Source: a virus
Length of the DNA: 53,290 bases
Direction: 5' to 3' (one strand)
Virus genome (UHGV): UHGV-0119950
Shown here: in pieces, positions 1-53,290 of the stretch
Numbering within the stretch: the stretch's first letter is position 1
Layout of the letters: each line of letters begins with the position of its first letter
Program-made: the position numbers and the translations under genes
Notes under the pieces: model-generated
The model's database searches: none
What the model was told of the DNA's origin: nothing
The model's input: only the letters and a program-made list of their open reading frames with translations

Positions 1-50
1 AAGCGCAGGCGCAGCGATAAAGGAAAAAGATGACGCAGTAATTTATTCAT
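1..50 (-). CDS. phoQ: sensor kinase PhoQ, first 16 codons only (gene runs off the window)
   Basis: Minus-strand ATG overlaps phoP stop (TAATG); translation [16 protein letters not shown] resembles PhoQ N-terminus as I recall it. Confidence 0.5.
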   Translation of the reverse strand, partial: MNKLLRHLFPLSLRLR

Positions 51-724
51 TAGCGCAGTTCGAACAGGTATCCCTGACCACGGACGGTGGTAATCACATC
101 ATCAGGATATCGCGCCTGAATTTTTTTGCGTAAGCGCCCCATTAATACATCAATGGTATGGCTTTCACGCAGTTCCGCATCCGGGTAGAGCTGTAGCATC
201 AACGAATCTTTGCTGACGACTTTGCCATTATTGCGGATCAGCGTTTCCATAATGGTGTATTCAAACGCCGTCAGTTTTATCACTTCATCATTTACGGACA
301 ATTCACGGCGGGAGAGATCCACCTGAAAAGGCGGAATAGAGATAACCTGCGAGGCCAGGCCGCTGTTGCGGCGCATTAACGCCTGCATACGCGCGACCAC
401 TTCTTCAATATGAAACGGTTTTGTCACGTAGTCGTCGGCGCCTGCGCTCAGCACTTCCACTTTATCCTGCCAGCCTTCACGGGCGGTTAATACCAGAACA
501 GGAAGGGAAACGTCATTGCTGCGCCAGCGGCGGATCAGCGAAAGCCCGTCTTCATCCGGGAGGCCTAAATCGACGATGGCGATGTCCGGCAGATGCTCGT
601 TAAGATAATAATCGGCTTCCTTTGCATCTTCTGCGTCATCAACCTGGTGCCCCAAATCCTGTAATTGAACCTTCAGGTGGTGGCGTAATAAGGCATTATC
701 TTCGACAACCAGTACGCGCATCAT
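50..724 (-). CDS. phoP: response regulator PhoP (OmpR family)
   Basis: 224 aa; near-identical over its length to E. coli/Salmonella PhoP as I recall them ([19 protein letters not shown]...[12 protein letters not shown]); receiver plus winged-helix domains. Confidence 0.95.
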
Positions 725-794
725 CTTTTCTCCCTAAATTAACGGTATTAGTAGTTTAACGCTGATTCTGTGGATTGAAACCAGCGCTATGAAA

Positions 795-2081
795 TTAAAT
801 AACTTTTTTCATACTCCCTCGCCCGTGGGGGCGTCCTGGGGGCAGTGCTGTCGGCATCTGATTGTTCAGCATGTTGACCTGATCCTGGTTCATGTCATCA
901 ATCCACTTGGAGTAAACCTCGTACACCATACGCGCATCTTCATGTCCCATCTGGCTGGCAATGAACGACGGGTTCGCTCCGGCCATCAGCGTCCAGCAGG
1001 CGTATGTGTGGCGCGACTGATATGGATTGCGCTTACGTATACCTGAAAGTTTAGTCCCACGTTTCCAGCCATACGAAATCGAGTCCTTGGAAAAGTAACC
1101 GCCTTTCGTTGATGAGTATGTTGTCGGTGAAAAAACGAAGCGAAGATATTGCTGCTCAGTTTTTCCGATCTCACGATGATGAAACTGAATTTCCTGTTTT
1201 GGACTGTTCCCGGTGATTTCGTATTGCTCCAGCAGAGCATCATGAGCAGGTTGCAGCAACGTTATCGTCCTTATCCCGGCATCTGTTTTAGGGGGTACAA
1301 ATACTCGCTTGTTCGTCAAATTTCTGGATACGTGGATTTCACCTTTTACCAAATCAATATCTTCCCATGCCAGTGCGCATATCTCGCCCGGCCTCATCCC
1401 TGTATGTACCGCAATAATGATGATTAATGCCTGGCTACGGGGAAGGGCGGCTATCAGTGCCTGGTACTCATGAAGTAAAAGTGGGTCGGGATCATTTTTA
1501 GATAACTTGAGTCGCGACACTCCTTCATAAGGAGCATGCAATATAAACTGGCTTCGGTTTGCAAGCTTCAGCATTTCTGATAAAACAGCCATCTGTTTAT
1601 TGACTGTTGAGGGCGCTCGCCCATTTTTGATGCGGTTTGGTATTGAAGGGTTGAAAACTTCCCCGGTCAGGAGTTCTTTGCGGTAATTCAGAATATCTGC
1701 GTGCTGAATATCAACCAGGCGTGTGTTCTCGCCCACTACTCGTTTCAGGGTTTTAACGACTGATGTGATGGATAGTAAAGTGGCTTCAGATACCTCCAGT
1801 GACTTTGTGTCTGTAAAAAAATCACTCAGTTCTTTGAATGTAGAGATCCGTTTTGTGGACGAAAATTTCTTAAGAGCTTTTGATTCCGGGAAACGATCTG
1901 CGTAGTCGAACTTACCGAGTTGTATCTCACTCACAATTGCCGCGCGCAGATTGCCCGCTTTTTTAATGTTGCTACTGTTGACAACCCAACCCTGGAGAAC
2001 TTCGCGGCAACGAATGCCGCGATAGATAAATGTGATCCTGATTTTTCCGTTATGCAGTTCAACACCAGTCGGATATTTCAT
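795..2081 (-). CDS. int: phage integrase, tyrosine recombinase
   Basis: 428 aa; C-terminal catalytic motifs (HTGMRPGE, RHTYACW...GHEDARMVYEVY); followed by xis on same strand; sits at prophage edge. Confidence 0.9.
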   Translation of the reverse strand: MKYPTGVELHNGKIRITFIYRGIRCREVLQGWVVNSSNIKKAGNLRAAIVSEIQLGKFDYADRFPESKALKKFSSTKRISTFKELSDFFTDTKSLEVSEATLLSITSVVKTLKRVVGENTRLVDIQHADILNYRKELLTGEVFNPSIPNRIKNGRAPSTVNKQMAVLSEMLKLANRSQFILHAPYEGVSRLKLSKNDPDPLLLHEYQALIAALPRSQALIIIIAVHTGMRPGEICALAWEDIDLVKGEIHVSRNLTNKRVFVPPKTDAGIRTITLLQPAHDALLEQYEITGNSPKQEIQFHHREIGKTEQQYLRFVFSPTTYSSTKGGYFSKDSISYGWKRGTKLSGIRKRNPYQSRHTYACWTLMAGANPSFIASQMGHEDARMVYEVYSKWIDDMNQDQVNMLNNQMPTALPPGRPHGRGSMKKVI

Positions 2082-2296
2082 TAAGCATCCTGAACTAACT
2101 GATTAATCTTCGGGTAGTTGTACCAAAGCAGACCTTTAGCGTTGTCAGTCTGTCCAAGCGCAGTAAGGTGCTTGAAGTGAACACCTTCAACCCATAGCTT
2201 CAGTCGATAATTTTTAATCTGTCCTTCAGTAAGTCCTGTTCTTTCGGTAAGTCTGGACTCAACAACCCACTCTTCGTTAAAAATTACCTGTGACAT
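2081..2296 (-). CDS. xis: excisionase-like protein
   Basis: 71 aa ORF directly upstream of int with 1-nt overlap; size and position typical of lambdoid Xis. Confidence 0.65.
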   Translation of the reverse strand: MSQVIFNEEWVVESRLTERTGLTEGQIKNYRLKLWVEGVHFKHLTALGQTDNAKGLLWYNYPKINQLVQDA

Positions 2297-2360
2297 GGTT
2301 CACCTCAGGTAACCGGCGCCAGTATAGATGCGCCGGTGTTGTGACATTGATAATTCGTTA

Positions 2361-2600
2361 TCAGGCAATCTGCCCTGGCAGTGCGCGCAGTCGGCGCATA
2401 CCTGTCATTGCGGTGGCGACATAGCTCTTATGTCGGTTAACAACTTCTACCGTCACCTTCACGCCGTCGACCGCCACGGTATAAGTGGTCTTTGTTTTCT
2501 GTCTGCCAAACTCCCCGTAAAGCTCAACATGTTTTGCCAGAGCAGCATCGCACGCCCTGCGCGCCAGCGGAGATTGCTTACTACGATTGATAAGGCGCAT
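2361..2600 (-). CDS. hypothetical early protein
   Basis: 79 aa ORF in early-left operon between recombination genes and xis. Confidence 0.4.
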   Translation of the reverse strand: MRLINRSKQSPLARRACDAALAKHVELYGEFGRQKTKTTYTVAVDGVKVTVEVVNRHKSYVATAMTGMRRLRALPGQIA

Positions 2601-2640
2601 ATAACCCCCTGTGACGGGAGGGCTGACCCTCCCGCCTCCC

Positions 2641-3750
2641 TTAGTTCACGTATTCCGGTTTCATGTCGTCAAGGGTGATGCGGAACTGGTCATACAGTTC
2701 TTCACCCAGATGACGTTTGGCAGCGCTGAGCGTATTTTCAGCTTTAGCGAACATCGCTGCGGCTTCCGGTTCGCTGGGATTTGGAAGTGAGTTGATCACA
2801 GCCTCGACCTTGTTCTGCGCATCGACCTGGTAATAACGTTTCACCGCCTTATTTTTCAGTTCGGTGAACAGCGCTGTGCCCAGCAACGCTTTCTGCGATT
2901 CGATATCCGCGCGGATAGCTTTGGCCTGGTCAACAGAGCTTGCTGTATCAATCCGGTCACGTAGATCGTCTGCAACGGCATCAACATTAGTTGCCGATTC
3001 CTGCGCGCTGGTCGTGGTGCTAACCTCGCCAGTGATTTCCTGTACGCTCATGCGCTGGACTGGCGCAGGGTTAATCTCGCGTTCTTCTCGCTGCTCAACT
3101 TCATCAGGGCTGTACACGCCGAGGATCACTTCCGGGCAGTACAGGCGAGCCCAATATTTAACGCCCAAATAGGCAATTTGCTGTTTAGGATTGGAAACCC
3201 ACAGCGGGGAATTGCGGGTAACAACGCCGGAGAGGTAAAGAGGTTCCCCCCAGGTGATTTCGGATTCACCGCGCAGGATTGCGCCAACCTGGACGAACAG
3301 GCCGATCTCGTCCTCATCCGTCCAGCCACGAACGCGTTCAGTGACGGTGTATTTGCCGTTTTTCCCGTTTTTATCGCGCGTAATTTCCTGTGTTCTGGTG
3401 CAGCGCTCCCAGTCACCTCCATAACGGTAATGAAAACGGCCATGAATGGCACTGGAACTGGCGATTACCGCGTTGACAAGTTGCGCCTCGTATCCAAGAA
3501 CACCGTTAACCAGATGCGTTTTTTGCGCCACCGCGTATGGGTTCATGCCCCACTGCATCGCCTGCATAACGATTGCCATGCAGTCTGCCGGTTTACCTGC
3601 CAGATGCGCCGGGACCGTCACCTGGGAGTCGGCCATCAGATTTGCGAATGCGGTTAACTGGCTCAGCGCCTGTACGTTAAAAATCGCGTTACTGGCTGAA
3701 ATGGTGTTTGGTGCCTGCTGTTCAGTGGTGACAATGCTGGTGTTTTCCAT
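2641..3750 (-). CDS. single-strand annealing protein, RecT/Red-beta family
   Basis: Start moved to ATG with RBS AAGGGGG (MENTSIV...). Segment MAIVMQAMQWGMNPY resembles lambda Bet LLIVANQYGLNPW; sits directly downstream of exonuclease gene. Confidence 0.7.
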   Translation of the reverse strand: MENTSIVTTEQQAPNTISASNAIFNVQALSQLTAFANLMADSQVTVPAHLAGKPADCMAIVMQAMQWGMNPYAVAQKTHLVNGVLGYEAQLVNAVIASSSAIHGRFHYRYGGDWERCTRTQEITRDKNGKNGKYTVTERVRGWTDEDEIGLFVQVGAILRGESEITWGEPLYLSGVVTRNSPLWVSNPKQQIAYLGVKYWARLYCPEVILGVYSPDEVEQREEREINPAPVQRMSVQEITGEVSTTTSAQESATNVDAVADDLRDRIDTASSVDQAKAIRADIESQKALLGTALFTELKNKAVKRYYQVDAQNKVEAVINSLPNPSEPEAAAMFAKAENTLSAAKRHLGEELYDQFRITLDDMKPEYVN

Positions 3751-3760
3751 GATTTCCCCC

Positions 3761-6700
3761 TTATGCCTGTACGCGCAGCGCTTCAAGACGGCGCACATCA
3801 AAATCGTTGAGTTCTTCGGCGTAATCTTCGGTAATCGGCGCTGGCCATTCGCCAGTGTCGAACCCGTTCGCTATGGCGCGCATCGCTTTGCGGTATTCCA
3901 GCATGCCGAGTTCAAGCAGTTCTTCGGATGCCTCGATGATGGCGATCCAGTGGTAGTTCTCGTCTTTGTTGACGAATATCCAGAAAAACTGGTCCAGCGC
4001 TGCGGTTTCGCAGTACATGGCAGCGCTCAGGTGATAATCGCGCTCGATGATTTCCCGGTGCAGTTTGGCGCGTAGGCCTTCCTGCTTGATATTCCACATG
4101 CTGATAGTCTTCAGGTCAGCGCCGATGCGCAGGCCGCCCATGTCGATTTCAAGGTCTGGCCGCACGCGGATTTCCAGCCCGGTTTCCTCATCAATACCGA
4201 AATAGCTCACTTCTACGGCGCGGTTCGGATGCGTCAGCAGCTTCCCGGCGGTCGGGTGATTCAGCAGCGCTTTCTGGATGGCCTGCGCGGTGCTCAACTG
4301 CTGGCGGGTAACCAGAATTTTATCGCCGGGATTTTCTCGCCAAGCGTCAAGCAGCTCGTCGGCAAACACTGTTTCAGGTTTGACGGTTTTCACTGTCTGA
4401 ATCAGATCCGCTTTGGTGCCGGATACTTTCAACGGCTGTGGCTTCTGTGCTTCCTGTGCAACGAGATCAGGATTGATGATCGCCAGTTGCTCAAGCAGCG
4501 CGTCACGGCTTCCGCTGGTTTTCACCTGCGGCGGAAGGGTGGCGTTGTACTCTTTGATGCAGGCCTTCATTGCTGTGGCGGTATGCTTGGTTCCGTTCTC
4601 AATACGCTGGAACTCTTCAGGCAATTGCTCATATGATGCATACGATTCGTCAACGGATGCCCCAAGCGGTAACGGTGCGGGCAGGGTGGTGTTGTACTCT
4701 TCCAGTAGCGCTTTTATATCGTCGGCACTAAGCAGCGGCGGCAGGCTGGCGTTGTGCTCGTCGATAACCGCGCGGATCGTCGCTGTCGTCGTAAGCGCGC
4801 CTTCCGGGATTTCCGGTTCGATGCTGAACTCTTTTTCCAGTTGTTCAGGCTGTAACGCCAGCGCATGCACCAGGTTCCCCATATCCAGGACTTTGGTGCG
4901 TTCTTTCTGGATGGTTTTGGATACGTGGCGCGCCTCGAAATACATCAGCGATACCCGCGCATCTTTTACCATCGTCGAACTGATGCCATTCGCCGCGTGA
5001 TATACCTCGTTCGGTACGCCTTCATAACGCCCCGGCTCGAAGTATTCCGGCCACACTGGCGTTGGTTCTTCCTGTTGCGCTTCTGGCTCAGAATGGCTTG
5101 CAGAATCGTTGTTCTGGCTCACTTCCGACTGATTGTGGTCTACATCGGCTTGCTCGCCGGTATCTGCTTCTTCACCATTCCCCAAATCGCTTTCGCTTGT
5201 ACGCAGCGCATCACCAGTCTGTTTTTCATCACTGACAGTTTCTTGAACCTGCACATCGCTGGTGGTCTCCGCTTCCTGTTTTGTGCCATGAGTTGAGGAG
5301 TTCTGCATTAAAGCGGACACGTCGAAAATGTCGTCTGCAACTTTTTTCACCAGTTCAGGTTGCTCGGTTTGCTGGCTTGTCTCTGTCTTCACCCATTTCG
5401 GATCATTTGGGTCGCTGATACCCGGAACGAATTCACCGCGACCGGCGGCAAGCTGGCGTTCAACCTCTTCGCGGAGTAACTCAAGCGCAGAAGTGACCTT
5501 CTCGGGTGCCGGAGCCATCGGCATTGGCATTGATGAGCGACCGCAGGCGATATCAACGATCATTTCATCCGGGTGAGCGTGATCGGTTTCAGTCATGACA
5601 CGATTGAGATACTCGCGATGACGGAAAGGAGATTTAAACAGTTCCTCTGGCGTTGTTTTTACCGTAGCGACATTGCAGGCGCGGGAGTAATCCATCCCAC
5701 CAGGCATTTCTTCAAACAATTTGCAGGTCGCAATAAATTCATCGAGTACGTTATCTTCCCCTGAGCGGGAGAGATTCATAATGGCGTTGGCTTCAACATC
5801 GATCTCGAAGGAAGGGCTGTAAATATCGAACTCTTTGTTACGGGCGATCAGGCCAAGTGCTATTTCATATTCGAGCCCGGTTTTTGTCAGTGGAGTAAGA
5901 CGGTCAGTCTTATTACCGCCACCGGCGTTCGCGCCAGATGGTGTGCGATTAATTTCAGATACACGATTACCTTTGCACCACTCTTTAACGAGCAGCCCGC
6001 GATCAATATGAGGGGTATCGAACCATGTTTTCAGAAACTGGATAACGCTTGCCAGCTCAGGGATTTTGCCATCGGCAGGAAACACGCTCTTAACAGCATT
6101 TACCGCTTTATGGATATCGTGTTCAATGGCCTTTTTGAATGGTTCAACATTCTCAGCCGCAAGTAAAAGGTTCTGGACATATGAATTATCTGTGTCCATT
6201 TCCAGAGCGAGAATTGCTTTTTTCTGCTCTGCGTCGACATGATAGAGATACTCGCCATCGCCAATATGTTGAGCCAGAACACGATGACGGAAGGGCATTG
6301 TTGCCACAACGGTTAACTGAGGGTGTTCAGGTAGATCGCCATTGTCTTCAGTTGACGCCTGATCGTGCTGGATAATTTCGCCAGTTTCGGTATCGACAAC
6401 TTCTTCATTGCCAAAATCTTCCGTGTGATCTTCCAGCACTTCACCTGTTTCGGTATCAACACCATCAACGATACGCTGACGGGCGACGGCAACGGCCTCA
6501 GAAGAGGGCAACGTAACACCGGGGATCTGTACCCAGGTCATGTTGTCTTTGCCGAGTTGGTAGAAATCGCAGAACGTTAAGCTGAGTTCGCCTTCTGGCG
6601 GAAGCTCGTTAACGACGGGGAAATTAGTGGCAACAGCTTTAAAATAATCTTTCAGCTTTGCGCCGGATTTAATCAGGAGATAATCCAGTGTGGCATTTGC

Positions 6701-6796
6701 CGCTTCAAAATCATCGCTGCACCAGAGAACTGCATCTTTATGGCCAGATGATTTCTTTGCTTTGCGGACTAAAAATACAGGATTAGTTCCACTCAT
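3761..6796 (-). CDS. exodeoxyribonuclease VIII-like (RecE-like) with long acidic central region
   Basis: About 1011 aa from ATG with RBS GAGGA (MSGTNPVFLV...); large size, nuclease-like C-terminus and pairing with RecT-like gene. Track ORF start at 7003 would overlap upstream gene. Confidence 0.7.
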   Translation of the reverse strand: MSGTNPVFLVRKAKKSSGHKDAVLWCSDDFEAANATLDYLLIKSGAKLKDYFKAVATNFPVVNELPPEGELSLTFCDFYQLGKDNMTWVQIPGVTLPSSEAVAVARQRIVDGVDTETGEVLEDHTEDFGNEEVVDTETGEIIQHDQASTEDNGDLPEHPQLTVVATMPFRHRVLAQHIGDGEYLYHVDAEQKKAILALEMDTDNSYVQNLLLAAENVEPFKKAIEHDIHKAVNAVKSVFPADGKIPELASVIQFLKTWFDTPHIDRGLLVKEWCKGNRVSEINRTPSGANAGGGNKTDRLTPLTKTGLEYEIALGLIARNKEFDIYSPSFEIDVEANAIMNLSRSGEDNVLDEFIATCKLFEEMPGGMDYSRACNVATVKTTPEELFKSPFRHREYLNRVMTETDHAHPDEMIVDIACGRSSMPMPMAPAPEKVTSALELLREEVERQLAAGRGEFVPGISDPNDPKWVKTETSQQTEQPELVKKVADDIFDVSALMQNSSTHGTKQEAETTSDVQVQETVSDEKQTGDALRTSESDLGNGEEADTGEQADVDHNQSEVSQNNDSASHSEPEAQQEEPTPVWPEYFEPGRYEGVPNEVYHAANGISSTMVKDARVSLMYFEARHVSKTIQKERTKVLDMGNLVHALALQPEQLEKEFSIEPEIPEGALTTTATIRAVIDEHNASLPPLLSADDIKALLEEYNTTLPAPLPLGASVDESYASYEQLPEEFQRIENGTKHTATAMKACIKEYNATLPPQVKTSGSRDALLEQLAIINPDLVAQEAQKPQPLKVSGTKADLIQTVKTVKPETVFADELLDAWRENPGDKILVTRQQLSTAQAIQKALLNHPTAGKLLTHPNRAVEVSYFGIDEETGLEIRVRPDLEIDMGGLRIGADLKTISMWNIKQEGLRAKLHREIIERDYHLSAAMYCETAALDQFFWIFVNKDENYHWIAIIEASEELLELGMLEYRKAMRAIANGFDTGEWPAPITEDYAEELNDFDVRRLEALRVQA

Positions 6797-6920
6797 TATT
6801 TGATCCTCAATTCGTGTAGAATGGAGGCGCCTTAATGGCACCTCGGTTTTACCAGGTGATGTCCGGTGTAACTTTGGTCGGTGCCACCGGACGGAAGGCC
6901 CACCCTGTGTGGGCTTTCGC

Positions 6921-7208
6921 TTAATGAACAGTTCTGAAAACTTTTTCTGAGTAATCGAGTTTGTAGCTGCGGTAGTTGCCAAAACCGGCGTTATCGCCAT
7001 CACTTACTTTCACGGACAACATTGAAATTGCCTCTACAGCACAAAGAGGACAGTCGAACTTGCCGAATACATAGCCACCGTCAAGAATGACCGTGACCGC
7101 GCCCGTTTCGGCTGAATGAATAACGCCTGATACTTTCTTCTCGCAGTTGAATACAGCCAATTCTTTATTCACTGCTTTCAGGTTCATTTCGATTTTTGCG
7201 ATTTCCAT
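6921..7208 (-). CDS. hypothetical early protein
   Basis: 95 aa ORF in early-left operon. Confidence 0.45.
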   Translation of the reverse strand: MEIAKIEMNLKAVNKELAVFNCEKKVSGVIHSAETGAVTVILDGGYVFGKFDCPLCAVEAISMLSVKVSDGDNAGFGNYRSYKLDYSEKVFRTVH

Positions 7209-7295
7209 AAAACTTCTCCGGTTGTTAAATTCAGGGTGTAAGAATCCGCGCCAAATTTATGGCGAATTTTTTATTTCATATTTCAGGACTGCTGG

Positions 7296-7454
7296 TTAAC
7301 TTTCGTGCGCCATCTGATCGTATTCAGCGCATTGCTTTGAGCAGTATTCTTTTTCTTTGTTGGCAAGCCGGTTGCCATTGCGATAGAAAAGGATGCTCTT
7401 TACTTCTTTGCCTTCTTCAACGGGTTTGCGGCAGTAACCGCATTCTTTCTGCAT
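7296..7454 (-). CDS. small zinc-ribbon protein (CxxC...CxxxC), 52 aa
   Basis: Not in ORF track (<60 aa). RBS GAGGAGGGG upstream of ATG; translation MQKECGYCRKPVEEGK...YCSKQCAEYDQMAHES. Confidence 0.4.
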   Translation of the reverse strand: MQKECGYCRKPVEEGKEVKSILFYRNGNRLANKEKEYCSKQCAEYDQMAHES

Positions 7455-7463
7455 TACCCCTCC

Positions 7464-7649
7464 TCAGATGCTTGCTGGCAGCTCTCCGTTGTGAATGATT
7501 CCCTCAACAGGCCAGCACTCACCATTAACCTTTTGCTCGACAGCTGCGGCCTGGCATTCCTGCTGGTTGTCATATACACCGAGAATCACATCCTGAAAGT
7601 CACCGTTGGTCATTGCGACCGTTAATACCAGTGCGAATAGTTCCCCCAT
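7464..7649 (-). CDS. hypothetical small protein
   Basis: 61 aa ORF; start overlaps stop of upstream gene (TGATG), GGAGG upstream. Confidence 0.4.
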   Translation of the reverse strand: MGELFALVLTVAMTNGDFQDVILGVYDNQQECQAAAVEQKVNGECWPVEGIIHNGELPASI

Positions 7650-7777
7650 CAGTGAAGAGTCCTCCCGATTGCAGCAGCATAAATACGTTTTGCTTCTTCC
7701 CAGTCTTTAATGCTGTGGTGAGCCACTGCGAAGGATGCCTTGCGCTGTGCCTCCCGGACTTGCTGCTTGTTAATCAT
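7649..7777 (-). CDS. hypothetical small protein (42 aa, MINKQQVREAQRK...)
   Basis: Internal ATG of track ORF 7649..7954; ATG overlaps stop of upstream gene (ATGATTAA), indicating translational coupling. Confidence 0.35.
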   Translation of the reverse strand: MINKQQVREAQRKASFAVAHHSIKDWEEAKRIYAAAIGRTLH

Positions 7778-8114
7778 CGTTATCCTCCAGGTGCCCGTTA
7801 TCGCGAAGCCAGCTAATGACCTCGTCAGGAGAAAGACGATCCAGAATTTCCGGTAACTTGCTGTTATTGTCAGCCCAGTCGATGTAATCCGGCAGGTCGA
7901 TAGCGGCGAACAGCACATCGCTTTCGATTTCTTCCAGCACGTCATCCACTTCAACGCCGCGAATTTCAGTGTTCACAAAATCGCGATAACCGCTGGTTGA
8001 AACGTCAACTCCCTGCGCCTTGAGATCTAAATCAATTTTCATTTTCACCCTCTGCTTGCCGTTGTCGCCCGGCTGGCGGAACGTTTGATACCTGCTGCGC
8101 GTTAACTCATCCAC
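7770..8114 (-). CDS. hypothetical protein, first gene of early-left operon
   Basis: 114 aa acidic protein; N-terminal Arg content too weak to call an N-like antiterminator. Confidence 0.45.
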   Translation of the reverse strand: MDELTRSRYQTFRQPGDNGKQRVKMKIDLDLKAQGVDVSTSGYRDFVNTEIRGVEVDDVLEEIESDVLFAAIDLPDYIDWADNNSKLPEILDRLSPDEVISWLRDNGHLEDNDD

Positions 8115-8164
8115 CTCATCACCATCTTCATACGCCTGGTGCGGCTACTTCGTGGGCGTCCTGC

Positions 8165-8256
8165 CTGGGTGGTCGTGTTGCTGTGATATTGATTAAATCA
8201 CTGGTTTATAGTTGTGTCAACTTTGAATTGATGTTTGGTGTAAATTTTAGGTTTAT
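8165..8256. promoter_or_regulatory. putative left operator/promoter region (OL-like)
   Basis: Divergent intergenic region; GATATTGATTAAATCA (8185-8200) nearly matches GAATATTGATTGAAATA in the cI/cro intergenic region. Confidence 0.35.
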
Positions 8257-8526
8257 ATGTTGGGAGAGGGAGCGTGTGTTATGCTCACAAAAACATCAAT
8301 TGGCGAGGGCTGGGTGATGGATTACGAAGAACTGGCGCAACTGCGCTATCAGGAAATGTGCCGGATTGTGGGGGATGTCGTTTTTGCGATGGTGGCTGAA
8401 GGGCATGAAACCAAAAGAGTGGCTATAGCTGACGTGATACGAACGGAGATATCGAAGGGGCTGGATAAGTGGGATGCTGACCAGATTCAGGTTATGGAAC
8501 TGGCAGTGAAGTTTCTGGAAGAGTAG
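8257..8526 (+). CDS. hypothetical protein transcribed divergently from early-left operon
   Basis: 89 aa ORF (possible later start at MLTKTS); followed by strong terminator. Confidence 0.45.
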   Translation: MLGEGACVMLTKTSIGEGWVMDYEELAQLRYQEMCRIVGDVVFAMVAEGHETKRVAIADVIRTEISKGLDKWDADQIQVMELAVKFLEE

Positions 8527-8528
8527 GG

Positions 8529-8562
8529 CAATAAAAAACCCGGCTCGGTGGCCGGGTGTTTT
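8529..8562. terminator. bidirectional rho-independent terminator
   Basis: Hairpin CCCGGCTCGGTGGCCGGG flanked by A-run upstream and T-run downstream; ends both the 8257..8526 gene and the minus-strand cassette. Confidence 0.6.
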
Positions 8563-8954
8563 TAGTTACACGCGAATTTTATACCATCTAGTGTTGTGTT
8601 TTTAAGGATGTCTTCGGCATAAAATTTGAAGTAAACCCTCATCAAAGATGAAAAATACCAAGTATATTCCTTTAAAAAATCCTCATTGAGATTTTCGCTT
8701 TTTGGATAAGAGAAAATCATTCTAATGTCGATTTTTAGAGAAAAATCTGGTTTTTCACTGCCTTTCCTGAACCCTTGAGCGATGGGGCTTGCTGAAACTT
8801 TAATTGATGACATTGATGGATCGCCACCACCGACTTCAAAATCTAAGGCGCCATATACAACCTTGATCGTGCCCTCACCAGGTGTAAGCATGGTTTGATT
8901 GAACTCCACGTTTAGAATCGCAGATTCAACCATGTTGATATCGTTAGGCAACAT
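8562..8954 (-). CDS. hypothetical protein, cassette gene 3 of 3
   Basis: 130 aa; AT-rich; start overlaps stop of upstream gene by 11 nt; no recognisable motif. Confidence 0.5.
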   Translation of the reverse strand: MLPNDINMVESAILNVEFNQTMLTPGEGTIKVVYGALDFEVGGGDPSMSSIKVSASPIAQGFRKGSEKPDFSLKIDIRMIFSYPKSENLNEDFLKEYTWYFSSLMRVYFKFYAEDILKNTTLDGIKFACN

Positions 8955-9363
8955 TTATCTCATAATCCCTGTTTTGAGGCTTAATGGTAATCTTGATGAC
9001 TGGGCTTGGTTCGTCCATGAAACTATTTAAATTCATAACGTAGTGCTTATGAGCAGGTATAACAGGATGAGAAACATCACATCCATTCTTCAGGATTACT
9101 ACTTTTGCTTCGGCACCTAGAGCGTAGGAAATATCGGAGAGGGTTTTTAGTGTCATGTTCCTAGTTCCATCTAGCAACTGAGAAACATGCGAAGCCGACT
9201 TGCCAAGTTTTTTAGCAAGTTCACGCTTAGTTATACCTGTATCCTGCATAGCTAAAAGGATGTCTTCTGTAGTATTGAACACTAATCGTTCGGAAGCCAT
9301 CTCTCTATCACTAATGTATGGAAAACCAAAAATTTCTTCTGCGAAAGTCTTATCAGTAGTCAT
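8944..9363 (-). CDS. XRE-family HTH DNA-binding protein (antitoxin-like), cassette gene 2 of 3
   Basis: 139 aa; helix-turn-helix segment ITKRELAKKLGKSASHVSQLLDG; overlaps both neighbours. Confidence 0.6.
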   Translation of the reverse strand: MTTDKTFAEEIFGFPYISDREMASERLVFNTTEDILLAMQDTGITKRELAKKLGKSASHVSQLLDGTRNMTLKTLSDISYALGAEAKVVILKNGCDVSHPVIPAHKHYVMNLNSFMDEPSPVIKITIKPQNRDYEINVA

Positions 9364-9781
9364 CTAAACCTCTCTCGATTCTCTCCCAGTTGTTACAAAC
9401 TTTTTGGACATCAGAATCGCTTAAATCATCAAAATCTTTGTAGATGTAATGACTCATAAAATAAGTCATTGATACTCTCTCCGACTCCCAGTAGTACCCT
9501 CGAATAGGTATCTTCTTTATAGCCCAGAAATTTTTTTTAGGTTTGCCATTGTAAGAAGGCAGTATTCCTTCCTTTCTGACGCTGAGATCTGGAGTTCTTT
9601 TACCTGATGCCAGGCGCTCTATTTGTAGTCTAAGCTTGACCATCATGGCTTTTTGCTTCTTAGCAGGAGTAACACTCAGTATCGCATCAGCTAGAGTTTT
9701 TAGCGCTCCATTACAATGGGTTACAGTGAAGCAAGCGCCCTTAAAAGTATGTTGAACCATCCACTTATCCATAGTTAACAT
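9353..9781 (-). CDS. hypothetical protein, possible RelE/HigB-like toxin fold, cassette gene 1 of 3
   Basis: 142 aa; AT-rich; precedes an HTH gene in toxin-then-antitoxin order; toxin assignment is only by arrangement and loose pattern; start codon uncertain (no clear RBS). Confidence 0.45.
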   Translation of the reverse strand: MLTMDKWMVQHTFKGACFTVTHCNGALKTLADAILSVTPAKKQKAMMVKLRLQIERLASGKRTPDLSVRKEGILPSYNGKPKKNFWAIKKIPIRGYYWESERVSMTYFMSHYIYKDFDDLSDSDVQKVCNNWERIERGLDDY

Positions 9782-9875
9782 ATATATTAACTCACAATTT
9801 GCAAGTGAGCCACCTTCATCTTATAGAGATAATCCGAAAAGCATGATGGTTAGCAATTCATGTCCTTATCAACTC

Positions 9876-10031
9876 TCAAAGGGACATACCGATAACGGCA
9901 TTAACCACACTTGACGCCATAAACACGCCGCCAACGATGAAGCTGGCCTGGTTCTTCCTGGTAGCGCCAAGAGTCAACAGAACCACTGAAAGGGCAAAGA
10001 AAGGTATCGCGATTATGCTGAACGTGTTCAT
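9876..10031 (-). CDS. small hydrophobic membrane protein, 51 aa
   Basis: Not in ORF track. Translation MNTFSIIAIPFFALSVVLLTLGATRKNQASFIVGGVFMASSVVNAVIGMSL; two hydrophobic stretches; directly downstream of repressor gene on same strand. Confidence 0.4.
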   Translation of the reverse strand: MNTFSIIAIPFFALSVVLLTLGATRKNQASFIVGGVFMASSVVNAVIGMSL

Positions 10032-10043
10032 GTTGACCTCAAG

Positions 10044-10463
10044 TTATTGCGATTCTCCGTCACCCTTAATCCGTCGCCCCATGTACTTCGCGTACAGCTC
10101 GTCGAGCTCCTTCAGTCGCAGAGATACGATCCGCAACATGTTCTGCTGCTCTTCTTCCGGCAGCTGGCGATAGAGTTCCAGCAGGCGCTGCTCGTCAGGC
10201 TTCATACCATCTTTCTCGCCGACATCTTCCCCGAGCAGCCAGGCGACCGAAACACCAACAGCATCGGCTATAGCCAGTGCTGATTTTTTGCTAATAACGC
10301 CTTTTTTAAACCAGCTATTGACCGCCTGAGGCGAGACTCCGGCTATTCGCGCCATATCTGCTTTGGTAATGCCTCTGGCATAGACCTCGTTGAGTCGCGC
10401 TATCAATGCTTTGTTGGGTTCTTCTTTTCTCATTCTCTCATTGTAAATGGTTAGTTTACACAC
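10044..10463 (-). CDS. prophage repressor, CI-like HTH, no S24 peptidase domain
   Basis: 139 aa; HTH (ITKADMARIAGVSPQAVNSWFKKG); divergent from cro-like gene; too short for a LexA-like cleavage domain. Confidence 0.75.
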   Translation of the reverse strand: MCKLTIYNERMRKEEPNKALIARLNEVYARGITKADMARIAGVSPQAVNSWFKKGVISKKSALAIADAVGVSVAWLLGEDVGEKDGMKPDEQRLLELYRQLPEEEQQNMLRIVSLRLKELDELYAKYMGRRIKGDGESQ

Positions 10464-10534
10464 TCAATAAATTGAATATTGATTGAAATATAAATCTGTG
10501 GTTTACTTTCTTCGTTGATAGTTAGGAGAAGAAA
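10464..10534. promoter_or_regulatory. OR-like operator/promoter region between repressor and cro-like gene
   Basis: 71-bp divergent intergenic region with AT-rich repeated TTGATTGAAAT/ATTGAATATTG motifs. Confidence 0.45.
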
Positions 10535-10768
10535 ATGACAGCACTTGATAAAGCAATTAAGGCCGCTGGTTCAGCGAGAAAGCTAAGCATGGCACTTGGT
10601 GTAACCAGTATGTCAATTAGCCATTGGAAACATCGCGACAGAGGCATTGTGCCGCCAGATTACATATTAAAAATTCACAGCATAACCGGTGTTACTCCCC
10701 ACGAATTGCGCCCTGATCTGTATCCGAACCCAACGGATGGATTACCGGCGCAGGAAGCGAGGGCGTAA
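10535..10768 (+). CDS. cro: Cro-like HTH regulator
   Basis: 77 aa; HTH (SARKLSMALGVTSMSISHWKHR); divergent from repressor. Confidence 0.7.
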   Translation: MTALDKAIKAAGSARKLSMALGVTSMSISHWKHRDRGIVPPDYILKIHSITGVTPHELRPDLYPNPTDGLPAQEARA

Positions 10769-10770
10769 CC

Positions 10771-11313
10771 GTGCATTCAATTTCATTTCAACAAAATACC
10801 GGGTTTCCTCCAGCCACGATGATAAATCGCAATCAGCCTGATCCGGCGGATAAGCATGACCAGATTCGGGCTGCCGTTCGTGCGTGGTCGGCATCGCTGG
10901 ACAACCAGGACGTAGTCGCCGGGATCATCGTTGAAGAATGGGAACGGCAGGGCGGCGCCGGGCTGGATTTTCCTGACGACCTGAGCCGTAAGCGGCAGAA
11001 GCTTTTCCGCTGGCTGGACAGCGACACCGGATATGCGCGCGAAAACATCCGCCAGCTGACTCCGGCAATCCTGGCTGTTATGCCGCTGGAATTTCGTGGG
11101 CGCCTTATCGGACAGGATTGTTTCATGACGCGTTTTGCAGCGATGGAGAAGGAAATCAGCGAGGCGAAACAGGCCGTAATGTTGAATGCGCCAAAGCATC
11201 AACTGGTGAAAGAGGTCAGGGAAGGGATTGAGCATCTGCTGAATATGTTGCCGGATGATGCTGTTGTTCAGGTTCTGAGTGGTATCGCGGCCATAGCGCC
11301 GGGTGTCATGTGA
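10771..11313 (+). CDS. CII-like regulatory protein (possibly CP76-type)
   Basis: 180 aa ORF immediately after cro-like gene (GTG start); position matches lambdoid cII; family call from memory. Confidence 0.45.
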   Translation: MHSISFQQNTGFPPATMINRNQPDPADKHDQIRAAVRAWSASLDNQDVVAGIIVEEWERQGGAGLDFPDDLSRKRQKLFRWLDSDTGYARENIRQLTPAILAVMPLEFRGRLIGQDCFMTRFAAMEKEISEAKQAVMLNAPKHQLVKEVREGIEHLLNMLPDDAVVQVLSGIAAIAPGVM

Positions 11314-11576
11314 GGTTACCAGATGAATCATTTGGAGTTCATAGAAAAGCATGTCCGGGAAGAGTTGATCCGACAGGGCTTCACCGTAGCGGTGGCTCAG
11401 GGGGGGCATTTCAGGCCGTCGATATGTACAAGCGAATGAGCCAGGCAAGCAGAAAGGGGAGGATTTTTGATGATGTTTTACGTCACGCGAAATTGTGGGC
11501 AGAAAAACAAACATTACCGGCTGATCGGTTTGATTCAAAACGGGCTAAACGGGGCAGGCAACAGGGCTTGTTCTGA
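11310..11576 (+). CDS. hypothetical basic protein
   Basis: 88 aa ORF between CII-like and replication genes. Confidence 0.3.
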   Translation: MRLPDESFGVHRKACPGRVDPTGLHRSGGSGGAFQAVDMYKRMSQASRKGRIFDDVLRHAKLWAEKQTLPADRFDSKRAKRGRQQGLF

Positions 11577-11695
11577 AAGGGTGAAGACCGCTGTGCTCGA
11601 ACACAGACGGCCTTCGGGTGCAATTAGTTGCGTACTCATTGCGAGGTCATTATGACAAAGAGTTTTTCAAAACACCAGGCAAGGGAGGCATAGCT

Positions 11696-12694
11696 ATGTC
11701 GAATGTCGCCTACGCCGATTTTGCGGCGCGTACCGCCGTCAGGAGCAACCGGATGGAAAACCAGAAGACCGGATTCATCCCGTTGTACCGGAGTGTACTC
11801 AAGCAGCCCTGGTCAGAAGATGTTTACCTGCGTACGTTGTGGGATAACCTGCTTTTGGGCGCTGCCAGCCAGCCATACACAGCGAGCTTTAAAGGTCGCC
11901 AATGGCCGCTACAAACCGGACAACTGGTGACCACGGCGGCCGATCTGGGCCTGAAACTACGTGACAGAAAAGGCAACCCAACAAGCCGTGATGCTGTTGA
12001 GAGAATGCTGACATTTTTTGTGCGCGAAGGGATGATTTCCATTGAGGGGGAACGGCAAAGAGGGCGTGTGATCACGATCTCAAATTATGCCGAATATGCT
12101 CAAAAAATGGACAATTTACCCGCACAAACTTCCGCACATACCAGCGCACATATGACCGCACATGGCGAAGCCAGTAACGGCGCGGGTTTGGCGGCAGGTA
12201 GCGCACATGAAAGCGCACATACATCCGCACAAACAAGCGCACATCATGAACAATATATATTAAATACTAACGTATTTAATGTACGTCAGAGAATTTCCAA
12301 AGTTGTTCCTGATGCAGCAGTCCAGACTCCGAAAGGTGACAAGTGGGGGACATCTGACGATCTCCGTTGCGCAGAGTGGATGCTGGCACTGCGTGACATC
12401 ACCAAACCATCCCTGAAAAAACCGAACATGGCTGGCTGGGCGAATGACATACGCCTGATGCGCCAACTGGACGGACGCACCCACAAAGAGATTTGTGAGT
12501 TGTTCAGATGGGCCTGCAAAGACTCGTTCTGGTACAAAAATATTCTCTCTCCCGCAAAGCTCCGCGCCAAGTGGGACACGTTAACCCTTCACCGTGAAGA
12601 CACTACCCGCAAGCCACGCGCAGATGTCAGCGCAAGCAAATCCGAAACTGGCCCGCACTGGAACAGTGCTGAAGCATGGGAGAAATTTTTATGA
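11696..12694 (+). CDS. replication initiator, O-like (replisome organiser N-terminal domain)
   Basis: ATG with RBS AAGGGAGG; N-terminus fits replisome-organiser pattern; gene contains iterons and AT-rich tract; followed by P-like gene. Confidence 0.65.
   Translation: MSNVAYADFAARTAVRSNRMENQKTGFIPLYRSVLKQPWSEDVYLRTLWDNLLLGAASQPYTASFKGRQWPLQTGQLVTTAADLGLKLRDRKGNPTSRDAVERMLTFFVREGMISIEGERQRGRVITISNYAEYAQKMDNLPAQTSAHTSAHMTAHGEASNGAGLAAGSAHESAHTSAQTSAHHEQYILNTNVFNVRQRISKVVPDAAVQTPKGDKWGTSDDLRCAEWMLALRDITKPSLKKPNMAGWANDIRLMRQLDGRTHKEICELFRWACKDSFWYKNILSPAKLRAKWDTLTLHREDTTRKPRADVSASKSETGPHWNSAEAWEKFL
12121..12290. repeat. putative origin of replication: two clusters of four 12-bp iterons (CGCACA plus 6 nt) followed by AT-rich tract
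   Basis: CGCACA recurs at 12-bp period at 12121-12168 and 12202-12249, then CAATATATATTAAATACTAACGTATTTAATGTACG; encodes the TSAH peptide repeats in the O-like protein. Confidence 0.5.
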
Positions 12695-13386
12695 CCCCGG
12701 ATCTTTATCGTGCAATTCAGAATCGCGACAGCGAAATGCTATCGCGCATGGCTGGAGACTCTTACGACGGACGTAAGGTTGTTAACAGTGACGCTGAAAA
12801 GCTGGTGGATATGCTTTTTGAAAATCTCATGCAGGTATTTCCGGCATCCACTCAGACGAACCTACGTACTGGCGATGATATTCGCGTTGCAAAGCAGCAA
12901 TGGATCGCCGCTTTTGCTGAGTCAGGCATCACCTCCCGTGAGCAACTTTCCGCCGGAATGCAGAAAGCCCGATCCAGTCAGTCACCGTTCTGGCCGTCGC
13001 CGGGTCAGTTTATTTCGTGGTGCCGTGAGGGGAGTGGCGCGCTGGGAGTCAGTGTGGACGACATCATGAGCGAATACTGGCGCTGGCGGAAACTTGTTTT
13101 TCGCTATCCGACGAGTGAGCAGTTCCCCTGGAGGGATAAAAACCCGCTGTATTACCACGTCTGCCTGGAGCTGCGCCGTCGTGGAACGGAGGGGCAACTC
13201 AGCGAAAAGGAACTTATCCGGGCCGCTGGCGACATCCTGCATGACTGGGAAAAGCGTGCTCTTGCTGGCAAGCCCATACCACCTGTTCGTCGCGCTATAG
13301 CCGCGCCTTCGCAGGATCGTGGGCCAACACCAGCCGAGCTGTTAATGGCGAAGTACAAGCAGCGTAAAGACGCCGGGCTGATTTAA
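12691..13386 (+). CDS. replication protein P-like helicase loader
   Basis: Matches lambda P as I recall it (FPAS, RQWVLAFRENGIT vs QQWIAAFAESGIT, PFLPSPGQFVAWCRE vs PFWPSPGQFISWCRE); ATG overlaps O-like stop. Confidence 0.8.
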   Translation: MTPDLYRAIQNRDSEMLSRMAGDSYDGRKVVNSDAEKLVDMLFENLMQVFPASTQTNLRTGDDIRVAKQQWIAAFAESGITSREQLSAGMQKARSSQSPFWPSPGQFISWCREGSGALGVSVDDIMSEYWRWRKLVFRYPTSEQFPWRDKNPLYYHVCLELRRRGTEGQLSEKELIRAAGDILHDWEKRALAGKPIPPVRRAIAAPSQDRGPTPAELLMAKYKQRKDAGLI

Positions 13387-13402
13387 CGGGAGGAGAATAA
13401 CG

Positions 13403-13714
13403 ATGGCAAGCAAATCACTGTGGGCAATTGTTGATTTCCTTCGGGAAAACCAGACCATCACGCCGCGACAGGTTCAGAACCTGCTGGGATGTGACTGCAA
13501 GAAATCTCACAACCTGTTGCTTCACCTGACGCGCAAAGCGGTAGTGATCCGTACAGGCGAGCCGCATCACCCGGTCTATTCGCTGTTGCCCGGCGGAGAA
13601 CTGAATATCAAGCGCTTCAAATCGACCGTGAGAAAAAACATGGTCTCATCCGTTTGCCGAAACAGTGCGGCGATGAAGCGAATTTTAATGGTTTGGGGGA
13701 GGGCATCAGCATGA
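13403..13714 (+). CDS. hypothetical protein
   Basis: 103 aa ORF with RBS GGGAGGAG. Confidence 0.4.
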   Translation: MASKSLWAIVDFLRENQTITPRQVQNLLGCDCKKSHNLLLHLTRKAVVIRTGEPHHPVYSLLPGGELNIKRFKSTVRKNMVSSVCRNSAAMKRILMVWGRASA

Positions 13715-14280
13715 AATCAACGGTAGAAACAAAAATCATTGAGTTAGTGAAGTCAGGGCATGAGCTGGCGAAAGAACTGCATTGTGCTGAGTCTGCCGCG
13801 CTGGTGAACTATCTGGCAACGCAGCTTGAAGTGCATTTTGCCCGTAGCAATGCGCTGGCTGCAAAACTGAGCATGATTAACGACCTCATGGATGCCGCTG
13901 AACAGGCCAACAAACTGGCGCAGGAAGCAACGGAAAAACTGGTACAGGAGCGTGACGCTCTGGCTGCGGAACTAAGCGCAGTTGAGTCCATTCACAACGA
14001 TGCAGTATTCATCACTGACGAGCACTATGAGCAATGCCCGCGAGAAGTTCAGAAGATAGTTCGATCGCTGGCTGTGTTGCAGATACCTGCTTACGACTCT
14101 TTCCTGGATGAAGTGCGGGCGCATGACCTTAACGCCTTCATTCAGCATCACAGTGCAGAACTGGATGCGCATATTAAAAACGGTGGTGAGCAGTTCGACG
14201 AAAAATCAGTACGCATCAGAGACATCATCGTCTCAGTTCGCTTGTTCATGGATCAACTTCGCAAAGGCGGTGCAGCATGA
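13711..14280 (+). CDS. hypothetical coiled-coil protein
   Basis: ATG at 13711 with RBS GGGGAGG, overlaps upstream stop (ATGA). Confidence 0.45.
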   Translation: MKSTVETKIIELVKSGHELAKELHCAESAALVNYLATQLEVHFARSNALAAKLSMINDLMDAAEQANKLAQEATEKLVQERDALAAELSAVESIHNDAVFITDEHYEQCPREVQKIVRSLAVLQIPAYDSFLDEVRAHDLNAFIQHHSAELDAHIKNGGEQFDEKSVRIRDIIVSVRLFMDQLRKGGAA

Positions 14281-14825
14281 AACCAACATTAACGGCAGAA
14301 TTGCGAAGGGAACTGCATAAATTGGCAACTGACGCGCACGAGTTGGGCATCATCAAGCGGTATTCGAAGGGACTAGAGGCGCAGAGAAAATTTTACGCTG
14401 CTGCAACCCCTCTGGTTATTCGCGCGCTGCTGGATGAGCTGGAAGCGCTCCAGTCTTTCCGTACCGCATTCAATGAGTGGCACGATAAAACAGAATGGGT
14501 GCAGACGGATAAGCGGCTTGACGTCATTAAGCCGTGGGGTAAGCACCGCGCCGACGTTCTGAAGCTCTATATCGATCACCTGGAATCAAAGCCGGAAGCC
14601 AAAGAAGAACAGCGAGCTAACTGGTTTCATATGGCGCAGAAGTTAGGCGAGAATTTGGACGCCGCAGAGAAGCGCATAGCAGAACTGGAGGCGAAATTAG
14701 CTAACCCCGTGCTGCTCCCGAAAACAAACGGCTACTGGACTGAGCAAGAAAAGGCGTATGAAGAAGCCATTATGTTCGCTAAGCGGCAGGTTCGTCTGGC
14801 TGGATTCAGTGTGGAGGACATGTAA
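14277..14825 (+). CDS. hypothetical protein (Ead/Ea22-like early protein)
   Basis: 182 aa helical ORF; start overlaps upstream stop. Confidence 0.4.
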   Translation: MKPTLTAELRRELHKLATDAHELGIIKRYSKGLEAQRKFYAAATPLVIRALLDELEALQSFRTAFNEWHDKTEWVQTDKRLDVIKPWGKHRADVLKLYIDHLESKPEAKEEQRANWFHMAQKLGENLDAAEKRIAELEAKLANPVLLPKTNGYWTEQEKAYEEAIMFAKRQVRLAGFSVEDM

Positions 14826-15067
14826 TGGCTATTTTTATGGAAGTACGTTGTGCAGGTCGCGGTGATGTTGATGGTTGCCATTCTGACCAGAACGCCGAAC
14901 CAATGACGACAGCACATGAAAGCGTTAAGGGTGTTTCTACGGCGCTGAAATTTCTTAAAGACGATTCACTCAATAACGGCTGGGTGTTGCACAAAGGTGA
15001 GCTTTATTGCCCGGCATGCGCCGAAGCAAAAGCATGGGACGCCGCTGGCATCGGTAAGGGGGAGTGA
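14825..15067 (+). CDS. hypothetical protein with C-terminal CPAC motif
   Basis: 80 aa ORF. Confidence 0.35.
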   Translation: MAIFMEVRCAGRGDVDGCHSDQNAEPMTTAHESVKGVSTALKFLKDDSLNNGWVLHKGELYCPACAEAKAWDAAGIGKGE

Positions 15068-15069
15068 TA

Positions 15070-15254
15070 TGAAACGAGAAATTATTACCGTCACCCGTCC
15101 TGGAAACTGCTGCCCAGGGCATGACAAATACCCATGCGAAAAATACAGAAACAGACGCTCTGTTCGCCAGCGCGCTATCGGTATTAAAAAAGAACATCGC
15201 CATGTGCGCAGGAATATGCGTCAGGAGTTGCTTTCAGTTATAGGTGAGGACTAA
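15070..15254 (+). CDS. hypothetical small Cys-rich basic protein
   Basis: 61 aa from internal ATG (MKREIITVTRPGNCCPGHDKYPCEKYR...). Confidence 0.35.
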
Positions 15255-15257
15255 CCC

Positions 15258-15536
15258 ATGACCACTATTACCAGAGAGCTTATCGCCGCATATCTTAACG
15301 GCGAAGTTAAAACGCTCACTAACAGCGAACAGAAAGAGCTGGCGCGTATCGCGCTGGCATCGCTGGACGATGAAATAAAACTACGCCCTGTAGGGGTTAT
15401 GAGCGAGTCAGCCTTTCATAGGCTTGAACGCAGCGAGTCACGTTTTATTGCGCTGTGGCCTCGTCCTGGTATCTTTTTGCCGCGCCCACGTCCAGACGAT
15501 GGCGTTATCGTTTATGCAAAGGTTGAGGGTGCGTGA
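15258..15536 (+). CDS. hypothetical protein
   Basis: 92 aa ORF in tightly packed early operon. Confidence 0.4.
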   Translation: MTTITRELIAAYLNGEVKTLTNSEQKELARIALASLDDEIKLRPVGVMSESAFHRLERSESRFIALWPRPGIFLPRPRPDDGVIVYAKVEGA

Positions 15537-15772
15537 TGGCTATTGCATCAGGATATTCCATTGACGCCTATTGCGACTGCGAACAATGCGTAAATAACAT
15601 CGACCCAGTTGGTCGTTGGTGCCGTCAAGAAATGATCAGCGCAACCGGAGAGTCTTACGCAGAATGCGCTGCGCTAATCCGTAGCTATGGCTGGAAGTTA
15701 AGTCGCAACAAGATGCATGCGTTGCACCTGGGCATAAAAAACCGAAATCATGGAGTAAATTATGACAACTAA
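15536..15772 (+). CDS. hypothetical Cys-containing protein
   Basis: 78 aa; ATG overlaps upstream stop. Confidence 0.4.
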   Translation: MAIASGYSIDAYCDCEQCVNNIDPVGRWCRQEMISATGESYAECAALIRSYGWKLSRNKMHALHLGIKNRNHGVNYDN

Positions 15773-16337
15773 CAACCACCCGGCGCACGGCCCGCTCTCA
15801 GATTACCGATTGCACTGCATTCGTGAAATCTTGGGCAAAGCAGCAGCACAAAGAGACGGCGGTAATCTCGGTTACGCAATGTCTGATGCTGTGAAAGCGT
15901 TTGATGAACTGCTGGAAGTGCGCAAGGCGGAGCCGGTTGCTTTCATCAATGGAGCGTGGACGCTGGTTTATTATCGCCCGCCGAAAGAATCTGGTCTGAA
16001 GATTGGCGATAAGCTCTACACCGCCCCGCCAGCGCCTGTAGATAACACGTTCATCCCCAAAAATCTGGACAGAGCGCTCGGCGTGGTTGGCGTGGCGCTA
16101 CCTGAGTCGAAAGAGGAGTTTAATTTCCAGATTGAGCGCTGGATACAGCGACTGATTGACCGTGTTATTCGTTACTCCGATGAATTCAAAGAGCAACCAG
16201 CACCAGTAGTGCCACCAGAGCAAAACTGGGAAGAGTTATGCCGACAGCATCCAGACATGAGCATCGGTGATGCCATTATTCGCGCTGCATGGTGGAATCT
16301 TTGCCGCGCCGCCATGCTTCAGGGGGATAAATCGTGA
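15762..16337 (+). CDS. hypothetical protein
   Basis: 191 aa ORF. Confidence 0.45.
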   Translation: MTTNNHPAHGPLSDYRLHCIREILGKAAAQRDGGNLGYAMSDAVKAFDELLEVRKAEPVAFINGAWTLVYYRPPKESGLKIGDKLYTAPPAPVDNTFIPKNLDRALGVVGVALPESKEEFNFQIERWIQRLIDRVIRYSDEFKEQPAPVVPPEQNWEELCRQHPDMSIGDAIIRAAWWNLCRAAMLQGDKS

Positions 16338-16825
16338 AAACTATCCAGTTATCTGAGCGTGAGCTTTTCATGATTTTCAACATGCTGACGCCGCCCTACG
16401 CAGTCAGCGACACCCACACAGACGAGTTCAACGAATTGCGTAACAAAGTCTTTTACGCTCTGCGTGATGCTCAGAACGATGAACCTGTAAGTAATCGTGA
16501 TGAGTTGCCGCTGGACTATCTTCAAGGCCACAAAGACGGACTTGAGTGGGCTGCACAACTGGCTGAGGCTAATCACCCACAAACCGGCGATTGGCTTTAC
16601 GATGACCCGACAGAGCTTGCAAAGGCGATACGCAAGGGGCCGGATATGCCATTACCCAATGGCAACTCTCCGGTGATTCCGAATGGTTGGGTAATGGTGC
16701 CTGTTGAGCCAACAGAAGCGATGATTAACGCTTACAGAGGTGCACTTTATTCAGGGGAGTCGGCTGTCTCCTGTATTGATTTGTACAAGGCCATGATTGC
16801 AGCAGCGCCACAGCAGGAGGAATGA
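16334..16825 (+). CDS. hypothetical protein
   Basis: 163 aa ORF, GTG start overlapping upstream stop. Confidence 0.45.
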   Translation: MKTIQLSERELFMIFNMLTPPYAVSDTHTDEFNELRNKVFYALRDAQNDEPVSNRDELPLDYLQGHKDGLEWAAQLAEANHPQTGDWLYDDPTELAKAIRKGPDMPLPNGNSPVIPNGWVMVPVEPTEAMINAYRGALYSGESAVSCIDLYKAMIAAAPQQEE

Positions 16826-17082
16826 TGGATCAACTTCTGCAATACGCCACCAATCGGATTATAGAACTGGAAAACCTTCTGCTGGTGAATGTTGAGGAAA
16901 CGGTCTGGCCAGCAGAGGTTCAGATGGTTTTTAGTCAAATCGAAAACGCCGGGAGTTTCCCGGCGCACCACCAGCGCCGATTGCAGCACCACATCAACAG
17001 AATGTGGCTGGAAAAAATACCGGTTACTTCGATTATTGCCGCAGCGCGCTCGCTGGCAGATGCAATGGAGAAATACGCGTGA
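16822..17082 (+). CDS. hypothetical protein
   Basis: 86 aa ORF. Confidence 0.4.
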   Translation: MMDQLLQYATNRIIELENLLLVNVEETVWPAEVQMVFSQIENAGSFPAHHQRRLQHHINRMWLEKIPVTSIIAAARSLADAMEKYA

Positions 17083-19160
17083 GAAATAGCGAAATCATTG
17101 TTGATAATTTTGCTGGTGGCGGCGGTGCTTCCACTGGAATTGAGATGGCGACTGGCCGCAGCGTGGACATTGCGATTAACCACGATCCGAATGCCGTTGC
17201 GATGCACACGACAAACCACCCCAATACACTGCATTATTGCGAATCTGTCTACGATGTCAGGCCGAAGGTAGCGACCGCCGGGCGTCCGGTGGCGCTGGCG
17301 TGGTTCTCGCCGGATTGCCGTCACTTTTCAAAAGCCAAAGGTGCGAAGCCGGTAGAGAAAGCGATCCGGGGTCTGGCCTGGGTAGTTCTGCGCTGGGGGC
17401 TGGATGTAAAACCCCGGGTGATGAAACTGGAGAACGTCGAAGAATTTAAAACGTGGGGCCCTTTGCTCGCTGGTGAAATGAGGCCAGACCCGGCCCGTGC
17501 TGGAGAAAATTTTGAGGCGTTCATTGGTATGCTGACTACTGGCATCCGGGCTGACCACCCGGCACTGGCGGAGTGCTGTGAATTTCTGGGTATTTCTCTT
17601 GATAGTGAAGACGCCGCGAGGCTGATCAAAGGGCTGGGCTACATCGTCGAGTATCGCGAGTTGCGCGCCTGCGACTACGGTGCGCCGACGATCCGCAAGC
17701 GATTCTTTATGATTATGCGTTGTGACGGGAAACCGATTGTGTGGCCTGAGCCAACACATGGCGATCCGAAATCACCGGCTGTCCAGGCTGGTAAGCTGGC
17801 ACCGTGGCGCACAGCTGCGGAGTGCATAGACTGGACAATTCCGGCTCCATCGATATTCGATCGCAAAAAGCCGCTGGCAGAAAATACCCTTAAGCGCATC
17901 GCGCGCGGCATCCAGCGATTTGTTATCGACAGTGCGTCGCCGTTTATCGTGAAGTGCAACCACACCAGCAGCCGTTCAAGTTATGATTGTTTCCGTGGGC
18001 AGCCACTGGAAGAACCCCTGCAAACGATCACGAAAAAGCATGGTTACGCCGTCGCAGTACCACATCTGACGAAGTTCCGTACCGGCGCAACCGGGCAGGA
18101 AGTCACCGAACCTGTACCGACTGTAACAGCTGGCACGTCGGCGCGCCCGGGTGGGAATGGTCATGCGCTTGGTATCGTTGAAGCTGCGCTGACTCCGTTC
18201 CTGGCTGGTAATGGCGGCAGTGAGTACCAGGCTAAGCCGCGCCCGCTGGATAAACCAGCTCACACTATACTGAAACAATCCCGGGCATGTGTCGTTGCGC
18301 CGGTTATCGCCCGACAGTTTGGCGCCAGCACCGGCCACCGCGCAGATGAGCCGAACGCGACTATTACCGCTGGTGGCGGCGGTAAATCGCAACTTGTTAC
18401 ATCGACACTGATCCAGATGGGATACGGGGAAAGGCCAGGTCAGGAACCTCGCGTTCTCCAGATCGAAAAACCGTTAGGGACAGTAACCGCTGGTGGAAAC
18501 AAGTTCGCCGTGGCCAGCGCATTTCTGGCGAAGCACTACGGCGGCAACTATACGGGACCGGGCGTCGGGCTGGATGAGCCGACTCACTCAGTTACGACGG
18601 TTGATCATCATGCGGTTGTTGCGGCACATCTAATGGTGAACAACACCGGGCATCCTGGCGGCTCCGTGGACTCTCCAGCGCATACCGTTACAACAGGAAA
18701 TCACCATGCTGTAGTGACTTCTCATCTTGTGCATTTGCGAGGGTTCTGCAAAGACGGTCAAAAAATGGATCAGCCGGTGCCAACGATTACCGCCGGAGGC
18801 CAGCATGTTGGGGAGGTGAAAACCACTCTGGCAGTTGAGCACTACAACGAACAGCGCGCGCAACAGACGTTGGCGTTCCTGCGTGAATATTGCGGCGAAG
18901 ATTGTACCGGGCTGGTGGATATCGACGGGATCACATATCGTATTGTTGATATCGGAATGCGCATGCTGCAACCGCATGAGCTTTACCGCGCGCAGGGCTT
19001 CCCGGACTGGTACATCATCGATCGGGATTATCGCGGCGTGAAGTATGCAAAGGATAAGCAGGTTGCCCGCTGCGGTAATGCTGTGCCGCCACCGTTCGCC
19101 GAGGCTCTGGTAAGGGCCAATTTACCCGAACTTTGCCAGCCGAAAGAAATGGCAGCGTAA
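17079..19160 (+). CDS. DNA (cytosine-5) methyltransferase with eight tandem repeats in the variable region
   Basis: Motif I DNFAGGGG, motif IV SPDCRHFS (Cys present, PDC not PCQ), motif VI LENVEEF, motif IX QGFPDWY, motif X CGNAV; GTG at 17079 with GGAG upstream chosen over track start 17004. Confidence 0.8.
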   Translation: MRNSEIIVDNFAGGGGASTGIEMATGRSVDIAINHDPNAVAMHTTNHPNTLHYCESVYDVRPKVATAGRPVALAWFSPDCRHFSKAKGAKPVEKAIRGLAWVVLRWGLDVKPRVMKLENVEEFKTWGPLLAGEMRPDPARAGENFEAFIGMLTTGIRADHPALAECCEFLGISLDSEDAARLIKGLGYIVEYRELRACDYGAPTIRKRFFMIMRCDGKPIVWPEPTHGDPKSPAVQAGKLAPWRTAAECIDWTIPAPSIFDRKKPLAENTLKRIARGIQRFVIDSASPFIVKCNHTSSRSSYDCFRGQPLEEPLQTITKKHGYAVAVPHLTKFRTGATGQEVTEPVPTVTAGTSARPGGNGHALGIVEAALTPFLAGNGGSEYQAKPRPLDKPAHTILKQSRACVVAPVIARQFGASTGHRADEPNATITAGGGGKSQLVTSTLIQMGYGERPGQEPRVLQIEKPLGTVTAGGNKFAVASAFLAKHYGGNYTGPGVGLDEPTHSVTTVDHHAVVAAHLMVNNTGHPGGSVDSPAHTVTTGNHHAVVTSHLVHLRGFCKDGQKMDQPVPTITAGGQHVGEVKTTLAVEHYNEQRAQQTLAFLREYCGEDCTGLVDIDGITYRIVDIGMRMLQPHELYRAQGFPDWYIIDRDYRGVKYAKDKQVARCGNAVPPPFAEALVRANLPELCQPKEMAA

Positions 19161-19166
19161 TGTATA

Positions 19167-19200
19167 ATCCCTCTCAAAGCATCGAGAGGGATTCGTTTTT
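19167..19200 (+). terminator. rho-independent terminator after methyltransferase
   Basis: Stem ATCCCTCTC / GAGAGGGAT with 8-nt loop, followed by T-run. Confidence 0.5.
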
Positions 19201-19377
19201 CTTCGGTATCTCGCGCTGCGGACTGTAGAGTTTCCCGTTAATAACTATCCAGCTACCCTTAATCCACTTCGTGACCTGCTGTCGATTAACGCCCATATGT
19301 CTGGCGAACTCTGATTGATTTCCCTGGTGGTGAATAGCAATGTAATCGGTCAAGGTAAGAGCATTCATGTTATTCAC
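19174..19377 (-). CDS. Cro-like HTH DNA-binding protein
   Basis: 67 aa; HTH (QSEFARHMGVNRQQVTKWIKG); start overlaps stop of upstream acidic-protein gene. Confidence 0.5.
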   Translation of the reverse strand: MNNMNALTLTDYIAIHHQGNQSEFARHMGVNRQQVTKWIKGSWIVINGKLYSPQREIPKKNESLSML

Positions 19378-19840
19378 CTTTTACAGCAGGGTTGACGATC
19401 AGATAGCTGGTACCGTGCTCGTCTTCCATTTCTACAGCGTCGAAACCAAGATGGGCGGCAGCGCGACCTCTCAGGCGCTGCATTTCCCAACTAGCTGCTG
19501 CAAACTCATCCGCTGAATCAGTCCGAGGTGACAGAATATCAGCAAACGCGTCGTCACACTCATCGTCAGCCAGTGCGTATGCCAGCGCTTCCAGTTGTTC
19601 TTCGTCTGCTTCAACTTCACTACGCAGGAAACTTATGACATCAGCGATACGGTCGTGTAAGTCTCCATTATCTGCGATGATTTCAACGTTGTAGCTGTAA
19701 ACAAAATTACCGTGAGAGCCTGCAACATCGAAATCTGAGCAAGCAAAGATACCATCAAAAATATTGTCACCAGACATTGCGAAAGCGCCAACTTTGATTA
19801 CTGGAGCGGTGTTTTCGTATGAGCCGTGAAACAGTTTCAT
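19370..19840 (-). CDS. hypothetical strongly acidic protein
   Basis: 156 aa; long acidic stretch (EVEADEEQLEALAYALADDECDDAFADIL); co-oriented with downstream HTH gene. Confidence 0.5.
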   Translation of the reverse strand: MKLFHGSYENTAPVIKVGAFAMSGDNIFDGIFACSDFDVAGSHGNFVYSYNVEIIADNGDLHDRIADVISFLRSEVEADEEQLEALAYALADDECDDAFADILSPRTDSADEFAAASWEMQRLRGRAAAHLGFDAVEMEDEHGTSYLIVNPAVKGE

Positions 19841-19873
19841 GATGATTGTCCATTTTGTTTGTGTAAGTGTATT

Positions 19874-19893
19874 GTAATCAATAAATGATTACA
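19874..19893. promoter_or_regulatory. perfect inverted repeat, candidate operator
   Basis: TGTAATCA-ATA-TGATTACA (8-bp arms, 4-nt spacer) about 35 bp upstream of the acidic-protein gene start. Confidence 0.4.
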
Positions 19894-20072
19894 TTCAAGT
19901 GACTTTTATCACGGATCGGAAAGACATTGGTACGTGTATAATGATAAAAAATGAATACCGTAGGGGATTGCATGTCAGACTGGAATATCGCAGCAAAATA
20001 GAAAGAAGAGCAGGACAAGGTTAATGTTGATCTGGCCGCCAGCGGCGTTGCGTATAAAGAGCGCCTGAACAT

Positions 20073-20231
20073 GCCGGTTGTTGCTGAAGTGGTGATGCGT
20101 GAGCAGCCGGAGCACTTGCGCGACTATTTCATTGAGCGCGTCAGATACTATCGTGAGCAAAGCCTGAAGCTACCGAAATCATCCGATCCGCGCTACATCG
20201 AAATGGCTGAGCAGAACGCCAAAAAGTAACT
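20073..20231 (+). CDS. hypothetical small protein (52 aa)
   Basis: Not in ORF track; short ORF ([30 protein letters not shown]...) ending just before a strong terminator; coding status uncertain. Confidence 0.25.
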
Positions 20232-20248
20232 GAACATGGAATGAACTC

Positions 20249-20271
20249 AACCCGCTTCGGCGGGTTTTTTT
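20249..20271 (+). terminator. rho-independent terminator
   Basis: AACCCGCTTCGGCGGGTT hairpin followed by TTTTTTT. Confidence 0.6.
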
Positions 20272-20342
20272 ACGCCTGAAATTTGTGTCTACGGGTTAAC
20301 AATTCGTGCTCTTAAAACGTTGATCATTTCGTTTTATAGGTA

Positions 20343-20362
20343 TACTGTATAAAAATACAGTA
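20343..20362. promoter_or_regulatory. LexA box (SOS operator)
   Basis: TACTGTATAAAAATACAGTA, exact CTGT-N8-ACAG palindrome, about 20 bp upstream of dinI-like start. Confidence 0.75.
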
Positions 20363-20380
20363 TACGCAATGGAGGCCACT

Positions 20381-20614
20381 ATGAAAGTTGAGTTAACTAT
20401 TGATCGAACAAAGAAACTTCCTGATGGTGCAGTGCCAGCACTTGAAAAAGAATTGCTTAAACGACTGAATAATCAGTATGAGAATTGCAGCCTGACAATC
20501 CGTCGCGCCGGATCAGATGGACTGAGCGTTTTCGGTGGCGATAAGGACGATAAAAAGAAAATTGAAAAGATCCTCCAGGAGACCTGGGAAAGCGCTGACG
20601 ACTGGTTTTACTAA
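20381..20614 (+). CDS. dinI: DinI-family protein
   Basis: MKVELTIDRTKKLP...KIEKILQETWESADDWFY matches E. coli DinI as I recall it (C-terminal ILQETWESADDWF); RBS GGAGG; LexA box upstream. Confidence 0.8.
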   Translation: MKVELTIDRTKKLPDGAVPALEKELLKRLNNQYENCSLTIRRAGSDGLSVFGGDKDDKKKIEKILQETWESADDWFY

Positions 20615-20730
20615 CATTGCGCTTGGGGCTGGCGCGCATTTTTCAGAATACCGCAATTTGCGTATCCCTTTGATGCTGCTGCCGACAATTTTTAACCGCG
20701 TCTGTATGTCGCTCGAAGGGAGAACAGAAT

Positions 20731-20979
20731 GTGAGTAATTCAGCTTTGCAAACGTCAGAAGATAACTGGTATGACATTGTAAGACGGTCTGACGGCTGCG
20801 TGGTGTTTAGCTTTCCTTCGTCGGGCAGGCATCTTATCTATCGCGTCAATGGCATGGTTTCCATGCGGCCTTTGCTGGATGATGAAGAAGTCTTTACTCC
20901 CAATGGCTTTATGCAATTTATTCGCCGTCTCGGCTACCGGGTAACGCCGCCTTCTGATAATATGAAATCAACGGTCTGA
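20731..20979 (+). CDS. hypothetical protein
   Basis: 82 aa, GTG start with RBS AAGGGAG. Confidence 0.4.
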   Translation: MSNSALQTSEDNWYDIVRRSDGCVVFSFPSSGRHLIYRVNGMVSMRPLLDDEEVFTPNGFMQFIRRLGYRVTPPSDNMKSTV

Positions 20980-21016
20980 ACAGCCGTTAACCTGCTGCGC
21001 CACGGAGTGAACAACC

Positions 21017-21616
21017 ATGGCGCAATTACAACTCATTAAGCAGTCAACAGGAATCCTGATCCCCGCGACGCCGGAGACCAGTGATTTTCTGCAATCAAAA
21101 TGCAAGCTCGGCTCCGTTCTGGTTGCCGACTTTAAGCTTGTCCGCAATCCGGCGTTTCATCGCCGTTTCTTTGCGCTCCTGAATCTTGGATTCGAATACT
21201 GGGAACCAACGGGCGGCGCCATATCAGCTAACGAGCGAAAACTGGTGAATGGTTACGCCAGATTCCTGGCATCGTATGGCGGGAATGAAGGGGCGTTGCT
21301 GGATGCTGCTGAGCAGTATCTGGAGCAGATCGCCAGTCGCCGTATCACGAACGGAATCAGCCTGTGTAAATCCTTTGATGCATACCGCGCCTGGGTAACT
21401 GTCGAGGCCGGTCACTTTGACGCCATCCAGTTACCAGATGGCACGCTCCGCAAACACCCTCGCAGCATCGCGTTCTCCAGTATGGACGAAACCGAATTCC
21501 AGCATCTCTATAAGGCCGCGCTCGATGTCCTGTGGCGCTGGATATTGTCCCGTACCTTCAACAGCAGGGAAGAGGCTGAGAACGCCGCCGCCCAGCTCAT
21601 GAGCTTTGCGGGGTAA
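21017..21616 (+). CDS. hypothetical nin-region-like protein (possibly DUF1367/YbcN-like)
   Basis: 199 aa ORF upstream of ybcO-like and rusA; family call from memory, not verified. Confidence 0.4.
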   Translation: MAQLQLIKQSTGILIPATPETSDFLQSKCKLGSVLVADFKLVRNPAFHRRFFALLNLGFEYWEPTGGAISANERKLVNGYARFLASYGGNEGALLDAAEQYLEQIASRRITNGISLCKSFDAYRAWVTVEAGHFDAIQLPDGTLRKHPRSIAFSSMDETEFQHLYKAALDVLWRWILSRTFNSREEAENAAAQLMSFAG

Positions 21617-21822
21617 TGGCGATGAAGTATTCATATTTTCATCACACGGAATGCACCACCGAGCAGGCAGAGCGCCTGATTGCCGATTATCAGTCTCGCG
21701 GCGTCAGAGCCCAAAAGAGCCTCAATCCTGATTTCCTGACCTGGACAGTCAGCGCGAAATTACAAGAGTGCGAACGTCCGGCGCGGACGCCGAGAACCTT
21801 CCGACAAAAAGGATGGGGGTGA
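21616..21822 (+). CDS. hypothetical small protein
   Basis: 68 aa; ATG overlaps upstream stop (TAATG). Confidence 0.35.
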   Translation: MAMKYSYFHHTECTTEQAERLIADYQSRGVRAQKSLNPDFLTWTVSAKLQECERPARTPRTFRQKGWG

Positions 21823-21824
21823 GC

Positions 21825-22115
21825 ATGGCTAACCTTCGAAAAGCTGCGCGTGGACGGGAATGCCAGGTGCGTATTCCGGGAGTATGCAACGGCAACCCCG
21901 AGACATCTGTGCTGGCCCATATCCGCATCGCTGGGTTATGTGGCACCGGCATCAAACCGCCAGACCTTATCGCGACTATCGCATGCTCATCATGCCATGA
22001 CGAGATTGATCGCCGAACTCATCTGGTTGATGCGGAATATGCGAAGGAGTGCGCGCTGGAGGGGATGGCCCGAACTCAGGTTATCTGGTTGAAGGAGGGT
22101 CTCATAAAATCATGA
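21825..22115 (+). CDS. ybcO: YbcO-like (DUF1364) Cys-rich putative nuclease
   Basis: MANLRKAARGRECQVRIPGVCNGNPETSVLAH...CSSCHDEIDRR resembles E. coli DLP12 YbcO as I recall it; sits upstream of rusA as in DLP12. Confidence 0.6.
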   Translation: MANLRKAARGRECQVRIPGVCNGNPETSVLAHIRIAGLCGTGIKPPDLIATIACSSCHDEIDRRTHLVDAEYAKECALEGMARTQVIWLKEGLIKS

Positions 22116-22468
22116 CAGTCTACGACATCACGCCGATCGGCAAGCCCAGAATGACTCAGCGCGACAGATGGCACAAACGGCCAGCGACAGAGGCGTACTG
22201 GTCATACAAATCGCAGGTGCGTCTGCTGGGCATCGAGTTACCGGAAGCCGGTTATCACATCACATTTGTTATCCCTATGCCTCGAAGCTGGAGCAAGAAG
22301 AAGCGCGCACAACACGCCGGGCAGCCACATCAGCAGAAGCCAGACAAAGACAATCTGGAAAAGGCGCTGCTGGATGCAGTGTTTGATGAAGATAGTCACG
22401 TCTGGGATGGCCGGGTAACAAAAATCTGGGGCGAGAGAGGGCAGATCATCATCGAGGAGGCAAAGTGA
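22112..22468 (+). CDS. rusA: Holliday junction resolvase RusA
   Basis: MTVYDITPIGKPRMTQRDRW...IPMPRSWSKKKR pattern typical of RusA; ATG overlaps ybcO-like stop. Confidence 0.8.
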   Translation: MTVYDITPIGKPRMTQRDRWHKRPATEAYWSYKSQVRLLGIELPEAGYHITFVIPMPRSWSKKKRAQHAGQPHQQKPDKDNLEKALLDAVFDEDSHVWDGRVTKIWGERGQIIIEEAK

Positions 22469-22600
22469 AGCCTGAGGTTATTGAGTCTCTTCGCTGGCGC
22501 TGGCTGCGTCTCCGCATTTATCGCTACCGGGGATCTTTTCCTGTGGCATACCGCATCCTTCGCAATTACATCCGCATTGAAGAAAAACGGGAGCATCAAA

Positions 22601-23407
22601 ATGAATCTTGAGTCCTTACCAAAATATTTTTCGCCTAAATCCATGATGCTCGGCGCTGTTCCATGCGGAATTTCAGCAGACACGCTGACTATTACTGACG
22701 TAATGGCATCCCTCGGGCTACTTACTGCAAAAGCAGCGGTGGGTATTGAATTGTATCTGGCAAAAGCCGGGGTTTTATCCTCAGACAATATCATTGCCTA
22801 CATTAAGAAGCTGGCAGAGCAACGAGCAGAACGCCACGGAAAACTCAAAAAAATGGAAGAGAATGAGCGCTCAAAATTTCTCGATACTATGGCGCGTTAT
22901 GTGTTTCGCGATTATTCCCTCAGTGCGGCCAGTCTGATCACTTGCCCGGATTGCCACGGACAGAAGTTTATTGATGCTGAGGTTTTCACGAACAAGGTTA
23001 CTTTCCCGGATGGTAAGCCACCAAAATGGGTAAAAGATACGAAAGGTATTTCTCCGTCAGACTGGGAGGTGTGGAAATCAGTACGTGAGCAAGTGCGCGT
23101 CGTGTGTAAGACGTGCGATGGTAAAGGCCATGTGAAAAACGAATGCCGTTGCCGGGGGCGCGGAGAAATTCTCGATAAGAAAAAATCAGAGTTGCAGGGC
23201 GTTCCGGTTTATAAAAAATGCCCGAGATGCAAGGGAAGAGGTCACCCACGCCTCAAAGATACCGAGATTTTTAAAGCGCTGGGAATAACGGAAATGGTAT
23301 GGCGGTACAACTATAAACAGTTTTTCGATCGGCTGGTGGAGCATTGCCATATTGAGGAATCGTATGCAGAAAAGGTTCTGGGAAACGTGACCCGATGGCC
23401 AGCATAA
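22601..23407 (+). CDS. late antiterminator Q (phage 82 type)
   Basis: From internal ATG MNLESLPKYFSPKS; resembles Q82 as I recall it (MRLESVAKFHSPKS, CRDCHGTG, CGRCKG, QCHKEESIAD...NAVTR); located just before lysis genes. Confidence 0.7.
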   Translation: MNLESLPKYFSPKSMMLGAVPCGISADTLTITDVMASLGLLTAKAAVGIELYLAKAGVLSSDNIIAYIKKLAEQRAERHGKLKKMEENERSKFLDTMARYVFRDYSLSAASLITCPDCHGQKFIDAEVFTNKVTFPDGKPPKWVKDTKGISPSDWEVWKSVREQVRVVCKTCDGKGHVKNECRCRGRGEILDKKKSELQGVPVYKKCPRCKGRGHPRLKDTEIFKALGITEMVWRYNYKQFFDRLVEHCHIEESYAEKVLGNVTRWPA

Positions 23408-23494
23408 TTTAGCTATTGCAAAATTAACGGAAAATGGCTAACCTGATTCCAACGATGGGTTGTTACGCCTGTGACGTTATAAGAATTAAAAAAA

Positions 23495-23518
23495 CCTCGC
23501 TTCGGCGGGGTTTTCTTT
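23495..23518 (+). terminator. candidate tR'-like terminator downstream of Q
   Basis: CCTCGCTTCGGCGGGG hairpin followed by TTTTCTTTT, about 90 bp after Q stop. Confidence 0.45.
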
Positions 23519-23992
23519 TATGGATTACCGACGCCAATAAGACAAAGTGCGGGGAGTGTTGCGGAGCCTACATGTTCCAGCCGACCGCAAAAGCTCACAT
23601 GGGCAGGACCACAATCTGATACCGCGATAGCTTTTGCTGATTGCGCCGGAGCGGTAACCGGCAACAATTTTAAGCCTCGGTGATTGCCGGGGCTTTTTGC
23701 TTTTTAAACACAATGGAAAGCCTTCTTTCATGCCCTGCTTAGGCGCAACACTAAGTATTCGGGAGGGCTGGCTTCCCATTGTGGTGAATGCGCAGGCTGA
23801 TGCGCTAAGCGGCAAAATAATCGGGATGAGACAGGCCACCTATCCGCTGTTTTTCCAGCTTTGACTGGTAACACTCTAAACAAGCCGGAGATCAGCACCG
23901 GCCACCACAATCATTTTTAAGGCTGCCACTCGGCGGCCCTTTTTTATTTCCCCTCGTACTGAGAGGACTCACAGCAATTAAGAGGGGGCTAA

Positions 23993-24385
23993 ATGTCCGA
24001 TCCTGTAACTGGCACCGGTGCTGTACTCAGCGGAGGTCTGTTGGGCTCCGTTGCATATGGCGTATTTACTCACACCGATTTTGGCGTCGTTTTTGGCGCG
24101 TTTGGCGGCGCCGTATTTTACGTCGCAACTGCGGCTAACCTGACCCGAATTCGCCTTACCGCATATTTTTTGACGTCCTTTATCGTTGGGGTGCTCGGCG
24201 CGGGGTTAGTGGGTTCGAAACTTTCAGCCTGGACGGGGTACAGTGACCGGCCACTTGATGCGCTTGGCGCCGTGATTATGTCTGCCATCACCATAAAAGT
24301 GCTGACGTTCATCAACGGCCAGGATCTGAACAGTTTGTTCGGTATGCTTTCGCGGCTTCGCGGAGGAGGGGGAAATGGTAAGTGA
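23993..24385 (+). CDS. holin
   Basis: 130 aa, Gly-rich with several predicted transmembrane stretches; first gene of lysis cassette. Confidence 0.6.
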   Translation: MSDPVTGTGAVLSGGLLGSVAYGVFTHTDFGVVFGAFGGAVFYVATAANLTRIRLTAYFLTSFIVGVLGAGLVGSKLSAWTGYSDRPLDALGAVIMSAITIKVLTFINGQDLNSLFGMLSRLRGGGGNGK

Positions 24386-24653
24386 CCCGACAGCACTGCT
24401 TAACTCGATCACCTGCGCGGTGATAGTTCTTGTTCTGATGTTCTACCAGCGTCGGGGTGCACGTCACCGGCCTTTCATTTCGTTTCTGGCATATCTGACC
24501 GTGCTGGTTTACGCCGCCATTCCTTTGAAGTTCATTTTCGGCCTGTATCACGATTCAAACTGGTTTGTGGTACTGGTGAATATTCTGATTTGCGTTGCAG
24601 TTCTCTGGGTTCGTGGAAACGTGGCTCGACTTATTGACATGCTGCATAAATAA
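24375..24653 (+). CDS. holin-associated membrane protein (second holin or antiholin)
   Basis: 92 aa with hydrophobic segments; overlaps holin stop. Confidence 0.45.
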   Translation: MVSDPTALLNSITCAVIVLVLMFYQRRGARHRPFISFLAYLTVLVYAAIPLKFIFGLYHDSNWFVVLVNILICVAVLWVRGNVARLIDMLHK

Positions 24654-24789
24654 AAGACGAGTTGCAGCGACATCACTACAACCCGCCAAAGGTCACCAAA
24701 AGGTATTAGGATAAATCTTAATTCTAATTATGTTTTAAATCACTTCTTAAAGCATCCTTAAATCTGGTAGTTCCTGTACGGATAATTTT

Positions 24790-25419
24790 ATGAATCAACA
24801 ACAATTTCAGCACGCGGTTGGTGTAAGCGCCGGATTAGCTGTGCGCTGGTTTTCGCACATCGATGCAGCAATGAAAGAATTTGGCATCACTGCGCCGCTC
24901 GACCAGGCGATGTTCATCGCGCAGATGGGGCATGAGTCCGGCGGGTATGAAAAGCTGGTGGAAAGTCTGAACTACGCAGCCGATCGTCTTGTTCCCGTAT
25001 TCGGCAAGCACCGTATCACGGCACAGCAGGCTGCCGCACTCGGCAGAACGGCAACGCAACCAGCTAATCAGAAAGCGATAGGCAATCTGGTTTACGGTGG
25101 TGAATGGGGTAAAAAGAACCTGGGCAATCAGGTCGCTGGTGACGGCTGGAAATATCGTGGGCGCGGGCTGAAGCAAATCACAGGGTTAAGCAACTATCGC
25201 AAATGCGGCATGGCGCTAAAACTGGATCTGGTCACGCAGCCGGAATTGCTGGAACAGGACGAAAATGCAGCGCGTTCCGCAGCGTGGTTCTTTGCCACCA
25301 GCGGATGCCTTGTGTATTCCGGCGATGTGGAACGTATCACGATCATCATCAATGGCGGTAAAAACGGTCTTGATGACCGCCGTCACCGTTTCAATCTGGC
25401 AAAAGCCGTGCTGGTGTGA
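24790..25419 (+). CDS. endolysin, glycoside hydrolase family 19 type
   Basis: 209 aa; FIAQMGHESGGY motif typical of GH19 phage lysins; between holin and spanin genes. Confidence 0.75.
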   Translation: MNQQQFQHAVGVSAGLAVRWFSHIDAAMKEFGITAPLDQAMFIAQMGHESGGYEKLVESLNYAADRLVPVFGKHRITAQQAAALGRTATQPANQKAIGNLVYGGEWGKKNLGNQVAGDGWKYRGRGLKQITGLSNYRKCGMALKLDLVTQPELLEQDENAARSAAWFFATSGCLVYSGDVERITIIINGGKNGLDDRRHRFNLAKAVLV

Positions 25420-25426
25420 GGCAGCT

Positions 25427-25696
25427 ATGGGAATTGAAATGATTATCGGCCTGGCCGCAGCGGTGATTGCCGCTATCGCTGGTGCTTTCGGTTTCGGCCA
25501 TGCGCGCGGCACCAGCAAAGCGGAAGCCAAAGCAGACAAGCAGCGCACAGAAGAGAACGCCGCAGCAACGGTAGCGGCAGCAGAGCGCCGGGTGGAAGTA
25601 ACGAAAGAGGCCAGTAATGTACAGCAGACTGTTAACCATATGCGTGGCGACGATGTTGATCGCGAGCTGCGCGACAACTGGACCCGCAAGGATTGA
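25427..25696 (+). CDS. i-spanin (Rz-like)
   Basis: N-terminal transmembrane helix (MIIGLAAAVIAAIAGAFGF) then charged helical region; immediately after endolysin. Confidence 0.6.
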   Translation: MGIEMIIGLAAAVIAAIAGAFGFGHARGTSKAEAKADKQRTEENAAATVAAAERRVEVTKEASNVQQTVNHMRGDDVDRELRDNWTRKD

Positions 25697-25847
25697 GGTA
25701 GTGGACACGGCCTGCGATTGGGTTAAGCCCATCTACGGCACGGCTCACGACTGGGATGTGCTGGACAAGCAGACGAAGCGCGACATCCTGGCGCATAACA
25801 AAACGTGGCAGGCGAACTGCCATAAGAAGCAAGCAATGAGTTTATAA
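25617..25847 (+). CDS. o-spanin (Rz1-like lipoprotein), overlapping Rz in another frame
   Basis: Signal peptide with lipobox LIASC; starts inside the Rz-like gene out of frame and extends past it. Confidence 0.55.
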   Translation: MYSRLLTICVATMLIASCATTGPARIEVVDTACDWVKPIYGTAHDWDVLDKQTKRDILAHNKTWQANCHKKQAMSL

Positions 25848-25911
25848 ATTAAAGATCTTCTACTTGTGTGCCGATTATGTTTCCATTCTTACTGTATGGA
25901 GATGGATGCAC

Positions 25912-26271
25912 ATGAAAGTATTACAAACATTAGGCGGTTACCAAGGTGGTCAGGCCGGGATTTTTCAGTACAAAAGGAATAGCGATGGGGTAGTTATTGA
26001 TCCTACCGTCGGTATGAATGCTAATGCGGAAATCATTGAGATTTCTAACGATGATTGGAGTGGGATGATTAATCGGTTAGAAAACATTGGCAAGAAAGTC
26101 GTTGATTTGACGGAGATAAAACAAGAGATCGCAGATGAGCTCGGGATGAATAACACTGAGACTGCCGCCGTGGTTGCTATATTGGAACACGAAGGAACAT
26201 TCGACCATTATGGCGGATTTATCGGTGGCGGGGAGTCAGTTTCAATTCATCTACGTAGGGATGATGACTAA
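25912..26271 (+). CDS. hypothetical protein
   Basis: 119 aa from ATG with GGAG upstream; lower GC than surrounding lysis genes. Confidence 0.4.
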   Translation: MKVLQTLGGYQGGQAGIFQYKRNSDGVVIDPTVGMNANAEIIEISNDDWSGMINRLENIGKKVVDLTEIKQEIADELGMNNTETAAVVAILEHEGTFDHYGGFIGGGESVSIHLRRDDD

Positions 26272-26295
26272 TTCAAGCTGGTTTTAAGGGGACAG

Positions 26296-26319
26296 GCCTC
26301 GAATTCGCGAGGCTTTTTA
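26296..26319 (+). terminator. rho-independent terminator
   Basis: GCCTCGAATTCGCGAGGC hairpin followed by TTTTTA. Confidence 0.55.
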
Positions 26320-26366
26320 TTGCCATCACCATGGGCAGACCCATCGTAATGGCGAAATCACAGTAT

Positions 26367-26573
26367 TTATCGATATAACCGACCAAGTGCCTTAATGGCT
26401 GCGATTCTAATCTCTATATCATCACTTTGGCTTAATTTGTGTAGTTCCTGGGTAATGTTATCCGCTTGGCATCTACCTTCGCCTAACGCATAGATTGCAG
26501 CAAGTTTGATGTCTTTTGGCTGGGTCATCATCTGCAACAAAAGCATGTTAGCTATTGGTTGCGGCATGCTCAT
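26367..26573 (-). CDS. small HEAT-repeat-like protein (68 aa)
   Basis: ATG with RBS AAAGGGAA (MSMPQPIANML...); repeats AAIYALGEG and AAIKALGRL resemble HEAT/PBS-type repeats; AT-rich. Confidence 0.4.
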   Translation of the reverse strand: MSMPQPIANMLLLQMMTQPKDIKLAAIYALGEGRCQADNITQELHKLSQSDDIEIRIAAIKALGRLYR

Positions 26574-26687
26574 ATTTATTCCCTTTAATGAGATAAACAC
26601 TGGTACTCACAGACAAGCTGGAAATGTGCTGTTGCGAGTACCTCATCGGTTTAAACGTGCATATACGTTTAACGCATATGCCAGTAT

Positions 26688-27125
26688 TTATGGATTTCCT
26701 AAGATTATCGCGTTATCTATACGATCCCAGCACTCAGTAAAATCAAACACCTTTTTTGCACTCGATACTGAGCCCCAGTGCTCCTTGAGATTCATAGCGT
26801 GGCGGTAAGTGGTTGCGATCGGATAGTCATGGTAGCCTTTTTCGTCAGCCACGATCGCGCGAGTTCTACCTTCGTCAAACCTTGTTATGCCATCGCGAGA
26901 AATGTGCATTATCGATGGGTTTAGCTCTCCGCCGTGCGTCATCCATTCTCTGATAGAAGTCAGTTTGGTGCTTATTGGGTCGTACCCATCCTCTTTGAAT
27001 TGAGCCAAGGCAACTTCTTTTGCCCAAGCACTGTTAACGATAAGAATCACTGCCTTATCGCTTTGATCTGAATTTTCGCAAATATTCCAGATTTTTTTAT
27101 AGGCGGGAGTTACACATCTAATCAT
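26688..27125 (-). CDS. hypothetical protein (145 aa), AT-rich moron
   Basis: Internal ATG with strong RBS AAGGAAG preferred over track TTG start at 27167; no recognisable motif. Confidence 0.45.
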   Translation of the reverse strand: MIRCVTPAYKKIWNICENSDQSDKAVILIVNSAWAKEVALAQFKEDGYDPISTKLTSIREWMTHGGELNPSIMHISRDGITRFDEGRTRAIVADEKGYHDYPIATTYRHAMNLKEHWGSVSSAKKVFDFTECWDRIDNAIILGNP

Positions 27126-27235
27126 TGTTCTTCCTTTTCTATCAGCCACTGGAATCATTATCGTCAATTCACTGAGAAAGCTTAAGCGTATTTCACTTTA
27201 TGGCGACCATCGAATCAAAATAACGGAGTAAAACA

Positions 27236-28222
27236 ATGGCAAAACCGGACTGGGGCGAGCTTCAGCAACGGTTCCTGTCCGACAATGCCGCTACCGGCGT
27301 ATCACCGAAGGATTGGTGTGAAGCGCAGGGACTGAATTACGCAACAGCCCGCCGATACATAAAAAGACCAACTGCGCAAAAACCTGCGCAGAAAAAATTG
27401 CGCACTGCGCAAAAGGAAAAATGCGCAAAAGAGTTGGTGGATGATGACGGTCTTACTGCTCAGCAGCGTTTATTTGTTGCGGAGTACCTGAAGGATAACA
27501 ATGCCACGCAGGCTGCCATTCGTGCCGGGTACAGCAAGAAGACTGCTGAACAAATTGGGTATCAACTTCTTCAGAAAACTTCAGTTGCGCAGGCAATTGC
27601 GCAGCAGCAGAAAGAATCGTTAATGCGCACACTCGGCAGCGCAGACGAGGTGCTTGCGCAGATGTGGCAACTCGCCACTTTCGACGCAAATCAGCTTTCG
27701 CAATATCGTCGTGGCTGCTGCCGCTACTGCTGGGGCTTTGGTCATCAGTATCAGTGGCGTGACGCAGTTGAGTATGAAGAGAAGCGACTCGAAGCGATTG
27801 AACGCAAACGTCGCGAGCCTGAGGACGTGGGCGGATATGGATATGACCATACGCAGGAACCAAATCCTGATTGCCCGCGCTGTAATGGTGATGGCATTGG
27901 TCAGCCGTTCTTTGCCGACACGCGCAAACTGGCACCTGATGCTGCGCTTGCCTATTCCGGCGTTAAGCTCGGCAAGTACGGCGTTGAAATTACCGCGATA
28001 AGCCGCGAACGGATGTTTGAAGCCGTAATGAAGCGCCTCGGCCTGGCAGACAGTGAATTTGCTCAGCGCCTGCAACAATTGGAAATTGAACGACGACAAT
28101 TGGAGGTTGACAAACTTCGATGGGAGATAGCCCTGGATAAAAACCCAGCGGGATTTGAAGAGGATTATCAACTTCAGCCAATAACTCCCGATGAGGAACC
28201 TCCAGATGATCCAATCCTCTAA
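27236..28222 (+). CDS. terminase small subunit
   Basis: 328 aa; segment LTAQQRLFVAEYLKDNNATQAAIRAGYSKKTAEQIGYQLL typical of TerS; immediately upstream of TerL. Confidence 0.75.
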   Translation: MAKPDWGELQQRFLSDNAATGVSPKDWCEAQGLNYATARRYIKRPTAQKPAQKKLRTAQKEKCAKELVDDDGLTAQQRLFVAEYLKDNNATQAAIRAGYSKKTAEQIGYQLLQKTSVAQAIAQQQKESLMRTLGSADEVLAQMWQLATFDANQLSQYRRGCCRYCWGFGHQYQWRDAVEYEEKRLEAIERKRREPEDVGGYGYDHTQEPNPDCPRCNGDGIGQPFFADTRKLAPDAALAYSGVKLGKYGVEITAISRERMFEAVMKRLGLADSEFAQRLQQLEIERRQLEVDKLRWEIALDKNPAGFEEDYQLQPITPDEEPPDDPIL

Positions 28223-29519
28223 TAGCGATGCCGTCAGCCTGACACCGAAACAGGCAAATATTTACGTCTGGGGGTGGCAGCGTTCAGCGCGTTTCAGAGA
28301 TGCTGTATGTGGTCGCCGATTTGGTAAAACATTCCTGGGCAAAGCGGAGATGCGCAGAGCCGCCAGGCTGGCGCAGAAATGGAAAGTCAGTGTAGAGGAT
28401 GAAATCTGGTACTGCGCGCCAACCCAAAAACAGGCAAAGCGTGTTTTCTGGCGGAGGCTGAAACAATCAATACCTCCACACTGGCGGGCATCGAAGCCGA
28501 ACGAGACTGAATTATCGATCACACTCAAAAGCGGCCATATAATGCGATGCGTCGGGTTGAATAACTATGATGATTTGCGTGGTTCTGGCTTGTTTTTCGT
28601 GCTGGTGGATGAATGGGCGGATTGTCCCTATGCAGCGTGGGAGGAAGTATTGCGCCCGATGCTGTCGACATGTCGGTATATCGTAAACGGTGTGCAGTAT
28701 ATAGGCGGGCATGCTCTTCGAATTGGCACACCCAAGGGATTCAACCATTGCTATGATTCATGGCTTGCCGGGCAGGACAACCGAGAACCTGATCATAAAA
28801 GCTGGCTTTATACTTCTGTGGATGGCGGAAATGTCCCGCCTGAAGAGCTTGCAGCTGCTCGCCGGCGAATGGACCCTAGGACATTCAGGCAGGAATATGA
28901 AGCCTCTTTCGAAAACTATCAGGGCGTTGTCTATTACTGCTTTGATCGCCGTAAAAATCATACTGATGAGATCGTTAAACCTGGTGAAGCGCTTCATATT
29001 GGCATGGACTTTAACGTAGGGAAAATGGCGGCAGTGGTATACGTGCTGCGTGATGGACTTCCCCGCGCTGTAGATGAGTTTATGGATATTTTCGATACTC
29101 CCGCAATGATTGAAGCGATTAAGACGCGGTATGCAGAAGGGAAACACACAATCAGTATTTATCCTGATGCTTCGGGGAAAAACCGGAAGTCCAGCAACGC
29201 CAGTGAGTCCGATATTTCACTTCTCTATGATGCCGGATTCTCTGTGCTGGTTAACGACAGCAACCCGGCAGTAAGGGACAGGATAAATGCGGTTAACTCT
29301 ATGTTGTGCAATACCTACGGTGAGCGCAGGATGATGGTTAATACGGTAACCTGCCCGAAATTCACTCAATGCCTTGAGCGACAGGTTTATAACGATAAAG
29401 GTGAGCCTGATAAGAAAGGCGGCTTTGACCACGGCAATGATGGCGGTGGTTATCCAATCGTGTTCCTGTTCCCTGTTAACGCTACAGCGTTCGACATCAC
29501 CCTCGATACGACATTCTGA
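28191..29519 (+). CDS. terminase large subunit
   Basis: 442 aa; Walker A GRRFGKT, Walker B-like VLVDEWAD; overlaps TerS end; start choice uncertain. Confidence 0.8.
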   Translation: MRNLQMIQSSNSDAVSLTPKQANIYVWGWQRSARFRDAVCGRRFGKTFLGKAEMRRAARLAQKWKVSVEDEIWYCAPTQKQAKRVFWRRLKQSIPPHWRASKPNETELSITLKSGHIMRCVGLNNYDDLRGSGLFFVLVDEWADCPYAAWEEVLRPMLSTCRYIVNGVQYIGGHALRIGTPKGFNHCYDSWLAGQDNREPDHKSWLYTSVDGGNVPPEELAAARRRMDPRTFRQEYEASFENYQGVVYYCFDRRKNHTDEIVKPGEALHIGMDFNVGKMAAVVYVLRDGLPRAVDEFMDIFDTPAMIEAIKTRYAEGKHTISIYPDASGKNRKSSNASESDISLLYDAGFSVLVNDSNPAVRDRINAVNSMLCNTYGERRMMVNTVTCPKFTQCLERQVYNDKGEPDKKGGFDHGNDGGGYPIVFLFPVNATAFDITLDTTF

Positions 29520-29520
29520 T

Positions 29521-30924
29521 ATGGCAAATAATGATATTACCTTTGTCCGTCCTGAGGTCAGGGCGGCAATGCCCGTGTGGAAAAAAATTCGCGATGTTTG
29601 TAAGGGGGCGGATGCCGTTAAGGCAGAAGGGAACGCGTATCTCCCGTATCTCGATCCCTCCGATAAATCAGCGCGAAACAAAAAACGCAATGAGGCGTAC
29701 ATTGAAAGAGCAGTTTTCTATGCGGTAACGGGAAATACGAAAATCGGCCTGATGGGCCTTGCCTTTCGTAAAGACCCGACTCTGACCGCGCCGGAAAAGC
29801 TCACTTACGTTCAGAACAATGCTGATGGTGCCGGGACAAGTATCTACCAGCAGGCGCAGCAGGTGCTTGAAAATGTTCTTGAGGTGGCCCGTGACGGGCT
29901 TTATGTTGATTATGCCAGCGCCAGCGATGAAGCCATCATTCTCCGCTATCTGGCAGAGAACATCATAAACTGGCGCACGGAAAGGATTAACGGACGCGAT
30001 CAGCTAGTGCTGGTGGTGCTGCGCGAGTGCATTGAAGAGCCTGACGGTTACGGATTTCAGGAACGCATCCAGTATCGTGAACTGGCGCTGGAGAAGGGAA
30101 AATTCGTTTGCCGGGTCTGGCGCAGGTCGGGTGATACGCAATCCGGGGCGTATGAAGTCAGCACCGAGTACTGGCCTAAGCCCAAAGGAGAAAACTACTG
30201 GGATGAAATCCCGTTCACCTTTGTTGGTGCGCAAAATAACGACCCGACAATTGATGAATCCCCACTTGCAGCGCTGACAGAAATTAATATGGGTCATTAC
30301 CGGAATTCCGCTGACTATGAGGACAGTGTGTTTTTCTGCGGTCAGGTGCAGCCGGTTATTACTGGTCTTGATACAAACTGGCGAGACTGGTTGCAAAAGG
30401 CTGGCATTAAAGTTGGTTCCAGAACGCCATTCTTACTTCCGAAAGACGGAAGTTTCACCTACGCACAGGCGCAACCTAATACCCTCGCTAAAGAGGCAAT
30501 GGACAGCAAGCGTGATTATATGGTGCAGCTCGGAGCCCGGTTAATTGAGCAGAATTCTGCTGTCAAAACAGCCACGCAGGCTACCGGAGAGCAGACGTCA
30601 TCGACTTCTGTTCTGGGTATCTGCGCAGCGAACGTCACTGAAGCCTATGGGCGAGTTCTCGCGTGGTGCGCGCGCTATCTTGGTGTGAAAAATGAAACAC
30701 CGACATTCGTTATCAGTCAGGAGTTTATCGCCAGAGTGGCTGAGTCAGGGATAGTCACAGCTATTGTTGCGGCATGGCAGTCCGGCGCGATTCGTGATTC
30801 CGATATGGTACGCGCGTTGCAGAAACTGGACATCATAGACCCCGCTGACAGCGTTGAAGATGTGATCGACACAATCCGCAATCAGGAGCCAACGTTGATC
30901 GGAGGCGGGAATGGCGACGGTTAA
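29521..30924 (+). CDS. portal protein
   Basis: 467 aa from ATG just after TerL stop; size and position between terminase and head morphogenesis gene. Confidence 0.65.
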   Translation: MANNDITFVRPEVRAAMPVWKKIRDVCKGADAVKAEGNAYLPYLDPSDKSARNKKRNEAYIERAVFYAVTGNTKIGLMGLAFRKDPTLTAPEKLTYVQNNADGAGTSIYQQAQQVLENVLEVARDGLYVDYASASDEAIILRYLAENIINWRTERINGRDQLVLVVLRECIEEPDGYGFQERIQYRELALEKGKFVCRVWRRSGDTQSGAYEVSTEYWPKPKGENYWDEIPFTFVGAQNNDPTIDESPLAALTEINMGHYRNSADYEDSVFFCGQVQPVITGLDTNWRDWLQKAGIKVGSRTPFLLPKDGSFTYAQAQPNTLAKEAMDSKRDYMVQLGARLIEQNSAVKTATQATGEQTSSTSVLGICAANVTEAYGRVLAWCARYLGVKNETPTFVISQEFIARVAESGIVTAIVAAWQSGAIRDSDMVRALQKLDIIDPADSVEDVIDTIRNQEPTLIGGGNGDG

Positions 30925-32023
30925 CGAGCAACTGCGTGATGAATCAATCGCGCACGCTATCTGGATTAGTCGTTACAGTACCGGCGTTGCCAACAGGATG
31001 GTGAAGCTGCTCAACGAAAGTGATGCTGAGCTGACAGCGCGCCTGCTGGTGGCTATGGATGGGCTTGATGCAGACAGTTTCACTGTAACGCGCCTTCAGG
31101 CATTACTCGCCAGTGTCAGGGCAGTGAACCATCAGGCGATTCAGTCAGTGCTACAAGGGTTGTCCACTGAACTGAATGACCTGGCTCAGCATGAGGCTGG
31201 TTATCAGTTGAGCCTGTTTGATTCTCTTCTGCCTGATTTTGTGACCAACGTGCATCCTCTGGTGGGTATCTCTCCTGACGCGGTTTACGCGGCGGCGATG
31301 GCGAAACCCTTTCAGGGACGATTGCTCAGCGAATGGGCGTCAAACCTCGAAGCGGATCGCCTGAACCGTATCATCAATACAGTGCGACAGGGCTTTTTGC
31401 TGGGCGATACGACAGAGCAGATAGCGCGCAAGGTTCGCGGCCACGCTAATCGTGGATACCAGGATGGTGCGTTACAGATGAGTCGCGCCAATGCCGCCAG
31501 TATCGCGAAAACGGCGGTGGGGCATCTTGCGGCGACGGCGCGTAACAGTTTCGTCAGTGCCAATGACGACATCATTAAGGCGAGGCAGCAACTATCGACC
31601 CTGGACAACAGGACGTCATCTCAATGCAGAATAAGGGACCGTCTGCAATGGACGTTAGATAAGAAACCAATCGGGCATAAAATTCCATACCTCCAGGGCG
31701 CTGGGCGATTGCATTTCTGTTGCCGCTCAACCGAGACCTACGTTCTCAAATCAGCGAAAGAACTGGGTATCGATGTTCGCGATATCCCGCCAGCGGAACG
31801 CGCCAGCATGGATGGTGTTGTGCCCGGCGATACCAATTATCAGGAATGGTTCTCGCGCCAGTCGTTCGATCGCCAGAAGCAGATCGTCGGCGAGAAACGC
31901 GCGCGGCTGATGCGTGACGGCGGCATGTCACCGGATGAGTTTTACACCGACAAAGGCGAATGGCTGACGCTGGCGCAGTTGCGGGAACGTGATACACAGG
32001 CGTTTAAAGAGGCGAGGTTGTGA
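30911..32023 (+). CDS. head morphogenesis protein (phage Mu F / SPP1 gp7-like)
   Basis: 370 aa; position after portal and general Mu F-like pattern. Confidence 0.6.
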   Translation: MATVNEQLRDESIAHAIWISRYSTGVANRMVKLLNESDAELTARLLVAMDGLDADSFTVTRLQALLASVRAVNHQAIQSVLQGLSTELNDLAQHEAGYQLSLFDSLLPDFVTNVHPLVGISPDAVYAAAMAKPFQGRLLSEWASNLEADRLNRIINTVRQGFLLGDTTEQIARKVRGHANRGYQDGALQMSRANAASIAKTAVGHLAATARNSFVSANDDIIKARQQLSTLDNRTSSQCRIRDRLQWTLDKKPIGHKIPYLQGAGRLHFCCRSTETYVLKSAKELGIDVRDIPPAERASMDGVVPGDTNYQEWFSRQSFDRQKQIVGEKRARLMRDGGMSPDEFYTDKGEWLTLAQLRERDTQAFKEARL

Positions 32024-32052
32024 TATCTTATTTAGACCAACAGGAGGTGATA

Positions 32053-32166
32053 ATGATTATCCAGTTAATCACAATAGCCTTAGGTCTGGCTGCAATAGTT
32101 ATATCCAGTCGTTCAATTTATGAAATGTGGAAATTCGAACGGGAATACAAAAAGAAAGGTCGCTAA
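32053..32166 (+). CDS. small membrane protein (37 aa)
   Basis: Not in ORF track; strong RBS AGGAGG; MIIQLITIALGLAAIVISSRSIYEMWKFEREYKKKGR; followed by two hairpin-T-run terminators. Confidence 0.35.
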   Translation: MIIQLITIALGLAAIVISSRSIYEMWKFEREYKKKGR

Positions 32167-32198
32167 GGCGGCCTTTTTTATTATCTGAAATTCACAAC

Positions 32199-32228
32199 AG
32201 GCTGCCTCCGGGCGGCCTTTTTTATTGG
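32199..32228 (+). terminator. rho-independent terminator (second of two tandem)
   Basis: GGCTGCC-TCCG-GGCGGCC followed by TTTTTTATT; a similar AAGGCGGCCTTTTTTATT element lies about 35 bp upstream. Confidence 0.5.
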
Positions 32229-32262
32229 GCCAGGCCCACACTGAATATCCCAAGGGGACAAC

Positions 32263-33042
32263 ATGCTTATTCGTAACATGCTCATCAAATATTACGCACC
32301 GGCTGGTGAAGAAGATAACTCTGGCGGTGGTGGCGATGGCGCACCAGACATTACGCCGGAAATTCAGAAGCTGATTGATGAGCAGGTATCGGCTCAGGTG
32401 TCAGGGCTGAAAAACAAAAATACAGAGCTGCTCGGAAAGCTCAAGGAGTCAACCGAGTCCCTCAAACGTTTTGACGGTATCGACCCTGACGCTGTTCGCA
32501 GCATTCTGCAACGTTTTTCCGACGACGAAGAAGCAAAGCTGATCGCCGATGGAAAAATTGATGAGGTGCTGAACAAACGTACTGAACGTTTACGCGCTGA
32601 CGTTGATAAGCAAATCAAGGCCGCTAACGAGCGTGCGGATAAAGCTGAAGCGTTCTCGAATAAATTCCGGGATCGGGTGCTGGCTGATGCAATTCGCGCG
32701 GCGGCTGCAACCGTCGGCGCGCTGCCTGAAGCGTCCGACGACCTGATCCTCCGTGCCAAAGGCACATTCCAGCTCAACGACGAAGGCGAGGCCGTAGCTG
32801 TTGATGCAAACGGTGATGTTCTGTTCGGCAAAGACGGCAAGACCCCGTTAAGCCCTGCTGAGTGGGCGGAATCCCTGAAAGAATCCGCGCCGCACCTGTT
32901 CCCCCGCGCTGAAGGCACAGATGCAGGTGGTCATAAGCAGCAGGGAAGCGGCGCTCTTAAACGCTCTGAAATGACATCGGCCGATAAAACAGCCTACATC
33001 CGTAAACACGGACAACAGGCCTTCCTCAGGTTACCAAAGTAA
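32263..33042 (+). CDS. scaffolding protein
   Basis: 259 aa charged helical protein immediately upstream of major capsid gene. Confidence 0.55.
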   Translation: MLIRNMLIKYYAPAGEEDNSGGGGDGAPDITPEIQKLIDEQVSAQVSGLKNKNTELLGKLKESTESLKRFDGIDPDAVRSILQRFSDDEEAKLIADGKIDEVLNKRTERLRADVDKQIKAANERADKAEAFSNKFRDRVLADAIRAAAATVGALPEASDDLILRAKGTFQLNDEGEAVAVDANGDVLFGKDGKTPLSPAEWAESLKESAPHLFPRAEGTDAGGHKQQGSGALKRSEMTSADKTAYIRKHGQQAFLRLPK

Positions 33043-33051
33043 GGAACAACA

Positions 33052-33999
33052 ATGGCTACGACCGTTAATACTGATCTGATTATTTATGACGATCTCGCGC
33101 AAACTGCGTTTCTGGAGCGCCGTCAGGATAATCTGGATGTTTTTAACCAGGCGTCTAATGGTGCAATCATTCTCGATAACGAACTGATCGAAGGTGATTT
33201 CCGTAAGCGCGCTTTCTATAAAGTCGGCGGTTCTATCGAAGCGCGTGACGTTAACTCTACTGACCCGGTAACGGGTAAAAAAATCGGTGCGGGCGAGTCC
33301 GTCAGCGTAAAAGCACCGTGGAAATATGGCCCGTACGAAACTACGGAAGAAGCGTTCAAGCGTCGTGGACGTGATGTGAGCGAGTTTTCTGAGGTGATCG
33401 GTGTCGATGTGGCTGATGCCACGCTGGAAGGCTATATCAAATACGCACTTCAGGGGCTGATTGCTGCTATTGGCGCTAACGCTGATATGGTCGTGACTGC
33501 GGATATTGCCACTGATGGCAAGAAAACGCTGACTCGCGGCCTGCGCACCTACGGCGATAAGTTCAACCGCGTTTCCCTGTTCGTCATGCACTCCACTACC
33601 TACTTCGATATTGTTGATCAGGCTATCGACAACAAAATCTACGAAGAAGCGGGCGTGGTCGTGTACGGCGGTCAGCCAGGTACGCTGGGTAAACCGGTTC
33701 TGGTAACCGATACGATGCCTGTTGATGCAATTCTGGGGCTGGTGGCCGGTGCTGTATCAGTAACTGAGTCTCAGGCGCCGGGGTTTCGCTCCTATGACAT
33801 CAACGACCAGGAAAACCTCGCGATCGGCTATCGTGCTGAAGGTACGGTGAACGTCGAACTGCTGGGGTACAGCTGGGACACCACCAAAGGCGAAAACCCG
33901 GACCTTACCGCCATTGGCACGCAGGGGAACTGGAAGAAACACTTCACCAGCAACAAATCCACTGCGGGGGTTTTGATTCAGCTCGGCGGCGGCAGCTAA
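33052..33999 (+). CDS. major capsid protein
   Basis: 315 aa after scaffold gene, followed by strong terminator. Confidence 0.65.
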   Translation: MATTVNTDLIIYDDLAQTAFLERRQDNLDVFNQASNGAIILDNELIEGDFRKRAFYKVGGSIEARDVNSTDPVTGKKIGAGESVSVKAPWKYGPYETTEEAFKRRGRDVSEFSEVIGVDVADATLEGYIKYALQGLIAAIGANADMVVTADIATDGKKTLTRGLRTYGDKFNRVSLFVMHSTTYFDIVDQAIDNKIYEEAGVVVYGGQPGTLGKPVLVTDTMPVDAILGLVAGAVSVTESQAPGFRSYDINDQENLAIGYRAEGTVNVELLGYSWDTTKGENPDLTAIGTQGNWKKHFTSNKSTAGVLIQLGGGS

Positions 34000-34004
34000 T
34001 CACC

Positions 34005-34027
34005 AGGGGCTTCGGCCCCTTTTTTAT
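34005..34027 (+). terminator. rho-independent terminator after capsid gene
   Basis: AGGGGCTTCGGCCCCT hairpin followed by TTTTTTT. Confidence 0.6.
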
Positions 34028-34152
34028 TGCGCGTCCACCGCGCCTGACAAACGAGAGTCTTTCAGAAAGTGAGCCTGAGAACGCCGTACAGGTGGCGACC
34101 TCTCTCGGGCTGCGTTCTGGTGGACAGGCTCACTTTTTAAAAGGAAACGCAG

Positions 34153-34356
34153 ATGAAATACCAGATAGCGAAGTTATACCGTGGAGACCATTTCCTTGGT
34201 TACGGTATTGCCGTGGATGGTCAGCTACTGGATGGACAGGCCTCGACCAGCATTAACACCGAAATAACTTCCTTGCCAACGGTCACAGTGGTTTTTAACC
34301 TCAATAAAGACCACGCCGAAAATCAAATCACCATTGACCTTGACGAGAAGGTATAA
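34153..34356 (+). CDS. hypothetical small protein
   Basis: 67 aa ORF immediately upstream of glycosyltransferase gene. Confidence 0.35.
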   Translation: MKYQIAKLYRGDHFLGYGIAVDGQLLDGQASTSINTEITSLPTVTVVFNLNKDHAENQITIDLDEKV

Positions 34357-34359
34357 GCA

Positions 34360-35820
34360 ATGGATGTCATTGTTGGTGGGGTTCCTTATGTCCGCGCCGA
34401 TAGCGTTTCCCATAATAAAATTGGAATCGCGATAACCACTCACAACAGGCCGGATGTCCTCGCAAAATCACTTGAGCAACATCGAAAATATTTACCTCCC
34501 GGTGCGGTCGTGTTCGTCATTGATGATGGTTCAAATCCGCCAGCAACAGCTCCGGGTTGGTGTAATTTAATCCGGCACGATAATTCAAAAGGCATTGTTG
34601 CTTCGAAGAACGCCAGTCTTACAGCGCTGATGGATGCCGGGTGCGAGCATCTTTTTTTATGGGACGATGACGCATGGCCGATTGCCGATGGCTGGCATCT
34701 TCCGTATATCGAATCGCCTGAGCCGCATCTTGCGTATCAGTTCCTCGACCTTGCCGGGCCGCGAAAACTTAACGATCTCGCTGTGCTTTATAGCGACGAT
34801 AAGCATGTGGCGTACACCGGACAGCGCGGCGTGATGCTGTATTACCACCGCAGCGCTATCGAGCGTGTCGGTGGTTTCGACTGGATTTACGGGCGCGGCA
34901 TGTACGAACACAGCGACCTTGCCCTGCGCATCCATAACGCCGGGCTGACGACGTGGGTTTATGCCGACGTCACCAGCTCAGATAAGTTGATTCATTCGCT
35001 CGATGAGCATGAAGCTGTAGACCGTTCGGTGCCAACGGCAGACAGGAAAGCGCTGGTGGAACGTAATGTAAAAATCCACAACGAGCGGCGCGATACGGGG
35101 TATACCGGCTATGTCGAATACCGGCGCCAGCGCGACGTTGTGATCACAACATTACTGACGAGCCAACCGGACCCGCAGCGCGGTACGAAAATGACGGCCT
35201 CGCCTGACATGCTGGCTAAATGGGCGGCTTCGCTCCGGCAGTGTGGACGTATCGCGCTGGTGGATGAATTACTAACGGCCCCGGCAGATGTTGAGCTATG
35301 TCGCGTTCCTGACGTGAAGATGAATGTCTACTTTCGTCGCTGGTTGCACATCTGGCAGCACCTGCGAGATCACCCTGAATACCGGTTCGTCTGGTGTACC
35401 GATGGTACCGATGTCGAAATGCTTCGCGCGCCATGGGAAGAAATGGAGGCCGGGAAGCTCTACGTTGGCTCGGAGCCGAAAACTTACGCTGACGCCTGGG
35501 CAAAACAGAATCATCCTGAACGCATCTATCAGGAATTCATCGAACAGCATCGCAACGATGTGATGCTTAACGCCGGGCTTCTGGGTGGCACGCGCGCTGA
35601 TGTGATGGCGTTCGCTCACGGCATCATCCGTCTTTACTACCGGATCGAGAGTTATCGGTTCTGGAAGACAGAGCAGGCTGATGCAGCGGTGGGCGATATG
35701 ATCGCATTTGGCATTGTCGCGCAGTCATTTGGCGATCGCATTGTCACCGGCCCGCGCATCCACACAGTGTTTAAGTCTGAAGGTATCGGTAAGGAGTACG
35801 CCTGGTTTAAACATAAATAA
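34360..35820 (+). CDS. two-domain glycosyltransferase (N-terminal GT-A/GT2-like)
   Basis: 486 aa; GIAITTHNRPDVLAKSL...VFVIDDGSNP and LWDDDAWP (DxD) match GT2 signatures; C-terminal half not identified. Confidence 0.7.
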   Translation: MDVIVGGVPYVRADSVSHNKIGIAITTHNRPDVLAKSLEQHRKYLPPGAVVFVIDDGSNPPATAPGWCNLIRHDNSKGIVASKNASLTALMDAGCEHLFLWDDDAWPIADGWHLPYIESPEPHLAYQFLDLAGPRKLNDLAVLYSDDKHVAYTGQRGVMLYYHRSAIERVGGFDWIYGRGMYEHSDLALRIHNAGLTTWVYADVTSSDKLIHSLDEHEAVDRSVPTADRKALVERNVKIHNERRDTGYTGYVEYRRQRDVVITTLLTSQPDPQRGTKMTASPDMLAKWAASLRQCGRIALVDELLTAPADVELCRVPDVKMNVYFRRWLHIWQHLRDHPEYRFVWCTDGTDVEMLRAPWEEMEAGKLYVGSEPKTYADAWAKQNHPERIYQEFIEQHRNDVMLNAGLLGGTRADVMAFAHGIIRLYYRIESYRFWKTEQADAAVGDMIAFGIVAQSFGDRIVTGPRIHTVFKSEGIGKEYAWFKHK

Positions 35821-35832
35821 GGAGAATTTTGC

Positions 35833-35988
35833 ATGTCTAACGAAGAAAACGTGGAGAAGCTGGTAAAGAAAAGCGTCCCTGACAAAAATGAGACGCTTGT
35901 GTTAGACCGATTAAAAGAATCTATTCTTGACTGGGCGGCTTGTCTAAAGAGCGCTTCACAGTTGCCAGAGCATCCCTGGCGGCATTGA
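35833..35988 (+). CDS. hypothetical small protein (51 aa)
   Basis: Not in ORF track; RBS AAGGAG; 3' end overlaps convergent minus-strand ORF; uncertain. Confidence 0.3.
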   Translation: MSNEENVEKLVKKSVPDKNETLVLDRLKESILDWAACLKSASQLPEHPWRH

Positions 35989-36178
35989 TAAATCTCTCAT
36001 CATGAGAGGCTGCGGAGTTAGGAAGCTCTTTTACGAGATTTTCCATTTCAGCGATCAGATAAGTGGAAACGCCATTATTCACACTCAATTTATCCATGGC
36101 GCTGATCATTTTAGGGAGGAGAAATCCAACCTGTAACTCGAGAGTAAAAATTCTGTCAAAAAGCTCTTTGCTATCCAT
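35921..36178 (-). CDS. hypothetical small helical protein
   Basis: 85 aa minus-strand ORF with AAGGA upstream; convergent with 35833..35988. Confidence 0.35.
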   Translation of the reverse strand: MDSKELFDRIFTLELQVGFLLPKMISAMDKLSVNNGVSTYLIAEMENLVKELPNSAASHDERFINAARDALATVKRSLDKPPSQE

Positions 36179-36307
36179 TAATTTCCTTATTCAGAGGTAA
36201 TCAGCCATCCCTCCGTACCTGAGTGCGCCAGTGTCCCACCACTGACGGGCTGAATGTTTACCTTAACCAGGGTTAAAGAGAAGCAACACCCTGATATTCA
36301 GACAGTA

Positions 36308-36330
36308 GCCGCCATCGTGCGGCTTTTTTA
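36308..36330 (+). terminator. rho-independent terminator-like hairpin
   Basis: AGCCGCCATCGTGCGGCT followed by TTTTTTATT. Confidence 0.45.
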
Positions 36331-36344
36331 TTGGAGATTCGCTG

Positions 36345-36941
36345 GTGGCTGAAAAAATAAAGTTTGTGGTTATCGGCCATCGCTCAAGAGAACCTCAGGC
36401 GCGAGCGCTGGCCTACCAAATCGGCCCCTCCGCCCACGTGATGATCGACCCTGACAGCCATGGAGCAGCATGGAATCACCGACGTGCGCTTGAGTGGGCT
36501 ACTGAACAGGACTGTCGGGTTGTAATCATTGAGGATGACGCGATACCTGTATCGTGCTTTGTGGCTCTGATTACTGGATGGTTAGAGCGCTTCCCCGACA
36601 CCCTGTTGAGCTTTTACCTGGGCACTGGCCGACCGCCGCAGTACCAGATGCAGATTGCTGAACGTTTGATCGTTGCCGATAAAACGCGCGCTGACTTCAT
36701 CACGTTGCCACGATTAATACATGGTGTGTGCTACAGCGTCCCGCCCCAGCATATTGAGCGCGTGTTATCTCGATGGGACAGCAGTAAGCCAGCCGATTAT
36801 GCCGTGGGTGATGCCTGGGGCGGTTCAGTGGTCTATCCGTGTTACTCACTGGTGGAGCATGCCGACGGTGAACCGGTAGAGCGTCATCCAGACAGAATAC
36901 CGCGCACAGAGCGCCGACGGGCGTGGAGATTATCTCAATGA
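36345..36941 (+). CDS. putative nucleotide-sugar transferase-like protein
   Basis: 198 aa, GTG start with GGAG upstream; VVIIEDDA resembles a DxD motif; weak assignment. Confidence 0.4.
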   Translation: MAEKIKFVVIGHRSREPQARALAYQIGPSAHVMIDPDSHGAAWNHRRALEWATEQDCRVVIIEDDAIPVSCFVALITGWLERFPDTLLSFYLGTGRPPQYQMQIAERLIVADKTRADFITLPRLIHGVCYSVPPQHIERVLSRWDSSKPADYAVGDAWGGSVVYPCYSLVEHADGEPVERHPDRIPRTERRRAWRLSQ

Positions 36942-37333
36942 CAACCTATATAACCGTTGCCGATGTTGACCAGTTGCTTGGCGAAAACTGGACTGAGCCA
37001 GATAAAAAGGCAAAAGCGGTTCTGATGGCCAATACCTGGATGACAGGCCTAAATCTTCAGGATATCGACCTCAATAATATCCCTGATGATGTAAAACAGG
37101 CCGGGGCATACGCTGCTTCCGTCGCGGCTGCTGGCAATCTATATCAACAAAAAACAGATTCTGGCGTGGTGACGAGTAAAAGCGTTGAAGCCGATGATGT
37201 GAAGGTTTCCAGAACGTTTGCCGAGCTTTCAACAAGCAGCACTGAATTACTTGATCCTGATTTGCAACTGGCGCTGGCCATGCTCAATCCATGGATGCTT
37301 AGCCCGTTCCAGACGTTCTTTGTGAGGTCTTGA
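36938..37333 (+). CDS. head-tail connector / head completion protein
   Basis: 132 aa from ATG overlapping upstream stop; position between head and tail modules. Confidence 0.45.
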   Translation: MTTYITVADVDQLLGENWTEPDKKAKAVLMANTWMTGLNLQDIDLNNIPDDVKQAGAYAASVAAAGNLYQQKTDSGVVTSKSVEADDVKVSRTFAELSTSSTELLDPDLQLALAMLNPWMLSPFQTFFVRS

Positions 37334-37334
37334 T

Positions 37335-37589
37335 ATGTCCGATTTTAAAGTTGTCCCATTTCAAAAGACCAATCAGCACAAAGTGGATAATGGTGAGGTT
37401 ATTCGCTTGCTGAAACAGGCCCTGGAACACGCAGAAAATGGGGGGTGCCACAGCGTTGCAGTGATACTGCTTGATGATGCCGGGAATGCAATCGATTGTT
37501 GGCATAACGGTGGTCGGCCGTATGTAATGGTGGGTGCTATGGAGTCGCTTAAAACGGATTTTATCCATACTCATATTGAGCGGCGGTGA
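37335..37589 (+). CDS. hypothetical protein
   Basis: 84 aa ORF within structural module. Confidence 0.35.
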   Translation: MSDFKVVPFQKTNQHKVDNGEVIRLLKQALEHAENGGCHSVAVILLDDAGNAIDCWHNGGRPYVMVGAMESLKTDFIHTHIERR

Positions 37590-37593
37590 CGCT

Positions 37594-37977
37594 ATGGGCA
37601 TTCGTGACGAGCTTCAGACCGAAATCGCCGCAGCGTTCGATGACGATCTTGCCGACGCCGTTAACAACTTTACCGGCTCTTACGTCATCCAAACCGGATG
37701 GGACCCGGTAACGGAAACAGGCGGTGAAACCACAGTGACCTACACCGGGCGTGGCGTTCTGTCGAAATACAGCCTCAACCGCATCGATGGCGTCAATATC
37801 CTGCACGGTGACCTGAAATTAACCGCGCTGACGAATGAAGTTACCGACGAACCGAAAGTCGATCACTTCATCACTGCACCAGACCTGATTACCGGAGAAC
37901 AGCAGCACTACAAGGTCATTACGGCAGGAACCGATCCGGCGAAAGCAACATATTCCATTCAGTTACGGAGGGTGTGA
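37594..37977 (+). CDS. putative head-tail joining protein
   Basis: 127 aa from ATG at 37594; position only. Confidence 0.4.
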   Translation: MGIRDELQTEIAAAFDDDLADAVNNFTGSYVIQTGWDPVTETGGETTVTYTGRGVLSKYSLNRIDGVNILHGDLKLTALTNEVTDEPKVDHFITAPDLITGEQQHYKVITAGTDPAKATYSIQLRRV

Positions 37978-37978
37978 T

Positions 37979-38359
37979 ATGGCGAACGGGTGGAGTATCG
38001 ACCCCTCTGTTTTTATGAATCAGGTTGAGGAGGACGTTGGTAAAAAATTGCGTTTTATCTCGCTTCAGTTGCTGAATGAAATTGTCTCTCGCTCTCCGGT
38101 CGATACCGGGCGTTTCCGTGCGAATAATCAGGTGAGTATCGGCTCTCCTGAATACGGCACCACCGATACAACAGATAAAAATGGATCGGCGACTTTGCAG
38201 CAAGGCAGCGCTGTTATAGCGCAGGGAAAACCTTATTCAGTCATCTACATTCAGAATAACCTCCCATACGCGGAACCTCTGGAAAATGGTCACTCGCAGC
38301 AGGCTCCGGCGGGTATCTACGCTGTCTCATTCCACGGTGTAACACAGGCCTACAAATGA
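37979..38359 (+). CDS. HK97 gp10-like tail completion protein
   Basis: 126 aa; RFRANNQVS and PYAEPLENGHSQQAP resemble the gp10 family as I recall it. Confidence 0.5.
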   Translation: MANGWSIDPSVFMNQVEEDVGKKLRFISLQLLNEIVSRSPVDTGRFRANNQVSIGSPEYGTTDTTDKNGSATLQQGSAVIAQGKPYSVIYIQNNLPYAEPLENGHSQQAPAGIYAVSFHGVTQAYK

Positions 38360-38748
38360 CCCTCACAGAAATTCGTAACGCTGTCATCACCCGAATGACG
38401 GCGCAGACGGCTATTGCCTCTGATGCTGTGGATTATCCCAACGGACCAGTATTTGACCCAAGCGGTCGCGATATCTGGGCTCGCTTTACCAATATTTCCG
38501 GACTGGCCGGCGCGAATGAAATCGGTGCAGGACCCGTCGTTCAACGCACCGGGGTATTGATTATTCAGATCTTCGTCCCTGTTGGTTCTGGCTCTCTGCT
38601 TATCACTCAAACAGCAGACAAACTCCGCGAGCTTTTCGAATTCCAGAATGATGGAAAACTCAGTTATTTCGCCGTTTCCGCTGTTCCTGCTGGTGAAACA
38701 GATGGCTGGTCTCAGCTCAATCTACAAATTCCTTACCGCGCTCTGTAG
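38356..38748 (+). CDS. putative tail terminator / minor tail protein
   Basis: 130 aa immediately upstream of major tail gene. Confidence 0.45.
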   Translation: MTLTEIRNAVITRMTAQTAIASDAVDYPNGPVFDPSGRDIWARFTNISGLAGANEIGAGPVVQRTGVLIIQIFVPVGSGSLLITQTADKLRELFEFQNDGKLSYFAVSAVPAGETDGWSQLNLQIPYRAL

Positions 38749-38774
38749 CGCTTAACTTCGATGGAGGTGACCGC

Positions 38775-39695
38775 ATGTCGAGCGGCGCTAAGGTACTCTC
38801 GGCCTTTATACGGGAAACTACGGTAGGTGTAACTCCGGCAGGAGCGTGGAGTCTGATAAAGCGCTCCGCGTGGGGGGTGAAACCGACCCAAAACACAAAT
38901 GACAATGACGAAATCGGTGGCACCCGCATGGCGCAGGGTATGTCGATGGGCACCGTTGATGTCGGTGGCGATGTGGCGACGAAGTTTCGCTGGGGACAGC
39001 ATGATGCGTTTCTGGCGTCCTGCTTCGGTGCTGACTGGGTTGGCGATAGCCTGACTATGGGTAATGAACGTATCACGTTCTCACTCGCAACGTATGCTTC
39101 CGATGTTGGTATCGCCTCTATCGTTCGCGGCGCGCAGGTAAGCGTGTTCCAGTTGGAGGTTCCTAACGACGGTGATGTTACCGCGACGATCACTTTCGCC
39201 GGGCTGGGCTGGGATTCGAAAGCTGATGACACCAGTTATATCGAAGGAACACCTGCGGATAACTCTGGCGAGCTGCGTTACTCGTTCAAAGAGGTCACGG
39301 CAATCAACCTGAACGGCATCGACGGCGGTGATGGTTTCTGTATCGACACCTTCAACATCCAGTTCGACAACAACGTTCAGACCCAGCGTTGTATCGGCAC
39401 CGGCTCACCATATGCCGGGGCCAATATTCCGACTACGTTCACGCCGTCAGGTTCAATCACATTATCCTGGTCTAAAGCTGCGTGGGAGGTTTGGAGCAAA
39501 ACACTGACCGGGGCGACGGTGCCGTTTAGCTTCACCCTGGCGAACGACGAAGGGCAGTACACTTTCAACTTCCCGAAAGTACAGGTCGCAGGCGACTGGC
39601 CGGATGGGGGCAATACCGACATTATCCAGGTTCAACTCGATATCACTGCGGCAGACGAGTCACCGACCATTACCCGCACAGCTGCGGGCAGTTAA
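38775..39695 (+). CDS. major tail (tube) protein
   Basis: 306 aa between tail completion genes and the chaperone/tape-measure block. Confidence 0.6.
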   Translation: MSSGAKVLSAFIRETTVGVTPAGAWSLIKRSAWGVKPTQNTNDNDEIGGTRMAQGMSMGTVDVGGDVATKFRWGQHDAFLASCFGADWVGDSLTMGNERITFSLATYASDVGIASIVRGAQVSVFQLEVPNDGDVTATITFAGLGWDSKADDTSYIEGTPADNSGELRYSFKEVTAINLNGIDGGDGFCIDTFNIQFDNNVQTQRCIGTGSPYAGANIPTTFTPSGSITLSWSKAAWEVWSKTLTGATVPFSFTLANDEGQYTFNFPKVQVAGDWPDGGNTDIIQVQLDITAADESPTITRTAAGS

Positions 39696-39755
39696 TTTCC
39701 CTTGCCCGTTCCGCTCTGCATGGCGGCGCGGGCTTTTTTCATGCAGGAGTTTCGA

Positions 39756-40223
39756 ATGATTATCCTCAACCCACGAATTGATGTTGGTGGCGAGCGCTGG
39801 TTTACGCCGCTGAAAGATCTCAAACCCATTGAAGGCCTAAAGCTGCTCGTCAGCAGCGTTGATAACGACCAGTATCGCTCGCGTAATGCGCTTATACGCC
39901 GCCACATTGAAAAAATGGATGCCAGTTACCAGGTGGGAACCAGCGAATTTAGCCTGTCTGCGGTCGGGGAAATTGACTCTGCCGATGATCTTCTGATCGA
40001 CAACTGCGCGCGTTACCTGCTGAAAGACTGGAAGGGCGTTGGTGAGCTTGTTGAAGGCGAAGAAGTTCCGATTGAGTACACACCTGAACGCGGCGCTGCA
40101 CTTCTGAAACAGGAACCAGCAATTTACTGGCAAATTCTGGCTGAAGCCGCCAGCATCGCTCAGGGCAAAGAGCAGCAAAAGCAGGAAACCGTAAAAAAGC
40201 CATCGAAGCGCAGAAATGGCTAA
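39756..40223 (+). CDS. tail assembly chaperone (gpG-like)
   Basis: ATG with RBS AGGAG; directly upstream of tape measure gene; slippery A_AAA_AAG near 3' end. Confidence 0.6.
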   Translation: MIILNPRIDVGGERWFTPLKDLKPIEGLKLLVSSVDNDQYRSRNALIRRHIEKMDASYQVGTSEFSLSAVGEIDSADDLLIDNCARYLLKDWKGVGELVEGEEVPIEYTPERGAALLKQEPAIYWQILAEAASIAQGKEQQKQETVKKPSKRRNG

Positions 40224-40543
40224 GCGAGTTCGGCGGGGAGCAGGGCGAAAAGGCAAAGTGGCGAAGGGAGAAATTAAAACTTCCGCCAATCCCTGAGCCA
40301 GAAATCGACGGCGTGACAGGGGAAATCCTCAACGCTTACTCCGTTATTTCCCGCTCCCGGCTGTATGCCGGGATGGCTGGCGCGCCGCTGCCGATATCGC
40401 TTCATGATATTGAGCGCTTTCTTTCTGCACGTCCCGTCCTCATTGATCGTGATGAATTTGACGCGGCGATATTTGCCCTCGATGACGCATGGCGTGAGCA
40501 GTGGGCGCAGGAACAGAAAAAACACGGCAAACAGAAACAATAA
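39756..40543 (+). CDS. putative GT-like frameshift fusion product of the tail assembly chaperone
   Basis: Frame 0 to 40199 then -1 frame to stop at 40543; mirrors lambda G/GT arrangement upstream of tape measure gene. Confidence 0.45.
40193..40199 (+). promoter_or_regulatory. candidate -1 programmed frameshift slippery heptamer A_AAA_AAG
   Basis: AAAAAAG in the zero frame of the chaperone gene 25 nt before its stop; the -1 frame is open from 40145 to 40543. Confidence 0.5.
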
Positions 40544-40582
40544 GCCCGGTATGTCCGGGTATTTTTATGCCCGGAGATCGCT

Positions 40583-43462
40583 ATGTCAGAACAGACATCC
40601 CGCCTCGCCGTCATTATTGACAGCACCGGCGCAGAAAAAAATGCTGAAAGCCTGACCAGCGCCCTTCACGGGCTTACCGAGTGGGGGCAGAAAGCAGCGG
40701 CCAGCGCCGGAAAAGTAACGAAGGCGACCGAAGAAGAATCCGCTGCTTTATCGGAACTACTGGACCGCATTGATCCGGTTAACGCTGCGCTGAACAAACT
40801 GGATAAACAACAGCAACAACTGGCGAAATTTAAGTCGAAAGGCATGCTGGACGATGAGACCTTTGATGTCTATTCGAAAAAAATCGAAGAGGCCCGCAAT
40901 CGTCTCTCTGGGTTTTCAGAGCAATTGAAAAATACTGGCATGTCAGCAAAGCAAACCGCTTTTGCGATGCGCATGCTGCCCGCTCAGATGACCGATATCG
41001 TCGTGGGTCTGTCTACCGGGCAAAGTCCGTTCATGGTGCTGATGCAGCAGGGCGGTCAGTTAAAAGATATGTTCGGCGGCATCGGCCCGGCGATTAAAGG
41101 CGTTAGCTCCTATGTGATGGGCCTGATCAATCCTTTCACGCTGGCGGCTGCTGCGGTCGGCGTGCTGGGTGTGGCGTACTACAAAGGCACGCAGGAACAG
41201 GACGCTTTCAATAAATCACTCATCCTGACGGGTAACCAGGTAGGGAAAACATCGGGTCAACTGGCGGACATTGCCGCGCGTGCTGGTGTAGCGGCGAACT
41301 CTACCACTGGCAAAGCAGCATCGACGTTAAATTTACTGGTGGAATCTGGAAAGGTTGCCGGTGACTCGCTTGAGCGCGTGACCACTGCCGTTGTTAAAAC
41401 GAGTGAGGCCACTGGTATTGCGACCGATAAACTGGTGGACGATTTCAACAAAATTGCCGCCGATCCGGTTGAGGCAATCACTAAACTGAACGATCAGTAT
41501 CACTTCCTTACGCTGGCAACTTACAACCAGATTAAGGCCCTCCAGGATGAAGGGAATCAGCAGGAAGCGGCGCGCGTTGCTACTGATGCTTACGCCACCA
41601 CCATGCAGCAGCGTGCCGCAGATATTCAGGATAACCTCGGTTATCTCGAAAAGGCATGGAACGGACTCACCGGCGCAGCAAAAGGCGCATGGGATGCAAT
41701 GCTGGGCGTTGGGCGCGAGCAGTCTCTTGAACAACGCTTGGCTGATGCGACTAAAAAGGCAAATGATGCGCGCGGCAAAGCCGTGGGTAATATTTTCGGT
41801 GTGCCAGGGTGGCAAACTGAAGCAGCAGCAGCGGCTAATTTTCTGCAAAGTGCTATCGACCTGCAAGGCGACCTTACAAAAGTTGTCGCGGCTGGCAGAG
41901 AAGAGCAGGATAAGGCAATTAAAATACAGCAGGAAGCTGATCGCGTTAACCAGCAGTTCCTGTCGAATGCTGATAAGCGAAACAAGGCGATTCAGCAGCA
42001 GAAGAAATTCCTTGATGCCGGGGCCATCAGTGCAGATCAGTACGCGAAAAATATCGCGCGCATCAATGAAATGTACAAAGACCCTAAATCGCCAACAGCA
42101 GCGAAGGGAAAAGCATATAGCGAAGATGCAGCGACACGACTGCTGGACCAGTTAAACCAGCAGACATCCGCAATGCAGTCCCAGCTTGACGCCAGCGATA
42201 AGCTCACCAGCGCCACTCAGGCGCGAGTGAAGTTTGAACAGCAGATAGCTGACCTCAAATCGAAAACGCAGCTCACCGCCGATCAGAAATCGCTTTTGTC
42301 CCGCTCTGAAGAAATTCTTCAGGCCTACAAACGACAGGAGGCGTTACAAAACTCCGTTAAAACGCTCGACGATTATCGGAAAATGCAGGAGCAGGTTAAA
42401 GCGAAGGATGAGCAGCAGAATGATTTGCTTCGCGAACGGCTTGCGCTGCTGGAAAAAGCAAAAGCCACAGGGAAGCTGGCGCCGGGGGAATACGAGCAAA
42501 CCCGATCTGATATTTACAAAAACACCCCAGCGGAGTTGCCTTCTTCAGTGAAGAGTGTGGTTGGCAACCTGTCACCGACTGGCGGCCAGTTATCCGGCAC
42601 GTTCGGCGGTATGCAACAGCAGTACATGCAACTCGATCAGGCGCAACAGCAGTTACAAACGTGGTTGCAGGCGCAGGAAGCAGCATATGCCCAGGCTGCG
42701 CAAATCACCACGGAAGGCGAAGCGCGCATGACAGCAATCCGCCAGCAGGCGGCGCAAGCCAACCAGGTTATTGAATCCCAGAAAAACGAAATCATCACCA
42801 GTGCGACGCAAACCATGATCGACAGTGGTTTGCAGATTCTGGCGACTGGTTTCGGGGAGCAATCCGGGATTTATAAAGCTGCGTTCGCTGCCAGCAAGGC
42901 ATTCGCTATTGCACAGTCTCTGGTTTCGATCCAGCAGGGGATAGCGATGGCGGCGGCTAACCCGTTCCCGTACAACATCGCTGCGATGGCATCCGTTGCA
43001 GCGGCGACGGCGAGCATCGTTTCTAACATTGCAGCCGTAGCTGATGTTGGTTTTGCTGTCGGTGGTTTTACGGGCCCGGGCGGAAAATACCAGCCCGCCG
43101 GGATAGTGCATAAAGGCGAGTATGTTTTTGACCAGGCTGCAACCAACCGGATCGGCGTCTCGAACCTTGAGGCGCTGCGCAATGGTGGTTCTCTGGATGC
43201 AACGCTGAGCAAGCCCGGTTTCGGTACGGGGGCGCAGAACGTCAATAACAACAGCAATGCTATGACCCTGAACGCCCCCATCAACCAGAACTTCAATATT
43301 CAGCAGGGAGTAAGCCCAGACCAGATGAATCTGTCGCTGGCGCAGACTCAGAAACAGGCTACCAGCGATGCATTAGATCAGGTCGCCAATCAGATCGTGA
43401 AAGGTAACGGGAAGGTGGGTAACGCAATGCGAGGAACGTACACCGGAAGGAGAATGACCTGA
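40583..43462 (+). CDS. tail tape measure protein
   Basis: 959 aa, long helical Q/A-rich protein, Gly-rich C-terminal region; canonical position. Confidence 0.85.
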
Positions 43463-43926
43463 TGGCTGAAAAATACTATCCTCACGATTATCTCCCTATG
43501 CCGCTTCAGGACGGTTATGCATTTCAGCCAGTCAGTCCGTTAAAGCGCACCGAAATAACCACCGGCCGCGCCCGTCAGCGCCGCGCGTTTATTTCGACAC
43601 CGACACAGGCAAATGTGCAGTGGTTTTTCGAAAACGATGCTCAGGCTCAGCTTTTTGAGGGCTGGTATCACGAAACCATCACTGACGGCGCCGACTGGTT
43701 TTTTATGCGGTTGCAAACGCCGCTGGGCGTTGAACTCTACAAATGTCGGTTTACGGACATCTATCAGGGGCCGACGCTGGTCGCCCCGATTTACTGGCAG
43801 TTCTCCGCGACGCTTGAGCTGTGGACTCGACCCGTCCTCGGCGATGGCTGGGCTGAGTTCCCGGATTACATCATCAACAGCAGCATCATCGATATTGCAC
43901 TTAACAGGGAGTGGCCGGAAGCATGA
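43462..43926 (+). CDS. minor tail protein (gpM-like)
   Basis: 154 aa right after tape measure gene; weak pattern resemblance to lambda M. Confidence 0.45.
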   Translation: MAEKYYPHDYLPMPLQDGYAFQPVSPLKRTEITTGRARQRRAFISTPTQANVQWFFENDAQAQLFEGWYHETITDGADWFFMRLQTPLGVELYKCRFTDIYQGPTLVAPIYWQFSATLELWTRPVLGDGWAEFPDYIINSSIIDIALNREWPEA

Positions 43927-44411
43927 CCAGTCCGACTTTAAAACGACTGTACGCCTCTTCCGGTGAAGAGGTCATTATCAAAACTTTGCAGATCAACATC
44001 GGTGATGATGTCATGTATCTCTGCGATGGCTACGACAATATAACAGCGACGACGGAAACTGGTGAAGAGGTCACATTCATCGCCAGCGCCATCGATGTTG
44101 CGCTACCGGCGCGGAACAGTGACGGCACGCAGGACTTGCAGTTTGCTGTCTCAAACATCAAAGGAGAAGCATCCACATCCGTGCGTAGCGCGCTGGAAAA
44201 TCTACGTGGCGCCACGGTGACCTACCGACAATATACATCCGATGATTTAGCTGCCCCCGCAGAACGTCCATACACGCTAACTGTGAAAAATGGGTACTGG
44301 ACCGCGACGCAGGCGCAAATTATCGCTGGATATATGAACGTGCTGGATACTGGATGGCCCCGCTATAGCTACACACTCCCGTTCTATCCGGGCTTGCGTT
44401 ACATGAGTTAA
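43911..44411 (+). CDS. minor tail protein (gpL-like position)
   Basis: 166 aa ORF; position only. Confidence 0.4.
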   Translation: MAGSMTSPTLKRLYASSGEEVIIKTLQINIGDDVMYLCDGYDNITATTETGEEVTFIASAIDVALPARNSDGTQDLQFAVSNIKGEASTSVRSALENLRGATVTYRQYTSDDLAAPAERPYTLTVKNGYWTATQAQIIAGYMNVLDTGWPRYSYTLPFYPGLRYMS

Positions 44412-44469
44412 TGTTCAGCCATAAATTACTTGATAAGATAAGGTTCTTCTTATTGACAGGGATAGAAAA

Positions 44470-44982
44470 GTGAAACGATTTTTGCTGGTTTCTGCCGTAA
44501 TTTTACTGGCCGGATGTTCGGCTAAATACAATACGAACAATATTCAGAGCAACACTGAGCAGTTAGTCAAAGATGCTCCAGTTGCTATTTCTATGCCATC
44601 TGATGGGGTATATGAAACCCGCACATATGCTGGCTCTGGAAATTCGACAGCGACTGCATTAAAAGCTGCTTTTTTGCGACATTCAGATAACGTAGCGATT
44701 TACGCTGATTGTGAAGATGTTACTTGTCTGAAAAATAATCATACAATCCATCATGGATACTACGTTGTTCCTCAGATATTGCATTGGGAGGACAGGGCTA
44801 CTGAGTGGTCAGGAATTCCAGATAAAATTGAAGTGAAAATTACAATTTATAATGCAGAATCCAACAATCGGATTGCCTCAACGATTATTAGCGGGAAAAG
44901 TAAGTGGGCAACATTTGGTGGTGATCATCCGCAAGACTTGTTGCCAGAGCCAGTAAACTCGTACATCTCCAGCCTGTATTAA
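44470..44982 (+). CDS. lipoprotein moron inside the tail module
   Basis: GTG start; signal peptide MKRFLLVSAVILLAGCS with lipobox LAGC; AT-rich; own terminator downstream. Confidence 0.6.
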   Translation: MKRFLLVSAVILLAGCSAKYNTNNIQSNTEQLVKDAPVAISMPSDGVYETRTYAGSGNSTATALKAAFLRHSDNVAIYADCEDVTCLKNNHTIHHGYYVVPQILHWEDRATEWSGIPDKIEVKITIYNAESNNRIASTIISGKSKWATFGGDHPQDLLPEPVNSYISSLY

Positions 44983-45004
44983 ACCGTCAGTAAACTACAT
45001 TTCA

Positions 45005-45029
45005 AACCCCGTATAAACGGGGTTTTTTA
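45005..45029 (+). terminator. rho-independent terminator after lipoprotein gene
   Basis: AACCCCGTATAAACGGGGTT hairpin followed by TTTTTAT. Confidence 0.6.
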
Positions 45030-45051
45030 TTGCCTGAAATTCGGAGGCTTA

Positions 45052-45432
45052 ATGTTCAATCAAGATAAATACCTTTCGGTCAGATGGCTGAAGGGCGGTC
45101 GCGCTTACCCTGAACTTGACTGTTTCGGCATTGTGAATGAGGTGCGTCGCGATCTGGGGCTTCATGAGTGGCCGGATTTCGCCGGAGTGACGAAAGATAG
45201 TGGAGGGCTTAATCGAGAAGCGAGGAAACTGATGCTTTCCCTACAACGCTGCGAGCCATGTGAAGGTGCGGGTGTTGCCTGCTATTCAGGCTCAACTGTT
45301 ACGCATGTCGGCGTTGTCGTGGTGCTTAATGGCCGTCTGCATGTGGCCGAATGCAACCCTAAATCCAACGTTTCTTTTACGCCGGTGGCGCAGTTTGTTC
45401 GCCGCTTCGTTAAAGTGGAGTTCTGGAAGTGA
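45052..45432 (+). CDS. tail protein with NlpC/P60-like Cys/His pattern (gpK-like position)
   Basis: 126 aa; LDCFGIV and THVGVV resemble C40 peptidase Cys and His contexts. Confidence 0.45.
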   Translation: MFNQDKYLSVRWLKGGRAYPELDCFGIVNEVRRDLGLHEWPDFAGVTKDSGGLNREARKLMLSLQRCEPCEGAGVACYSGSTVTHVGVVVVLNGRLHVAECNPKSNVSFTPVAQFVRRFVKVEFWK

Positions 45433-48146
45433 CCATCAGAATTTATCCTTCCCGGTTACCCGGCGAGCCGCTGGAAACGCATGAACATGGTGCGGTGACT
45501 ATTCATCAGTGGATGGCGCGGAATGTTGAAAATTACCGCGCTGACATGAAGCATCCGATCGCCATTGAAGTGGACGGCGTGAATATCCCGGCTGCTGCAT
45601 GGTTTGATTATGCGATCAGCCCGAAAAGTGATGTGCGCATTTATCCGGTCCCTCATGGCGCCGTTGCGCTGGCGTGGATTGCCGTTGCTGTTTCGGTCGC
45701 ATCTGTTGCTTATGCGCTGTTCTTTGCGCCTGGCGCATCAGATCCCGGTGGTTTCTCTTCGTCGACAGGCGATTCACTGGACGTTAACCCGGCAAAAGCG
45801 AACCGTGCAAAGCTGGGTGATCCAATTCGCGAGTTGTTCGGACGCCGCCGAATTTACCCCGATTACGTAGTGCAACCGGTAACCCGCTTCAGCCCGGACG
45901 ATCCGACAGTGATGACCGTTGAAATGTTCGTTGCTCTGGGATTCGGACAATTTTCATTCGGCGAAGGGGATATGCGCGTCGGCGCCACGCCAGTTTCATC
46001 GCTTGGTGATGGTTTCGCATACACCGTTTTTCAGCCGGGCCAGAATGTGGCTGGTGATCGCCGTAGTGAAAACTGGTTTAACTCTACCGAGGTTGGCGGG
46101 ACGTCATCGGGTGCCGGGCTGGATATGGCCCAGACCGCACCGGATACGGATGATGTGTTAGCGCAGTCACTGACGGTGTCGGGAAGCACAATCACGTTTA
46201 ACGGATTAAGCGCTGATGATGATACTGCAACAAACGAGCTGCCTGATTCGTGGATTGCTGGCGCAACGGTTGAGCTAATCGTACCCGATCAGTTTGTTGT
46301 TACCAATGATGGCGCATACAGCCGCATTACCAGTGACAATCTGGCGGAAATAGCCCCTTACGTCGGAATGCCGGTAACGCTCTGGTACAACAGCGTCGAC
46401 TACAGTCTGTTTATCGCTTCGTATACGCCGCATGCAGACGCGACAGAGGAAGAAGAGGAAGTCACCGCGTCGATAACGCTGGCTTATGAGAGTGAAACCG
46501 GCGCGCCTTTTACGGGTATTCCTGAGGGGTATATCAGGCTTTCCGTTTCTCACGCTGGGTATCAGTACAAAATTTTCGATGTGGACGGCACCAGTGTAAC
46601 TCTTCAACGCTTGATTGATGGTGTTGTCGATAACACATGGCCGGGTTTCGTGGCGCGCACCGTGCTTGATTTTGAGGCATCTGGCGTTAACCAGAACGAC
46701 TCCTGGATGGGCCCGTTTCTGGCATGCCCGGATAATGAAACCATCGACATGTTTGAAGTGAATTTCTTCTTCCCGAATGGCATTTGCGGATACGACAAAA
46801 AAGGGAGAAAACAAAACAGAACGGTTCGCTGGGAAGTTCAGTACCGCGTTTATGGCTCTGGTTCGGGATGGATGAGCAAAACCGGTTCGTATAACACAAA
46901 AAATATTAATGGCCTTGGTTTCACTGAGCGCATCACGCTGAGTTCTCCCGGCCTTGTTGAAGTGCGGTGCCGACGCACTAACGAACAGGGGCAGGATAAC
47001 AGCCGCGATAATATGTACTGGCAATCATTGCGTGGCCGCCTGCTGACCAGACCGTCATCGTACGCTGGCGTAACGACTATGGGGGTCACGGTGGAAACCG
47101 GCGGCAAGCTGGCGGCGCAGTCCGATCGCCGGGTGAACGTGGTAGCCACAAGGATTTACGACACTGGCGCGGCGCGCAGCATATCCGGCGCGCTGTACCA
47201 CGTTGGTAACTCGTTGGGGCTGGATATGGACACCGACGCCATTAATGCGCTGGAAAGCGCGTACTGGACGCCTGACAATGAGTTTTTTGACTTCGAGACG
47301 ACCGATAGTACATCTGCGCTGGAGGTTTTACAGAAGATCGCCAACGCCGGGAAAAGCTATTTTCTGCTGGCAGACGGGCTTGCCTCGGTTGCGCGCGAAG
47401 GCGTTAAGCCCTGGTCGGGGGTTATCAGTCCGCATGAGATGACCGAGGATCTGCAAACCGCGTTTGTGGCTCCTTCTGACGACGACTATGACGGCGTGGA
47501 TGTTACGTATATCAACGGAACGACATGGGCGGAGGAAACGGTACAGTGCCGGACACCGGATAATCCAACGCCCGTAAAAATCGAAGACTATACGCTTGAT
47601 GGCGTGCTAGACCGGGACCGGGCATATCAGATCGGCATGCGGCGGCTGATTAAGTACCTACAGCAACGGCTGACGCATACGACATTAACCGAACTGGACG
47701 CCCTTTGCTATAACGTCGGCGACCGCATAGTGCTGACAGACGATATTCCTGGCAATAAAACCATTTCCTGTCTGGTTGATGAAATGACAACCGAAAATGC
47801 GCTGACAACATTCACGGTAACCGAGCCATTGGATTGGAGTTATGAAAACCCGCGAGTGATCATCCGATTTCAGGACGGGACCGCATCATCTCTTCTTACG
47901 GCAATCAGGGCTGGTGATTATCAGGTGACGGTGCGATACCTGAATGAATTTGCTGAAATCGTCCTCAATGATCCGGCTATTGAGCCACCACGCCTTATTT
48001 TTTGCGACTCTTCGCGCGTTGGCTATAACGCCATTATCTCTGAGATCGCGCCTCAATCTGATGGCACATGCCAGATAACGGCGAAACAGTATAAACCCAG
48101 CTTCTACGATTACGACAATGCCACTTATCCCGGCAACGTCGTATAA
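45429..48146 (+). CDS. tail tip / host specificity protein (gpI-like N-terminus fused to gpJ-like body)
   Basis: 905 aa; N-terminal region with hydrophobic segment as in lambda gpI; large size; followed by terminator and tailspike gene. Confidence 0.65.
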   Translation: MTIRIYPSRLPGEPLETHEHGAVTIHQWMARNVENYRADMKHPIAIEVDGVNIPAAAWFDYAISPKSDVRIYPVPHGAVALAWIAVAVSVASVAYALFFAPGASDPGGFSSSTGDSLDVNPAKANRAKLGDPIRELFGRRRIYPDYVVQPVTRFSPDDPTVMTVEMFVALGFGQFSFGEGDMRVGATPVSSLGDGFAYTVFQPGQNVAGDRRSENWFNSTEVGGTSSGAGLDMAQTAPDTDDVLAQSLTVSGSTITFNGLSADDDTATNELPDSWIAGATVELIVPDQFVVTNDGAYSRITSDNLAEIAPYVGMPVTLWYNSVDYSLFIASYTPHADATEEEEEVTASITLAYESETGAPFTGIPEGYIRLSVSHAGYQYKIFDVDGTSVTLQRLIDGVVDNTWPGFVARTVLDFEASGVNQNDSWMGPFLACPDNETIDMFEVNFFFPNGICGYDKKGRKQNRTVRWEVQYRVYGSGSGWMSKTGSYNTKNINGLGFTERITLSSPGLVEVRCRRTNEQGQDNSRDNMYWQSLRGRLLTRPSSYAGVTTMGVTVETGGKLAAQSDRRVNVVATRIYDTGAARSISGALYHVGNSLGLDMDTDAINALESAYWTPDNEFFDFETTDSTSALEVLQKIANAGKSYFLLADGLASVAREGVKPWSGVISPHEMTEDLQTAFVAPSDDDYDGVDVTYINGTTWAEETVQCRTPDNPTPVKIEDYTLDGVLDRDRAYQIGMRRLIKYLQQRLTHTTLTELDALCYNVGDRIVLTDDIPGNKTISCLVDEMTTENALTTFTVTEPLDWSYENPRVIIRFQDGTASSLLTAIRAGDYQVTVRYLNEFAEIVLNDPAIEPPRLIFCDSSRVGYNAIISEIAPQSDGTCQITAKQYKPSFYDYDNATYPGNVV

Positions 48147-48166
48147 CAACAATCTCTCCAATACAG

Positions 48167-48188
48167 ACCCGCTCCGGCGGGTTTTTTC
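48167..48188 (+). terminator. rho-independent terminator
   Basis: ACCCGC-TCCG-GCGGGT hairpin followed by TTTTTT. Confidence 0.6.
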
Positions 48189-48203
48189 GTTTATGAGGCC
48201 CAT

Positions 48204-50165
48204 ATGACGACTTACAACACCGGCAATCCGCTGGGGTCTGCTGCTGCAAAAGATTTGTACGATAACGCCCAGAACCTTGATCACCTTTCAAATGACCAGG
48301 AAAATGAGCTATGGCCTGATCGTTTTGGTAAAAATCGCCTTACATGGCACGGAATGGAAGAGCGTTATAAAACAGCGCTCGCAAACCTCGGTTTAAATCC
48401 TGTCGGGACATTTCAGGGCGGGGCGGTTATTAATTCCGCCGGTGACATCATCCAGGATGAAACAACAGGCGCATGGTATCGCTGGGATGATCTCACGACC
48501 CTGCCGAAAACCGTTCCATCTGGTTCTACTCCAGATTCATCCGGCGGCACAGGTGTCGGAAAATGGCTGGCCGTAGATGTCAGCGATGTGTTGAGAAAAC
48601 AACTTGCTGAAGAAGGAAGTCAGGTTCTCATTTCTGGTGAAACCGCTGACGATGTGGCTCTTGCTTCAAAAACGGCTAAACTTTTATCACAGTATTCACA
48701 TGTTCGTAGTTATTCTGATGATAGCGAAAAAATACTTAATATCTTTGATAATGAAAATTGCTCTCTCGAAGGTGGAGTGTACTACTTAAATGATTCCTTC
48801 GACTTCATAGGTAATAAAAATATTAGAGTTAATAAAGACACGACAATTAATGTAACCGGAGAAATAGATCAACTATTTAGATTCCTTGGTCATGTGGCAT
48901 GGGATGGGTTAGGTAAGCTTACTATTAATGCAAATCATTTTGACAAGCCTGACAGAACTGAGTCTATTCTTTGCTTTCCAAATTATATCCCAACCCTTAA
49001 TAATATTGATATCCATGGAGCTAACGGGCTTTCTGTTCTGGTCGGAATGCCTAGTTTTGGACCCGGAGCACCTGTTGCACAAGGTATCGGATATATAAAA
49101 AATGTACGTACATTTGATTGTGGAAAGGGGGTGCATGTATATGGTAATGTTAATAAAGATACCACAATTATTACAGAGAATCTTTATACCGATAATTTAA
49201 CTGGTTATCTGAATGGCAATGGAAACGGTGGCGGCGGAAATACTTTTTATCTTTCGTATCATCGCCAGGCTAAAAACATCGGTGGATACTTTGAGCATCA
49301 TCCTGACAGCTATGGATCAAATATCAACAGGAGTCTTTATGGAGCCTACGAGGGTGGATGGTTTCAAGGGGCTGATGGAACTCAGTCGCGGGGCCCAACT
49401 TTTGGTGAGGATCTCGAGTATGGTGCGATATATGGCGGAGGTGTTTCAAGAAATTGTGGCTTTGCTGCAATTTCCGCTGACATCAGAAAATCAGATGGCT
49501 CATATCCGATTTCTAGAGTTTTAATTGACGGGTGGACTGCTATAGAGTGTGGTAGAACTATATATTCTCAGGCGCAAGATCTCAGTTTCGGAAATATTCA
49601 CACAAAGGAATCTAAGTCTGGTGATTTTTTGATAAGGATTAATGGTGCAACTCCTAAATCAGTTAAGCAAACTGGTGTGGTAACAGCGTTTAATGGAACA
49701 TCGTCGACAAAACCTACTCTTATTTGGGCGGATAAGACCACATCTTTGTATCTGATTCCTGAACAGATAGTCTCTGATGATACCGTTAACATTAACGTGC
49801 CTGTAGTAGCTGATAACTCAACATCCACAGGATCGGAAATAAATATAGGAACCCAGTATCCCATTGTTACTCAAGATTATATAATCCCGAACATGCGTAG
49901 AGTAACGGAGGTTGATATGTCTTTAGTTTCATCAGTCATAACACTCAGACTTCCAGCAGCAAATCTAAGCAATATAAAAGGTATGCAGCATAAAATTTAT
50001 GTGAGAGGTGGCAATGGAACAAAAATATTACGAATTACGGTTAATAATGCGGATGGTACAATAAATGGAGCCACCGGATACATTGATTTTACACCACAAG
50101 CAGGATCTGTGCGTGTTATTGATTGCCTGAACAAAGGTTCAGGCAATTACCTTGTAACCACGTAA
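48204..50165 (+). CDS. tailspike / tail fibre protein with AT-rich C-terminal receptor-binding module
   Basis: 653 aa; N-terminal part at backbone GC, C-terminal about 520 aa AT-rich, Asn/Gly/Thr-rich as in beta-helical tailspikes. Confidence 0.65.
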   Translation: MTTYNTGNPLGSAAAKDLYDNAQNLDHLSNDQENELWPDRFGKNRLTWHGMEERYKTALANLGLNPVGTFQGGAVINSAGDIIQDETTGAWYRWDDLTTLPKTVPSGSTPDSSGGTGVGKWLAVDVSDVLRKQLAEEGSQVLISGETADDVALASKTAKLLSQYSHVRSYSDDSEKILNIFDNENCSLEGGVYYLNDSFDFIGNKNIRVNKDTTINVTGEIDQLFRFLGHVAWDGLGKLTINANHFDKPDRTESILCFPNYIPTLNNIDIHGANGLSVLVGMPSFGPGAPVAQGIGYIKNVRTFDCGKGVHVYGNVNKDTTIITENLYTDNLTGYLNGNGNGGGGNTFYLSYHRQAKNIGGYFEHHPDSYGSNINRSLYGAYEGGWFQGADGTQSRGPTFGEDLEYGAIYGGGVSRNCGFAAISADIRKSDGSYPISRVLIDGWTAIECGRTIYSQAQDLSFGNIHTKESKSGDFLIRINGATPKSVKQTGVVTAFNGTSSTKPTLIWADKTTSLYLIPEQIVSDDTVNINVPVVADNSTSTGSEINIGTQYPIVTQDYIIPNMRRVTEVDMSLVSSVITLRLPAANLSNIKGMQHKIYVRGGNGTKILRITVNNADGTINGATGYIDFTPQAGSVRVIDCLNKGSGNYLVTT

Positions 50166-50176
50166 TGCCGATTATT

Positions 50177-51262
50177 TTACGTATTTACGATATTTTTCTT
50201 AACTTTTGCAGCGCGCGGCGCTAAATGCCGCGCCACTTTCCTTGAAGGTTCTTCTACAATGTGGAAAAGTATATGCGAAATGGCGAAACTTACGCCAACA
50301 ATCAACAAAACATTTGAGAATCCAAGTTTAGGATTATAAAATGGCACGGGAAGGTATTTTTTAAGAAGTACAGTTATTACTATTGTATGTACAAGATAAA
50401 GCGAATAAGAAACGTTGCCCATCCAGTCAAGGATTTTATTTAATTTTATCTCTCTTGTTGTTTCGAATATTGAAAGAGAAAGCAAAAGCATAAAAGCATA
50501 AACACCACAATTTAGCAATCCGTGACCGCCATTATATCCAGACATATAGAAGAATATAAATGCAAAAACAGAAATAAAGAGTAACGGCGCTGATATATTT
50601 TTGAAAGAGTGAATTTTTGCATAGTTATAGATCTGATAGATAACCATCCCAGCGACGAACTCAAGTAGCATTGGCGATGCGAACAGTTTTAGCACCCATG
50701 GGGCGCTAGGGTCGTTTAATGTTGAATATCCACTAAGATTAATCTCACCATTATATAGTATTCCCAAAATAGATACTGAAGCAATTATTATTGCAGTGCT
50801 AATATAAAATCTATTCTTCCAGGAAATCGACATCGCAAATGAAAATATGATGTAAAAAATTATCTCATACGTCAGAGTCCAGGCAGTTGATATCACCGAA
50901 TAACCGAACCAAGGGGCTGATTTCTCAAAGTTTAAGTTAATAAAGAAAAGGGCTTTTAGATAATTAATATCTATCGGCTTTGTGAATATTAATGCGCATG
51001 ACACCAGACATATAAAATAAACAGGGTATAATCTAAAAAAACGCTTCACAATAAATGAACGAACAGAGGAGTCCTTTTCTGTTGACAACATGATTACAAA
51101 TCCACTTATCATGAAAAAAAGATCCACTCCTATGTATCCATAGTTAAACAATATGTTACCCAAATTGCTCTGAGCATAAATATTGTTCAATTCTCCACGG
51201 GCATGATATAAGACGACAAGCAAAGCAGCTATTCCACGGAGGTATTGCAAAGAATAAAGCAT
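50177..51262 (-). CDS. acyltransferase family 3 membrane protein (O-antigen acetylase-like)
   Basis: 361 aa, many transmembrane segments; N-terminal LRGIAALLVVLYHA signature; AT-rich; convergent with tailspike. Confidence 0.75.
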   Translation of the reverse strand: MLYSLQYLRGIAALLVVLYHARGELNNIYAQSNLGNILFNYGYIGVDLFFMISGFVIMLSTEKDSSVRSFIVKRFFRLYPVYFICLVSCALIFTKPIDINYLKALFFINLNFEKSAPWFGYSVISTAWTLTYEIIFYIIFSFAMSISWKNRFYISTAIIIASVSILGILYNGEINLSGYSTLNDPSAPWVLKLFASPMLLEFVAGMVIYQIYNYAKIHSFKNISAPLLFISVFAFIFFYMSGYNGGHGLLNCGVYAFMLLLSLSIFETTREIKLNKILDWMGNVSYSLYLVHTIVITVLLKKYLPVPFYNPKLGFSNVLLIVGVSFAISHILFHIVEEPSRKVARHLAPRAAKVKKNIVNT

Positions 51263-51515
51263 TTTATTAGCCTTGGTTGTTTATTTTTTAATAGTAAGAA
51301 ATTTATCAATTCTAGCATTCATCCCGCTTGTGAGCGACAATTTTGTTAACATTATGTCATTGTGATGGGTGCGCATTTAAAAAATCATTACTGGTGGTTG
51401 CCTGCTGCTGACTTCCCACCTGACCAATCACCCATAAAACTAAATTTCACCTCCCGCCAGTCACTTACTGTTTCATTCACTCTTAGGGGCTTGATTGCTG
51501 CCACCGATGCAATAA

Positions 51516-51535
51516 TACTGTATGTATAGACAGTG
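51516..51535. promoter_or_regulatory. LexA box upstream of umuD
   Basis: TACTGTATGTATAGACAGTG, exact CTGT-N8-ACAG, 18 bp upstream of the umuD-like start. Confidence 0.7.
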
Positions 51536-51552
51536 TCATTGAGGTGATTATC

Positions 51553-51972
51553 ATGCAGTTTTTCACGCCTACAGAACCACGCCAGATAGTGTCGCTCCCA
51601 ATGTTTAGTGATCTTGTGCAATGCGGGTTTCCTTCGCCAGCCGCAGATTACGTTGAGTCGCGTATAGACCTTAACGAATTGCTGGTGCGGCACCCAAGCG
51701 CGACGTATTTCGTAAAGTCCACTGGAGATTCTATGCGTGATGCTGGAATCGGCGAGGGCGATTTGTTGGTAGTCGACAGTTCACGAAAAGCAGGGCATGG
51801 AGACATTGTCATTGCAGCGGTCGATGGTGAGTTCACAGTTAAGCGCCTGTTGCTGCATCCGGTTGTCATGCTAAAGCCTGAAAACTCTGTGTATAAACCA
51901 ATCATGATTGGGAGTGAAGACAATCTGGAGGTTTTTGGCGTCGTAACTTACATCGTGAAGTCTGCTGACTGA
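51553..51972 (+). CDS. umuD: UmuD-like protein (S24 peptidase, pol V accessory subunit)
   Basis: [18 protein letters not shown]...[13 protein letters not shown]...[17 protein letters not shown] matches E. coli UmuD as I recall it; RBS GAGGTG. Confidence 0.85.
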
Positions 51973-51974
51973 GT

Positions 51975-53240
51975 ATGTTTGCGCTCGTGGATGTGAACAG
52001 TTTTTATGCGAGCTGTGAAACGGTATTCAGGCCAGACCTCAAAGGAAGGCCGGTAGTCGTTCTCTCTAACAACGATGGCTGTGTCATTGCGCGTTCGGCA
52101 GCAGCGAAGCCCTTTGTGAAAATGGGGGAGCCCTATTTCAAACAAAAAGAGACTTTTCGCCGTCACGGCATCGTCGCGTTCTCCAGTAACTATGAGCTTT
52201 ACGCTGATATGTCGAACCGCGTAATGACAACGCTGGAAGAAATGAGTCCTCGCGTCGAAATTTACAGCATAGACGAGGCATTTTGCGATCTTACTGGTGT
52301 GAGAAACTGCCGTGACCTTACTGAGTTTGGCCGGGAGATCCGCACTACAGTATTACAGCGTACACATCTCACCGTCGGTGTCGGTATTGCGCAGACAAAA
52401 ACCCTCGCGAAACTGGCTAACTATGCGGCAAAGAAGTGGCAACGACAGACTGGCGGCGTTGTTGATTTATCGAACCTTGATCGTCAGCGTAAACTCATGG
52501 CAGTACTGCCTGTTGATGATGTATGGGGTATCGGGCGACGCATTGGCAAGAAACTTCAGGCGATGGGCATCAAAACTGCTCTTGACCTGGCTGATACAGA
52601 TGGCCGGTTTATCAGGAAGCATTTCAATATTGTGCTCGAAAGAACGGTACGCGAGCTGCGTGGTGAGCCGTGTCTGGAACTGGAAGAGTTTGCACCAGTA
52701 AAGCAGGAGATCGTCTGCTCACGCTCTTTCAGTGGTCGTATCACTGCTTACGAAGAGATACGCCAGGCGATATGCAGCTACGCATCACGCGCAGCGGAAA
52801 AGTTACGGGGCGAGCATCAGTATTGCCGGTTTATCTCCGCGTTCGTGAAGACAAGCCCGTTTGCACTGAACGAACCGTATTACGGCAACAGTGCCTCTGT
52901 GAAGCTTCTGACCCCGACGCAGGACAGCCGGGACATTATCGACGCGGCCACGCGATGCCTGGATGCTGTCTGGAAAGACGGACACAGGTATCAGAAGGCT
53001 GGTGTGATGCTTGGTGACTTCTTCAGCCAGGGCGTGGCGCAACTAAATCTGTTTGATGACAACGCACCGCGCGCTGGTAGCGAAAAACTGATGGAAGTGC
53101 TGGATCATCTCAATGCCAAAGACGGCAGAGGAACACTGTATTTCGCAGGGCAGGGCATACAACAGCAATGGCAGATGAAACGGGAGATGCTCTCACCGCG
53201 ATATACCACTCGATATGAAGACCTTTTATGTGTTAAGTGA
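51975..53240 (+). CDS. umuC: UmuC-like Y-family DNA polymerase (pol V catalytic subunit)
   Basis: 421 aa; MFALVDVNSFYASCETVFRPDL...SIDEAF typical of UmuC; follows umuD by 2 bp. Confidence 0.9.
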   Translation: MFALVDVNSFYASCETVFRPDLKGRPVVVLSNNDGCVIARSAAAKPFVKMGEPYFKQKETFRRHGIVAFSSNYELYADMSNRVMTTLEEMSPRVEIYSIDEAFCDLTGVRNCRDLTEFGREIRTTVLQRTHLTVGVGIAQTKTLAKLANYAAKKWQRQTGGVVDLSNLDRQRKLMAVLPVDDVWGIGRRIGKKLQAMGIKTALDLADTDGRFIRKHFNIVLERTVRELRGEPCLELEEFAPVKQEIVCSRSFSGRITAYEEIRQAICSYASRAAEKLRGEHQYCRFISAFVKTSPFALNEPYYGNSASVKLLTPTQDSRDIIDAATRCLDAVWKDGHRYQKAGVMLGDFFSQGVAQLNLFDDNAPRAGSEKLMEVLDHLNAKDGRGTLYFAGQGIQQQWQMKREMLSPRYTTRYEDLLCVK

Positions 53241-53290
53241 AAAAAGTGTCTGTCGTAAATAGTATCTGCCCGGCATGGCCCATCAATGTG

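Follow-up and report, generated by a model that had tools for sequence, protein, structure and literature searches.

A Rac-like prophage family at the phoP promoter of Citrobacter and related enteric bacteria

The prophage and its attachment sites

The DNA analysed here, hereafter the window, is a stretch of 53,290 nucleotides from the virus genome UHGV-0119950. Its left end carries the host gene phoP, immediately preceded by a phage integrase gene (int) and by the body of a prophage that runs past the right edge. The features discussed below are the following (coordinates, strand, description).

around 50: start of phoQ, overlapping the phoP stop
50..724, minus: phoP, response regulator, intact, 224 aa (ORF list; Pfam Response_reg and Trans_reg_C)
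725..756, minus: bacterial part of attL, made up of the native 5' leader and ribosome-binding site of phoP, without any difference from the empty sites L001, L008 and L010
757..771, minus: attL core ACAGAATCAGCGTTA (minus-strand reading), from the three-way alignment of attB, attL and attR
765..770, minus: -10 of the phoP promoter that PhoP activates, a hexamer that is CATAAT in the empty site but CAGAAT here
772..794, minus: int-proximal phage arm, conserved and non-coding, standing where the empty site has the PhoP box and -35 region (consensus of 46 distinct occupied sequences)
772..53290, no strand: body of the Rac-like lambdoid prophage, continuing past the window edge (PHROG and Pfam annotation)
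795..2081, minus: tyrosine integrase of the Rac IntR type, 428 aa (Pfam Arm-DNA-bind_2 and Phage_integrase; PHROG integrase)
826..832 and 837..843, minus: candidate Int arm-type sites GCCCCCA, within the 3' end of int
2081..2296, minus: excisionase (xis), 71 aa (PHROG 539, E = 6e-23; the identical gene is Pfam DUF1233)
50177..51262, minus: O-acetyltransferase, right-end cargo (PHROG and Pfam)
51544..51972, plus: umuD, right-end cargo (PHROG and Pfam)
51975..53240, plus: umuC, right-end cargo (PHROG and Pfam)

An earlier note on this DNA had placed the integrase stop (795) 70 bp from the phoP ATG, and the ORF list agrees, with a gap of exactly 70 bp (725..794) between two genes of the same orientation. 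The excisionase stop overlaps the int start. The integrase has a catalytic domain (PF00589, 64 bits against a cut-off of 27; PHROG 1 integrase, E = 5e-66) and an arm-binding domain (PF12167, Arm-DNA-bind_2, 89 bits), and in an alignment with the Tn1549 Int structure its residues 221-393 cover the GMR, RHT and GH motifs as well as the terminal one that contains the Y. Its identity to Rac-type IntR integrases of sequenced E. coli phages is about 50%, the best match being IntR of Rac-SA53, with none closer, and a DNA search of sequenced phages gave only similarity of the recT region to Klebsiella phages. The prophage also codes for RecT, a RecE-like exonuclease, replication proteins, terminase, tape measure and tail fibre, and near 10.0-10.8 kb a YdaS/Cro-like gene is paired with one for a short HTH repressor (PHROG, Pfam). 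By its gene content and its junctions, this is a complete-looking Rac-like lambdoid prophage, placed by site-specific recombination through its own tyrosine integrase, with a length of about 52.7 kb, since the attR core maps to the window-equivalent positions 53481..53495.

The exact PhoP protein is encoded on many contigs, one of which (L008) is AP023452.1, the chromosome of Citrobacter koseri MPUCK001 (PMC7729419), so the host is very probably C. koseri. PhoQ adjoins the identical PhoP protein in all C. koseri loci. The E. coli phoP is only 81.6% identical, and E. coli homology to the window ends at 773.

Prophage-free relatives were available for comparison. In three contigs with identical PhoP (L001, L008, L010) the purB-phoP spacer is 170 bp long and empty, and its alignment with both prophage ends defined attB, attL and attR, along the lines that the earlier note had suggested. 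Native sequence spans phoP up to about 771-773 and phage DNA extends from 772 onward. Read from purB to phoP, attB is ...CCGGTTTACGAAATGTTTATCCCCGCCGCAACATAATCAGCGTTAAACTACTAATACCG...ATGATG, attR is ...CCGGTTTACGAAATGTTTATCCCCGCCGAAACAGAATCAGCGTTAGACTGCGAATGAAAAAAA... and attL, on the minus strand of the window, is ...GTTATTTAATTTCATAGCGCTGGTTTCAATCCACAGAATCAGCGTTAAACTACTAATACCG...ATGATG. attL and attR share the 15-bp core ACAGAATCAGCGTTA without a mismatch, and a single copy, ACATAATCAGCGTTA, is present in the empty sites. At 757..771, the shared core falls within the interval 725-795 that had been proposed for attL. The attR site lies about 190-205 bp past 53290, outside the window, and was read on contig L012, which has an identical umuC, matches the last 190 bases of the window without a difference and then runs on for some 380 bp to the purB stop. 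A repeated 15-mer is by itself not significant in 53 kb, and its weight comes from its coincidence with the break of homology at both ends. On the bacterial side, 747..756 resembles the int-distal phage arm at 7 of 10 positions.

The alignments place strand exchange inside the 15-bp core. The third position of the -10 hexamer is T in the empty sites and G at both attL and attR of the window's lysogen; it is T at attR and C at attL in L002, and C at both ends in L004 and L005. These variants confine the exchange to A-N-AATCAGCGTTA, which is an outer bracket of the exchange and not the exact overlap region. Furthermore, the internal junctions of L119 and of C. braakii L101 have the int-proximal arm, the core and the int-distal arm in succession. 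Read as attP-like joints of tandem arrays, they confirm the att reconstruction and lend indirect support to integration and excision activity. The exact predicted attP and the shorter C. koseri attR/attP pattern had no match in viral contigs; a degenerate pattern found there eight attR junctions and one attP-like junction, all from relatives. Two further hits (L118 and L121) were discarded as chance matches to the degenerate pattern.

The heptamer GCCCC[CT]A is present in two copies in the int-proximal arm and in four in the int-distal arm (the latter outside the window), that is, six times in the span of about 250 bp of the reconstructed attP (-72 to +174 from the core start), and seven copies were counted in the whole 53-kb window on both strands. 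The repeats are kept in relatives and are good candidates for arm-type Int sites, and the putative functional att region would then reach past 795 into the 3' end of int. Besides recombination sites, the highly conserved phage arm could hold an unrecognised promoter or regulator site. An inverted repeat (777..788 with 758..768) was considered as a pair of core-type Int sites and rejected, the intervening 8 bp being phage-specific and absent from attB. The catalytic domain, the arm-binding domain with candidate arm repeats, the excisionase and the duplicated core matching a single-copy attB are all features of the lambda/Rac type, and judged by them the integration system is mechanistically ordinary.

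Occupancy of the site in C. koseri and other genera

Within C. koseri, intact prophages with the same or a near-identical integrase were found at the same spot in L003, L006, L007 and L011, and assorted prophage remnants in L002, L004, L005 and L009. The site was occupied in about 8 of 21 C. koseri contigs, a small sample biased towards long contigs.

The family extends well beyond this species. In IMG/VR, 80 loci encode integrases 84-99% identical, and every one that reaches past the int stop has the conserved arm, the core and phoP, in front of several different host leaders. The succession of integrase stop, about 70 bp and phoP is repeated in 71 occupied loci, which represent 46 distinct upstream sequences. 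An int gene or a fragment of it was also found directly upstream of phoP in 14 named species-representative genomes:

Citrobacter: C. werkmanii, C. pasteurii, C. braakii, C. portucalensis, C. meridianamericanus, C. youngae and Citrobacter sp. ANG330
Enterobacter: E. mori, E. genomosp. O, Enterobacter sp. ECC-175 and E. cloacae M-7
Others: Lelliottia wanjuensis and two Scandinavium genomes

From these junctions we conclude that the adjacency of int and phoP is not due to chance, and that the attB in the phoP promoter is used family-wide, in at least four genera. At the sensitivity of megablast, none of 5,426 complete E. coli genomes carried the integrase family, and the E. coli sequence equivalent to the core differs (ACATAATC-GCGTTACACTA). 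Full-text searches, which reach only a minority of subscription journals, gave no published account of a prophage inserted in the phoP promoter or elsewhere in the purB-phoP interval.

Frequent occupancy and the persistence of remnants in several species argue that the insertion is well tolerated, and phoPQ may be adequately expressed in lysogens by some route.

The phoP promoter at attB, attR and attL

The PhoP box of the empty site is perfect, GGTTTA-CGAAA-TGTTTA (GGTTTACGAAATGTTTA), and is followed by exactly 12 nt (TCCCCGCCGCAA) and then by CATAAT; the whole promoter aligns with the purB-phoP region of E. coli. This is the class II arrangement known as architecture I, a single direct box (T/G)GTTTA-N5-(T/G)GTTTA ending 12 nt upstream of the -10 (PMC3335776). 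Both attB and attR have it, in the form GGTTTACGAAATGTTTA, 12 nt, CA(T/G/C)AAT. The Salmonella phoP promoter is built likewise (PMC3335776, Table 1): its single direct PhoP box overlaps the -35 and is separated from the -10 by 12 nt, and its leader measures 34 nt. By homology, the phoP start site would be near position 758 of the window, and the att core would then begin 1 nt before the -10 hexamer (765..770) and end at about +1 of the PhoP-activated promoter. Thus, the layout of box, 12 nt and CATAAT together with the homology-placed start identifies the 15-bp att core as the core of the autoregulated phoPQ promoter. In E. coli, phoPQ is transcribed from P1, activated by PhoP-P, and from a constitutive P2 (PMC3750022), and a Salmonella mutant in which nothing but the PhoP box of the phoP promoter is missing does not grow in low Mg2+ (PMC2650801). 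We assume by analogy that the constitutive P2 has also been displaced to attR with the upstream sequence. As cited in PMC2650801, Shin and colleagues reportedly found, in 2006, that positive autoregulation in Salmonella is necessary for the surge of transcription on activation of PhoPQ.

In the lysogen, the PhoP box and everything upstream of it lie about 52.7 kb from phoP, at attR beside purB. Everything from the box through the 12-nt spacer and the -10 to the start region is kept at attR, so that an intact PhoP-activated promoter faces into the prophage, antisense through umuC and umuD and then sense into the O-acetyltransferase gene (50177..51262). In four relatives (L124, L126, L127 and L128) attR is followed, about 335 bp on, by a first ORF of the SRAP family (PF02586) in the same orientation, in L002 the first ORF is a co-oriented acyltransferase gene, and in the remaining relatives the genes are convergent. 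A general capture of this promoter by phage cargo was accordingly discarded, the first ORF being co-oriented in about half of the attR sites and convergent here. PhoP control over phage cargo is possible, although not uniform.

At attL, phoP retains its leader, its ribosome-binding site, the start-site region and a -10 weakened to CAGAAT. Among the occupied loci, CATAAT stays perfect in most lysogens. Phage DNA from 772 replaces the PhoP box and the -35 region, which bears out the proposal of the earlier note that the phage end occupies the promoter region of phoP. The same note had named the opposite outcome, an intact native phoP promoter in 725-795 and a true att site elsewhere; such a site could be, for instance, a tRNA gene or a point farther upstream. 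The 48 bp or so that precede the ATG are indeed native, including a -10-like hexamer, but homology to the empty site stops at about 771-773, the window contains no tRNA gene, and the PhoP box is absent from the entire window and present at the other prophage end. An Rfam search of 1..3000 gave no credible match. With only the altered -10, the start region and the leader left in that interval, we give this alternative practically no chance.

What the phage arm offers in place of the lost elements is modest. A weak -35 candidate, TTCATA (TTCATG in most relatives), lies at 788..793, 17 bp from the -10, and the resulting hybrid promoter TTCATA/CAGAAT scores below the threshold of the consensus scan. 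No consensus sigma-70 promoter, no intrinsic terminator and no PhoP box at two mismatches or fewer were found between the int stop and phoP, and architecture I is thus missing at attL. The inverted repeat mentioned above was also rejected as a terminator hairpin, for it has no U tract and is not significant (z = -1.4). When the 71 occupied loci were scanned over 150 bp upstream of the -10, the sequences closest to the PhoP box had 3-5 mismatches in 12, compared with none in the empty sites. Upstream of phoP, int, xis and the whole early-left operon are co-oriented with it.

A box-like 17-mer, TGTTTATTGACTGTTGA, is found in reverse orientation inside int, some 830 bp from the -10. We rejected it as a replacement operator, given this distance and the lack of a -10 at 12 nt downstream of the motif. 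It is kept in 59 of 66 distinct int genes and in tiny remnants, a conservation that needs no regulatory cause because the motif overlaps the most conserved peptide of the integrase; its retention in the tiny remnants is partly a matter of ascertainment, because the remnant scan used the overlapping peptide TVNKQMAV.

These data bear directly on whether the insertion could be neutral, with the phage arm rebuilding a functional promoter, perhaps PhoP-responsive, so that phoPQ behaves as in non-lysogens. The candidate PhoP sites would be the reverse 17-mer carried by int or a GGTTTC half-site that precedes the -10 by 6 nt. The strong conservation of the arm over the 46 distinct sequences, the perfect -10 of most lysogens, the -35-like hexamer at 17 bp and the conserved 17-mer are all in keeping with neutrality, and the high occupancy suggests a low fitness cost. 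However, none of the 71 loci has a PhoP box (two mismatches or fewer) within 150 bp of the -10, a lone half-site 6 nt away matches none of the five functional PhoP architectures (PMC3335776), the 17-mer is remote and lies in constrained coding sequence, and the hybrid promoter is below threshold. We regard a neutral insertion as unlikely.

Predicted effect on phoPQ and comparison with known systems

Our preferred reading, which we consider likely, is that the prophage splits the promoter, with the result that phoPQ loses autoregulation by PhoP and relies on read-through or on a weak hybrid promoter. Integration cuts P1 between the activator site and the core and leaves phoPQ with the weakened -10 and the leader. 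The absence of a box, the weak -35, the absence of a terminator and the co-oriented operon together lead us to infer the loss of PhoP feedback and expression by read-through or from the hybrid promoter. In the lysogen, PhoP-dependent positive autoregulation of phoPQ would be lost, as the structure predicts. Transcription would arrive through read-through from int and the co-oriented early-left operon, as expected because no terminator intervenes, and the hybrid promoter (TTCATA, 17 bp, CAGAAT) would perhaps contribute. Induction of the prophage would give a burst of phoPQ transcription, and excision would restore the native phoP promoter. Lysogeny thus probably rewires a major regulator of stress and virulence.

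A more elaborate version, which we put forward tentatively and with considerable doubt, is that the phage family has evolved a double hijacking of the PhoPQ loop. In this case phoPQ would be phage-driven, with a basal level and an SOS surge, the right-end cargo would be controlled by PhoP through attR, and excision would reset the circuit. If so, the PhoP-controlled cargo would be the SRAP gene or the O-antigen acetyltransferase gene in sense and umuDC in antisense, and altered responses to Mg2+, antimicrobial peptides and polymyxin, as well as altered virulence, would be expected in Citrobacter and Enterobacter.

Active lysogeny has also to be weighed, in which the prophage is a reversible switch that excises without lysis to restore the autoregulated phoPQ promoter and then re-integrates. 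The genes int and xis are intact, as are the two att sites, and a precise excision would bring back attB in its native architecture; empty and occupied sites coexist within one species. Against this, the prophage carries a full set of lytic genes, and the polymorphism among strains is equally explained by ordinary gain and loss, which makes a switch of this kind improbable in our view.

In enteric bacteria, PhoPQ governs Mg2+ homeostasis, the remodelling of lipid A and LPS, resistance to antimicrobial peptides and polymyxin, and virulence. By physically taking the PhoP box away from phoPQ, a common prophage family would make this circuit differ from strain to strain in its hosts, C. koseri, the C. 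freundii group and the Enterobacter cloacae complex, all of them opportunistic pathogens. Surveys of gene content, which score only the presence of phoP and phoQ, would overlook such differences. The effect predicted for PhoPQ feedback has clinical relevance and lends itself to direct testing, and the empty and occupied sites provide natural isogenic-like pairs for probing the contribution of autoregulation. What is new is the use as attB of the class II activator-dependent promoter core of a global two-component system, with operator and gene at opposite ends of the prophage. It gives a known type of integrase a new attB and adds to the cases in which prophages have inserted into regulatory DNA of the host.

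The closest known system is the Rac prophage of E. coli K-12, with IntR, recET and racR/ydaS immunity, which has the nearest integrase (about 50%), with the same build of Arm-DNA-bind_2 and catalytic domain, and a similar left arm with int, xis, recT, a recE-like exonuclease gene, a short HTH repressor and a YdaS/Cro-like gene. Rac integrates in ttcA (ydaO) of E. coli, whereas the family described here targets the phoP promoter core. With lambda it shares an arm-binding tyrosine integrase, an adjacent excisionase, a core of about 15 bp common to attP and attB, multiple arm-type repeats (candidates here) on both arms, and int adjoining attL. So-called escape synthesis, in which induction leads to read-through out of the early-left operon and into the host genes alongside, is classical in lambda. 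However, the lambda attB is a neutral intergenic spot between gal and bio, while the core used by this family is a functional part of a global regulator's promoter, and the lambda arm sites differ in sequence and number from the 2 + 4 GCCCC[CT]A candidates.

In e14 and phage 21 at icd, and in the phages that target tRNA genes, the phage arm also abuts a functional element of the host, and attB is conserved across genera, as it is here, because it lies within constrained host sequence. Those phages carry a duplicate of the displaced gene end, by which host function is preserved; the phoP-site family supplies no PhoP box. Listeria phage phi10403S in comK and SpyCIM1 at mutL are alike in that the prophage interrupts a host unit that excision would restore. 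In both, however, reversible non-lytic excision was shown experimentally and a coding sequence or an operon is interrupted, whereas here a promoter is split and excision is a prediction. Finally, rewiring of the cis-region of phoP has been described in Yersinia (PMC2650801), where the PhoP box is likewise not immediately upstream of phoP. Yersinia retains autoregulation through a PhoP-dependent promoter upstream of the preceding co-transcribed gene (PMC2650801), while in the lysogens described here the box is about 52.7 kb away.

Remnants and tandem copies at the phoP site

Tiny fossil prophage remnants were found immediately 5' of phoP in contigs from two other genera:

L112 1796..2686: fossil prophage remnant, Enterobacter cloacae M-7
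L113 1995..2679 and L114 1885..2702: fossil prophage remnants, Scandinavium sp.

What is left in all three is codons ~155-190 and the 3' end of int, plus the phage arm and core, within a purB-phoP spacer of just 685-891 bp. With attR and the native PhoP box both deleted, the canonical phoP operator seems to be missing entirely from these genomes. All three remnants also have a single internal deletion joint in common, which suggests a shared ancestry. Junctions of attP type, in which the core is flanked by phage arms on both sides, were detected inside the occupied region in Citrobacter braakii ATCC 51113, where L099 and L101 lie ~12-18 kb from each other on one contig, and at 3895..3912 of L119 from a relative. 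They indicate tandem prophages or remnants at the phoP site.

The attL junction

At its third base the -10 hexamer carries T in every empty site vs G or C in the C. koseri lysogens compared (the window, position 768, and contigs L002, L004, L005 and L012), at times at both attL and attR. This difference suggests that the host promoter base is converted, either through repair of a heteroduplex or through repeated rounds of integration and excision. The att core also takes part in an inverted repeat:

758..768, minus strand: att core half, GAATCAGCGTT
777..788, minus strand: phage arm half, AGCGCTGGTTTC, separated from the core half by an 8-nt loop

The repeat is kept in relatives and forms a hairpin without a U tract in the int 3' UTR. 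It could be a site for Int or an accessory protein, or else an RNA stability element.

PhoP-box-like motifs in the window

The whole window contains 25 PhoP-box-like motifs at ≤2 mismatches, vs 10.75 ± 3.56 in its dinucleotide shuffles, none of which attained this count. They include two copies with a single mismatch:

1594..1610, plus strand: 17-mer TGTTTATTGACTGTTGA, antisense within int
44980..44996, minus strand: second copy

The copy in int is conserved, likewise at 1 mismatch, in 59 of the 66 distinct integrase genes and coincides with the best-conserved peptide of the protein, PSTVNKQMAV; it has no -10 hexamer 12 nt downstream.

Right-end cargo and immunity region

Two further regions of the prophage were annotated:

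50177..53240: O-antigen-type acetyltransferase (minus strand) and umuD-umuC pair (plus strand), prophage right end
10044..10768: Rac-like immunity region

In Enterobacter-type relatives the first ORF past attR is a SRAP (YedK-like) gene; together with umuD-umuC in the window, this makes DNA-damage-tolerance genes recurrent at this prophage end. The immunity region consists of a 139-aa HTH repressor gene (minus strand) and a divergent YdaS/Cro-like gene of 77 aa (plus strand). Since the predicted repressor has no peptidase domain, the prophage may be induced by a route other than classical RecA-mediated self-cleavage.

Follow-up and report, generated by a model that had tools for sequence, protein, structure and literature searches.

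Operators of the PL region in a Gifsy/Rac-type lambdoid prophage and the fumD-like gene beside them

Which sequences link the left control region of this phage to its repressor, and does the same region drive the small gene that runs away from it? These are the questions raised by positions 8165–8526 of the viral genome UHGV-0119950, analysed here as one stretch of 53,290 nucleotides (the window). The original prediction recognised in this segment a left operator-like region that shares a motif with the cI/cro intergenic region and drives a gene divergent from the early-left operon. As described below, positions 8165–8316 are the OL/PL region of a Gifsy/Rac-type lambdoid prophage, an ordinary one of its kind, whose operator is shared with the repressor-cro region, overlaps a predicted leftward promoter and covaries with the repressor. 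The explanation that we favour for the whole locus, with a probability of about 80%, combines an OL/PL region with TAAAT-N5-GTTTA sites, an autonomous fumD cassette with its own promoter, and a 9-mer common to both control regions by chance. The features are collected in Table 1.

Table 1. Positions of the features at the left and right control regions, in window coordinates
Feature	Position	Strand	Remarks
Structured RNA in the PL leader	8108..8174	-	Outer 5-bp stem enclosing two hairpins; covariation support
Left motif of the original prediction, GATATTGATTAAATCA	8185..8200	+	Corresponds to PL start, -10 region and left half of OL-a
PL, predicted leftward early promoter	8192..8220	-	-35 TTGACA 8220..8215, 17-nt spacer, -10 TTTAAT 8197..8192
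OL-a, promoter-proximal left operator, core TAAATCACTGGTTTA	8194..8208 (19-bp site 8192-8210)	.	Match to TAAATNNNNNGTTTA; conserved in the family
Alternative fumD promoter candidate, TTGATG (8228-8233), N18, TTTATA (8252-8257)	8228..8257	+	-10 is the right half of OL-b
OL-b, distal left operator, core TAAATTTTAGGTTTA	8241..8255 (19-bp site 8239-8257)	.	47 bp from OL-a
Predicted fumD promoter, extended -10 TGtTATGCT	8277..8285	+	Start predicted near 8292, within the conserved CACAAAAAC box
fumD-like gene, 69 aa	8317..8526	+	DUF2767/YdhZ family; RBS GAGGG 8305-8309
Bidirectional intrinsic terminator	8538..8557	.	Called on both strands; ends the fumD transcript, and the repressor/cargo operon on the opposite strand
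Repressor, 129 aa	10044..10433	-	HTH_3 and Phage_CI_repr matches only; no peptidase domain
OR-a operator, core TAAATGGTTAGTTTA	10444..10458	.	Inside the predicted PRM spacer
OR-b operator, core TAAATCTGTGGTTTA	10491..10505	.	Over spacer and -10 of the predicted PR

The operator consists of a 15-bp core, TAAAT-N5-GTTTA, placed within a 19-bp quasi-palindrome, and two copies of it are found 47 bp apart in each control region. The pattern TAAATNNNNNGTTTA has exactly four matches in the window, all of them at OL or OR, against an expectation of 0.06, and four matches were reached in none of 100 shuffles. These two plus two copies support the claim that the left region and the cI/cro intergenic region have repressor sites in common. 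The same arrangement recurs in 25 related prophages, each of which has two OR sites at 47–49 bp from each other, with a matching OL pair at 46–48 bp in nearly all of them. Their operators belong to different specificity classes (TAAAT..GTTTA, TAAAC..GTTTA, TAAGY..RCTTA and others), and OL and OR switch class together: the half-sites of a locus's own OL and own OR agree at 9.62 out of 10 positions, compared with 8.71 ± 0.12 for permuted pairings, a level of agreement that none of 5000 permutations reached, although the loci are related and their independence is overstated in this count. Moreover, the residues of the repressor recognition helix change with the operator class (PQAVN.WFKKG, (S/A)QSVNNWFVRG and PQSVNGWFKKG). 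A prophage of C. sedlakii has a fumD 98% identical to the one described here and conserved flanks, yet with both OL and both OR sites swapped to TAAAC..GTTTA. The three adjacent operators per region in the style of lambda, P22 or 434 were found in none of the 26 loci, all of which keep two sites per region at a distance of 46–49 bp. OL-b itself is present at the 46–48 bp spacing in relatives with or without a gene after it, and so belongs to OL generically.

The position of these sites relative to the promoters suggests how the repressor may act on them. The predicted strong promoter PL carries a TG at 8200..8199 (TGaTTTAAT) and, read from the sequence, would start near 8185. In almost all 26 loci its -35 element (GTCAA on the + strand) stays at a fixed offset from OL-a. 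Both the spacer and the -10 of PL lie under OL-a, and the TTTAAT hexamer is the operator half-site itself. The predicted PR (TTGATT 10479-10484, TG 10499-10500, TTTACT 10502-10507) is collinear with PL, its TTGATT being followed by four nucleotides and then by a 19-bp operator that ends in TTTACT, and OR-b covers PR just as OL-a covers PL. On the other side, OR-a falls within the spacer of a predicted PRM (-35 10467..10462, -10 TACAAT 10445..10440). The promoter scanner missed PL because its -10 has a T at position 2, where the scanner demands an A. In the proposed mechanism, the short HTH repressor would recognise the TAAAT-N5-GTTTA sites at both OL and OR, and a repressor dimer at OL-a would block RNA polymerase at the -10 of PL and keep the early-left operon off, with OL-b probably serving as an auxiliary or cooperative site.

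The repressor is 99% identical to that of an E. coli prophage with the same operators, and the annotation of the E. coli prophage shows a gene order identical to that of the window: RecE operon, PL/OL, fumD, terminator, cargo, repressor, cro and a cII-like gene. An AT-rich cassette (GC 0.37–0.42 over 8450–9950) and the terminator at 8538–8557 do lie between the OL region and the repressor gene, as the original prediction stated. It was mistaken, on the other hand, in presenting this as a departure from lambda, where cI and OL are likewise separated by a terminator and the cargo genes rexA and rexB. Two features of Gifsy-type prophages were found, namely a short repressor without an S24 self-cleavage domain, and a LexA box with dinI downstream of the replication genes. 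The box, CTGTATAAAAATACAG at 20345–20360, adjoins the DinI gene (20369–20614; E = 5e-27), and beside dinI an ORF of 82 aa (20731–20979) occupies the position that gfoA (249 bp) has in Gifsy-1; this ORF had no match in Pfam or NCBIfam. Such a layout of LexA box and dinI is the one described for the Gifsy prophages (Lemire et al. 2011, PMC3121763). The LexA boxes of the window lie at 11591, 20345 and 51518, none of them within 8165–8316, and the idea of fumD as an SOS-controlled antirepressor was rejected on this ground. A PADLOC search of fumD and the cargo genes returned generic HTH matches only, for a cargo protein of 139 aa.

The gene that follows OL was first read as an 89-aa ORF (8257–8526) of unknown function. 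The reading frame on the + strand is real, and it is indeed divergent from the early-left operon, PL pointing leftward. Its extent was overestimated: the gene encodes 69 aa and starts at 8317, because the matches to Pfam PF10965 (6.9e-37; 125.8 bits for a cut-off of 20.7) and to phrog_5948 both begin at residue 21 of the longer ORF, and homologues in P22-like phages use the corresponding codon as their start, a short way downstream of an in-frame stop. The NCBIfam model NF007630 was also matched over positions 1–68 of the 69 residues (102.1 bits for a cut-off of 82). As for the function, the family at least is a known one, FumD/YdhZ or DUF2767. Judged by its sequence, the gene is a member of this family and it is annotated as fumD in E. 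coli and phage records, a fumarase role of the phage copies being putative; the name reportedly goes back to E. coli YdhZ and a metabolomics screen done in vitro. An AF2 model of the 69-aa protein predicts a three-helix bundle (pLDDT 92.8). A sequence search with FumD against solved structures gave no matches, and fold searches with the model gave nothing with E below 0.4, the best and weak match being YmgB/AriR.

The distribution of this gene is that of a cassette. It adjoins PL in about 20 operator types (80 viral contigs), and likewise in the phages ST160, Oslo and BTP1; of 5426 complete E. coli genomes, only 14 have the phage-type fumD, every time in a prophage context. Among syntenic loci, the slot beside OL is empty in 12, while one has a degraded copy there and three have diverged small genes; relatives keep the terminator motif, GGGCAATAAAAAACCCGGC..GCCGGG, behind the gene in the slot. 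That the operator region drives the divergent gene, as originally proposed, is probably not the case, since an extended -10 of its own is conserved across dozens of unrelated upstream contexts. Of 54 distinct upstream contexts, 38 have a TGn-NAnnnT motif whose hexamer precedes the start codon by 29–37 nt, where about 16 would be expected, and most of the contexts without it carry TATGGT in the same place. From this conservation, the fumD-like gene probably has its own promoter. Data for the BTP1 homologue, STMMW_03522, point in the same direction, as it reaches a TPM of 17–53 in 17 of 17 lysogen conditions (PMC7067206, Table S5); its levels are uncorrelated with those of N, ral and cro (r = 0.06–0.08), which follow one another closely (0.81–0.94). 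BTP1, the source of this expression evidence, has a different repressor and operator set, with operators that do not overlap the fumD promoter. Altogether, fumD would behave as a self-contained moron at the outer edge of OL, equipped with an extended -10, a short A-rich leader, an RBS and a bidirectional terminator. Its expression in lysogens is most likely low to moderate and largely independent of the lytic switch, which is the least certain part of the proposal and is drawn from the homologue. From the centre of OL-b to the predicted fumD start there are only about 44 bp, a distance at which the repressor could still influence the gene.

A perfect 11-nt inverted repeat (8226–8236 / 8291–8301) is left over by the cassette model; it shows one compensated change in the E. 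coli prophage, one uncompensated change in a viral contig and identity in a third sequence. Folding of the fumD leader from two candidate starts gave marginal z-scores of about -1.9, and a comparison of k-mers shared between OL and downstream sequences in 24 operator types was powerless against the 3 kb background.

An unlikely reading, though the most probable of the alternatives, holds that the repressor directly controls fumD, as an immediate-early lytic gene, through TTGATG-N18-TTTATA, the -10 of which is inside OL-b. The gene would then be silent in lysogens and fire with PL upon induction, and OL would mirror OR as a divergent region with two promoters. A further candidate, GTGATA-N18-TATAGT, lies over OL-a, and use of either sequence as the promoter would leave fumD repressed in lysogens. 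The geometry is in its favour, with OL-b placed relative to TTGATG-N18-TTTATA as OR-b is relative to PR and with the two-operator layout and its spacing alike at OL and OR, but the candidate -35 is not conserved: TTGATG has become TTAATG in the E. coli prophage of the same immunity, and nothing alike is found in fumD-bearing loci of class 2. A good promoter (TTGATA-N18-TATAAA) does abut the outermost operator in ST160 and BTP1; in the latter, however, the homologue is expressed in lysogens without correlation with N. The distance between OL-b and the conserved leader is also variable (32, 42 and about 54 nt), and the retention of OL-b in loci without a following gene further weakens direct control.

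Less probable still is an activation of the fumD promoter from OL-b, with the repressor acting there as lambda cI acts from OR2 on PRM, so that fumD would be a repressor-dependent lysogenic-conversion gene. At some 44 bp upstream of the start set by TGtTATGCT, the centre of OL-b would occupy a class-II-like position, and this promoter has a poor -35 which an activator could help, although extended -10 promoters need no activators. The distance from the centre of OL-b to the -10 (32, 42 and about 54 nt) varies by approximately whole helical turns, a phasing argument that covers three lineages only. Expression of the homologue in BTP1 lysogens agrees with such activation, but the same cassette is expressed there beside a wholly different repressor. 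The occurrence of the cassette beside about 20 operator types, taken with the BTP1 expression, argues for autonomy over repressor activation. A more elaborate version, which we regard as very doubtful, sees OL as a twin of OR in which repressor at OL-b activates a weak extended -10 promoter, as lambda cI does with PRM, and fumD, made only under repression, encodes a small YmgB/AriR-like three-helix regulatory connector and no fumarase. If that were true, the roughly whole-turn steps of 32, 42 and about 54 nt would reflect a face-of-helix requirement, and the FumD-like protein would reprogram host physiology in lysogens.

The motif on which the relation between OL and OR was first based fared worse. 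Its strings lie where the original prediction placed them (GATATTGATTAAATCA at 8185–8200, GAATATTGATTGAAATA at 10474–10490 and TTGAATTGATG at 8223–8233), but the close match announced for the first two is reduced to the exact 9-mer ATATTGATT; the remainder aligns only with gaps, and no ungapped match exists at three mismatches or fewer. Nine nucleotides is the longest word common to OL and OR and is not significant, as AT-rich regions of such size shared a word of at least 9 nt in 64 of 500 Markov simulations (13%). On the minus strand, ATATTGATT has a third copy at 1352. In the E. coli prophage with the 99% identical repressor, the OR 9-mer is mutated (ATATTGCTT) and the true operator cores are intact, four out of four; other relatives of the same operator class lack ATATTGATT at OR. 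The 9-mer is adjacent to the operator core at OL and 7 bp away from it at OR, over the -35 of PR, and with these different offsets the copies are out of register. The only overlap of GATATTGATTAAATCA with the true operator is its 3′ end, TTAAATCA, and just this part is conserved by the family. It is thus highly improbable that the ATATTGATT-containing strings and TTGAATTGATG are shared repressor half-sites: even with ATATTGATT at both regulatory regions and a single further copy in 53 kb (0.59 expected; three or more in 2 of 100 shuffles), the frequency in simulations, the mutated or missing OR copies and the unequal offsets from promoters and operators speak against them, and TAAAT-N5-GTTTA is a far better motif. 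It is by chance that the start region of PL and the -35 region of PR agree in this 9-mer. In other words, the label of left operator was right and the motif chosen for it was wrong, and of the proposed shared half-sites what holds is that OL and OR share repressor sites, those of TAAAT-N5-GTTTA.

A side finding, more unusual than the operators and fumD, concerns the RNA transcribed from PL. RNAalifold predicted 17 pairs over the whole leader, 10 of them with compensatory changes, and 96.9% of the cells of the leader alignment were paired; 500 shuffles never reached the observed values. A covariance model of the element matched with E = 2e-24, and a single copy is found in the window. An alignment-based analysis was needed here, as the leader folded as a single sequence was uninformative (z-score 0.2), and an Rfam scan of 7400–11000 returned a sub-threshold S15 match only. 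The element is reminiscent of HK022 putL in being a conserved structured RNA of about 65 nt directly after PL, in phages where no N can be recognised. It differs in being single, without a PR-side partner, and in its predicted architecture of a stem enclosing two hairpins, whereas putL is made of two tandem stem-loops. Homology with HK022 put was rejected, as the covariance model found nothing in HK022 20000–31500, nor did BLAST.

Compared with known systems, the locus resembles lambda in that repressor sites are repeated at the left and right control regions, where they overlap the early promoters, and in that PRM appears to yield a leaderless repressor mRNA. Lambda, in contrast, has three adjacent sites per region, against two about 47 bp apart, one per promoter, in the window. 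The window further differs from lambda in its repressor, a short HTH protein that lacks a self-cleaving domain, in having no recognisable N gene, and in an operator half-site that also serves as the -10 hexamer. Other parallels are Gifsy-1, -2 and -3 (GfoR, GtgR and GfhR, with LexA-controlled antirepressors; Lemire et al. 2011, PMC3121763) and their relatives RacR and DicA, which have a short non-cleavable repressor, and a LexA box, dinI and a small ORF also lie downstream of the replication genes in the Gifsy prophages. A YdaS-type cro, a YdaT-type cII and a RecE-type early-left operon complete the likeness to the Gifsy/Rac group, and the repressor of the window matches the DicA and RacR models weakly. 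For the cassette, the nearest relatives are STMMW_03522 of BTP1 and its homologues in ST160, SE1 and Oslo, P22-like phages in which the gene is unannotated; these proteins are 89–95% identical to the FumD of the window. The genes occupy the same slot, divergent from PL and before the repressor/cargo terminator, with a homologous leader and -10 region, but in phages that have cleavable repressors of the lambda/P22 type, three different operators, an N gene and a fumD promoter outside the operators. E. coli YdhZ/FumD has the same length of 69 aa and a full-length match above the curated cut-off, whereas no DNA-level match exists between the chromosomal copy and the phage-type gene.

Neither the operator nor the cassette findings would surprise a specialist in lambdoid phages. 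From sequence comparison, they suggest a concrete operator definition for a family of non-cleavable repressors widespread among the prophages of Enterobacterales, TAAAY-N5-GTTTA and its class variants in a two plus two arrangement, which helps to predict heteroimmunity and cross-talk between prophages from sequence. The highly conserved 69-aa FumD/YdhZ-like gene, on the other hand, is a mobile cassette, always beside PL, in about 20 immunity types. Its expression in lysogens of at least one phage flags the FumD-like protein as a candidate lysogenic-conversion factor, for which the label of fumarase is putative.

The window contains a Rac/Gifsy-type lambdoid prophage, in which the OL/PL region, comprising the left operators (OL) and the predicted leftward early promoter (PL), is an ordinary, well-resolved feature. 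As guessed in the original prediction, this is a left operator and promoter, but with a different operator motif. Alignment of the repressor-cro intergenic region among 25 prophages encoding relatives of the repressor (52-84% identity), to which was added an E. coli prophage whose repressor is 99% identical, revealed two conserved quasi-palindromes separated by variable sequence, with a core in the window of TAAAT-N5-GTTTA. The 53 kb contain just four matches to this core (0.06 expected), at OL-a, OL-b and the right operators OR-a and OR-b; four were reached in 0 of 100 shuffles. With a generic operator pattern, two OR sites 47-49 bp apart were found in every relative, and a second pair with 46-48 bp spacing lies 0.5-2.9 kb leftward in nearly all of them. 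Each region here has two operator sites, whereas lambda has three.

Features of the prophage control regions and their surroundings
Feature	Coordinates	Strand	Details
RecE-like gene (1080 aa) and small early-left genes	up to ~8045	minus	
GTG-initiated extension of first early-left ORF	8045-8114	minus	reads MDELTRSRYQTFRQPG
Small hairpin in PL leader	8066-8078	minus	outside the structured RNA
Structured RNA	8108-8174	minus	5-bp outer stem around two hairpins
PL (predicted)	8220..8215; 8197..8192	minus	TTGACA, 17 nt, TTTAAT with preceding TG
OL-a	8194-8208		
Inverted repeat, 11 nt, perfect	8226-8236 / 8291-8301		AATTGATGTTT / AAACATCAATT
OL-b	8241-8255		
fumD promoter (predicted)	8277-8285		TGtTATGCT; predicted start near 8292
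fumD	8317-8526	plus	69 aa
Bidirectional terminator	8538-8557		between fumD region and repressor
Cargo block	8562-10031	minus	AT-rich (GC 0.37-0.42); three genes plus 51-aa membrane protein, between terminator and repressor
Repressor	10044-10433	minus	short HTH
PRM, repressor promoter (predicted)	10467..10462; 10445..10440		TTGAGT-16-TACAAT; OR-a within spacer
OR-a	10444-10458		
PR, cro-side promoter (predicted)			TTGATT, four bases, 19-bp operator ending TTTACT with preceding TG; layout as PL
OR-b	10491-10505		
cro, YdaS-type	10535-10768		followed by YdaT-type cII-like gene
CTGT-N8-ACAG	11591-11606		
LexA box, perfect	20345-20360		CTGTATAAAAATACAG; directly upstream of DinI gene
DinI gene	20369-20614		right of LexA box
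82-aa ORF	20731-20979		after DinI gene; no family match
CTGT-N8-ACAG	51518-51533		CTGTATGTATAGACAG

The original prediction had proposed as shared repressor half-sites two similar strings, at 8185-8200 and 10474-10490, which were both found there together with the related string nearby and a divergent 89-aa ORF (8257-8526). The strings do share an exact 9-mer, ATATTGATT, but nothing beyond it exactly, and a shared word of at least 9 nt was obtained in 13% of Markov simulations of two AT-rich regions of the same sizes, so that the match alone is not beyond chance. Moreover, the 9-mer is mutated at the OR of the E. coli prophage with the 99% identical repressor and missing from the ORs of the remaining relatives of the same class, which speaks against it as the shared operator and for the TAAAT-N5-GTTTA sites. 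It falls in the PL start region at OL and in the PR -35 at OR, and the left string reaches into an operator by just its final eight bases.

Among the relatives, operators fall into several specificity classes (TAAAT..GTTTA, TAAAC..GTTTA, TAAGY..RCTTA and others), the class of the left pair is always that of the right pair, and the recognition helix of the repressor switches along with it. Half-site identity between OL and OR was 9.62 out of 10 in their own pairing against 8.71 ± 0.12 when permuted, and 0 of 5000 permutations attained the value of the own pairing; as the loci are related, the test overstates their independence. The cleanest case of co-variation is a Citrobacter sedlakii prophage that shares the flanks of this locus and whose fumD (the divergent gene beyond OL-b) is 98% identical, but where the repressor is 66% identical and 4/4 operators have changed to TAAAC-N5-GTTTA.

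The predicted PL would be a strong extended promoter. The outer half-site of OL-a doubles as its -10 hexamer, and its -35 is conserved at a constant offset in almost all 26 loci. The predicted -10 of PRM (TACAAT, 10445..10440) stops six bases short of the repressor ATG (10433), which suggests that the repressor mRNA may be leaderless, as in lambda. In the simplest mechanism, there would be one operator per promoter, and bound repressor would occlude the -10.

All relatives share a conserved PL leader, although the first downstream gene varies, and this leader holds a structured RNA with conserved loops CCACGAAGUAGCC and GGCAUACGAA. The predicted fold of the leader has 17 pairs, including a fourth hairpin outside the element; 10 of them show compensatory changes across 21 sequences, and 96.9% of cells are paired; these values were reached in 0 of 500 shuffles and slid controls were far lower. 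A covariance model found the element once in the window and in 21 of 80 viral contigs that carry fumD, apparently those with TAA..TTA-type operators, but not in HK022 put regions or P22-like phages; the element bears no similarity to HK022 put. By Blastn its core is present, unannotated each time, in SfV, SfII, ST64B, ZF40, mEp237 and others. We speculate that it is a put-like antiterminator of these N-less phages. The first early-left ORF can be extended upstream to a GTG; this extension overlaps the structured RNA, is left out of the PHROG match, and resembles the arginine-rich beginning of lambda N (MDAQTRRRERR), which may mark a fossil or be due to chance.

Further to the right, the LexA box, dinI and the 82-aa ORF follow the Gifsy-type layout of an SOS-controlled antirepressor; in Gifsy prophages, LexA-controlled antirepressors inactivate the non-cleavable repressors (PMC3121763). 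The 82-aa ORF lies beside dinI as gfoA (249 bp) does in Gifsy-1. Two more CTGT-N8-ACAG matches occur in the window, and the one at 51518 looks like a genuine LexA box. The cargo block, in a slot equivalent to rexAB, has overlapping genes of 142, 139 and 130 aa, with the membrane protein gene adjoining the repressor. The 139-aa protein has an HTH and matches candidate-defence PDC-M64 models, and the block may contain a defence or toxin-antitoxin module.

The 89-aa ORF, previously of no assigned function, is real and divergent, but the true gene is shorter and belongs to the FumD/YdhZ family. Pfam DUF2767 and phrog_5948 matches begin at residue 21, and the gene was re-started because P22-like phage homologues begin at the equivalent codon, just after an in-frame stop. 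NCBIfam assigns the shortened product as an equivalog of FumD/YdhZ (102 bits; cut-off 82), and homologues are labelled fumD in RefSeq. The protein is very conserved across Enterobacterales (mean column identity 86% in a 33-sequence sample) and was modelled with high confidence as a three-helix bundle (pLDDT 92.8). Among solved or viral structures there was no significant match, the best being E. coli YmgB/AriR (probability 0.92, TM 0.64-0.70, E = 0.68). Among 5426 complete E. coli genomes, no more than 14 carry the phage-type fumD, and Blastn detected no other copy in this species, so any chromosomal ydhZ must be too diverged for this search.

The fumD slot is variably occupied. In 12 of the 25 relatives it holds no gene and the repressor-operon terminator follows OL-b by ~45 nt; one carries fumD, another a frameshifted remnant, and in three the place is taken by smaller genes (of 50 and 64 aa, none matched by Pfam). 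Since OL-b is kept where the slot is empty, it belongs to OL and is not a fumD device. In the ~230 nt upstream of fumD in the 80 viral contigs (IMG/VR), the gene adjoins PL-type control regions of ~20 operator types, those of ST160/BTP1 and Oslo immunity among them. It is accompanied by a -10 region (TGnTATGCT, TATGGT or, in the P22-like set, TGcAATACT), an A-rich box at the expected transcription start, an RBS and a terminator. Of 54 distinct upstream contexts, 38 have the -10 hexamer at a distance of 29-37 nt from the start codon, where ~16 would be expected at any position. The inverted repeat brackets OL-b and the predicted fumD promoter, linking the PL/OL-b interval with the point where the fumD mRNA is predicted to begin. 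The conserved first part of the fumD leader forms its right arm, and comparison was mixed, with one compensated change in the E. coli relative and one uncompensated change in another contig.

The repressor possibly represses or activates fumD in this lineage, as the predicted start of the fumD transcript lies ~44 bp beyond the OL-b centre; in the three Gifsy-like classes that centre is 32, 42 and ~54 nt from the fumD -10, roughly whole helical turns apart. Two alternative promoter candidates overlap OL-b or OL-a instead. The BTP1 homologue STMMW_03522 showed TPM 17-53 in 17/17 lysogen transcriptome conditions (PMC7067206, Table S5). Its profile shows no correlation with those of N, ral and cro (r = 0.06-0.08); these three correlate among themselves (0.81-0.94), and their signal reflects a sub-population in spontaneous induction. 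An autonomous, lysogen-expressed cassette is therefore favoured, by extrapolation from BTP1, whose repressor differs. Altogether, the divergent gene is a moron of known family, most likely transcribed from its own promoter.

Follow-up and report, generated by a model that had tools for sequence, protein, structure and literature searches.

The window, by which we mean the whole stretch of 53,290 nt analysed here (UHGV virus genome UHGV-0119950), is as a whole a complete lambdoid prophage; its genes include those for integrase, RecE, immunity, O/P-type replication, head, and tail. On the cassette side of its repressor, which faces a YdaS/Cro-like gene, the ORF list of the window contains three minus-strand ORFs (9353-9781, 8944-9363, and 8562-8954; here A, B, and C) that overlap by 11 nt at both the A/B and the B/C junction. 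These coordinates and junctions are exactly those given in a first-pass annotation of the same DNA, which had also noted a same-strand repressor of the cI type upstream and an AT-rich composition relative to the phage backbone. Indeed, the upstream gene has the profile of a repressor (Table 1), and the GC content of the cassette is 0.389 versus 0.502 for the whole window and 0.49-0.51 for the flanking genes (repressor, small ORF, and DUF2767 gene), with only 2.4% of equal-length windows falling below the cassette. Comparison with a relative at dS 0.6-1.4 yielded dN/dS values of 0.04 for A, 0.08 for the N-terminal part of B, 0.12 for the B tail, and 0.04 for C, indicating that all three are real functional genes and not chance ORFs.

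Table 1. Features of the cassette and its immediate surroundings (positions in the window; a dot marks features without strand).
Feature	Position	Strand	Remarks
Module as a whole	8538-9804		From promoter-like site to terminator
Two-way intrinsic terminator	8538..8557	.	GC-rich hairpin, T run on both strands
Gene C, SecB-like TAC chaperone, 130 aa	8562..8954	-	Predicted fold
Gene B, C-terminal tail, residues 100-139 and stop	8944..9066	-	Putative chaperone-addiction (ChAD) element
Gene B, N-terminal part, residues 1-99	9067..9363	-	N-terminal segment and XRE-type HTH; antitoxin/repressor domain
HTH of B, residues 39-85	9109-9249	-	HTH_3 2.5e-6, HTH_26 1e-5
Gene A, HigB/RelE-fold toxin (predicted), 135 aa	9353..9760	-	ORF open back to 9781
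18-bp palindrome	9774..9791	.	Putative B operator, overlaps the -10
Cassette promoter-like site	9777..9804	-	-35 TTGCAA 9804-9799, 16-nt spacer, -10 TATGTT 9782-9777
Two-helix membrane ORF, 51 aa	9876-10031	-	12 nt after the repressor stop
Repressor	10044-10463	-	HTH_3/Phage_CI_repr/DicA-like; directly upstream, same strand

Upstream of A, the TTGcA element and the -10 region of a promoter-like site stand out as conserved from non-conserved surroundings when 13 divergent loci are aligned (alignment A5); the -10, TATGTT in the window, reads TATATT in most relatives. With 8/12 consensus positions, the site lies under the 9/12 threshold of our promoter scan and is for this reason absent from its list. 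An 18-bp palindrome, GTTAAYATATAYRTTAAC, has invariant columns in the same alignment. The window has a single copy of it, where chance would give 0.00, and 28 of 33 loci, the distant L027-L030 among them, likewise carry one copy close upstream of A. By analogy with HigA, for which autoregulation is known (PMC11980606), we infer that 9774-9804 comprises the cassette's own promoter together with an operator bound by B. Two other candidates were discarded: the inverted repeat CTCAC-N9-GTGAG (9809-9791) lacks the conservation of the palindrome next to it, and a promoter-like scan match at 9872-9843 falls into non-conserved sequence, in a scan that yielded fewer sites than expected by chance.

At the other end, the bidirectional terminator that had been placed at 8529-8562 was recovered as a hairpin scoring on both strands, which ends the cassette on one strand and the DUF2767 gene on the other; in HK639, a terminator is annotated at the corresponding position. 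The DUF2767 gene itself (window 8257-8526, plus strand; Pfam E 7e-37) converges on the cassette, with which it has this two-way terminator in common, and its homologue in a Salmonella phage is called "fumarate hydratase FumD" by RefSeq. The terminator scan of the window found no terminator between repressor and cassette, so that read-through from the repressor promoter is possible. The earlier view of the cassette as a simple part of the repressor operon was nevertheless too narrow. DNA homology between the cassette and its relatives begins at about 9839, roughly 80 bp 5' of A, and this block start, together with the promoter-like site and the invariant palindrome, makes the cassette an autonomous mosaic module and more than the tail of a repressor operon.

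The same block structure separates the cassette from the 51-aa membrane ORF, which the first-pass annotation had grouped with it. The ORF does exist: two public assemblies list it as a gene, and 49 of its 51 residues are identical to the HK225/HK97 sequence, with four of the seven nucleotide differences being synonymous. It sits, however, on a different mosaic block, common to HK97 and HK225 (95% identity), where the region is either unannotated or annotated on the opposite strand (HK225 gp45). Judged from these sequence comparisons, the ORF probably encodes a genuine small membrane protein made in lysogens, on a mosaic block of its own and separate from the cassette. Different small hydrophobic ORFs, of 30-41 aa, lie between the immunity region and the cassette in L003 (4685-4783), L008 (4818-4910), and L004 (4596-4721); the peptides of L003 and L008 are alike. 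The gap may be one that small membrane peptides occupy repeatedly.

Elsewhere in the window, a second low-GC island near 50-51 kb contains an O-antigen acetyltransferase-like ORF (50177-51262, minus strand), and the head/tail block contains a 486-aa glycosyltransferase-like ORF (34360-35820, plus strand); both are likely lysogenic-conversion morons. The late/early-right region carries a 718-aa DNA methyltransferase-like ORF (17004-19160, plus strand; PHROG E 1e-162), and a 1080-aa RecE/Exonuclease VIII-like ORF (3761-7003, minus strand) has a long acidic low-complexity central region. Genes of the left arm show patchy sharing with mEp237 and with Salmonella and Klebsiella prophages, and the structural genes are closest (80%) to Klebsiella prophages.

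For gene A, the most likely start is the ATG at 9760, since relatives have an in-frame stop before the equivalent ATG and the homologues are 134-137 aa long. Its predicted structure is a confident HigB/RelE fold, with a four-stranded antiparallel sheet flanked by helices, and the best structural matches include HigB1 of M. tuberculosis, the toxin of a toxin-antitoxin-chaperone (TAC) system. By sequence, searches of Pfam, NCBIfam, PADLOC, and PHROGs with A gave nothing at E <= 1, the curated models HigB_toxin, Gp49-like, and RelE/ParE included, and the profile of the A family found no PDB sequence. Within the family, 26 columns are invariant, some of them basic or aromatic positions of the sheet; in a comparison at the level of strands only, the invariant residues E64, K82, R87, H104, and K108 are on strands corresponding to those of HigB1 R68, R77, and K95. 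The model thus points to A as a putative ribosome-dependent mRNA endonuclease of the HigB/RelE fold.

Gene B encodes a protein of 139 aa with weak HigA/HipB-type profile matches and is preceded by a GAGAGG Shine-Dalgarno sequence. An XRE-type HTH had been read by eye in this middle protein and was indeed found by profile (HTH_3/HTH_26; Table 1). In PADLOC, the HTH region gave E values of 1e-11 to 1e-9 with the PDC-M64B/C models. PDC-M64 was rejected as the identity of the cassette, as only the generic HTH of B (residues 25-85) is matched and A and C have no PADLOC match; the literature searched contains no mention of PDC-M64. Downstream of the HTH, B carries a tail of 40 residues that ends in Val-Ala and has two aromatic residues, Y108 and Y134, 26 residues apart around a beta-like element (VIKITIK). 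Nearly all related tails have an aromatic at tail position 8-11 and a second one 26-30 residues further on, with an alternating-hydrophobic, beta-like stretch between them, and about a third only have a Val-Ala or Ala-Ala end. Both features parallel published ChADs, which rely on aromatic residues about 30 positions apart (Mets et al. 2024, bioRxiv 10.1101/2024.02.24.581848), and the Val-Ala ClpX degron of M. tuberculosis HigA1 (PMC8165232). Sequence comparison therefore presents the tail as a variable, chaperone-specific extension of the antitoxin and as a putative ChAD.

The predicted structure of C has a SecB fold and resembles the TAC chaperone Rv1957 as well as SecB by two independent methods, the best match being a TAC chaperone in complex with its ChAD peptide. 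The profile and structure searches that the first-pass annotation had proposed thus ended differently by type: profiles from Pfam, NCBIfam, PADLOC, and PHROGs gave no family for A and only phrog_19522, of unknown function, for C, and folds were obtained for both proteins. C has diverged to the point that no sequence method tried linked it to SecB; Pfam SecB matched neither C nor any of 50 C-family members, and a profile of the wider C family matched no PDB sequence. A housekeeping SecB can be discounted, given the lack of a Pfam SecB match and the location in a prophage toxin-antitoxin operon, not in the yibN-grxC-secB-gpsA context of housekeeping secB (Mets et al. 2024, bioRxiv 10.1101/2024.02.24.581848). 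The HigBA-like core with a third partner that had been suspected from the letters alone is borne out by the predicted HigB/RelE fold of A and the XRE-type HTH of B, and the SecB-like third partner makes the cassette a TAC system, an architecture that we regard as highly probable from sequence and structural models.

We compared this arrangement with 30 viral loci from IMG/VR that encode an A homologue. The order A-B-C is kept in all of them, with the genes overlapping or abutting in nearly all cases and every ORF intact, and C is never separated from A-B. Two of the loci belong to the cultured coliphages mEp237 and HK639, in which the genes are annotated as hypothetical. The toxin homologue HK639_49 (L036 2612-2905) is annotated with 97 aa; its deposited start appears mis-set, since the conserved ORF has 134 aa and begins about 110 nt upstream. 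Across the loci, mean pairwise identity is 68% for A and 64% for the N-terminal part of B, and it drops to 24% for the B tail and 40% for C. Distances of tail and C co-vary (Mantel r 0.66, p 2e-4; partial r 0.60 given A), a signal that is driven by close pairs, as the Spearman coefficient is only 0.30. A similar division is found between the window and mEp237, with identities of 90% for A, 78% for the N-terminal part of B, 12% for the tail, and 31% for C, and with DNA homology ending at 9105, which corresponds to codon ~86 of B at the HTH/tail boundary. ChAD/SecB pairs have been shown experimentally to be specific and transferable as a unit (PMC5105189), and both the break against mEp237 and the co-variation match the pattern expected if tail and chaperone formed one specificity unit. 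Positive selection was not detected in C or the tail, where dN/dS is well below 1 and dS is saturated in most pairs.

In six distant loci (L027-L032), the toxin is 41-46% identical and the third gene comes from a different family, which finds Rv1957 in a sequence search (E 7.6e-5); the same palindromic operator is present in four of these loci (L027-L030). These two observations argue for a SecB-type chaperone in the third position across the whole family. The distant third genes (e.g., L027 5835-6326) encode sequence-recognisable SecB-like proteins of 158-170 aa, and the accompanying antitoxin tails are longer and all end in -AA or -VA. Comparison of the two chaperone lineages by hhalign gave a probability of 6% or less. 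From these sequences, the distant loci seem to have had their sensor module exchanged naturally while the core stayed constant. Overall, the lineage is small: 1.84 billion proteins yielded 56 toxin clusters and 58 chaperone representatives, mostly from Enterobacterales. It is also rare in culture collections, with two of 50,697 phage records. Neither the window nor the mEp237 version of the cassette was detected at megablast sensitivity in any of 5,426 complete E. coli genomes, and a text search of the literature for mEp237 returned only unrelated DOI strings.

Established TAC systems are Rv1955-57 of M. tuberculosis and the antiphage HigBAC, CmdTAC, and MqsRAC systems of E. coli (Mets et al. 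2024), of which the validated HigBAC lies downstream of cI in lambdoid prophages (Mets et al., bioRxiv 10.1101/2024.02.24.581848). We located HigBAC of E. coli NT1F31 in E. coli E2865 (L033) through a primer given in the supplement of that paper. The two cassettes have in common the toxin-antitoxin-chaperone order with overlapping genes, a RelE-superfamily toxin, an HTH antitoxin with a C-terminal ChAD, a SecB-fold chaperone without Pfam match, and a location on a lambdoid prophage in the rexAB slot, where both follow immediately after the repressor. The first-pass annotation had drawn the parallel to this slot, and it extends to HK639, where the homologous cassette lies between a CI-like repressor and pL. 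Despite this likeness, identity with the published HigBAC is ruled out, as no component is significantly similar: HigB, HigA, and HigC of NT1F31 gave BLASTP E values of 26, 0.076, and 0.078 against the cassette, and hhalign gave a probability of 3%. NT1F31 HigB is a canonical PF09907 protein of 95 aa, whereas A has 135 aa and no Pfam match, and HigA (218 aa) has a ChAD of 96 residues with four aromatic anchors, compared with a tail of 40 residues and two or three aromatics in B (139 aa). The trigger of NT1F31 HigBAC is lambda gpV, the major tail protein.

The remaining systems are further away. HigB1-HigA1-SecB-like chaperone of M. tuberculosis (Rv1955-Rv1956-Rv1957) has about 8-13% sequence identity to the cassette and is chromosomal and actinobacterial, unlike the prophage-borne cassette described here; it has been proposed to act in stress response, not against phages. 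CmdTAC and MqsRAC of E. coli (Vassallo et al. 2022, 2024) are likewise chaperone-addicted toxin-antitoxin systems, whose SecB-like protein both protects the antitoxin and senses the phage, but their toxins, the mRNA ADP-ribosyltransferase CmdT and MqsR, are not of the HigB fold, and their contexts differ, too. In lambda, the same slot between repressor and pL is occupied by RexAB, an exclusion system of lysogens that acts by abortive infection. RexAB consists of two unrelated proteins, a sensor and a membrane ion channel, and is neither a toxin-antitoxin nor a chaperone system; none of the cassette proteins matched the PADLOC, Pfam, and PHROG families annotated as RexA or RexB.

Taken together, we assign a probability of about 0.7 to the reading that this lambdoid prophage carries, in the slot of lambda rexAB, a self-contained TAC module (window 8538-9804) that works as follows. 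A would be a ribosome-dependent mRNA endonuclease toxin, which the N-terminal/HTH part of B would bind and neutralise, and a B dimer would repress the cassette promoter at the palindrome GTTAATATATATGTTAAC. The B tail, through its Val-Ala ClpX-type degron, would destabilise B unless held by C, which would grip it probably via the two aromatic anchors about 26 residues apart, so that A-B-C would be inert in the lysogen. Upon infection, a phage protein would compete for C, B would be degraded, and the freed A would stop translation and abort the infection, with the fast-evolving, jointly exchanged tail and chaperone setting what is sensed. For the antiphage role itself, which is drawn by analogy, our confidence is lower than for the architecture, and we only lean towards it.

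Accordingly, a part of the doubt concerns function. A genuine TAC could serve in something other than defence, either in prophage addiction, in which loss of the prophage is lethal to the cell, or as a stress-responsive brake on growth when misfolded or secretory proteins titrate the chaperone. The evidence from architecture and fold would be the same for such a system, hijacking of the chaperone by aggregated or exported proteins has been proposed in M. tuberculosis (PMC8165232, PMC5105189), and a putative sensor without positive selection would fit as well. In contrast, the cassette occupies the slot of both lambda rexAB and a validated antiphage HigBAC, plasmid-style addiction is of little use to an integrated prophage, and the TACs tested in E. 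coli (HigBAC, CmdTAC, and MqsRAC) are all antiphage, which renders a role outside defence unlikely.

It is more improbable still that A and B form a HigBA-like pair whose neighbour C is no antitoxin chaperone, being instead a SecB-fold protein with another client in export or assembly, or a second regulator, with the tail of B not acting as a ChAD. Such a reading would accommodate the lack of sequence similarity between C and SecB or known TAC chaperones, and binding of the tail by C is deduced. Against this, the top structural match of C is a TAC chaperone with bound ChAD peptide, C is translationally coupled to B by the 11-nt overlap, it has stayed with A-B in all 30 loci and is exchanged jointly with the B tail, and related cassettes have a sequence-recognisable TAC-type SecB in the third position. 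A decayed remnant, in which the toxin no longer cleaves mRNA and is kept only as a transcription regulator, would have precedents in the non-toxic HigB2 and HigB3 of M. tuberculosis, which retain the fold (PMC9098466), and A has been compared with the catalytic residues of HigB1 by strand only, but the strong purifying selection on all three genes, the 26 invariant columns of A with their basic and aromatic sheet residues, and the intact ORFs at 30 of 30 loci leave this reading with very little probability.

Returning to the TAC module as the preferred reading, its mechanism is not new; what is new are TAC protein families that no current tool flags. The suggestion in the first-pass annotation that the cassette may be undescribed therefore applies to its sequence lineage and not to its mechanism, as TACs of this kind have already been described. 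That the C family has stayed unannotated is probably explained by its lack of a sequence link to SecB, since the TAC survey of Mets et al. 2024 used PSI-BLAST from a SecB-like query.

The use of TACs as phage sensors, in which the chaperone reads a phage structural protein, is a recent finding. The known antiphage TACs came from SecB-like sequence searches, and the lineage described here escapes both those searches and four profile libraries. We see an even chance that it is an unrecognised antiphage TAC lineage with a SecB-like sensor beyond sequence detection, in which one "warhead" of toxin, HTH, and operator has been recombined with at least two unrelated "sensor" modules of chaperone and ChAD. 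If so, SecB-based surveys and current defence finders miss this lineage, in which nature would have produced an equivalent of engineered hybrid TACs and every sensor would respond to a phage protein of its own. Three "hypothetical" genes of the long-available phages mEp237 and HK639 would thereby become a directly testable defence module, and the natural series of sensor swaps on a constant toxin/operator core would be useful for learning how TAC specificity is set.

Follow-up and report, generated by a model that had tools for sequence, protein, structure and literature searches.

A probable Gifsy-type SOS induction switch with a GfoA-type antirepressor in a Citrobacter koseri prophage

The analysed window, which is the whole stretch of 53,290 nucleotides of UHGV virus genome UHGV-0119950, is lambdoid prophage DNA of the host Citrobacter koseri. 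Genes for an integrase, RecET, O/P replication proteins, a Q homologue, lysis proteins and terminase-like proteins are present, and the remaining structural genes were assigned presumptively from the ORF layout and synteny. By megablast, at most 22% of the stretch from 8 to 22 kb was covered by complete E. coli genomes. No direct repeat of 13 nt or more that could represent attL and attR was detected between positions 1-2200 and 48000-53290. The features at the left end and in the immunity region are as follows.

50-724: phoP
795-2081: integrase, 428 aa
10044-10433, minus strand: prophage repressor of the GfoR/GfhR family, 129 aa from ATG 10433
10440-10467, minus strand: PRM-like promoter, TTGAGT-16-TACAAT, a match of a sigma-70-like consensus scan only
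10535-10768, plus strand: cro-like gene of the YdaS family (PF15943, E 4.3e-14), divergent from the repressor
10771-11313, plus strand: gene in the cII position, YdaT family (PF06254, E 2.4e-47)

The O and P replication genes come after the YdaT-family gene. Two lengths of the repressor are possible, as an in-frame GTG at 10463 gives a longer form of 139 aa (10044-10463, minus strand), and database entries exist for both forms. The PRM-like promoter would put the transcription start at about ATG 10433, and for this reason the lysogenic form is probably the 129-aa protein. This is in agreement with gfhR, the promoter of which sits between two in-frame start codons (PMC3121763). An earlier note on this DNA had described a 139-aa repressor with an N-terminal HTH and no S24 domain; the ORF is real and both domain statements hold, but the length in the lysogen is probably ten residues shorter.

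The Pfam matches of the repressor were limited to HTH_3 (residues 29-76, E 3.4e-8) and Phage_CI_repr. No match to Peptidase_S24 (PF00717) was obtained with Pfam, and UmuD from the same window, which served as the positive control, matched this family at 6.7e-28. The best 120 of at least 1000 database relatives of the repressor were 116-216 aa long and contained HTH_3 with or without Phage_CI_repr and no S24. The AlphaFold2 model (mean pLDDT 84.6) consists of helices throughout and has no beta structure: a five-helix HTH domain (8-66) is followed by a low-confidence linker (67-78) and a tail composed of a helix (79-89), a turn and a long helix (93-123). The S24 domain, the presence of which would have spoken against the earlier reading, was seen neither by Pfam, nor in these 120 relatives, nor in the model. 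The repressor shows 70% identity to the one annotated in phage mEp237 and 27% to GtgR/GftR of LT2. Its C-terminal sequence AKYMGRRIKGDGESQ resembles the primer-derived end of GfhR, AKYMSRRIKGEGA, and the gfhR 3' primer matched the window in 31 of 40 nt. The NCBIfam search resulted in weak, sub-threshold similarity to DicA and RacR. The PDB sequence search with the repressor gave nothing meaningful, the ubiquitin matches being without a significant stretch.

About 10 kb from the immunity region, the following features were determined.

20249-20273, plus strand: Rho-independent terminator-like hairpin, AACCCGCTTCGGCGGGTT followed by a T run (terminator scan)
20320-20362, plus strand: SOS promoter region with a -35-like TTGATC (20320-20325), a -10-like TATACT/TACTGT and an overlapping LexA box (20343-20362)
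20381-20614, plus strand: dinI homologue, the first gene of the operon (PF06183, E 5e-27; probable start 20381)
20615-20730, plus strand: conserved leader of 116 nt between dinI and the antirepressor gene
20731-20979, plus strand: orthologue of the antirepressor GfoA, 82 aa, GTG start, Shine-Dalgarno AAGGGAG 8 nt upstream
21017-21616, plus strand: irsA homologue, the third gene of the operon (DUF1367; NinB/Orf-like in PHROG, phrog_319)

Exact CTGT-N8-ACAG sites occur in the window at 11591, 20345 and 51518. The sites were scored by a heterology index, which was derived from E. coli LexA sites and gives approximate values. The box at 20343-20362 (TACTGTATAAAAATACAGTA) was the best site in the window with an index of 1.1, followed by the umuD box at 51516-51535 with 4.1. 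The next-best LexA-like site, at 28131 within a terminase small-subunit-like gene, had an index of 8.8, and that at 11591 had an index above 15. None of 100 shuffles in the control scored below 6. The scan of the window thus leaves one strong LexA box inside the phage, in front of the dinI homologue. Both LexA boxes named in the earlier note were recovered, as was its observation that the dinI-like gene has the sole phage-internal one. Its statement that no LexA box lies upstream of an antirepressor-like gene did not stand, since the box at 20343-20362 is the one that would control the antirepressor operon.

All 16 loci of the alignment, Gifsy-1 included, have a LexA box in this position, and a hairpin similar to that at 20249-20273 was seen 5' of the SOS operon in most of them. 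The hairpin would insulate the operon from upstream transcription. For all Gifsy prophages, Gifsy-1, -2 and -3, a LexA box that adjoins a dinI homologue and has a terminator in front of it has been described (PMC3121763). Identity to Gifsy-1 is 70% for the dinI homologue of the window (STM2621) and 88% for the irsA homologue (STM2620); relatives of the latter carry PF07105.

GftA, GfoA and GfhA are small ORFs with a non-canonical start located between dinI and irsA (PMC3121763). The 82-aa ORF, which begins 116 nt after dinI, occupies the same position. Its relationship to GfoA was determined with the gfoA primer sequences of Table S1 in PMC3121763. The 5' fusion primer of gfoA reads ATG-AGTAATTCAGCTTTGCAAAAG, and the window matches it in 20 of 21 nt directly after GTG 20731. 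The 3' tagging primer ends with TCGTCGTCTCGGCTACCGGGTAACACCACCTTCTGATATA, which is matched in 35 of 40 nt at 20922-20961. When IMG/VR was scanned with the 21-nt gfoA 5' sequence without the start codon, 37 viral contigs were obtained, all with a TTG start. Complete 82-aa proteins are encoded by 36 of them, the remaining ORF being cut off, and the antirepressor of the window is identical to these 36 in 77-78 of 82 residues (94-95%). The identity to GfoA of strain 14028 is indirect, via primer sequences and primer-bearing ORFs. The GTG-start version of the gfoA 5' sequence and the exact 3' primer sequence were absent from IMG/VR. The C-terminus implied by the 3' primer is ...PPSDI, in contrast to ...PPSDNMKST(V/A) in the window and in the ORFs from IMG/VR.

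The pairwise dN/dS values of the antirepressor against eight homologues were 0.02-0.16, which indicates strong purifying selection and therefore a real gene. The protein is identical to ABV13015.1 of C. koseri ATCC BAA-895. The assembly collection lists the exact protein in 1116 indexed blocks, always as "hypothetical protein", and the scan of genome contigs yielded just five close Citrobacter loci. No significant similarity to LT2 GftA was detected by direct BLASTP (E 0.72), and in hhalign the antirepressor family profile was aligned with the entire LT2 GftA, with an E of 5.9e-5 and a probability of 65%. This profile-level match fits the distant relationship of GfoA and GftA described in PMC3121763. 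None of the Pfam and NCBIfam models matches the antirepressor, and in PHROGs it is placed in phrog_340 and phrog_1813, both of unknown function. Because it has no such model and begins with GTG, the ORF is easily missed. The AlphaFold2 model, composed of four strands and a helix, is of moderate confidence (pLDDT 67.6); Foldseek gave no PDB match with E below 1, and the PDB sequence search returned nothing meaningful. On account of the moderate model and the lack of a PDB relative, the assignment has no independent structural support.

The distribution of the two proteins was compared at 14 loci with a GfoA homologue: phages mEp237, SEN34, SPN3UB and ST846-OXA48phi9.2, six contigs encoding the identical protein, and four of five Citrobacter type-strain contigs. 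A repressor of the GfoR/GfhR family was located within 10 kb upstream at 13 of them. The window repressor is 58-100% identical to the repressors which accompany GfoA homologues. One and the same antirepressor sequence was found together with at least five repressor alleles, 67-100% identical to that of the window, and in three independent contigs (L003, L005 and L007) the same antirepressor occurs with repressors 98-100% identical to the window's. The repressor of another locus, L009, is a GfoR-like allele with the N-terminal ...KTHQ as in primer le108. A diverged antirepressor goes together with a diverged repressor, as in SPN3UB (38% and 33% identical, respectively). For the LT2 pair GftA/GtgR, the antirepressor was detectable by profile comparison only and the repressor is 27% identical, as given above.

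Conservation of the repressor is unevenly distributed. In the alignment, 25 of the 45 C-terminal residues (DEQRLLELYRQLPEEEQQNMLRIVSLRLKELDELYAKYMGRRIKGD) are invariant and their mean conservation is 0.88, in comparison with about 0.5 for the 20 N-terminal residues. The primer-derived C-termini of GfhR and GfoR (EKYMKGRIRTRED) fit the family, and the antirepressor is much more conserved than the repressor N-termini. This pattern suggests that the antirepressor docks on the conserved C-terminal helices of the repressor. In that case, a single antirepressor could work for prophages whose DNA-binding domains differ and which are presumably heteroimmune. The published finding that GfoA cross-reacts with the two heteroimmune repressors GfoR and GfhR would also be explained by the docking.

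The leader between dinI and the antirepressor gene is almost invariant across genera in the 16 aligned loci and was kept in Gifsy-1 of LT2 although the antirepressor protein there is different (GftA type). The divergence of its 3' 80 nt was 7-18%, compared with 20-45% for the synonymous positions of the neighbouring gene. A hidden ORF is excluded by the 1- and 2-nt indels seen among the aligned loci. In the leader, a hairpin resembling a terminator (20618-20636), with CATTTTTC after it, lies directly 3' of dinI, and in a further predicted hairpin UCCCUUUGAUG is paired with the Shine-Dalgarno region CUCGAAGGGAG. The fold energy was unremarkable (z = -1.0), one compensatory pair was found among 29 of the consensus structure, so that covariation is negligible, and no Rfam family matched the leader; an RNA element is for these reasons not demonstrated. 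From its conservation, the leader might tentatively be regarded as a functional element in cis by which antirepressor production would pass a second checkpoint, a proposal we consider doubtful. If so, the hairpins and the GTG/TTG start would hold the antirepressor output low unless SOS transcription was strong or sustained. The terminator-like hairpin between dinI and the antirepressor gene might limit the expression of the latter, and post-transcriptional or H-NS-mediated control via the leader is possible; repression of gfoA by H-NS was suggested in a meeting report of 2018 (PMC6563222). The strong conservation of this leader is the main loose end of the locus.

In the Gifsy prophages, the repressors of about 136 aa are not cleaved during induction, expression of the antirepressor alone leads to induction of the prophage, and the antirepressor pulls down the repressor in a stable complex (Lemire, Figueroa-Bossi and Bossi 2011, PLoS Genet, PMC3121763). 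The window shares with this type a short HTH repressor without S24, a terminator and LexA box situated outside the immunity region at dinI, the order of dinI, a small ORF with a non-canonical start and an irsA homologue, and homology of the small ORF to GfoA/GfhA. The closest relatives are the GfoR/GfhR and GfoA/GfhA pairs of Gifsy-1 and Gifsy-3 (ATCC 14028), in which the repressor ends with the same C-terminal motif, the layout of the operon from terminator to irsA is the same and the leader is nearly identical. The differences are the start codon of the antirepressor (GTG in the window, TTG in Salmonella), the host (C. koseri instead of Salmonella Typhimurium) and the N-terminal HTH region of the repressor, which implies a different immunity. 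The distance from the SOS operon to the replication genes is also larger, about 7 kb compared with 1.3 kb in Gifsy, due to intervening cargo, namely a 718-aa C5-methylase, an AcrIF11-like gene and a theta-subunit remnant.

With GftR(GtgR)/GftA of Gifsy-2 and FsoA of Fels-1, the architecture and the antirepressor position are shared, the irsA homologue being 88% and the leader about 85% identical, but GftA is related to the window ORF at the profile level only and the repressor is 27% identical. The family was later widened by DicA/Rem of the E. coli Qin prophage, where Rem was found through its homology to GfoA (Ragunathan and Vanderpool 2023, PMC10448788). Compared by description, Qin likewise has a short DicA-type repressor and a small antirepressor; in contrast to the window operon, no LexA box has been reported for Rem. 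Tum of coliphage 186 and AntC of N15 are antirepressors under LexA control whose binding partner is a non-cleavable repressor. In Tum, a DinI-like half belongs to the same polypeptide as the antirepressor part, which comes first (PMC3121763), whereas in the window the genes are separate, dinI comes first and 116 nt lie between them, so the gene arrangement sets the two apart. The N-terminal HTH, the divergent repressor-cro layout and the SOS dependence are common to lambda CI, P22 C2 and LexA-type repressors, but there S24 self-cleavage takes place, while here, with no S24, LexA and the antirepressor would relay the SOS signal. The arrangement also differs from the ImmR/ImmA type, as no Peptidase_M78 (COG2856) gene is adjacent to the repressor.

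Considering these results, it is highly probable that the prophage holds a two-module induction switch of the Gifsy type with a GfoA-type antirepressor at 20731-20979. The gene content and order, the LexA box, the orthology to GfoA and to GfoR/GfhR and the lack of S24 were observed in the window. The binding of the antirepressor to the repressor, the dependence on LexA and the non-cleavage of the repressor are expected by homology with the Salmonella prophages, in which the experiments were carried out. The first module would be the immunity region, in which a 129-aa helical repressor, presumably incapable of self-cleavage, diverges from the cro-like and cII-position genes. The second, about 10 kb away, would be an insulated SOS operon composed of the terminator, a promoter with a near-consensus LexA box, dinI, the leader, the antirepressor gene and irsA. 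In undamaged cells, LexA would hold the second module off. After DNA damage, the RecA-stimulated cleavage of LexA would open the promoter for transcription of dinI-gfoA-irsA, and the 82-aa antirepressor would then bind the repressor dimer and take it off the operators, by which the lytic genes would be switched on. The general idea of the earlier note, according to which a short repressor without S24 calls for a LexA-controlled antirepressor as in Gifsy, is borne out by the GfoA orthologue under the LexA box of dinI, and the antirepressor which that note had not identified is thereby probably located.

The earlier note had looked for the antirepressor outside the SOS operon, in 8257-8526, in 19370-19840 or elsewhere in the genome. 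The product of 19370-19840 matched the NCBIfam equivalog NF052490 (AcrIF11) over its full length with 126.6 bits (cutoff 50; E 1.3e-36), and a 67-aa HTH gene follows it, as in acr-aca pairs; on its sequence, the product belongs to the AcrIF11 family of anti-CRISPR ADP-ribosyltransferases as a predicted member. The product of 8257-8526 matched DUF2767 and the FumD family with 100.9 bits against a cutoff of 82, passing both cutoffs. With these family matches and no LexA box in front of either gene, both candidates were rejected. About 38 ORFs of the early regions and the prophage ends were searched for domains, and Ant, KilA-N, Bro and Peptidase_M78 were all absent. A trans-acting antirepressor of another prophage has a precedent in Fels-1 FsoA, which acts on GftR of Gifsy-2, no role of DUF2767 proteins in phages is established, and a related locus (L008) also has a DUF2767 gene near its immunity region. 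Against this stands the GfoA orthologue under the LexA box at 20343-20362, and an antirepressor outside the operon is accordingly considered very improbable. Slightly less credible still is the loss of the repressor by proteolysis, either by cryptic RecA-stimulated self-cleavage or by an ImmA-like (M78) protease. ImmA-type proteases cleave short XRE-type repressors in ICEBs1 and in some Gram-positive phages, and a weak Peptidase_M78/U49 match was seen near dinI in one related locus (L006). However, the repressor has an all-helical fold and no S24, M78 was found neither in the ORFs flanking it nor elsewhere in the early regions, and the Gifsy repressors were shown to stay uncleaved during induction (PMC3121763).

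An unlikely alternative, but the least improbable of the three, is that the GfoA orthologue is made and is inactive on the resident repressor, so that it only cross-induces other prophages, or that the prophage is defective or not SOS-inducible. Gifsy-2 provides a precedent: its GftR is reportedly inactivated only by FsoA of Fels-1, the resident antirepressor being non-functional in practice. The conservation of the antirepressor, which extends far beyond that of the repressor N-termini, is compatible with such a role, and the terminator-like hairpin of the leader together with a possibly sequestered Shine-Dalgarno could keep its level low. On the other hand, the antirepressor accompanies nearly identical repressors in the three independent contigs mentioned above, the C-terminal region of the window repressor is essentially identical to those of alleles paired with GfoA-type antirepressors, and the prophage has retained its integrase, RecET, O/P, Q homologue, lysis and terminase-like genes. 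The two-module switch with an antirepressor active on the resident repressor is therefore preferred.

The module is a close orthologue of the already known Gifsy-1/Gifsy-3 system. Its discovery value is small, as the mechanism has been established since 2011 and the dinI-irsA region, like gfoR homologues, was reported at the same time to be conserved in Citrobacter (PMC3121763). The value lies more in the annotation: everywhere, the antirepressor goes under the name "hypothetical protein", and with a GTG or TTG start and no Pfam or NCBIfam model it is missed by automated and manual readers alike, who then conclude that the trigger is absent. For C. koseri, the switch predicts induction of the prophage by antibiotics which trigger SOS. 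The prophage may also cross-induce co-resident Gifsy-like prophages which have the same repressor C-terminal domain, and the docking on this domain, if true, would explain the cross-induction of heteroimmune prophages across genera.

The leader between dinI and the antirepressor gene (20615-20730) was near-invariant in Citrobacter, Salmonella, E. coli and Klebsiella phages, and its conservation exceeded that of the synonymous sites of the neighbouring gene. The near-invariance extends to the Salmonella prophage LT2 Gifsy-1, although its antirepressor is unrelated. Two structures were located in the leader:

20618-20636, terminator-like hairpin, followed by CATTTTTC
within 20615-20730, hairpin occluding the SD, predicted by folding

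The Rfam search of the leader resulted in zero matches, and next to no covariation was detected in it. In the case of 6834-6919 (plus strand), the isrB Hfq-binding sRNA family of Rfam was matched with 59.6 bits (gathering threshold 35); this match overlaps the long recE-like ORF in antisense orientation, at the ORF's 5' end.

The following genes and sites were determined in the interval from the replication genes to the SOS operon:

17004-19160, plus strand, C5-cytosine DNA methyltransferase gene
19174-19377, minus strand, 67-aa HTH gene directly downstream of the AcrIF11-like gene
19370-19840, minus strand, homologue of the AcrIF11-family anti-CRISPR ADP-ribosyltransferase (126.6 bits in NCBIfam, where the cutoff is 50)
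19898 to 19871, minus strand, promoter-like site near the AcrIF11-like gene
19975-20229, plus strand, interrupted homologue of DNA polymerase III theta (HolE/Hot-like)

The methyltransferase, inserted between the SOS operon and the replication genes, has an unusual length of 718 aa. The HTH gene likely encodes an Aca regulator. In the theta homologue, the reading frame is broken by a TAG after codon 9 (ATGTCAGACTGGAATATCGCAGCAAAATAG), and the ORF comprises only the C-terminal 52 codons; the homologue is probably a pseudogene.

A weak LexA-like site, CCCTGGATAAAAACCCAGCG, with an approximate heterology index of ~8.8, lies at 28131-28150 within the terminase small-subunit-like gene and is probably a chance match. 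Two features follow the tail-fibre region:

50177-51262, minus strand, Acyl_transf_3 acyltransferase gene
51544-53240, umuDC operon with a LexA box

The umuDC operon may be either prophage cargo or host DNA; an att direct repeat of at least 13 nt was not found between positions 1-2200 and 48000-53290 of the window.

The surroundings of the repressor gene include:

8562-9781, minus strand, three-gene module (142 aa, 139-aa HTH protein, 130 aa) whose stop and start codons overlap
9876-10031, 51-aa membrane-like ORF

Immediately downstream of their repressor, the phages mEp237 (locus L002, 3621-4497) and SEN34 (locus L014, 4944-5747) have another repressor-like gene, a paralogue that shares 48-59% identity with the repressor of the window. 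The window prophage has no such gene. The 210-bp stretch 9875-10084 shares 94.8% identity with HK97, HK225 and a Lambdavirus. Since it spans the 51-aa ORF and also the final codons of the repressor gene, the stretch has the appearance of a mosaic joint made by recombination at the 3' end of the repressor gene. In comparison with lambda, the module is near the rexAB position, and the 51-aa ORF separates it from the repressor. The HTH protein of the module gave weak matches to components of PDC-M64, a candidate defence system in PADLOC (E 1.7e-11), and also weakly resembles HigA-like antitoxins. The module may be defence or toxin-antitoxin cargo.

Follow-up and report, generated by a model that had tools for sequence, protein, structure and literature searches.

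The O protein of bacteriophage lambda binds to iterons that are situated in the middle of gene O itself, beside an AT-rich tract (PMC7466680), and the origins of the Stx phages 933W and P27 are of the same lambda type, with six iterons (PMC7466680). In the case of phage P22, gene 18 contains four repeats of ~20 bp, while gene 18 of phage L harbours six imprecise 11-bp repeats (TGTCCAACGGA), which are a likely origin (PMC8022706) and are annotated as rep_origin in MW013502.

The repeats described here lie in a window of 53,290 bp (the whole stretch of viral DNA that was analysed) and, as judged from comparative sequence analysis, represent, with a probability of roughly 0.85, the replication origin of a lambda-like prophage, located in the linker-coding part of an O-type initiator gene. 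Their closest known kin are lambda ori and the predicted origin in gene 18 of phage L. The arrangement as such is well known and the repeat type is previously undescribed: the literature searched, in which older papers are partly covered, yielded no description of the CGCACAW repeats (W, A or T), of the A/G sister types presented below or of the bipartite plan that they share. A paper on the ‘Eru’ replication regions of Stx phages contains no discussion of origins or repeats, and PMC6118388 was set aside as a precedent, its subject being the iterons of an IncX1 plasmid and not a prophage O gene. The features of the region are the following (window coordinates).

10044-10463, minus strand: cI-like repressor gene, identified by Pfam/PHROG-type profile matches
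10535-10768, plus strand: cro-like gene
10771-11313, plus strand: cII-like gene
11696-12694, plus strand: O-type replication initiator gene (ORF, 332 aa), which contains the repeats
11750-12088, plus strand: region coding for the N-terminal winged-helix (Phage_rep_O) domain, which presumably binds the repeats
12098-12112, plus strand: left flank GCTCAAAAAATGGAC (A-tract), conserved, shortly upstream of the repeats
12121-12168, plus strand: iteron cluster A, four 12-bp units with the core CGCACA(A/T)
12171-12185, plus strand: central motif CCAGTAACGGCGCGG, in the middle of the 33-bp spacer
12202-12249, plus strand: iteron cluster B, four 12-bp units with the core CGCACA(A/T)
12242-12253, plus strand: junction CATCATGAACAA (His-His-Glu-Gln), the conserved right end of the array
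12250-12290, plus strand: AT-rich tract, the presumed DNA-unwinding element, directly 3' of cluster B
12267-12289, unstranded: imperfect inverted repeat CTAACGTA-N7-TACGTCAG within the AT-rich tract
12293-12640, plus strand: region coding for the C-terminal domain, a homologue of the lambda O domain that interacts with P
12676-13386, plus strand: lambda P-type helicase-loader gene (Pfam Phage_lambda_P, E = 1.6e-52; PHROG P-like helicase loader, E = 3.3e-75)
13403-13714, plus strand: ren-like gene (PHROG Ren-like exclusion protein, E = 1.1e-25)

The genes O, P and ren follow one another as in lambda, and the setting is that of a lambda-type early-right operon, the likeness extending to the ren-like gene, to the same order of immunity genes upstream and to the P-type gene overlapping the stop codon of O. 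The start codon of the initiator is most likely the ATG at 11696, preceded at a distance of 7 nt by the ribosome-binding site GGGAGG. The true start of the loader gene is probably the ATG at 12691, which is fused with the stop codon of O in the sequence ATGA; the annotations of lambda and of Klebsiella phage Mulock show an identical 4-nt overlap. Other genes of the window code for RecE/RecT-like recombination proteins, a large methyltransferase, terminase, portal, major head protein, tape measure, tail proteins and an O-acetyltransferase. Since recombination, packaging, head and tail genes are all encoded, the prophage is, by its gene content, apparently complete, and its host is probably Citrobacter.

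The sole Pfam match of the initiator is Phage_rep_O (PF04492), with an E value of 7.9e-19 and 68.4 bits (cut-off 28.7), and covers residues 20-132 of the translation begun at 11693. The protein also matches the O-like and DnaD-like replication-initiation families of PHROG, and its closest counterpart in a large protein database is a 332-aa ‘replication protein’ of Citrobacter koseri (98% identity). The C-terminal domain shares 57% amino acid sequence identity over 116 aa with residues 174-283 of lambda O (E = 3e-43). The N-terminal domains of the two proteins match at the profile level only, with 18% identity in the alignment.

In the AlphaFold2 model of the initiator (50 homologues), two folded domains (residues ~30-137 and ~209-313) are joined by a linker, residues 138-208, with pLDDT values below 50. 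The N-terminal domain is modelled as a helix, three strands, two helices and a two-strand wing (block pLDDT 68-88). The low-pLDDT residues are exactly those encoded by the repeats together with the AT-rich tract; going by the model, this linker is probably disordered, and the protein would for that reason place few structural demands on the repeat DNA. A Foldseek search of the PDB with the model of the N-terminal domain gave no significant match (best E = 0.12), and a profile search by sequence against all solved structures revealed no relative of the initiator. The weak Foldseek neighbours (E of at least 0.1) were mostly winged-helix DNA-binding proteins, which is weakly supportive of the modelled fold.

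According to the original prediction, two clusters of four 12-bp direct repeats, beginning with CGCACA and giving rise to TSAH-type peptide repeats, lie inside a replication initiator gene and are followed by an AT-rich tract, and each of these points was borne out. All eight units are in place within an O-type gene, and each of them carries a perfect core CGCACA(A/T), the cores starting at 12121, 12133, 12145 and 12157 and at 12202, 12214, 12226 and 12238 of the plus strand. The spacing of the units (12, 12, 12, 45, 12, 12 and 12 bp) keeps a strict 12-bp phase which is also that of the codons, and translation yields the peptide AQTS AHTS AHMT AHGE ... AHES AHTS AQTS AHHE. Tandem Repeats Finder independently reported period-12 arrays at 12120-12163 and 12202-12244. 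The clusters are parted by a 33-bp spacer (12169-12201, plus strand). The core itself is 7 bp long and asymmetric, and the units share no dyad symmetry. CGCACAW has 15 matches on the two strands of the window, and eight of them fall in one 124-bp span. Shuffling yields 22.4 matches for a whole window, which corresponds to ~0.05 for a span of this length, and the chance of finding at least eight there is, by the arithmetic of this study, ~1e-15. By eye, the core resembles the consensus neither of a DnaA box nor of an IHF-type site, and both identities were rejected.

Related loci were gathered from annotated phages, IMG/VR viral contigs and bacterial genomes; 87 loci could be parsed, giving 71 unique arrays. 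In all 87, the last unit of cluster A and the first unit of cluster B are offset by 45 bp, and array sizes of 3+3 and 5+5 occur beside 4+4. Two types of core were distinguished among these arrays:

A-type (that of the window): core CGCACAW, 19 unique arrays, A at position 4 in 139/140 units
G-type sister lineage: core CG(C/A)GCAW, 52 unique arrays, G at position 4 in 410/411 units

Within the 12-nt register, the information content is 1.2-2.0 bits at positions 1-7 and 0.2-0.6 bits at positions 8-12, with up to 1.0 at one G-type position and 0.2-0.5 in the A-type (140 units, 19 arrays). Core positions 1, 4 and 7, which are nearly invariant, are the wobble positions of codons. Position 1, the wobble position of the preceding codon, is C in 548 of 551 units, compared with ~29% elsewhere in the same genes. 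At position 4, alanine of the A-type is spelled GCA in 138/139 cases (24% elsewhere in the same genes) and that of the G-type GCG in 293/294 (20% elsewhere), while G-type glutamate is GAG in 117/117 (45% elsewhere). Position 7, the wobble base of His or Gln, is A or T in 495/495 units against 51% elsewhere in these genes. Replacements of His by Gln and of Ala by Glu do occur in the cores, whereas the synonymous CAC and CAG are never seen.

The same bias can be detected in the window alone when it is measured against the codon usage of the gene itself, both for GCA (8/8, p = 5e-5) and for the C at the preceding wobble position (8/8, p = 3.5e-5); the serine in front of the core is spelled both TCC and AGC there, and the C is kept in both. 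Amino acid conservation among 83 unique sequences is 0.67-0.71 in the origin stretch compared with 0.89 in the body of the N-terminal domain, and wobble entropy is 0.43-0.53 compared with 0.99. Low wobble entropy combined with low amino acid conservation is the reverse of what ordinary coding DNA displays. Taken together, the codon patterns indicate selection for the DNA sequence of the core and not for the peptide. Concerted evolution (slippage, gene conversion) was rejected as the sole cause of core uniformity, because it would homogenise whole 12-nt units, yet the 5-nt spacers (positions 8-12) vary both within and between arrays.

The AT-rich tract stands out by its composition as well as by its calculated stability. 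The GC content is 0.20 at 12240-12279, and the nearest-neighbour dG of the 40-mer 12244-12283 amounts to -40.3 kcal/mol (window mean, -55.6; z = 3.55). Lower stability than that of the 40-mer at 12244 is seen at only 0.015% of positions, which makes it one of the three segments that melt most easily in the 53-kb window, and this minimum of duplex stability falls within coding sequence. In all 106 related loci, the 36 nt that follow the His-Glu-Gln codons have a GC content of 0.17-0.31, compared with 0.54 for the DNA of the N-terminal domain, and encode 26 different peptides belonging to unrelated families (e.g. ILNTNVFN, GNNNNKNIKR, GINKNINN). On the evidence of this comparison, the tract is a DNA-level feature as well.

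Both ends of the array are conserved in a similar manner. In the left flank GCTCAAAAAATGGAC, the codons GCT, CAA, AAA and GAC show zero wobble-base entropy among 83 unique related sequences; the ATG codon between them is variable (M in 59%), and so is the amino acid identity nearby. At the right end, the junction codons CAT, GAA and CAA (12245-12253) have zero wobble entropy in the same number of unique sequences. The inverted repeat at 12267-12289 is conserved in those relatives that have the same peptide variant, ILNTNVFNV. Scans of 9800-13500 found three promoter-like sites (3.5 expected) and eight terminator-like sites (4.0 +/- 1.8 expected), none of them convincing, and an Rfam scan of 9800-13600 gave only a chance match (E = 0.61) and no known RNA element. 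The terminator-like site that was called in the AT-rich tract corresponds to the inverted repeat.

As in lambda, the putative origin is placed within the initiator gene, right after the Phage_rep_O N-terminal domain, and has the AT-rich tract on its 3' side. The repeats start at codon 143, within ~10 codons of the aligned end of the lambda N-terminal domain, and the lambda iterons at codon 116-117 of O, directly behind that domain. The geometry of the sites is different: in lambda, a single block contains four 18-bp sites at spacings of 20, 24 and 23 bp; in the window, eight 7-bp cores form two clusters. The array thus does not fall under the usual description of a lambda-type origin (sites of ~18-19 bp with an internal dyad, in one block of four to six), and because of this difference neither the stoichiometry nor the shape of the complex can be transferred from lambda. 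The origins of 933W and P27 are likewise lambdoid and inside gene O, and a variable number of iterons lengthens the linker peptide accordingly, but the iterons are lambda-like in both sequence and size.

In theta plasmids, Rep binds direct repeats of 17-22 bp which adjoin an AT-rich unwinding element, and the iterons are usually located outside the rep gene. The window shares with iteron plasmids the direct, not inverted, orientation of the repeats, the winged-helix initiator and the unwinding element alongside; plasmid iterons are, however, longer, and the initiator of the window gives no Pfam match to plasmid Rep (Rep_3 / RepA-type).

The bipartite plan is found again in phage L, whose gene of the O/gp18 type contains two clusters (3+3), a central motif CCAGTAATGACGCGG and then an AT-rich tract; as established in this analysis, the spacing of its repeats is 11, 11, 44, 11 and 11 bp. 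The relationship is distant, the N-terminal domain of the window sharing 25% identity over 154 aa with gp18 of phage L (pairwise, E = 8e-7). Moreover, the core of phage L is unrelated, its 11-bp period is out of phase with the codons, the partner is a DnaB-type helicase, and there too the origin is a predicted one.

The central spacer motif CCAGYAAYGRCGCGG is present both in the window (12171-12185) and in phage L (31686), and variants of the form AGY AAY GRC GCG GSN TTG are found in the middle of arrays whose cores are of at least eight unrelated kinds. Of 233 loci that were fetched, 86 contain the motif in its strict form, and the window as a whole contains it once. Phage L and one Xenorhabdus prophage are alike at 15/15 nt of it and have highly diverged initiators. 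The alanine codon of the motif is GCG in all eight representatives compared; deviants at this codon are Enterobacter phage BHUENT6 (GCT), a Sodalis locus (AAG) and some G-type arrays (GAG/GGG), and within the A/G family the wobble bases of Ser and Asn vary freely. The centre may act either as DNA or as a short linker peptide motif. It is conceivable, though rather doubtful, that these loci form an undescribed and widespread class of Enterobacterales phage origins of the O type, with short cores phased at 11-12 bp, two arrays, a fixed offset of 44-45 bp, a DNA-level motif serving as a site for a second, shared factor or as a nucleation site, and an initiator specificity that could switch by as little as one base per core (A or G at position 4) and three winged-helix residues; in such a class the central motif would be conserved at the DNA level even at 25% initiator identity and with unrelated cores.

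Among the 71 unique arrays, whose N-terminal domains are 70-100% identical to that of the window, no mixed A/G array was found. Core type does not simply follow divergence: A-type domains keep one core down to 70% identity, and G-type domains have a different one although they are up to 82% identical to the A-type. Three columns of the domain part the A-type from the G-type perfectly: A81 (S/T in the G-type), D99 (H) and E117 (A/S). In the model, A81 begins helix 2, D99 comes second in the recognition helix and E117 lies in the first strand of the wing. The chance that all three fall within the helix-turn-helix-wing segment is ~0.05 by the arithmetic of this study. The alignment suggests, but does not prove, specificity residues that track the switch of the core, because the A/G split is essentially one between two clades; A81, D99 and E117 could be phylogenetic hitch-hikers. 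At 25-50% identity to the domain of the window, unrelated cores appear in the same layout:

Salmonella phage S.Inf 5-2 lineage: core CGAT(G/A)AAC
Enterobacter phage BHUENT6: core G(T/A)CGA(A/G)
Xenorhabdus prophages: core AGGTAACAAA
Sodalis and metagenomic viral contigs: core CGGTACAC
Metagenomic viral contigs: core CGCCCTC
Phage L lineage: core TGTCCAACGGA

Across the lineages compared, cores change together with the N-terminal domain of the initiator. At the nucleotide level, the window in turn resembles CUS-3, HF4s, Klebsiella phages and E. coli prophages only over 11739-12253, that is, over the N-terminal domain and the repeats, and all matches stop at the right edge of the array (12253). 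Among 106 loci, C-terminal domains of one type are always accompanied by a lambda P-type loader (102 loci) and those of another type by a DnaB-type helicase (3 loci), and the CGCACAW module is found with both partners. By these alignments, the N-terminal domain travels with its repeats and the C-terminal domain with the type of helicase loader. The initiator specificity and the origin would be inherited as a unit, since the sites lie directly beside the DNA encoding the domain that recognises them, and recombination at the AT-rich junction could swap the helicase-recruiting half. The joint inheritance is partly forced, because the repeats adjoin the coding DNA of the N-terminal domain and are linked to it.

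This linkage bears on the possibility that the repeats are functional DNA sites not for the O-type initiator but for some different factor, such as a host protein or another phage regulator, as linkage alone could explain why they are inherited with the N-terminal domain; the central motif, common to lineages with different cores, likewise hints at a further actor besides the specificity domain. A conserved host factor nevertheless fits poorly with cores that differ completely among lineages in the same or related hosts. Among the loci with the CGCACAW core (the window, CUS-3, Klebsiella and Yersinia phages), the regulators upstream vary as well, and so does the downstream loader or helicase, so that the N-terminal domain alone accompanies the repeats throughout, and it is residues of its helix-turn-helix-wing segment that track the core type. 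Such a factor is considered unlikely. That the repeats matter only as protein, being a flexible, histidine-rich interdomain linker (x-x-Ala-His) with no role as DNA, agrees with their codon phase and regular peptide, with the low-confidence, probably disordered region that they encode in the model and with Ala-His being fairly well kept across many homologues. It leaves unexplained why synonymous positions are nearly fixed while amino acids vary, why replacements are seen and synonymous changes are not, and why the A and G lineages differ by one synonymous base which is uniform in all copies. In addition, the repeat of phage L, with its 11-bp period, is read in three frames, and other lineages encode EVTN, GTPx or ERPQ in the same DNA layout, which leaves the purely peptide explanation with hardly any probability.

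It may also be argued that the array is an origin by descent which is no longer used, or that its flanks serve mainly as recombination joints for the exchange of modules: homology between phages breaks exactly at the right edge of the array, conserved boundary sequences are annotated elsewhere in the CUS-3 genome, and defective prophages are common. The eight perfect cores, the intact O, P and ren genes and a complete complement of genes for recombination, packaging, head and tail speak against disuse, and a recombination joint would account neither for phased, wobble-constrained cores nor for an AT-rich tract that is kept through 26 peptides; this explanation is regarded as very improbable. 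The original reading of the repeats as the prophage replication origin is supported instead, the anatomy, selection and covariation seen in the sequence all agreeing with what is expected of a lambda-type origin.

By analogy with lambda, the winged-helix N-terminal domain would bind to the eight cores, four per cluster, and form a nucleoprotein complex that may destabilise the adjacent AT-rich tract (12250-12290), whereupon the lambda-O-like C-terminal domain would bring in the P-type loader, together with the DnaB helicase of the host, where the DNA has opened. Early transcription running rightward through cro, cII and O would cross the site, as in lambda, and might activate it. One core is probably the unit of binding, since arrays of 3+3 and 5+5 exist, and with 10.5 bp per turn the 12-bp spacing would put each successive protomer a further ~50 degrees round the helix (arithmetic of this study).

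The repeats place a putative origin for a family that includes CUS-3, HF4s, Kapi1 and several Klebsiella and Yersinia phages. This family constitutes a natural series of matched initiator/repeat pairs, one pair of which differs by a single base per site and three candidate residues, and therefore recognition and the switching of specificity at phage origins become directly testable; natural variation in copy number (3+3, 4+4, 5+5) with the central motif kept is available as well. The locus is also a clear case of coding wobble positions dictated by an overlapping DNA signal. The core type of the window was further found in 48 records of Stx2a-converting phages, whose origins are unannotated and which form a set distinct from 933W / P27.

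The core CGCACA(A/T) of the window array (12121-12249) is replaced by CG(C/A)GCA(A/T) in all units of a sister lineage of related loci (L017-L080 and L090-L107), of which the array at 2926-3100 of L053 is an example. The difference between the two cores is synonymous for Ala. The two core lineages are, moreover, split perfectly by three residues of the N-domain, the Phage_rep_O winged-helix part of the initiator and its presumed repeat-binding module: A81 versus S/T, D99 versus H and E117 versus A/S.

Further elements were located in and around the array:

12018-12024, - strand: one isolated core in inverted orientation, which reads TTGTGCG on the + strand; ~100 bp upstream of the first repeat cluster
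12171-12185: central motif CCAGYAAYGRCGCGG between the two repeat clusters, corresponding to the peptide Ser-Asn-Gly/Asp-Ala-Ala/Gly
12267-12289: imperfect inverted repeat CTAACGTA-N7-TACGTCAG within the AT-rich tract

The inverted core copy falls within codons that specify conserved residues of the recognition helix (FVRE); this copy occupies the same place in the genes of Klebsiella phages and is absent from CUS-3. The central motif is also found in phage L (L117, position 31686) and in three other related loci (L113, 2955; L007, 2458; L006, 2464), and it is shared by initiators which have unrelated repeat cores and a protein identity of only 25%. As for the inverted repeat of the AT-rich tract, it is kept in those relatives that have the ILNTNVFNV variant of the linker peptide, and it recalls the palindrome which in lambda lies to the right of the AT-rich region. 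Predicted duplex stability drops below that of the origin AT-rich tract in only two segments of the window (24691-24765 and 51253-51325).

The window-type N-domain was identified in 48 records of Stx2a-converting phages, in one further Stx2-converting phage and in phage TL-2011a (database matches H28 and H34-H76). One of these records (L009) carries the CGCACA array in the same 4+4 arrangement, and in all of them the origin is unannotated. Their origins differ from those of 933W and P27, which are lambda-like and have been studied experimentally. Enterobacterial-type O genes were also encountered in a 3.3-kb contig assigned by binning to a Bacillota MAG (L110, JAEWMQ010000060.1) and in a 2.7-kb record labelled Staphylococcus phage (H80, OR850084.1), both of which are probably mis-binned or mislabelled.

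Outside the initiator gene, the following features were delineated:

8944-9781, - strand: two overlapping ORFs (142 and 139 aa), left of the repressor gene
11310-11576: 88-aa ORF that takes up the interval from the cII-like gene to O
17004-19160: DNA methyltransferase (718 aa)
50177-51262, - strand: O-acetyltransferase or O-antigen acetylase-like gene beside the tail-fibre gene, on the opposite strand to it

The cro-like and cII-like genes (10535-11313) match YdaS_toxin and YdaT_toxin in Pfam, while the PHROGs labels are transcriptional repressor and CII-like activator; the regulatory reading is favoured because of the position of these genes. A GC-rich inverted repeat, noticed by eye around 11577-11612 after the 88-aa ORF, is a possible terminator or processing site. 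Inspection by eye also revealed a helix-turn-helix-like stretch in the downstream ORF of the overlapping pair, which may hence represent a toxin-antitoxin or accessory regulator pair. The acetyltransferase-like gene is probably a serotype-converting accessory gene.
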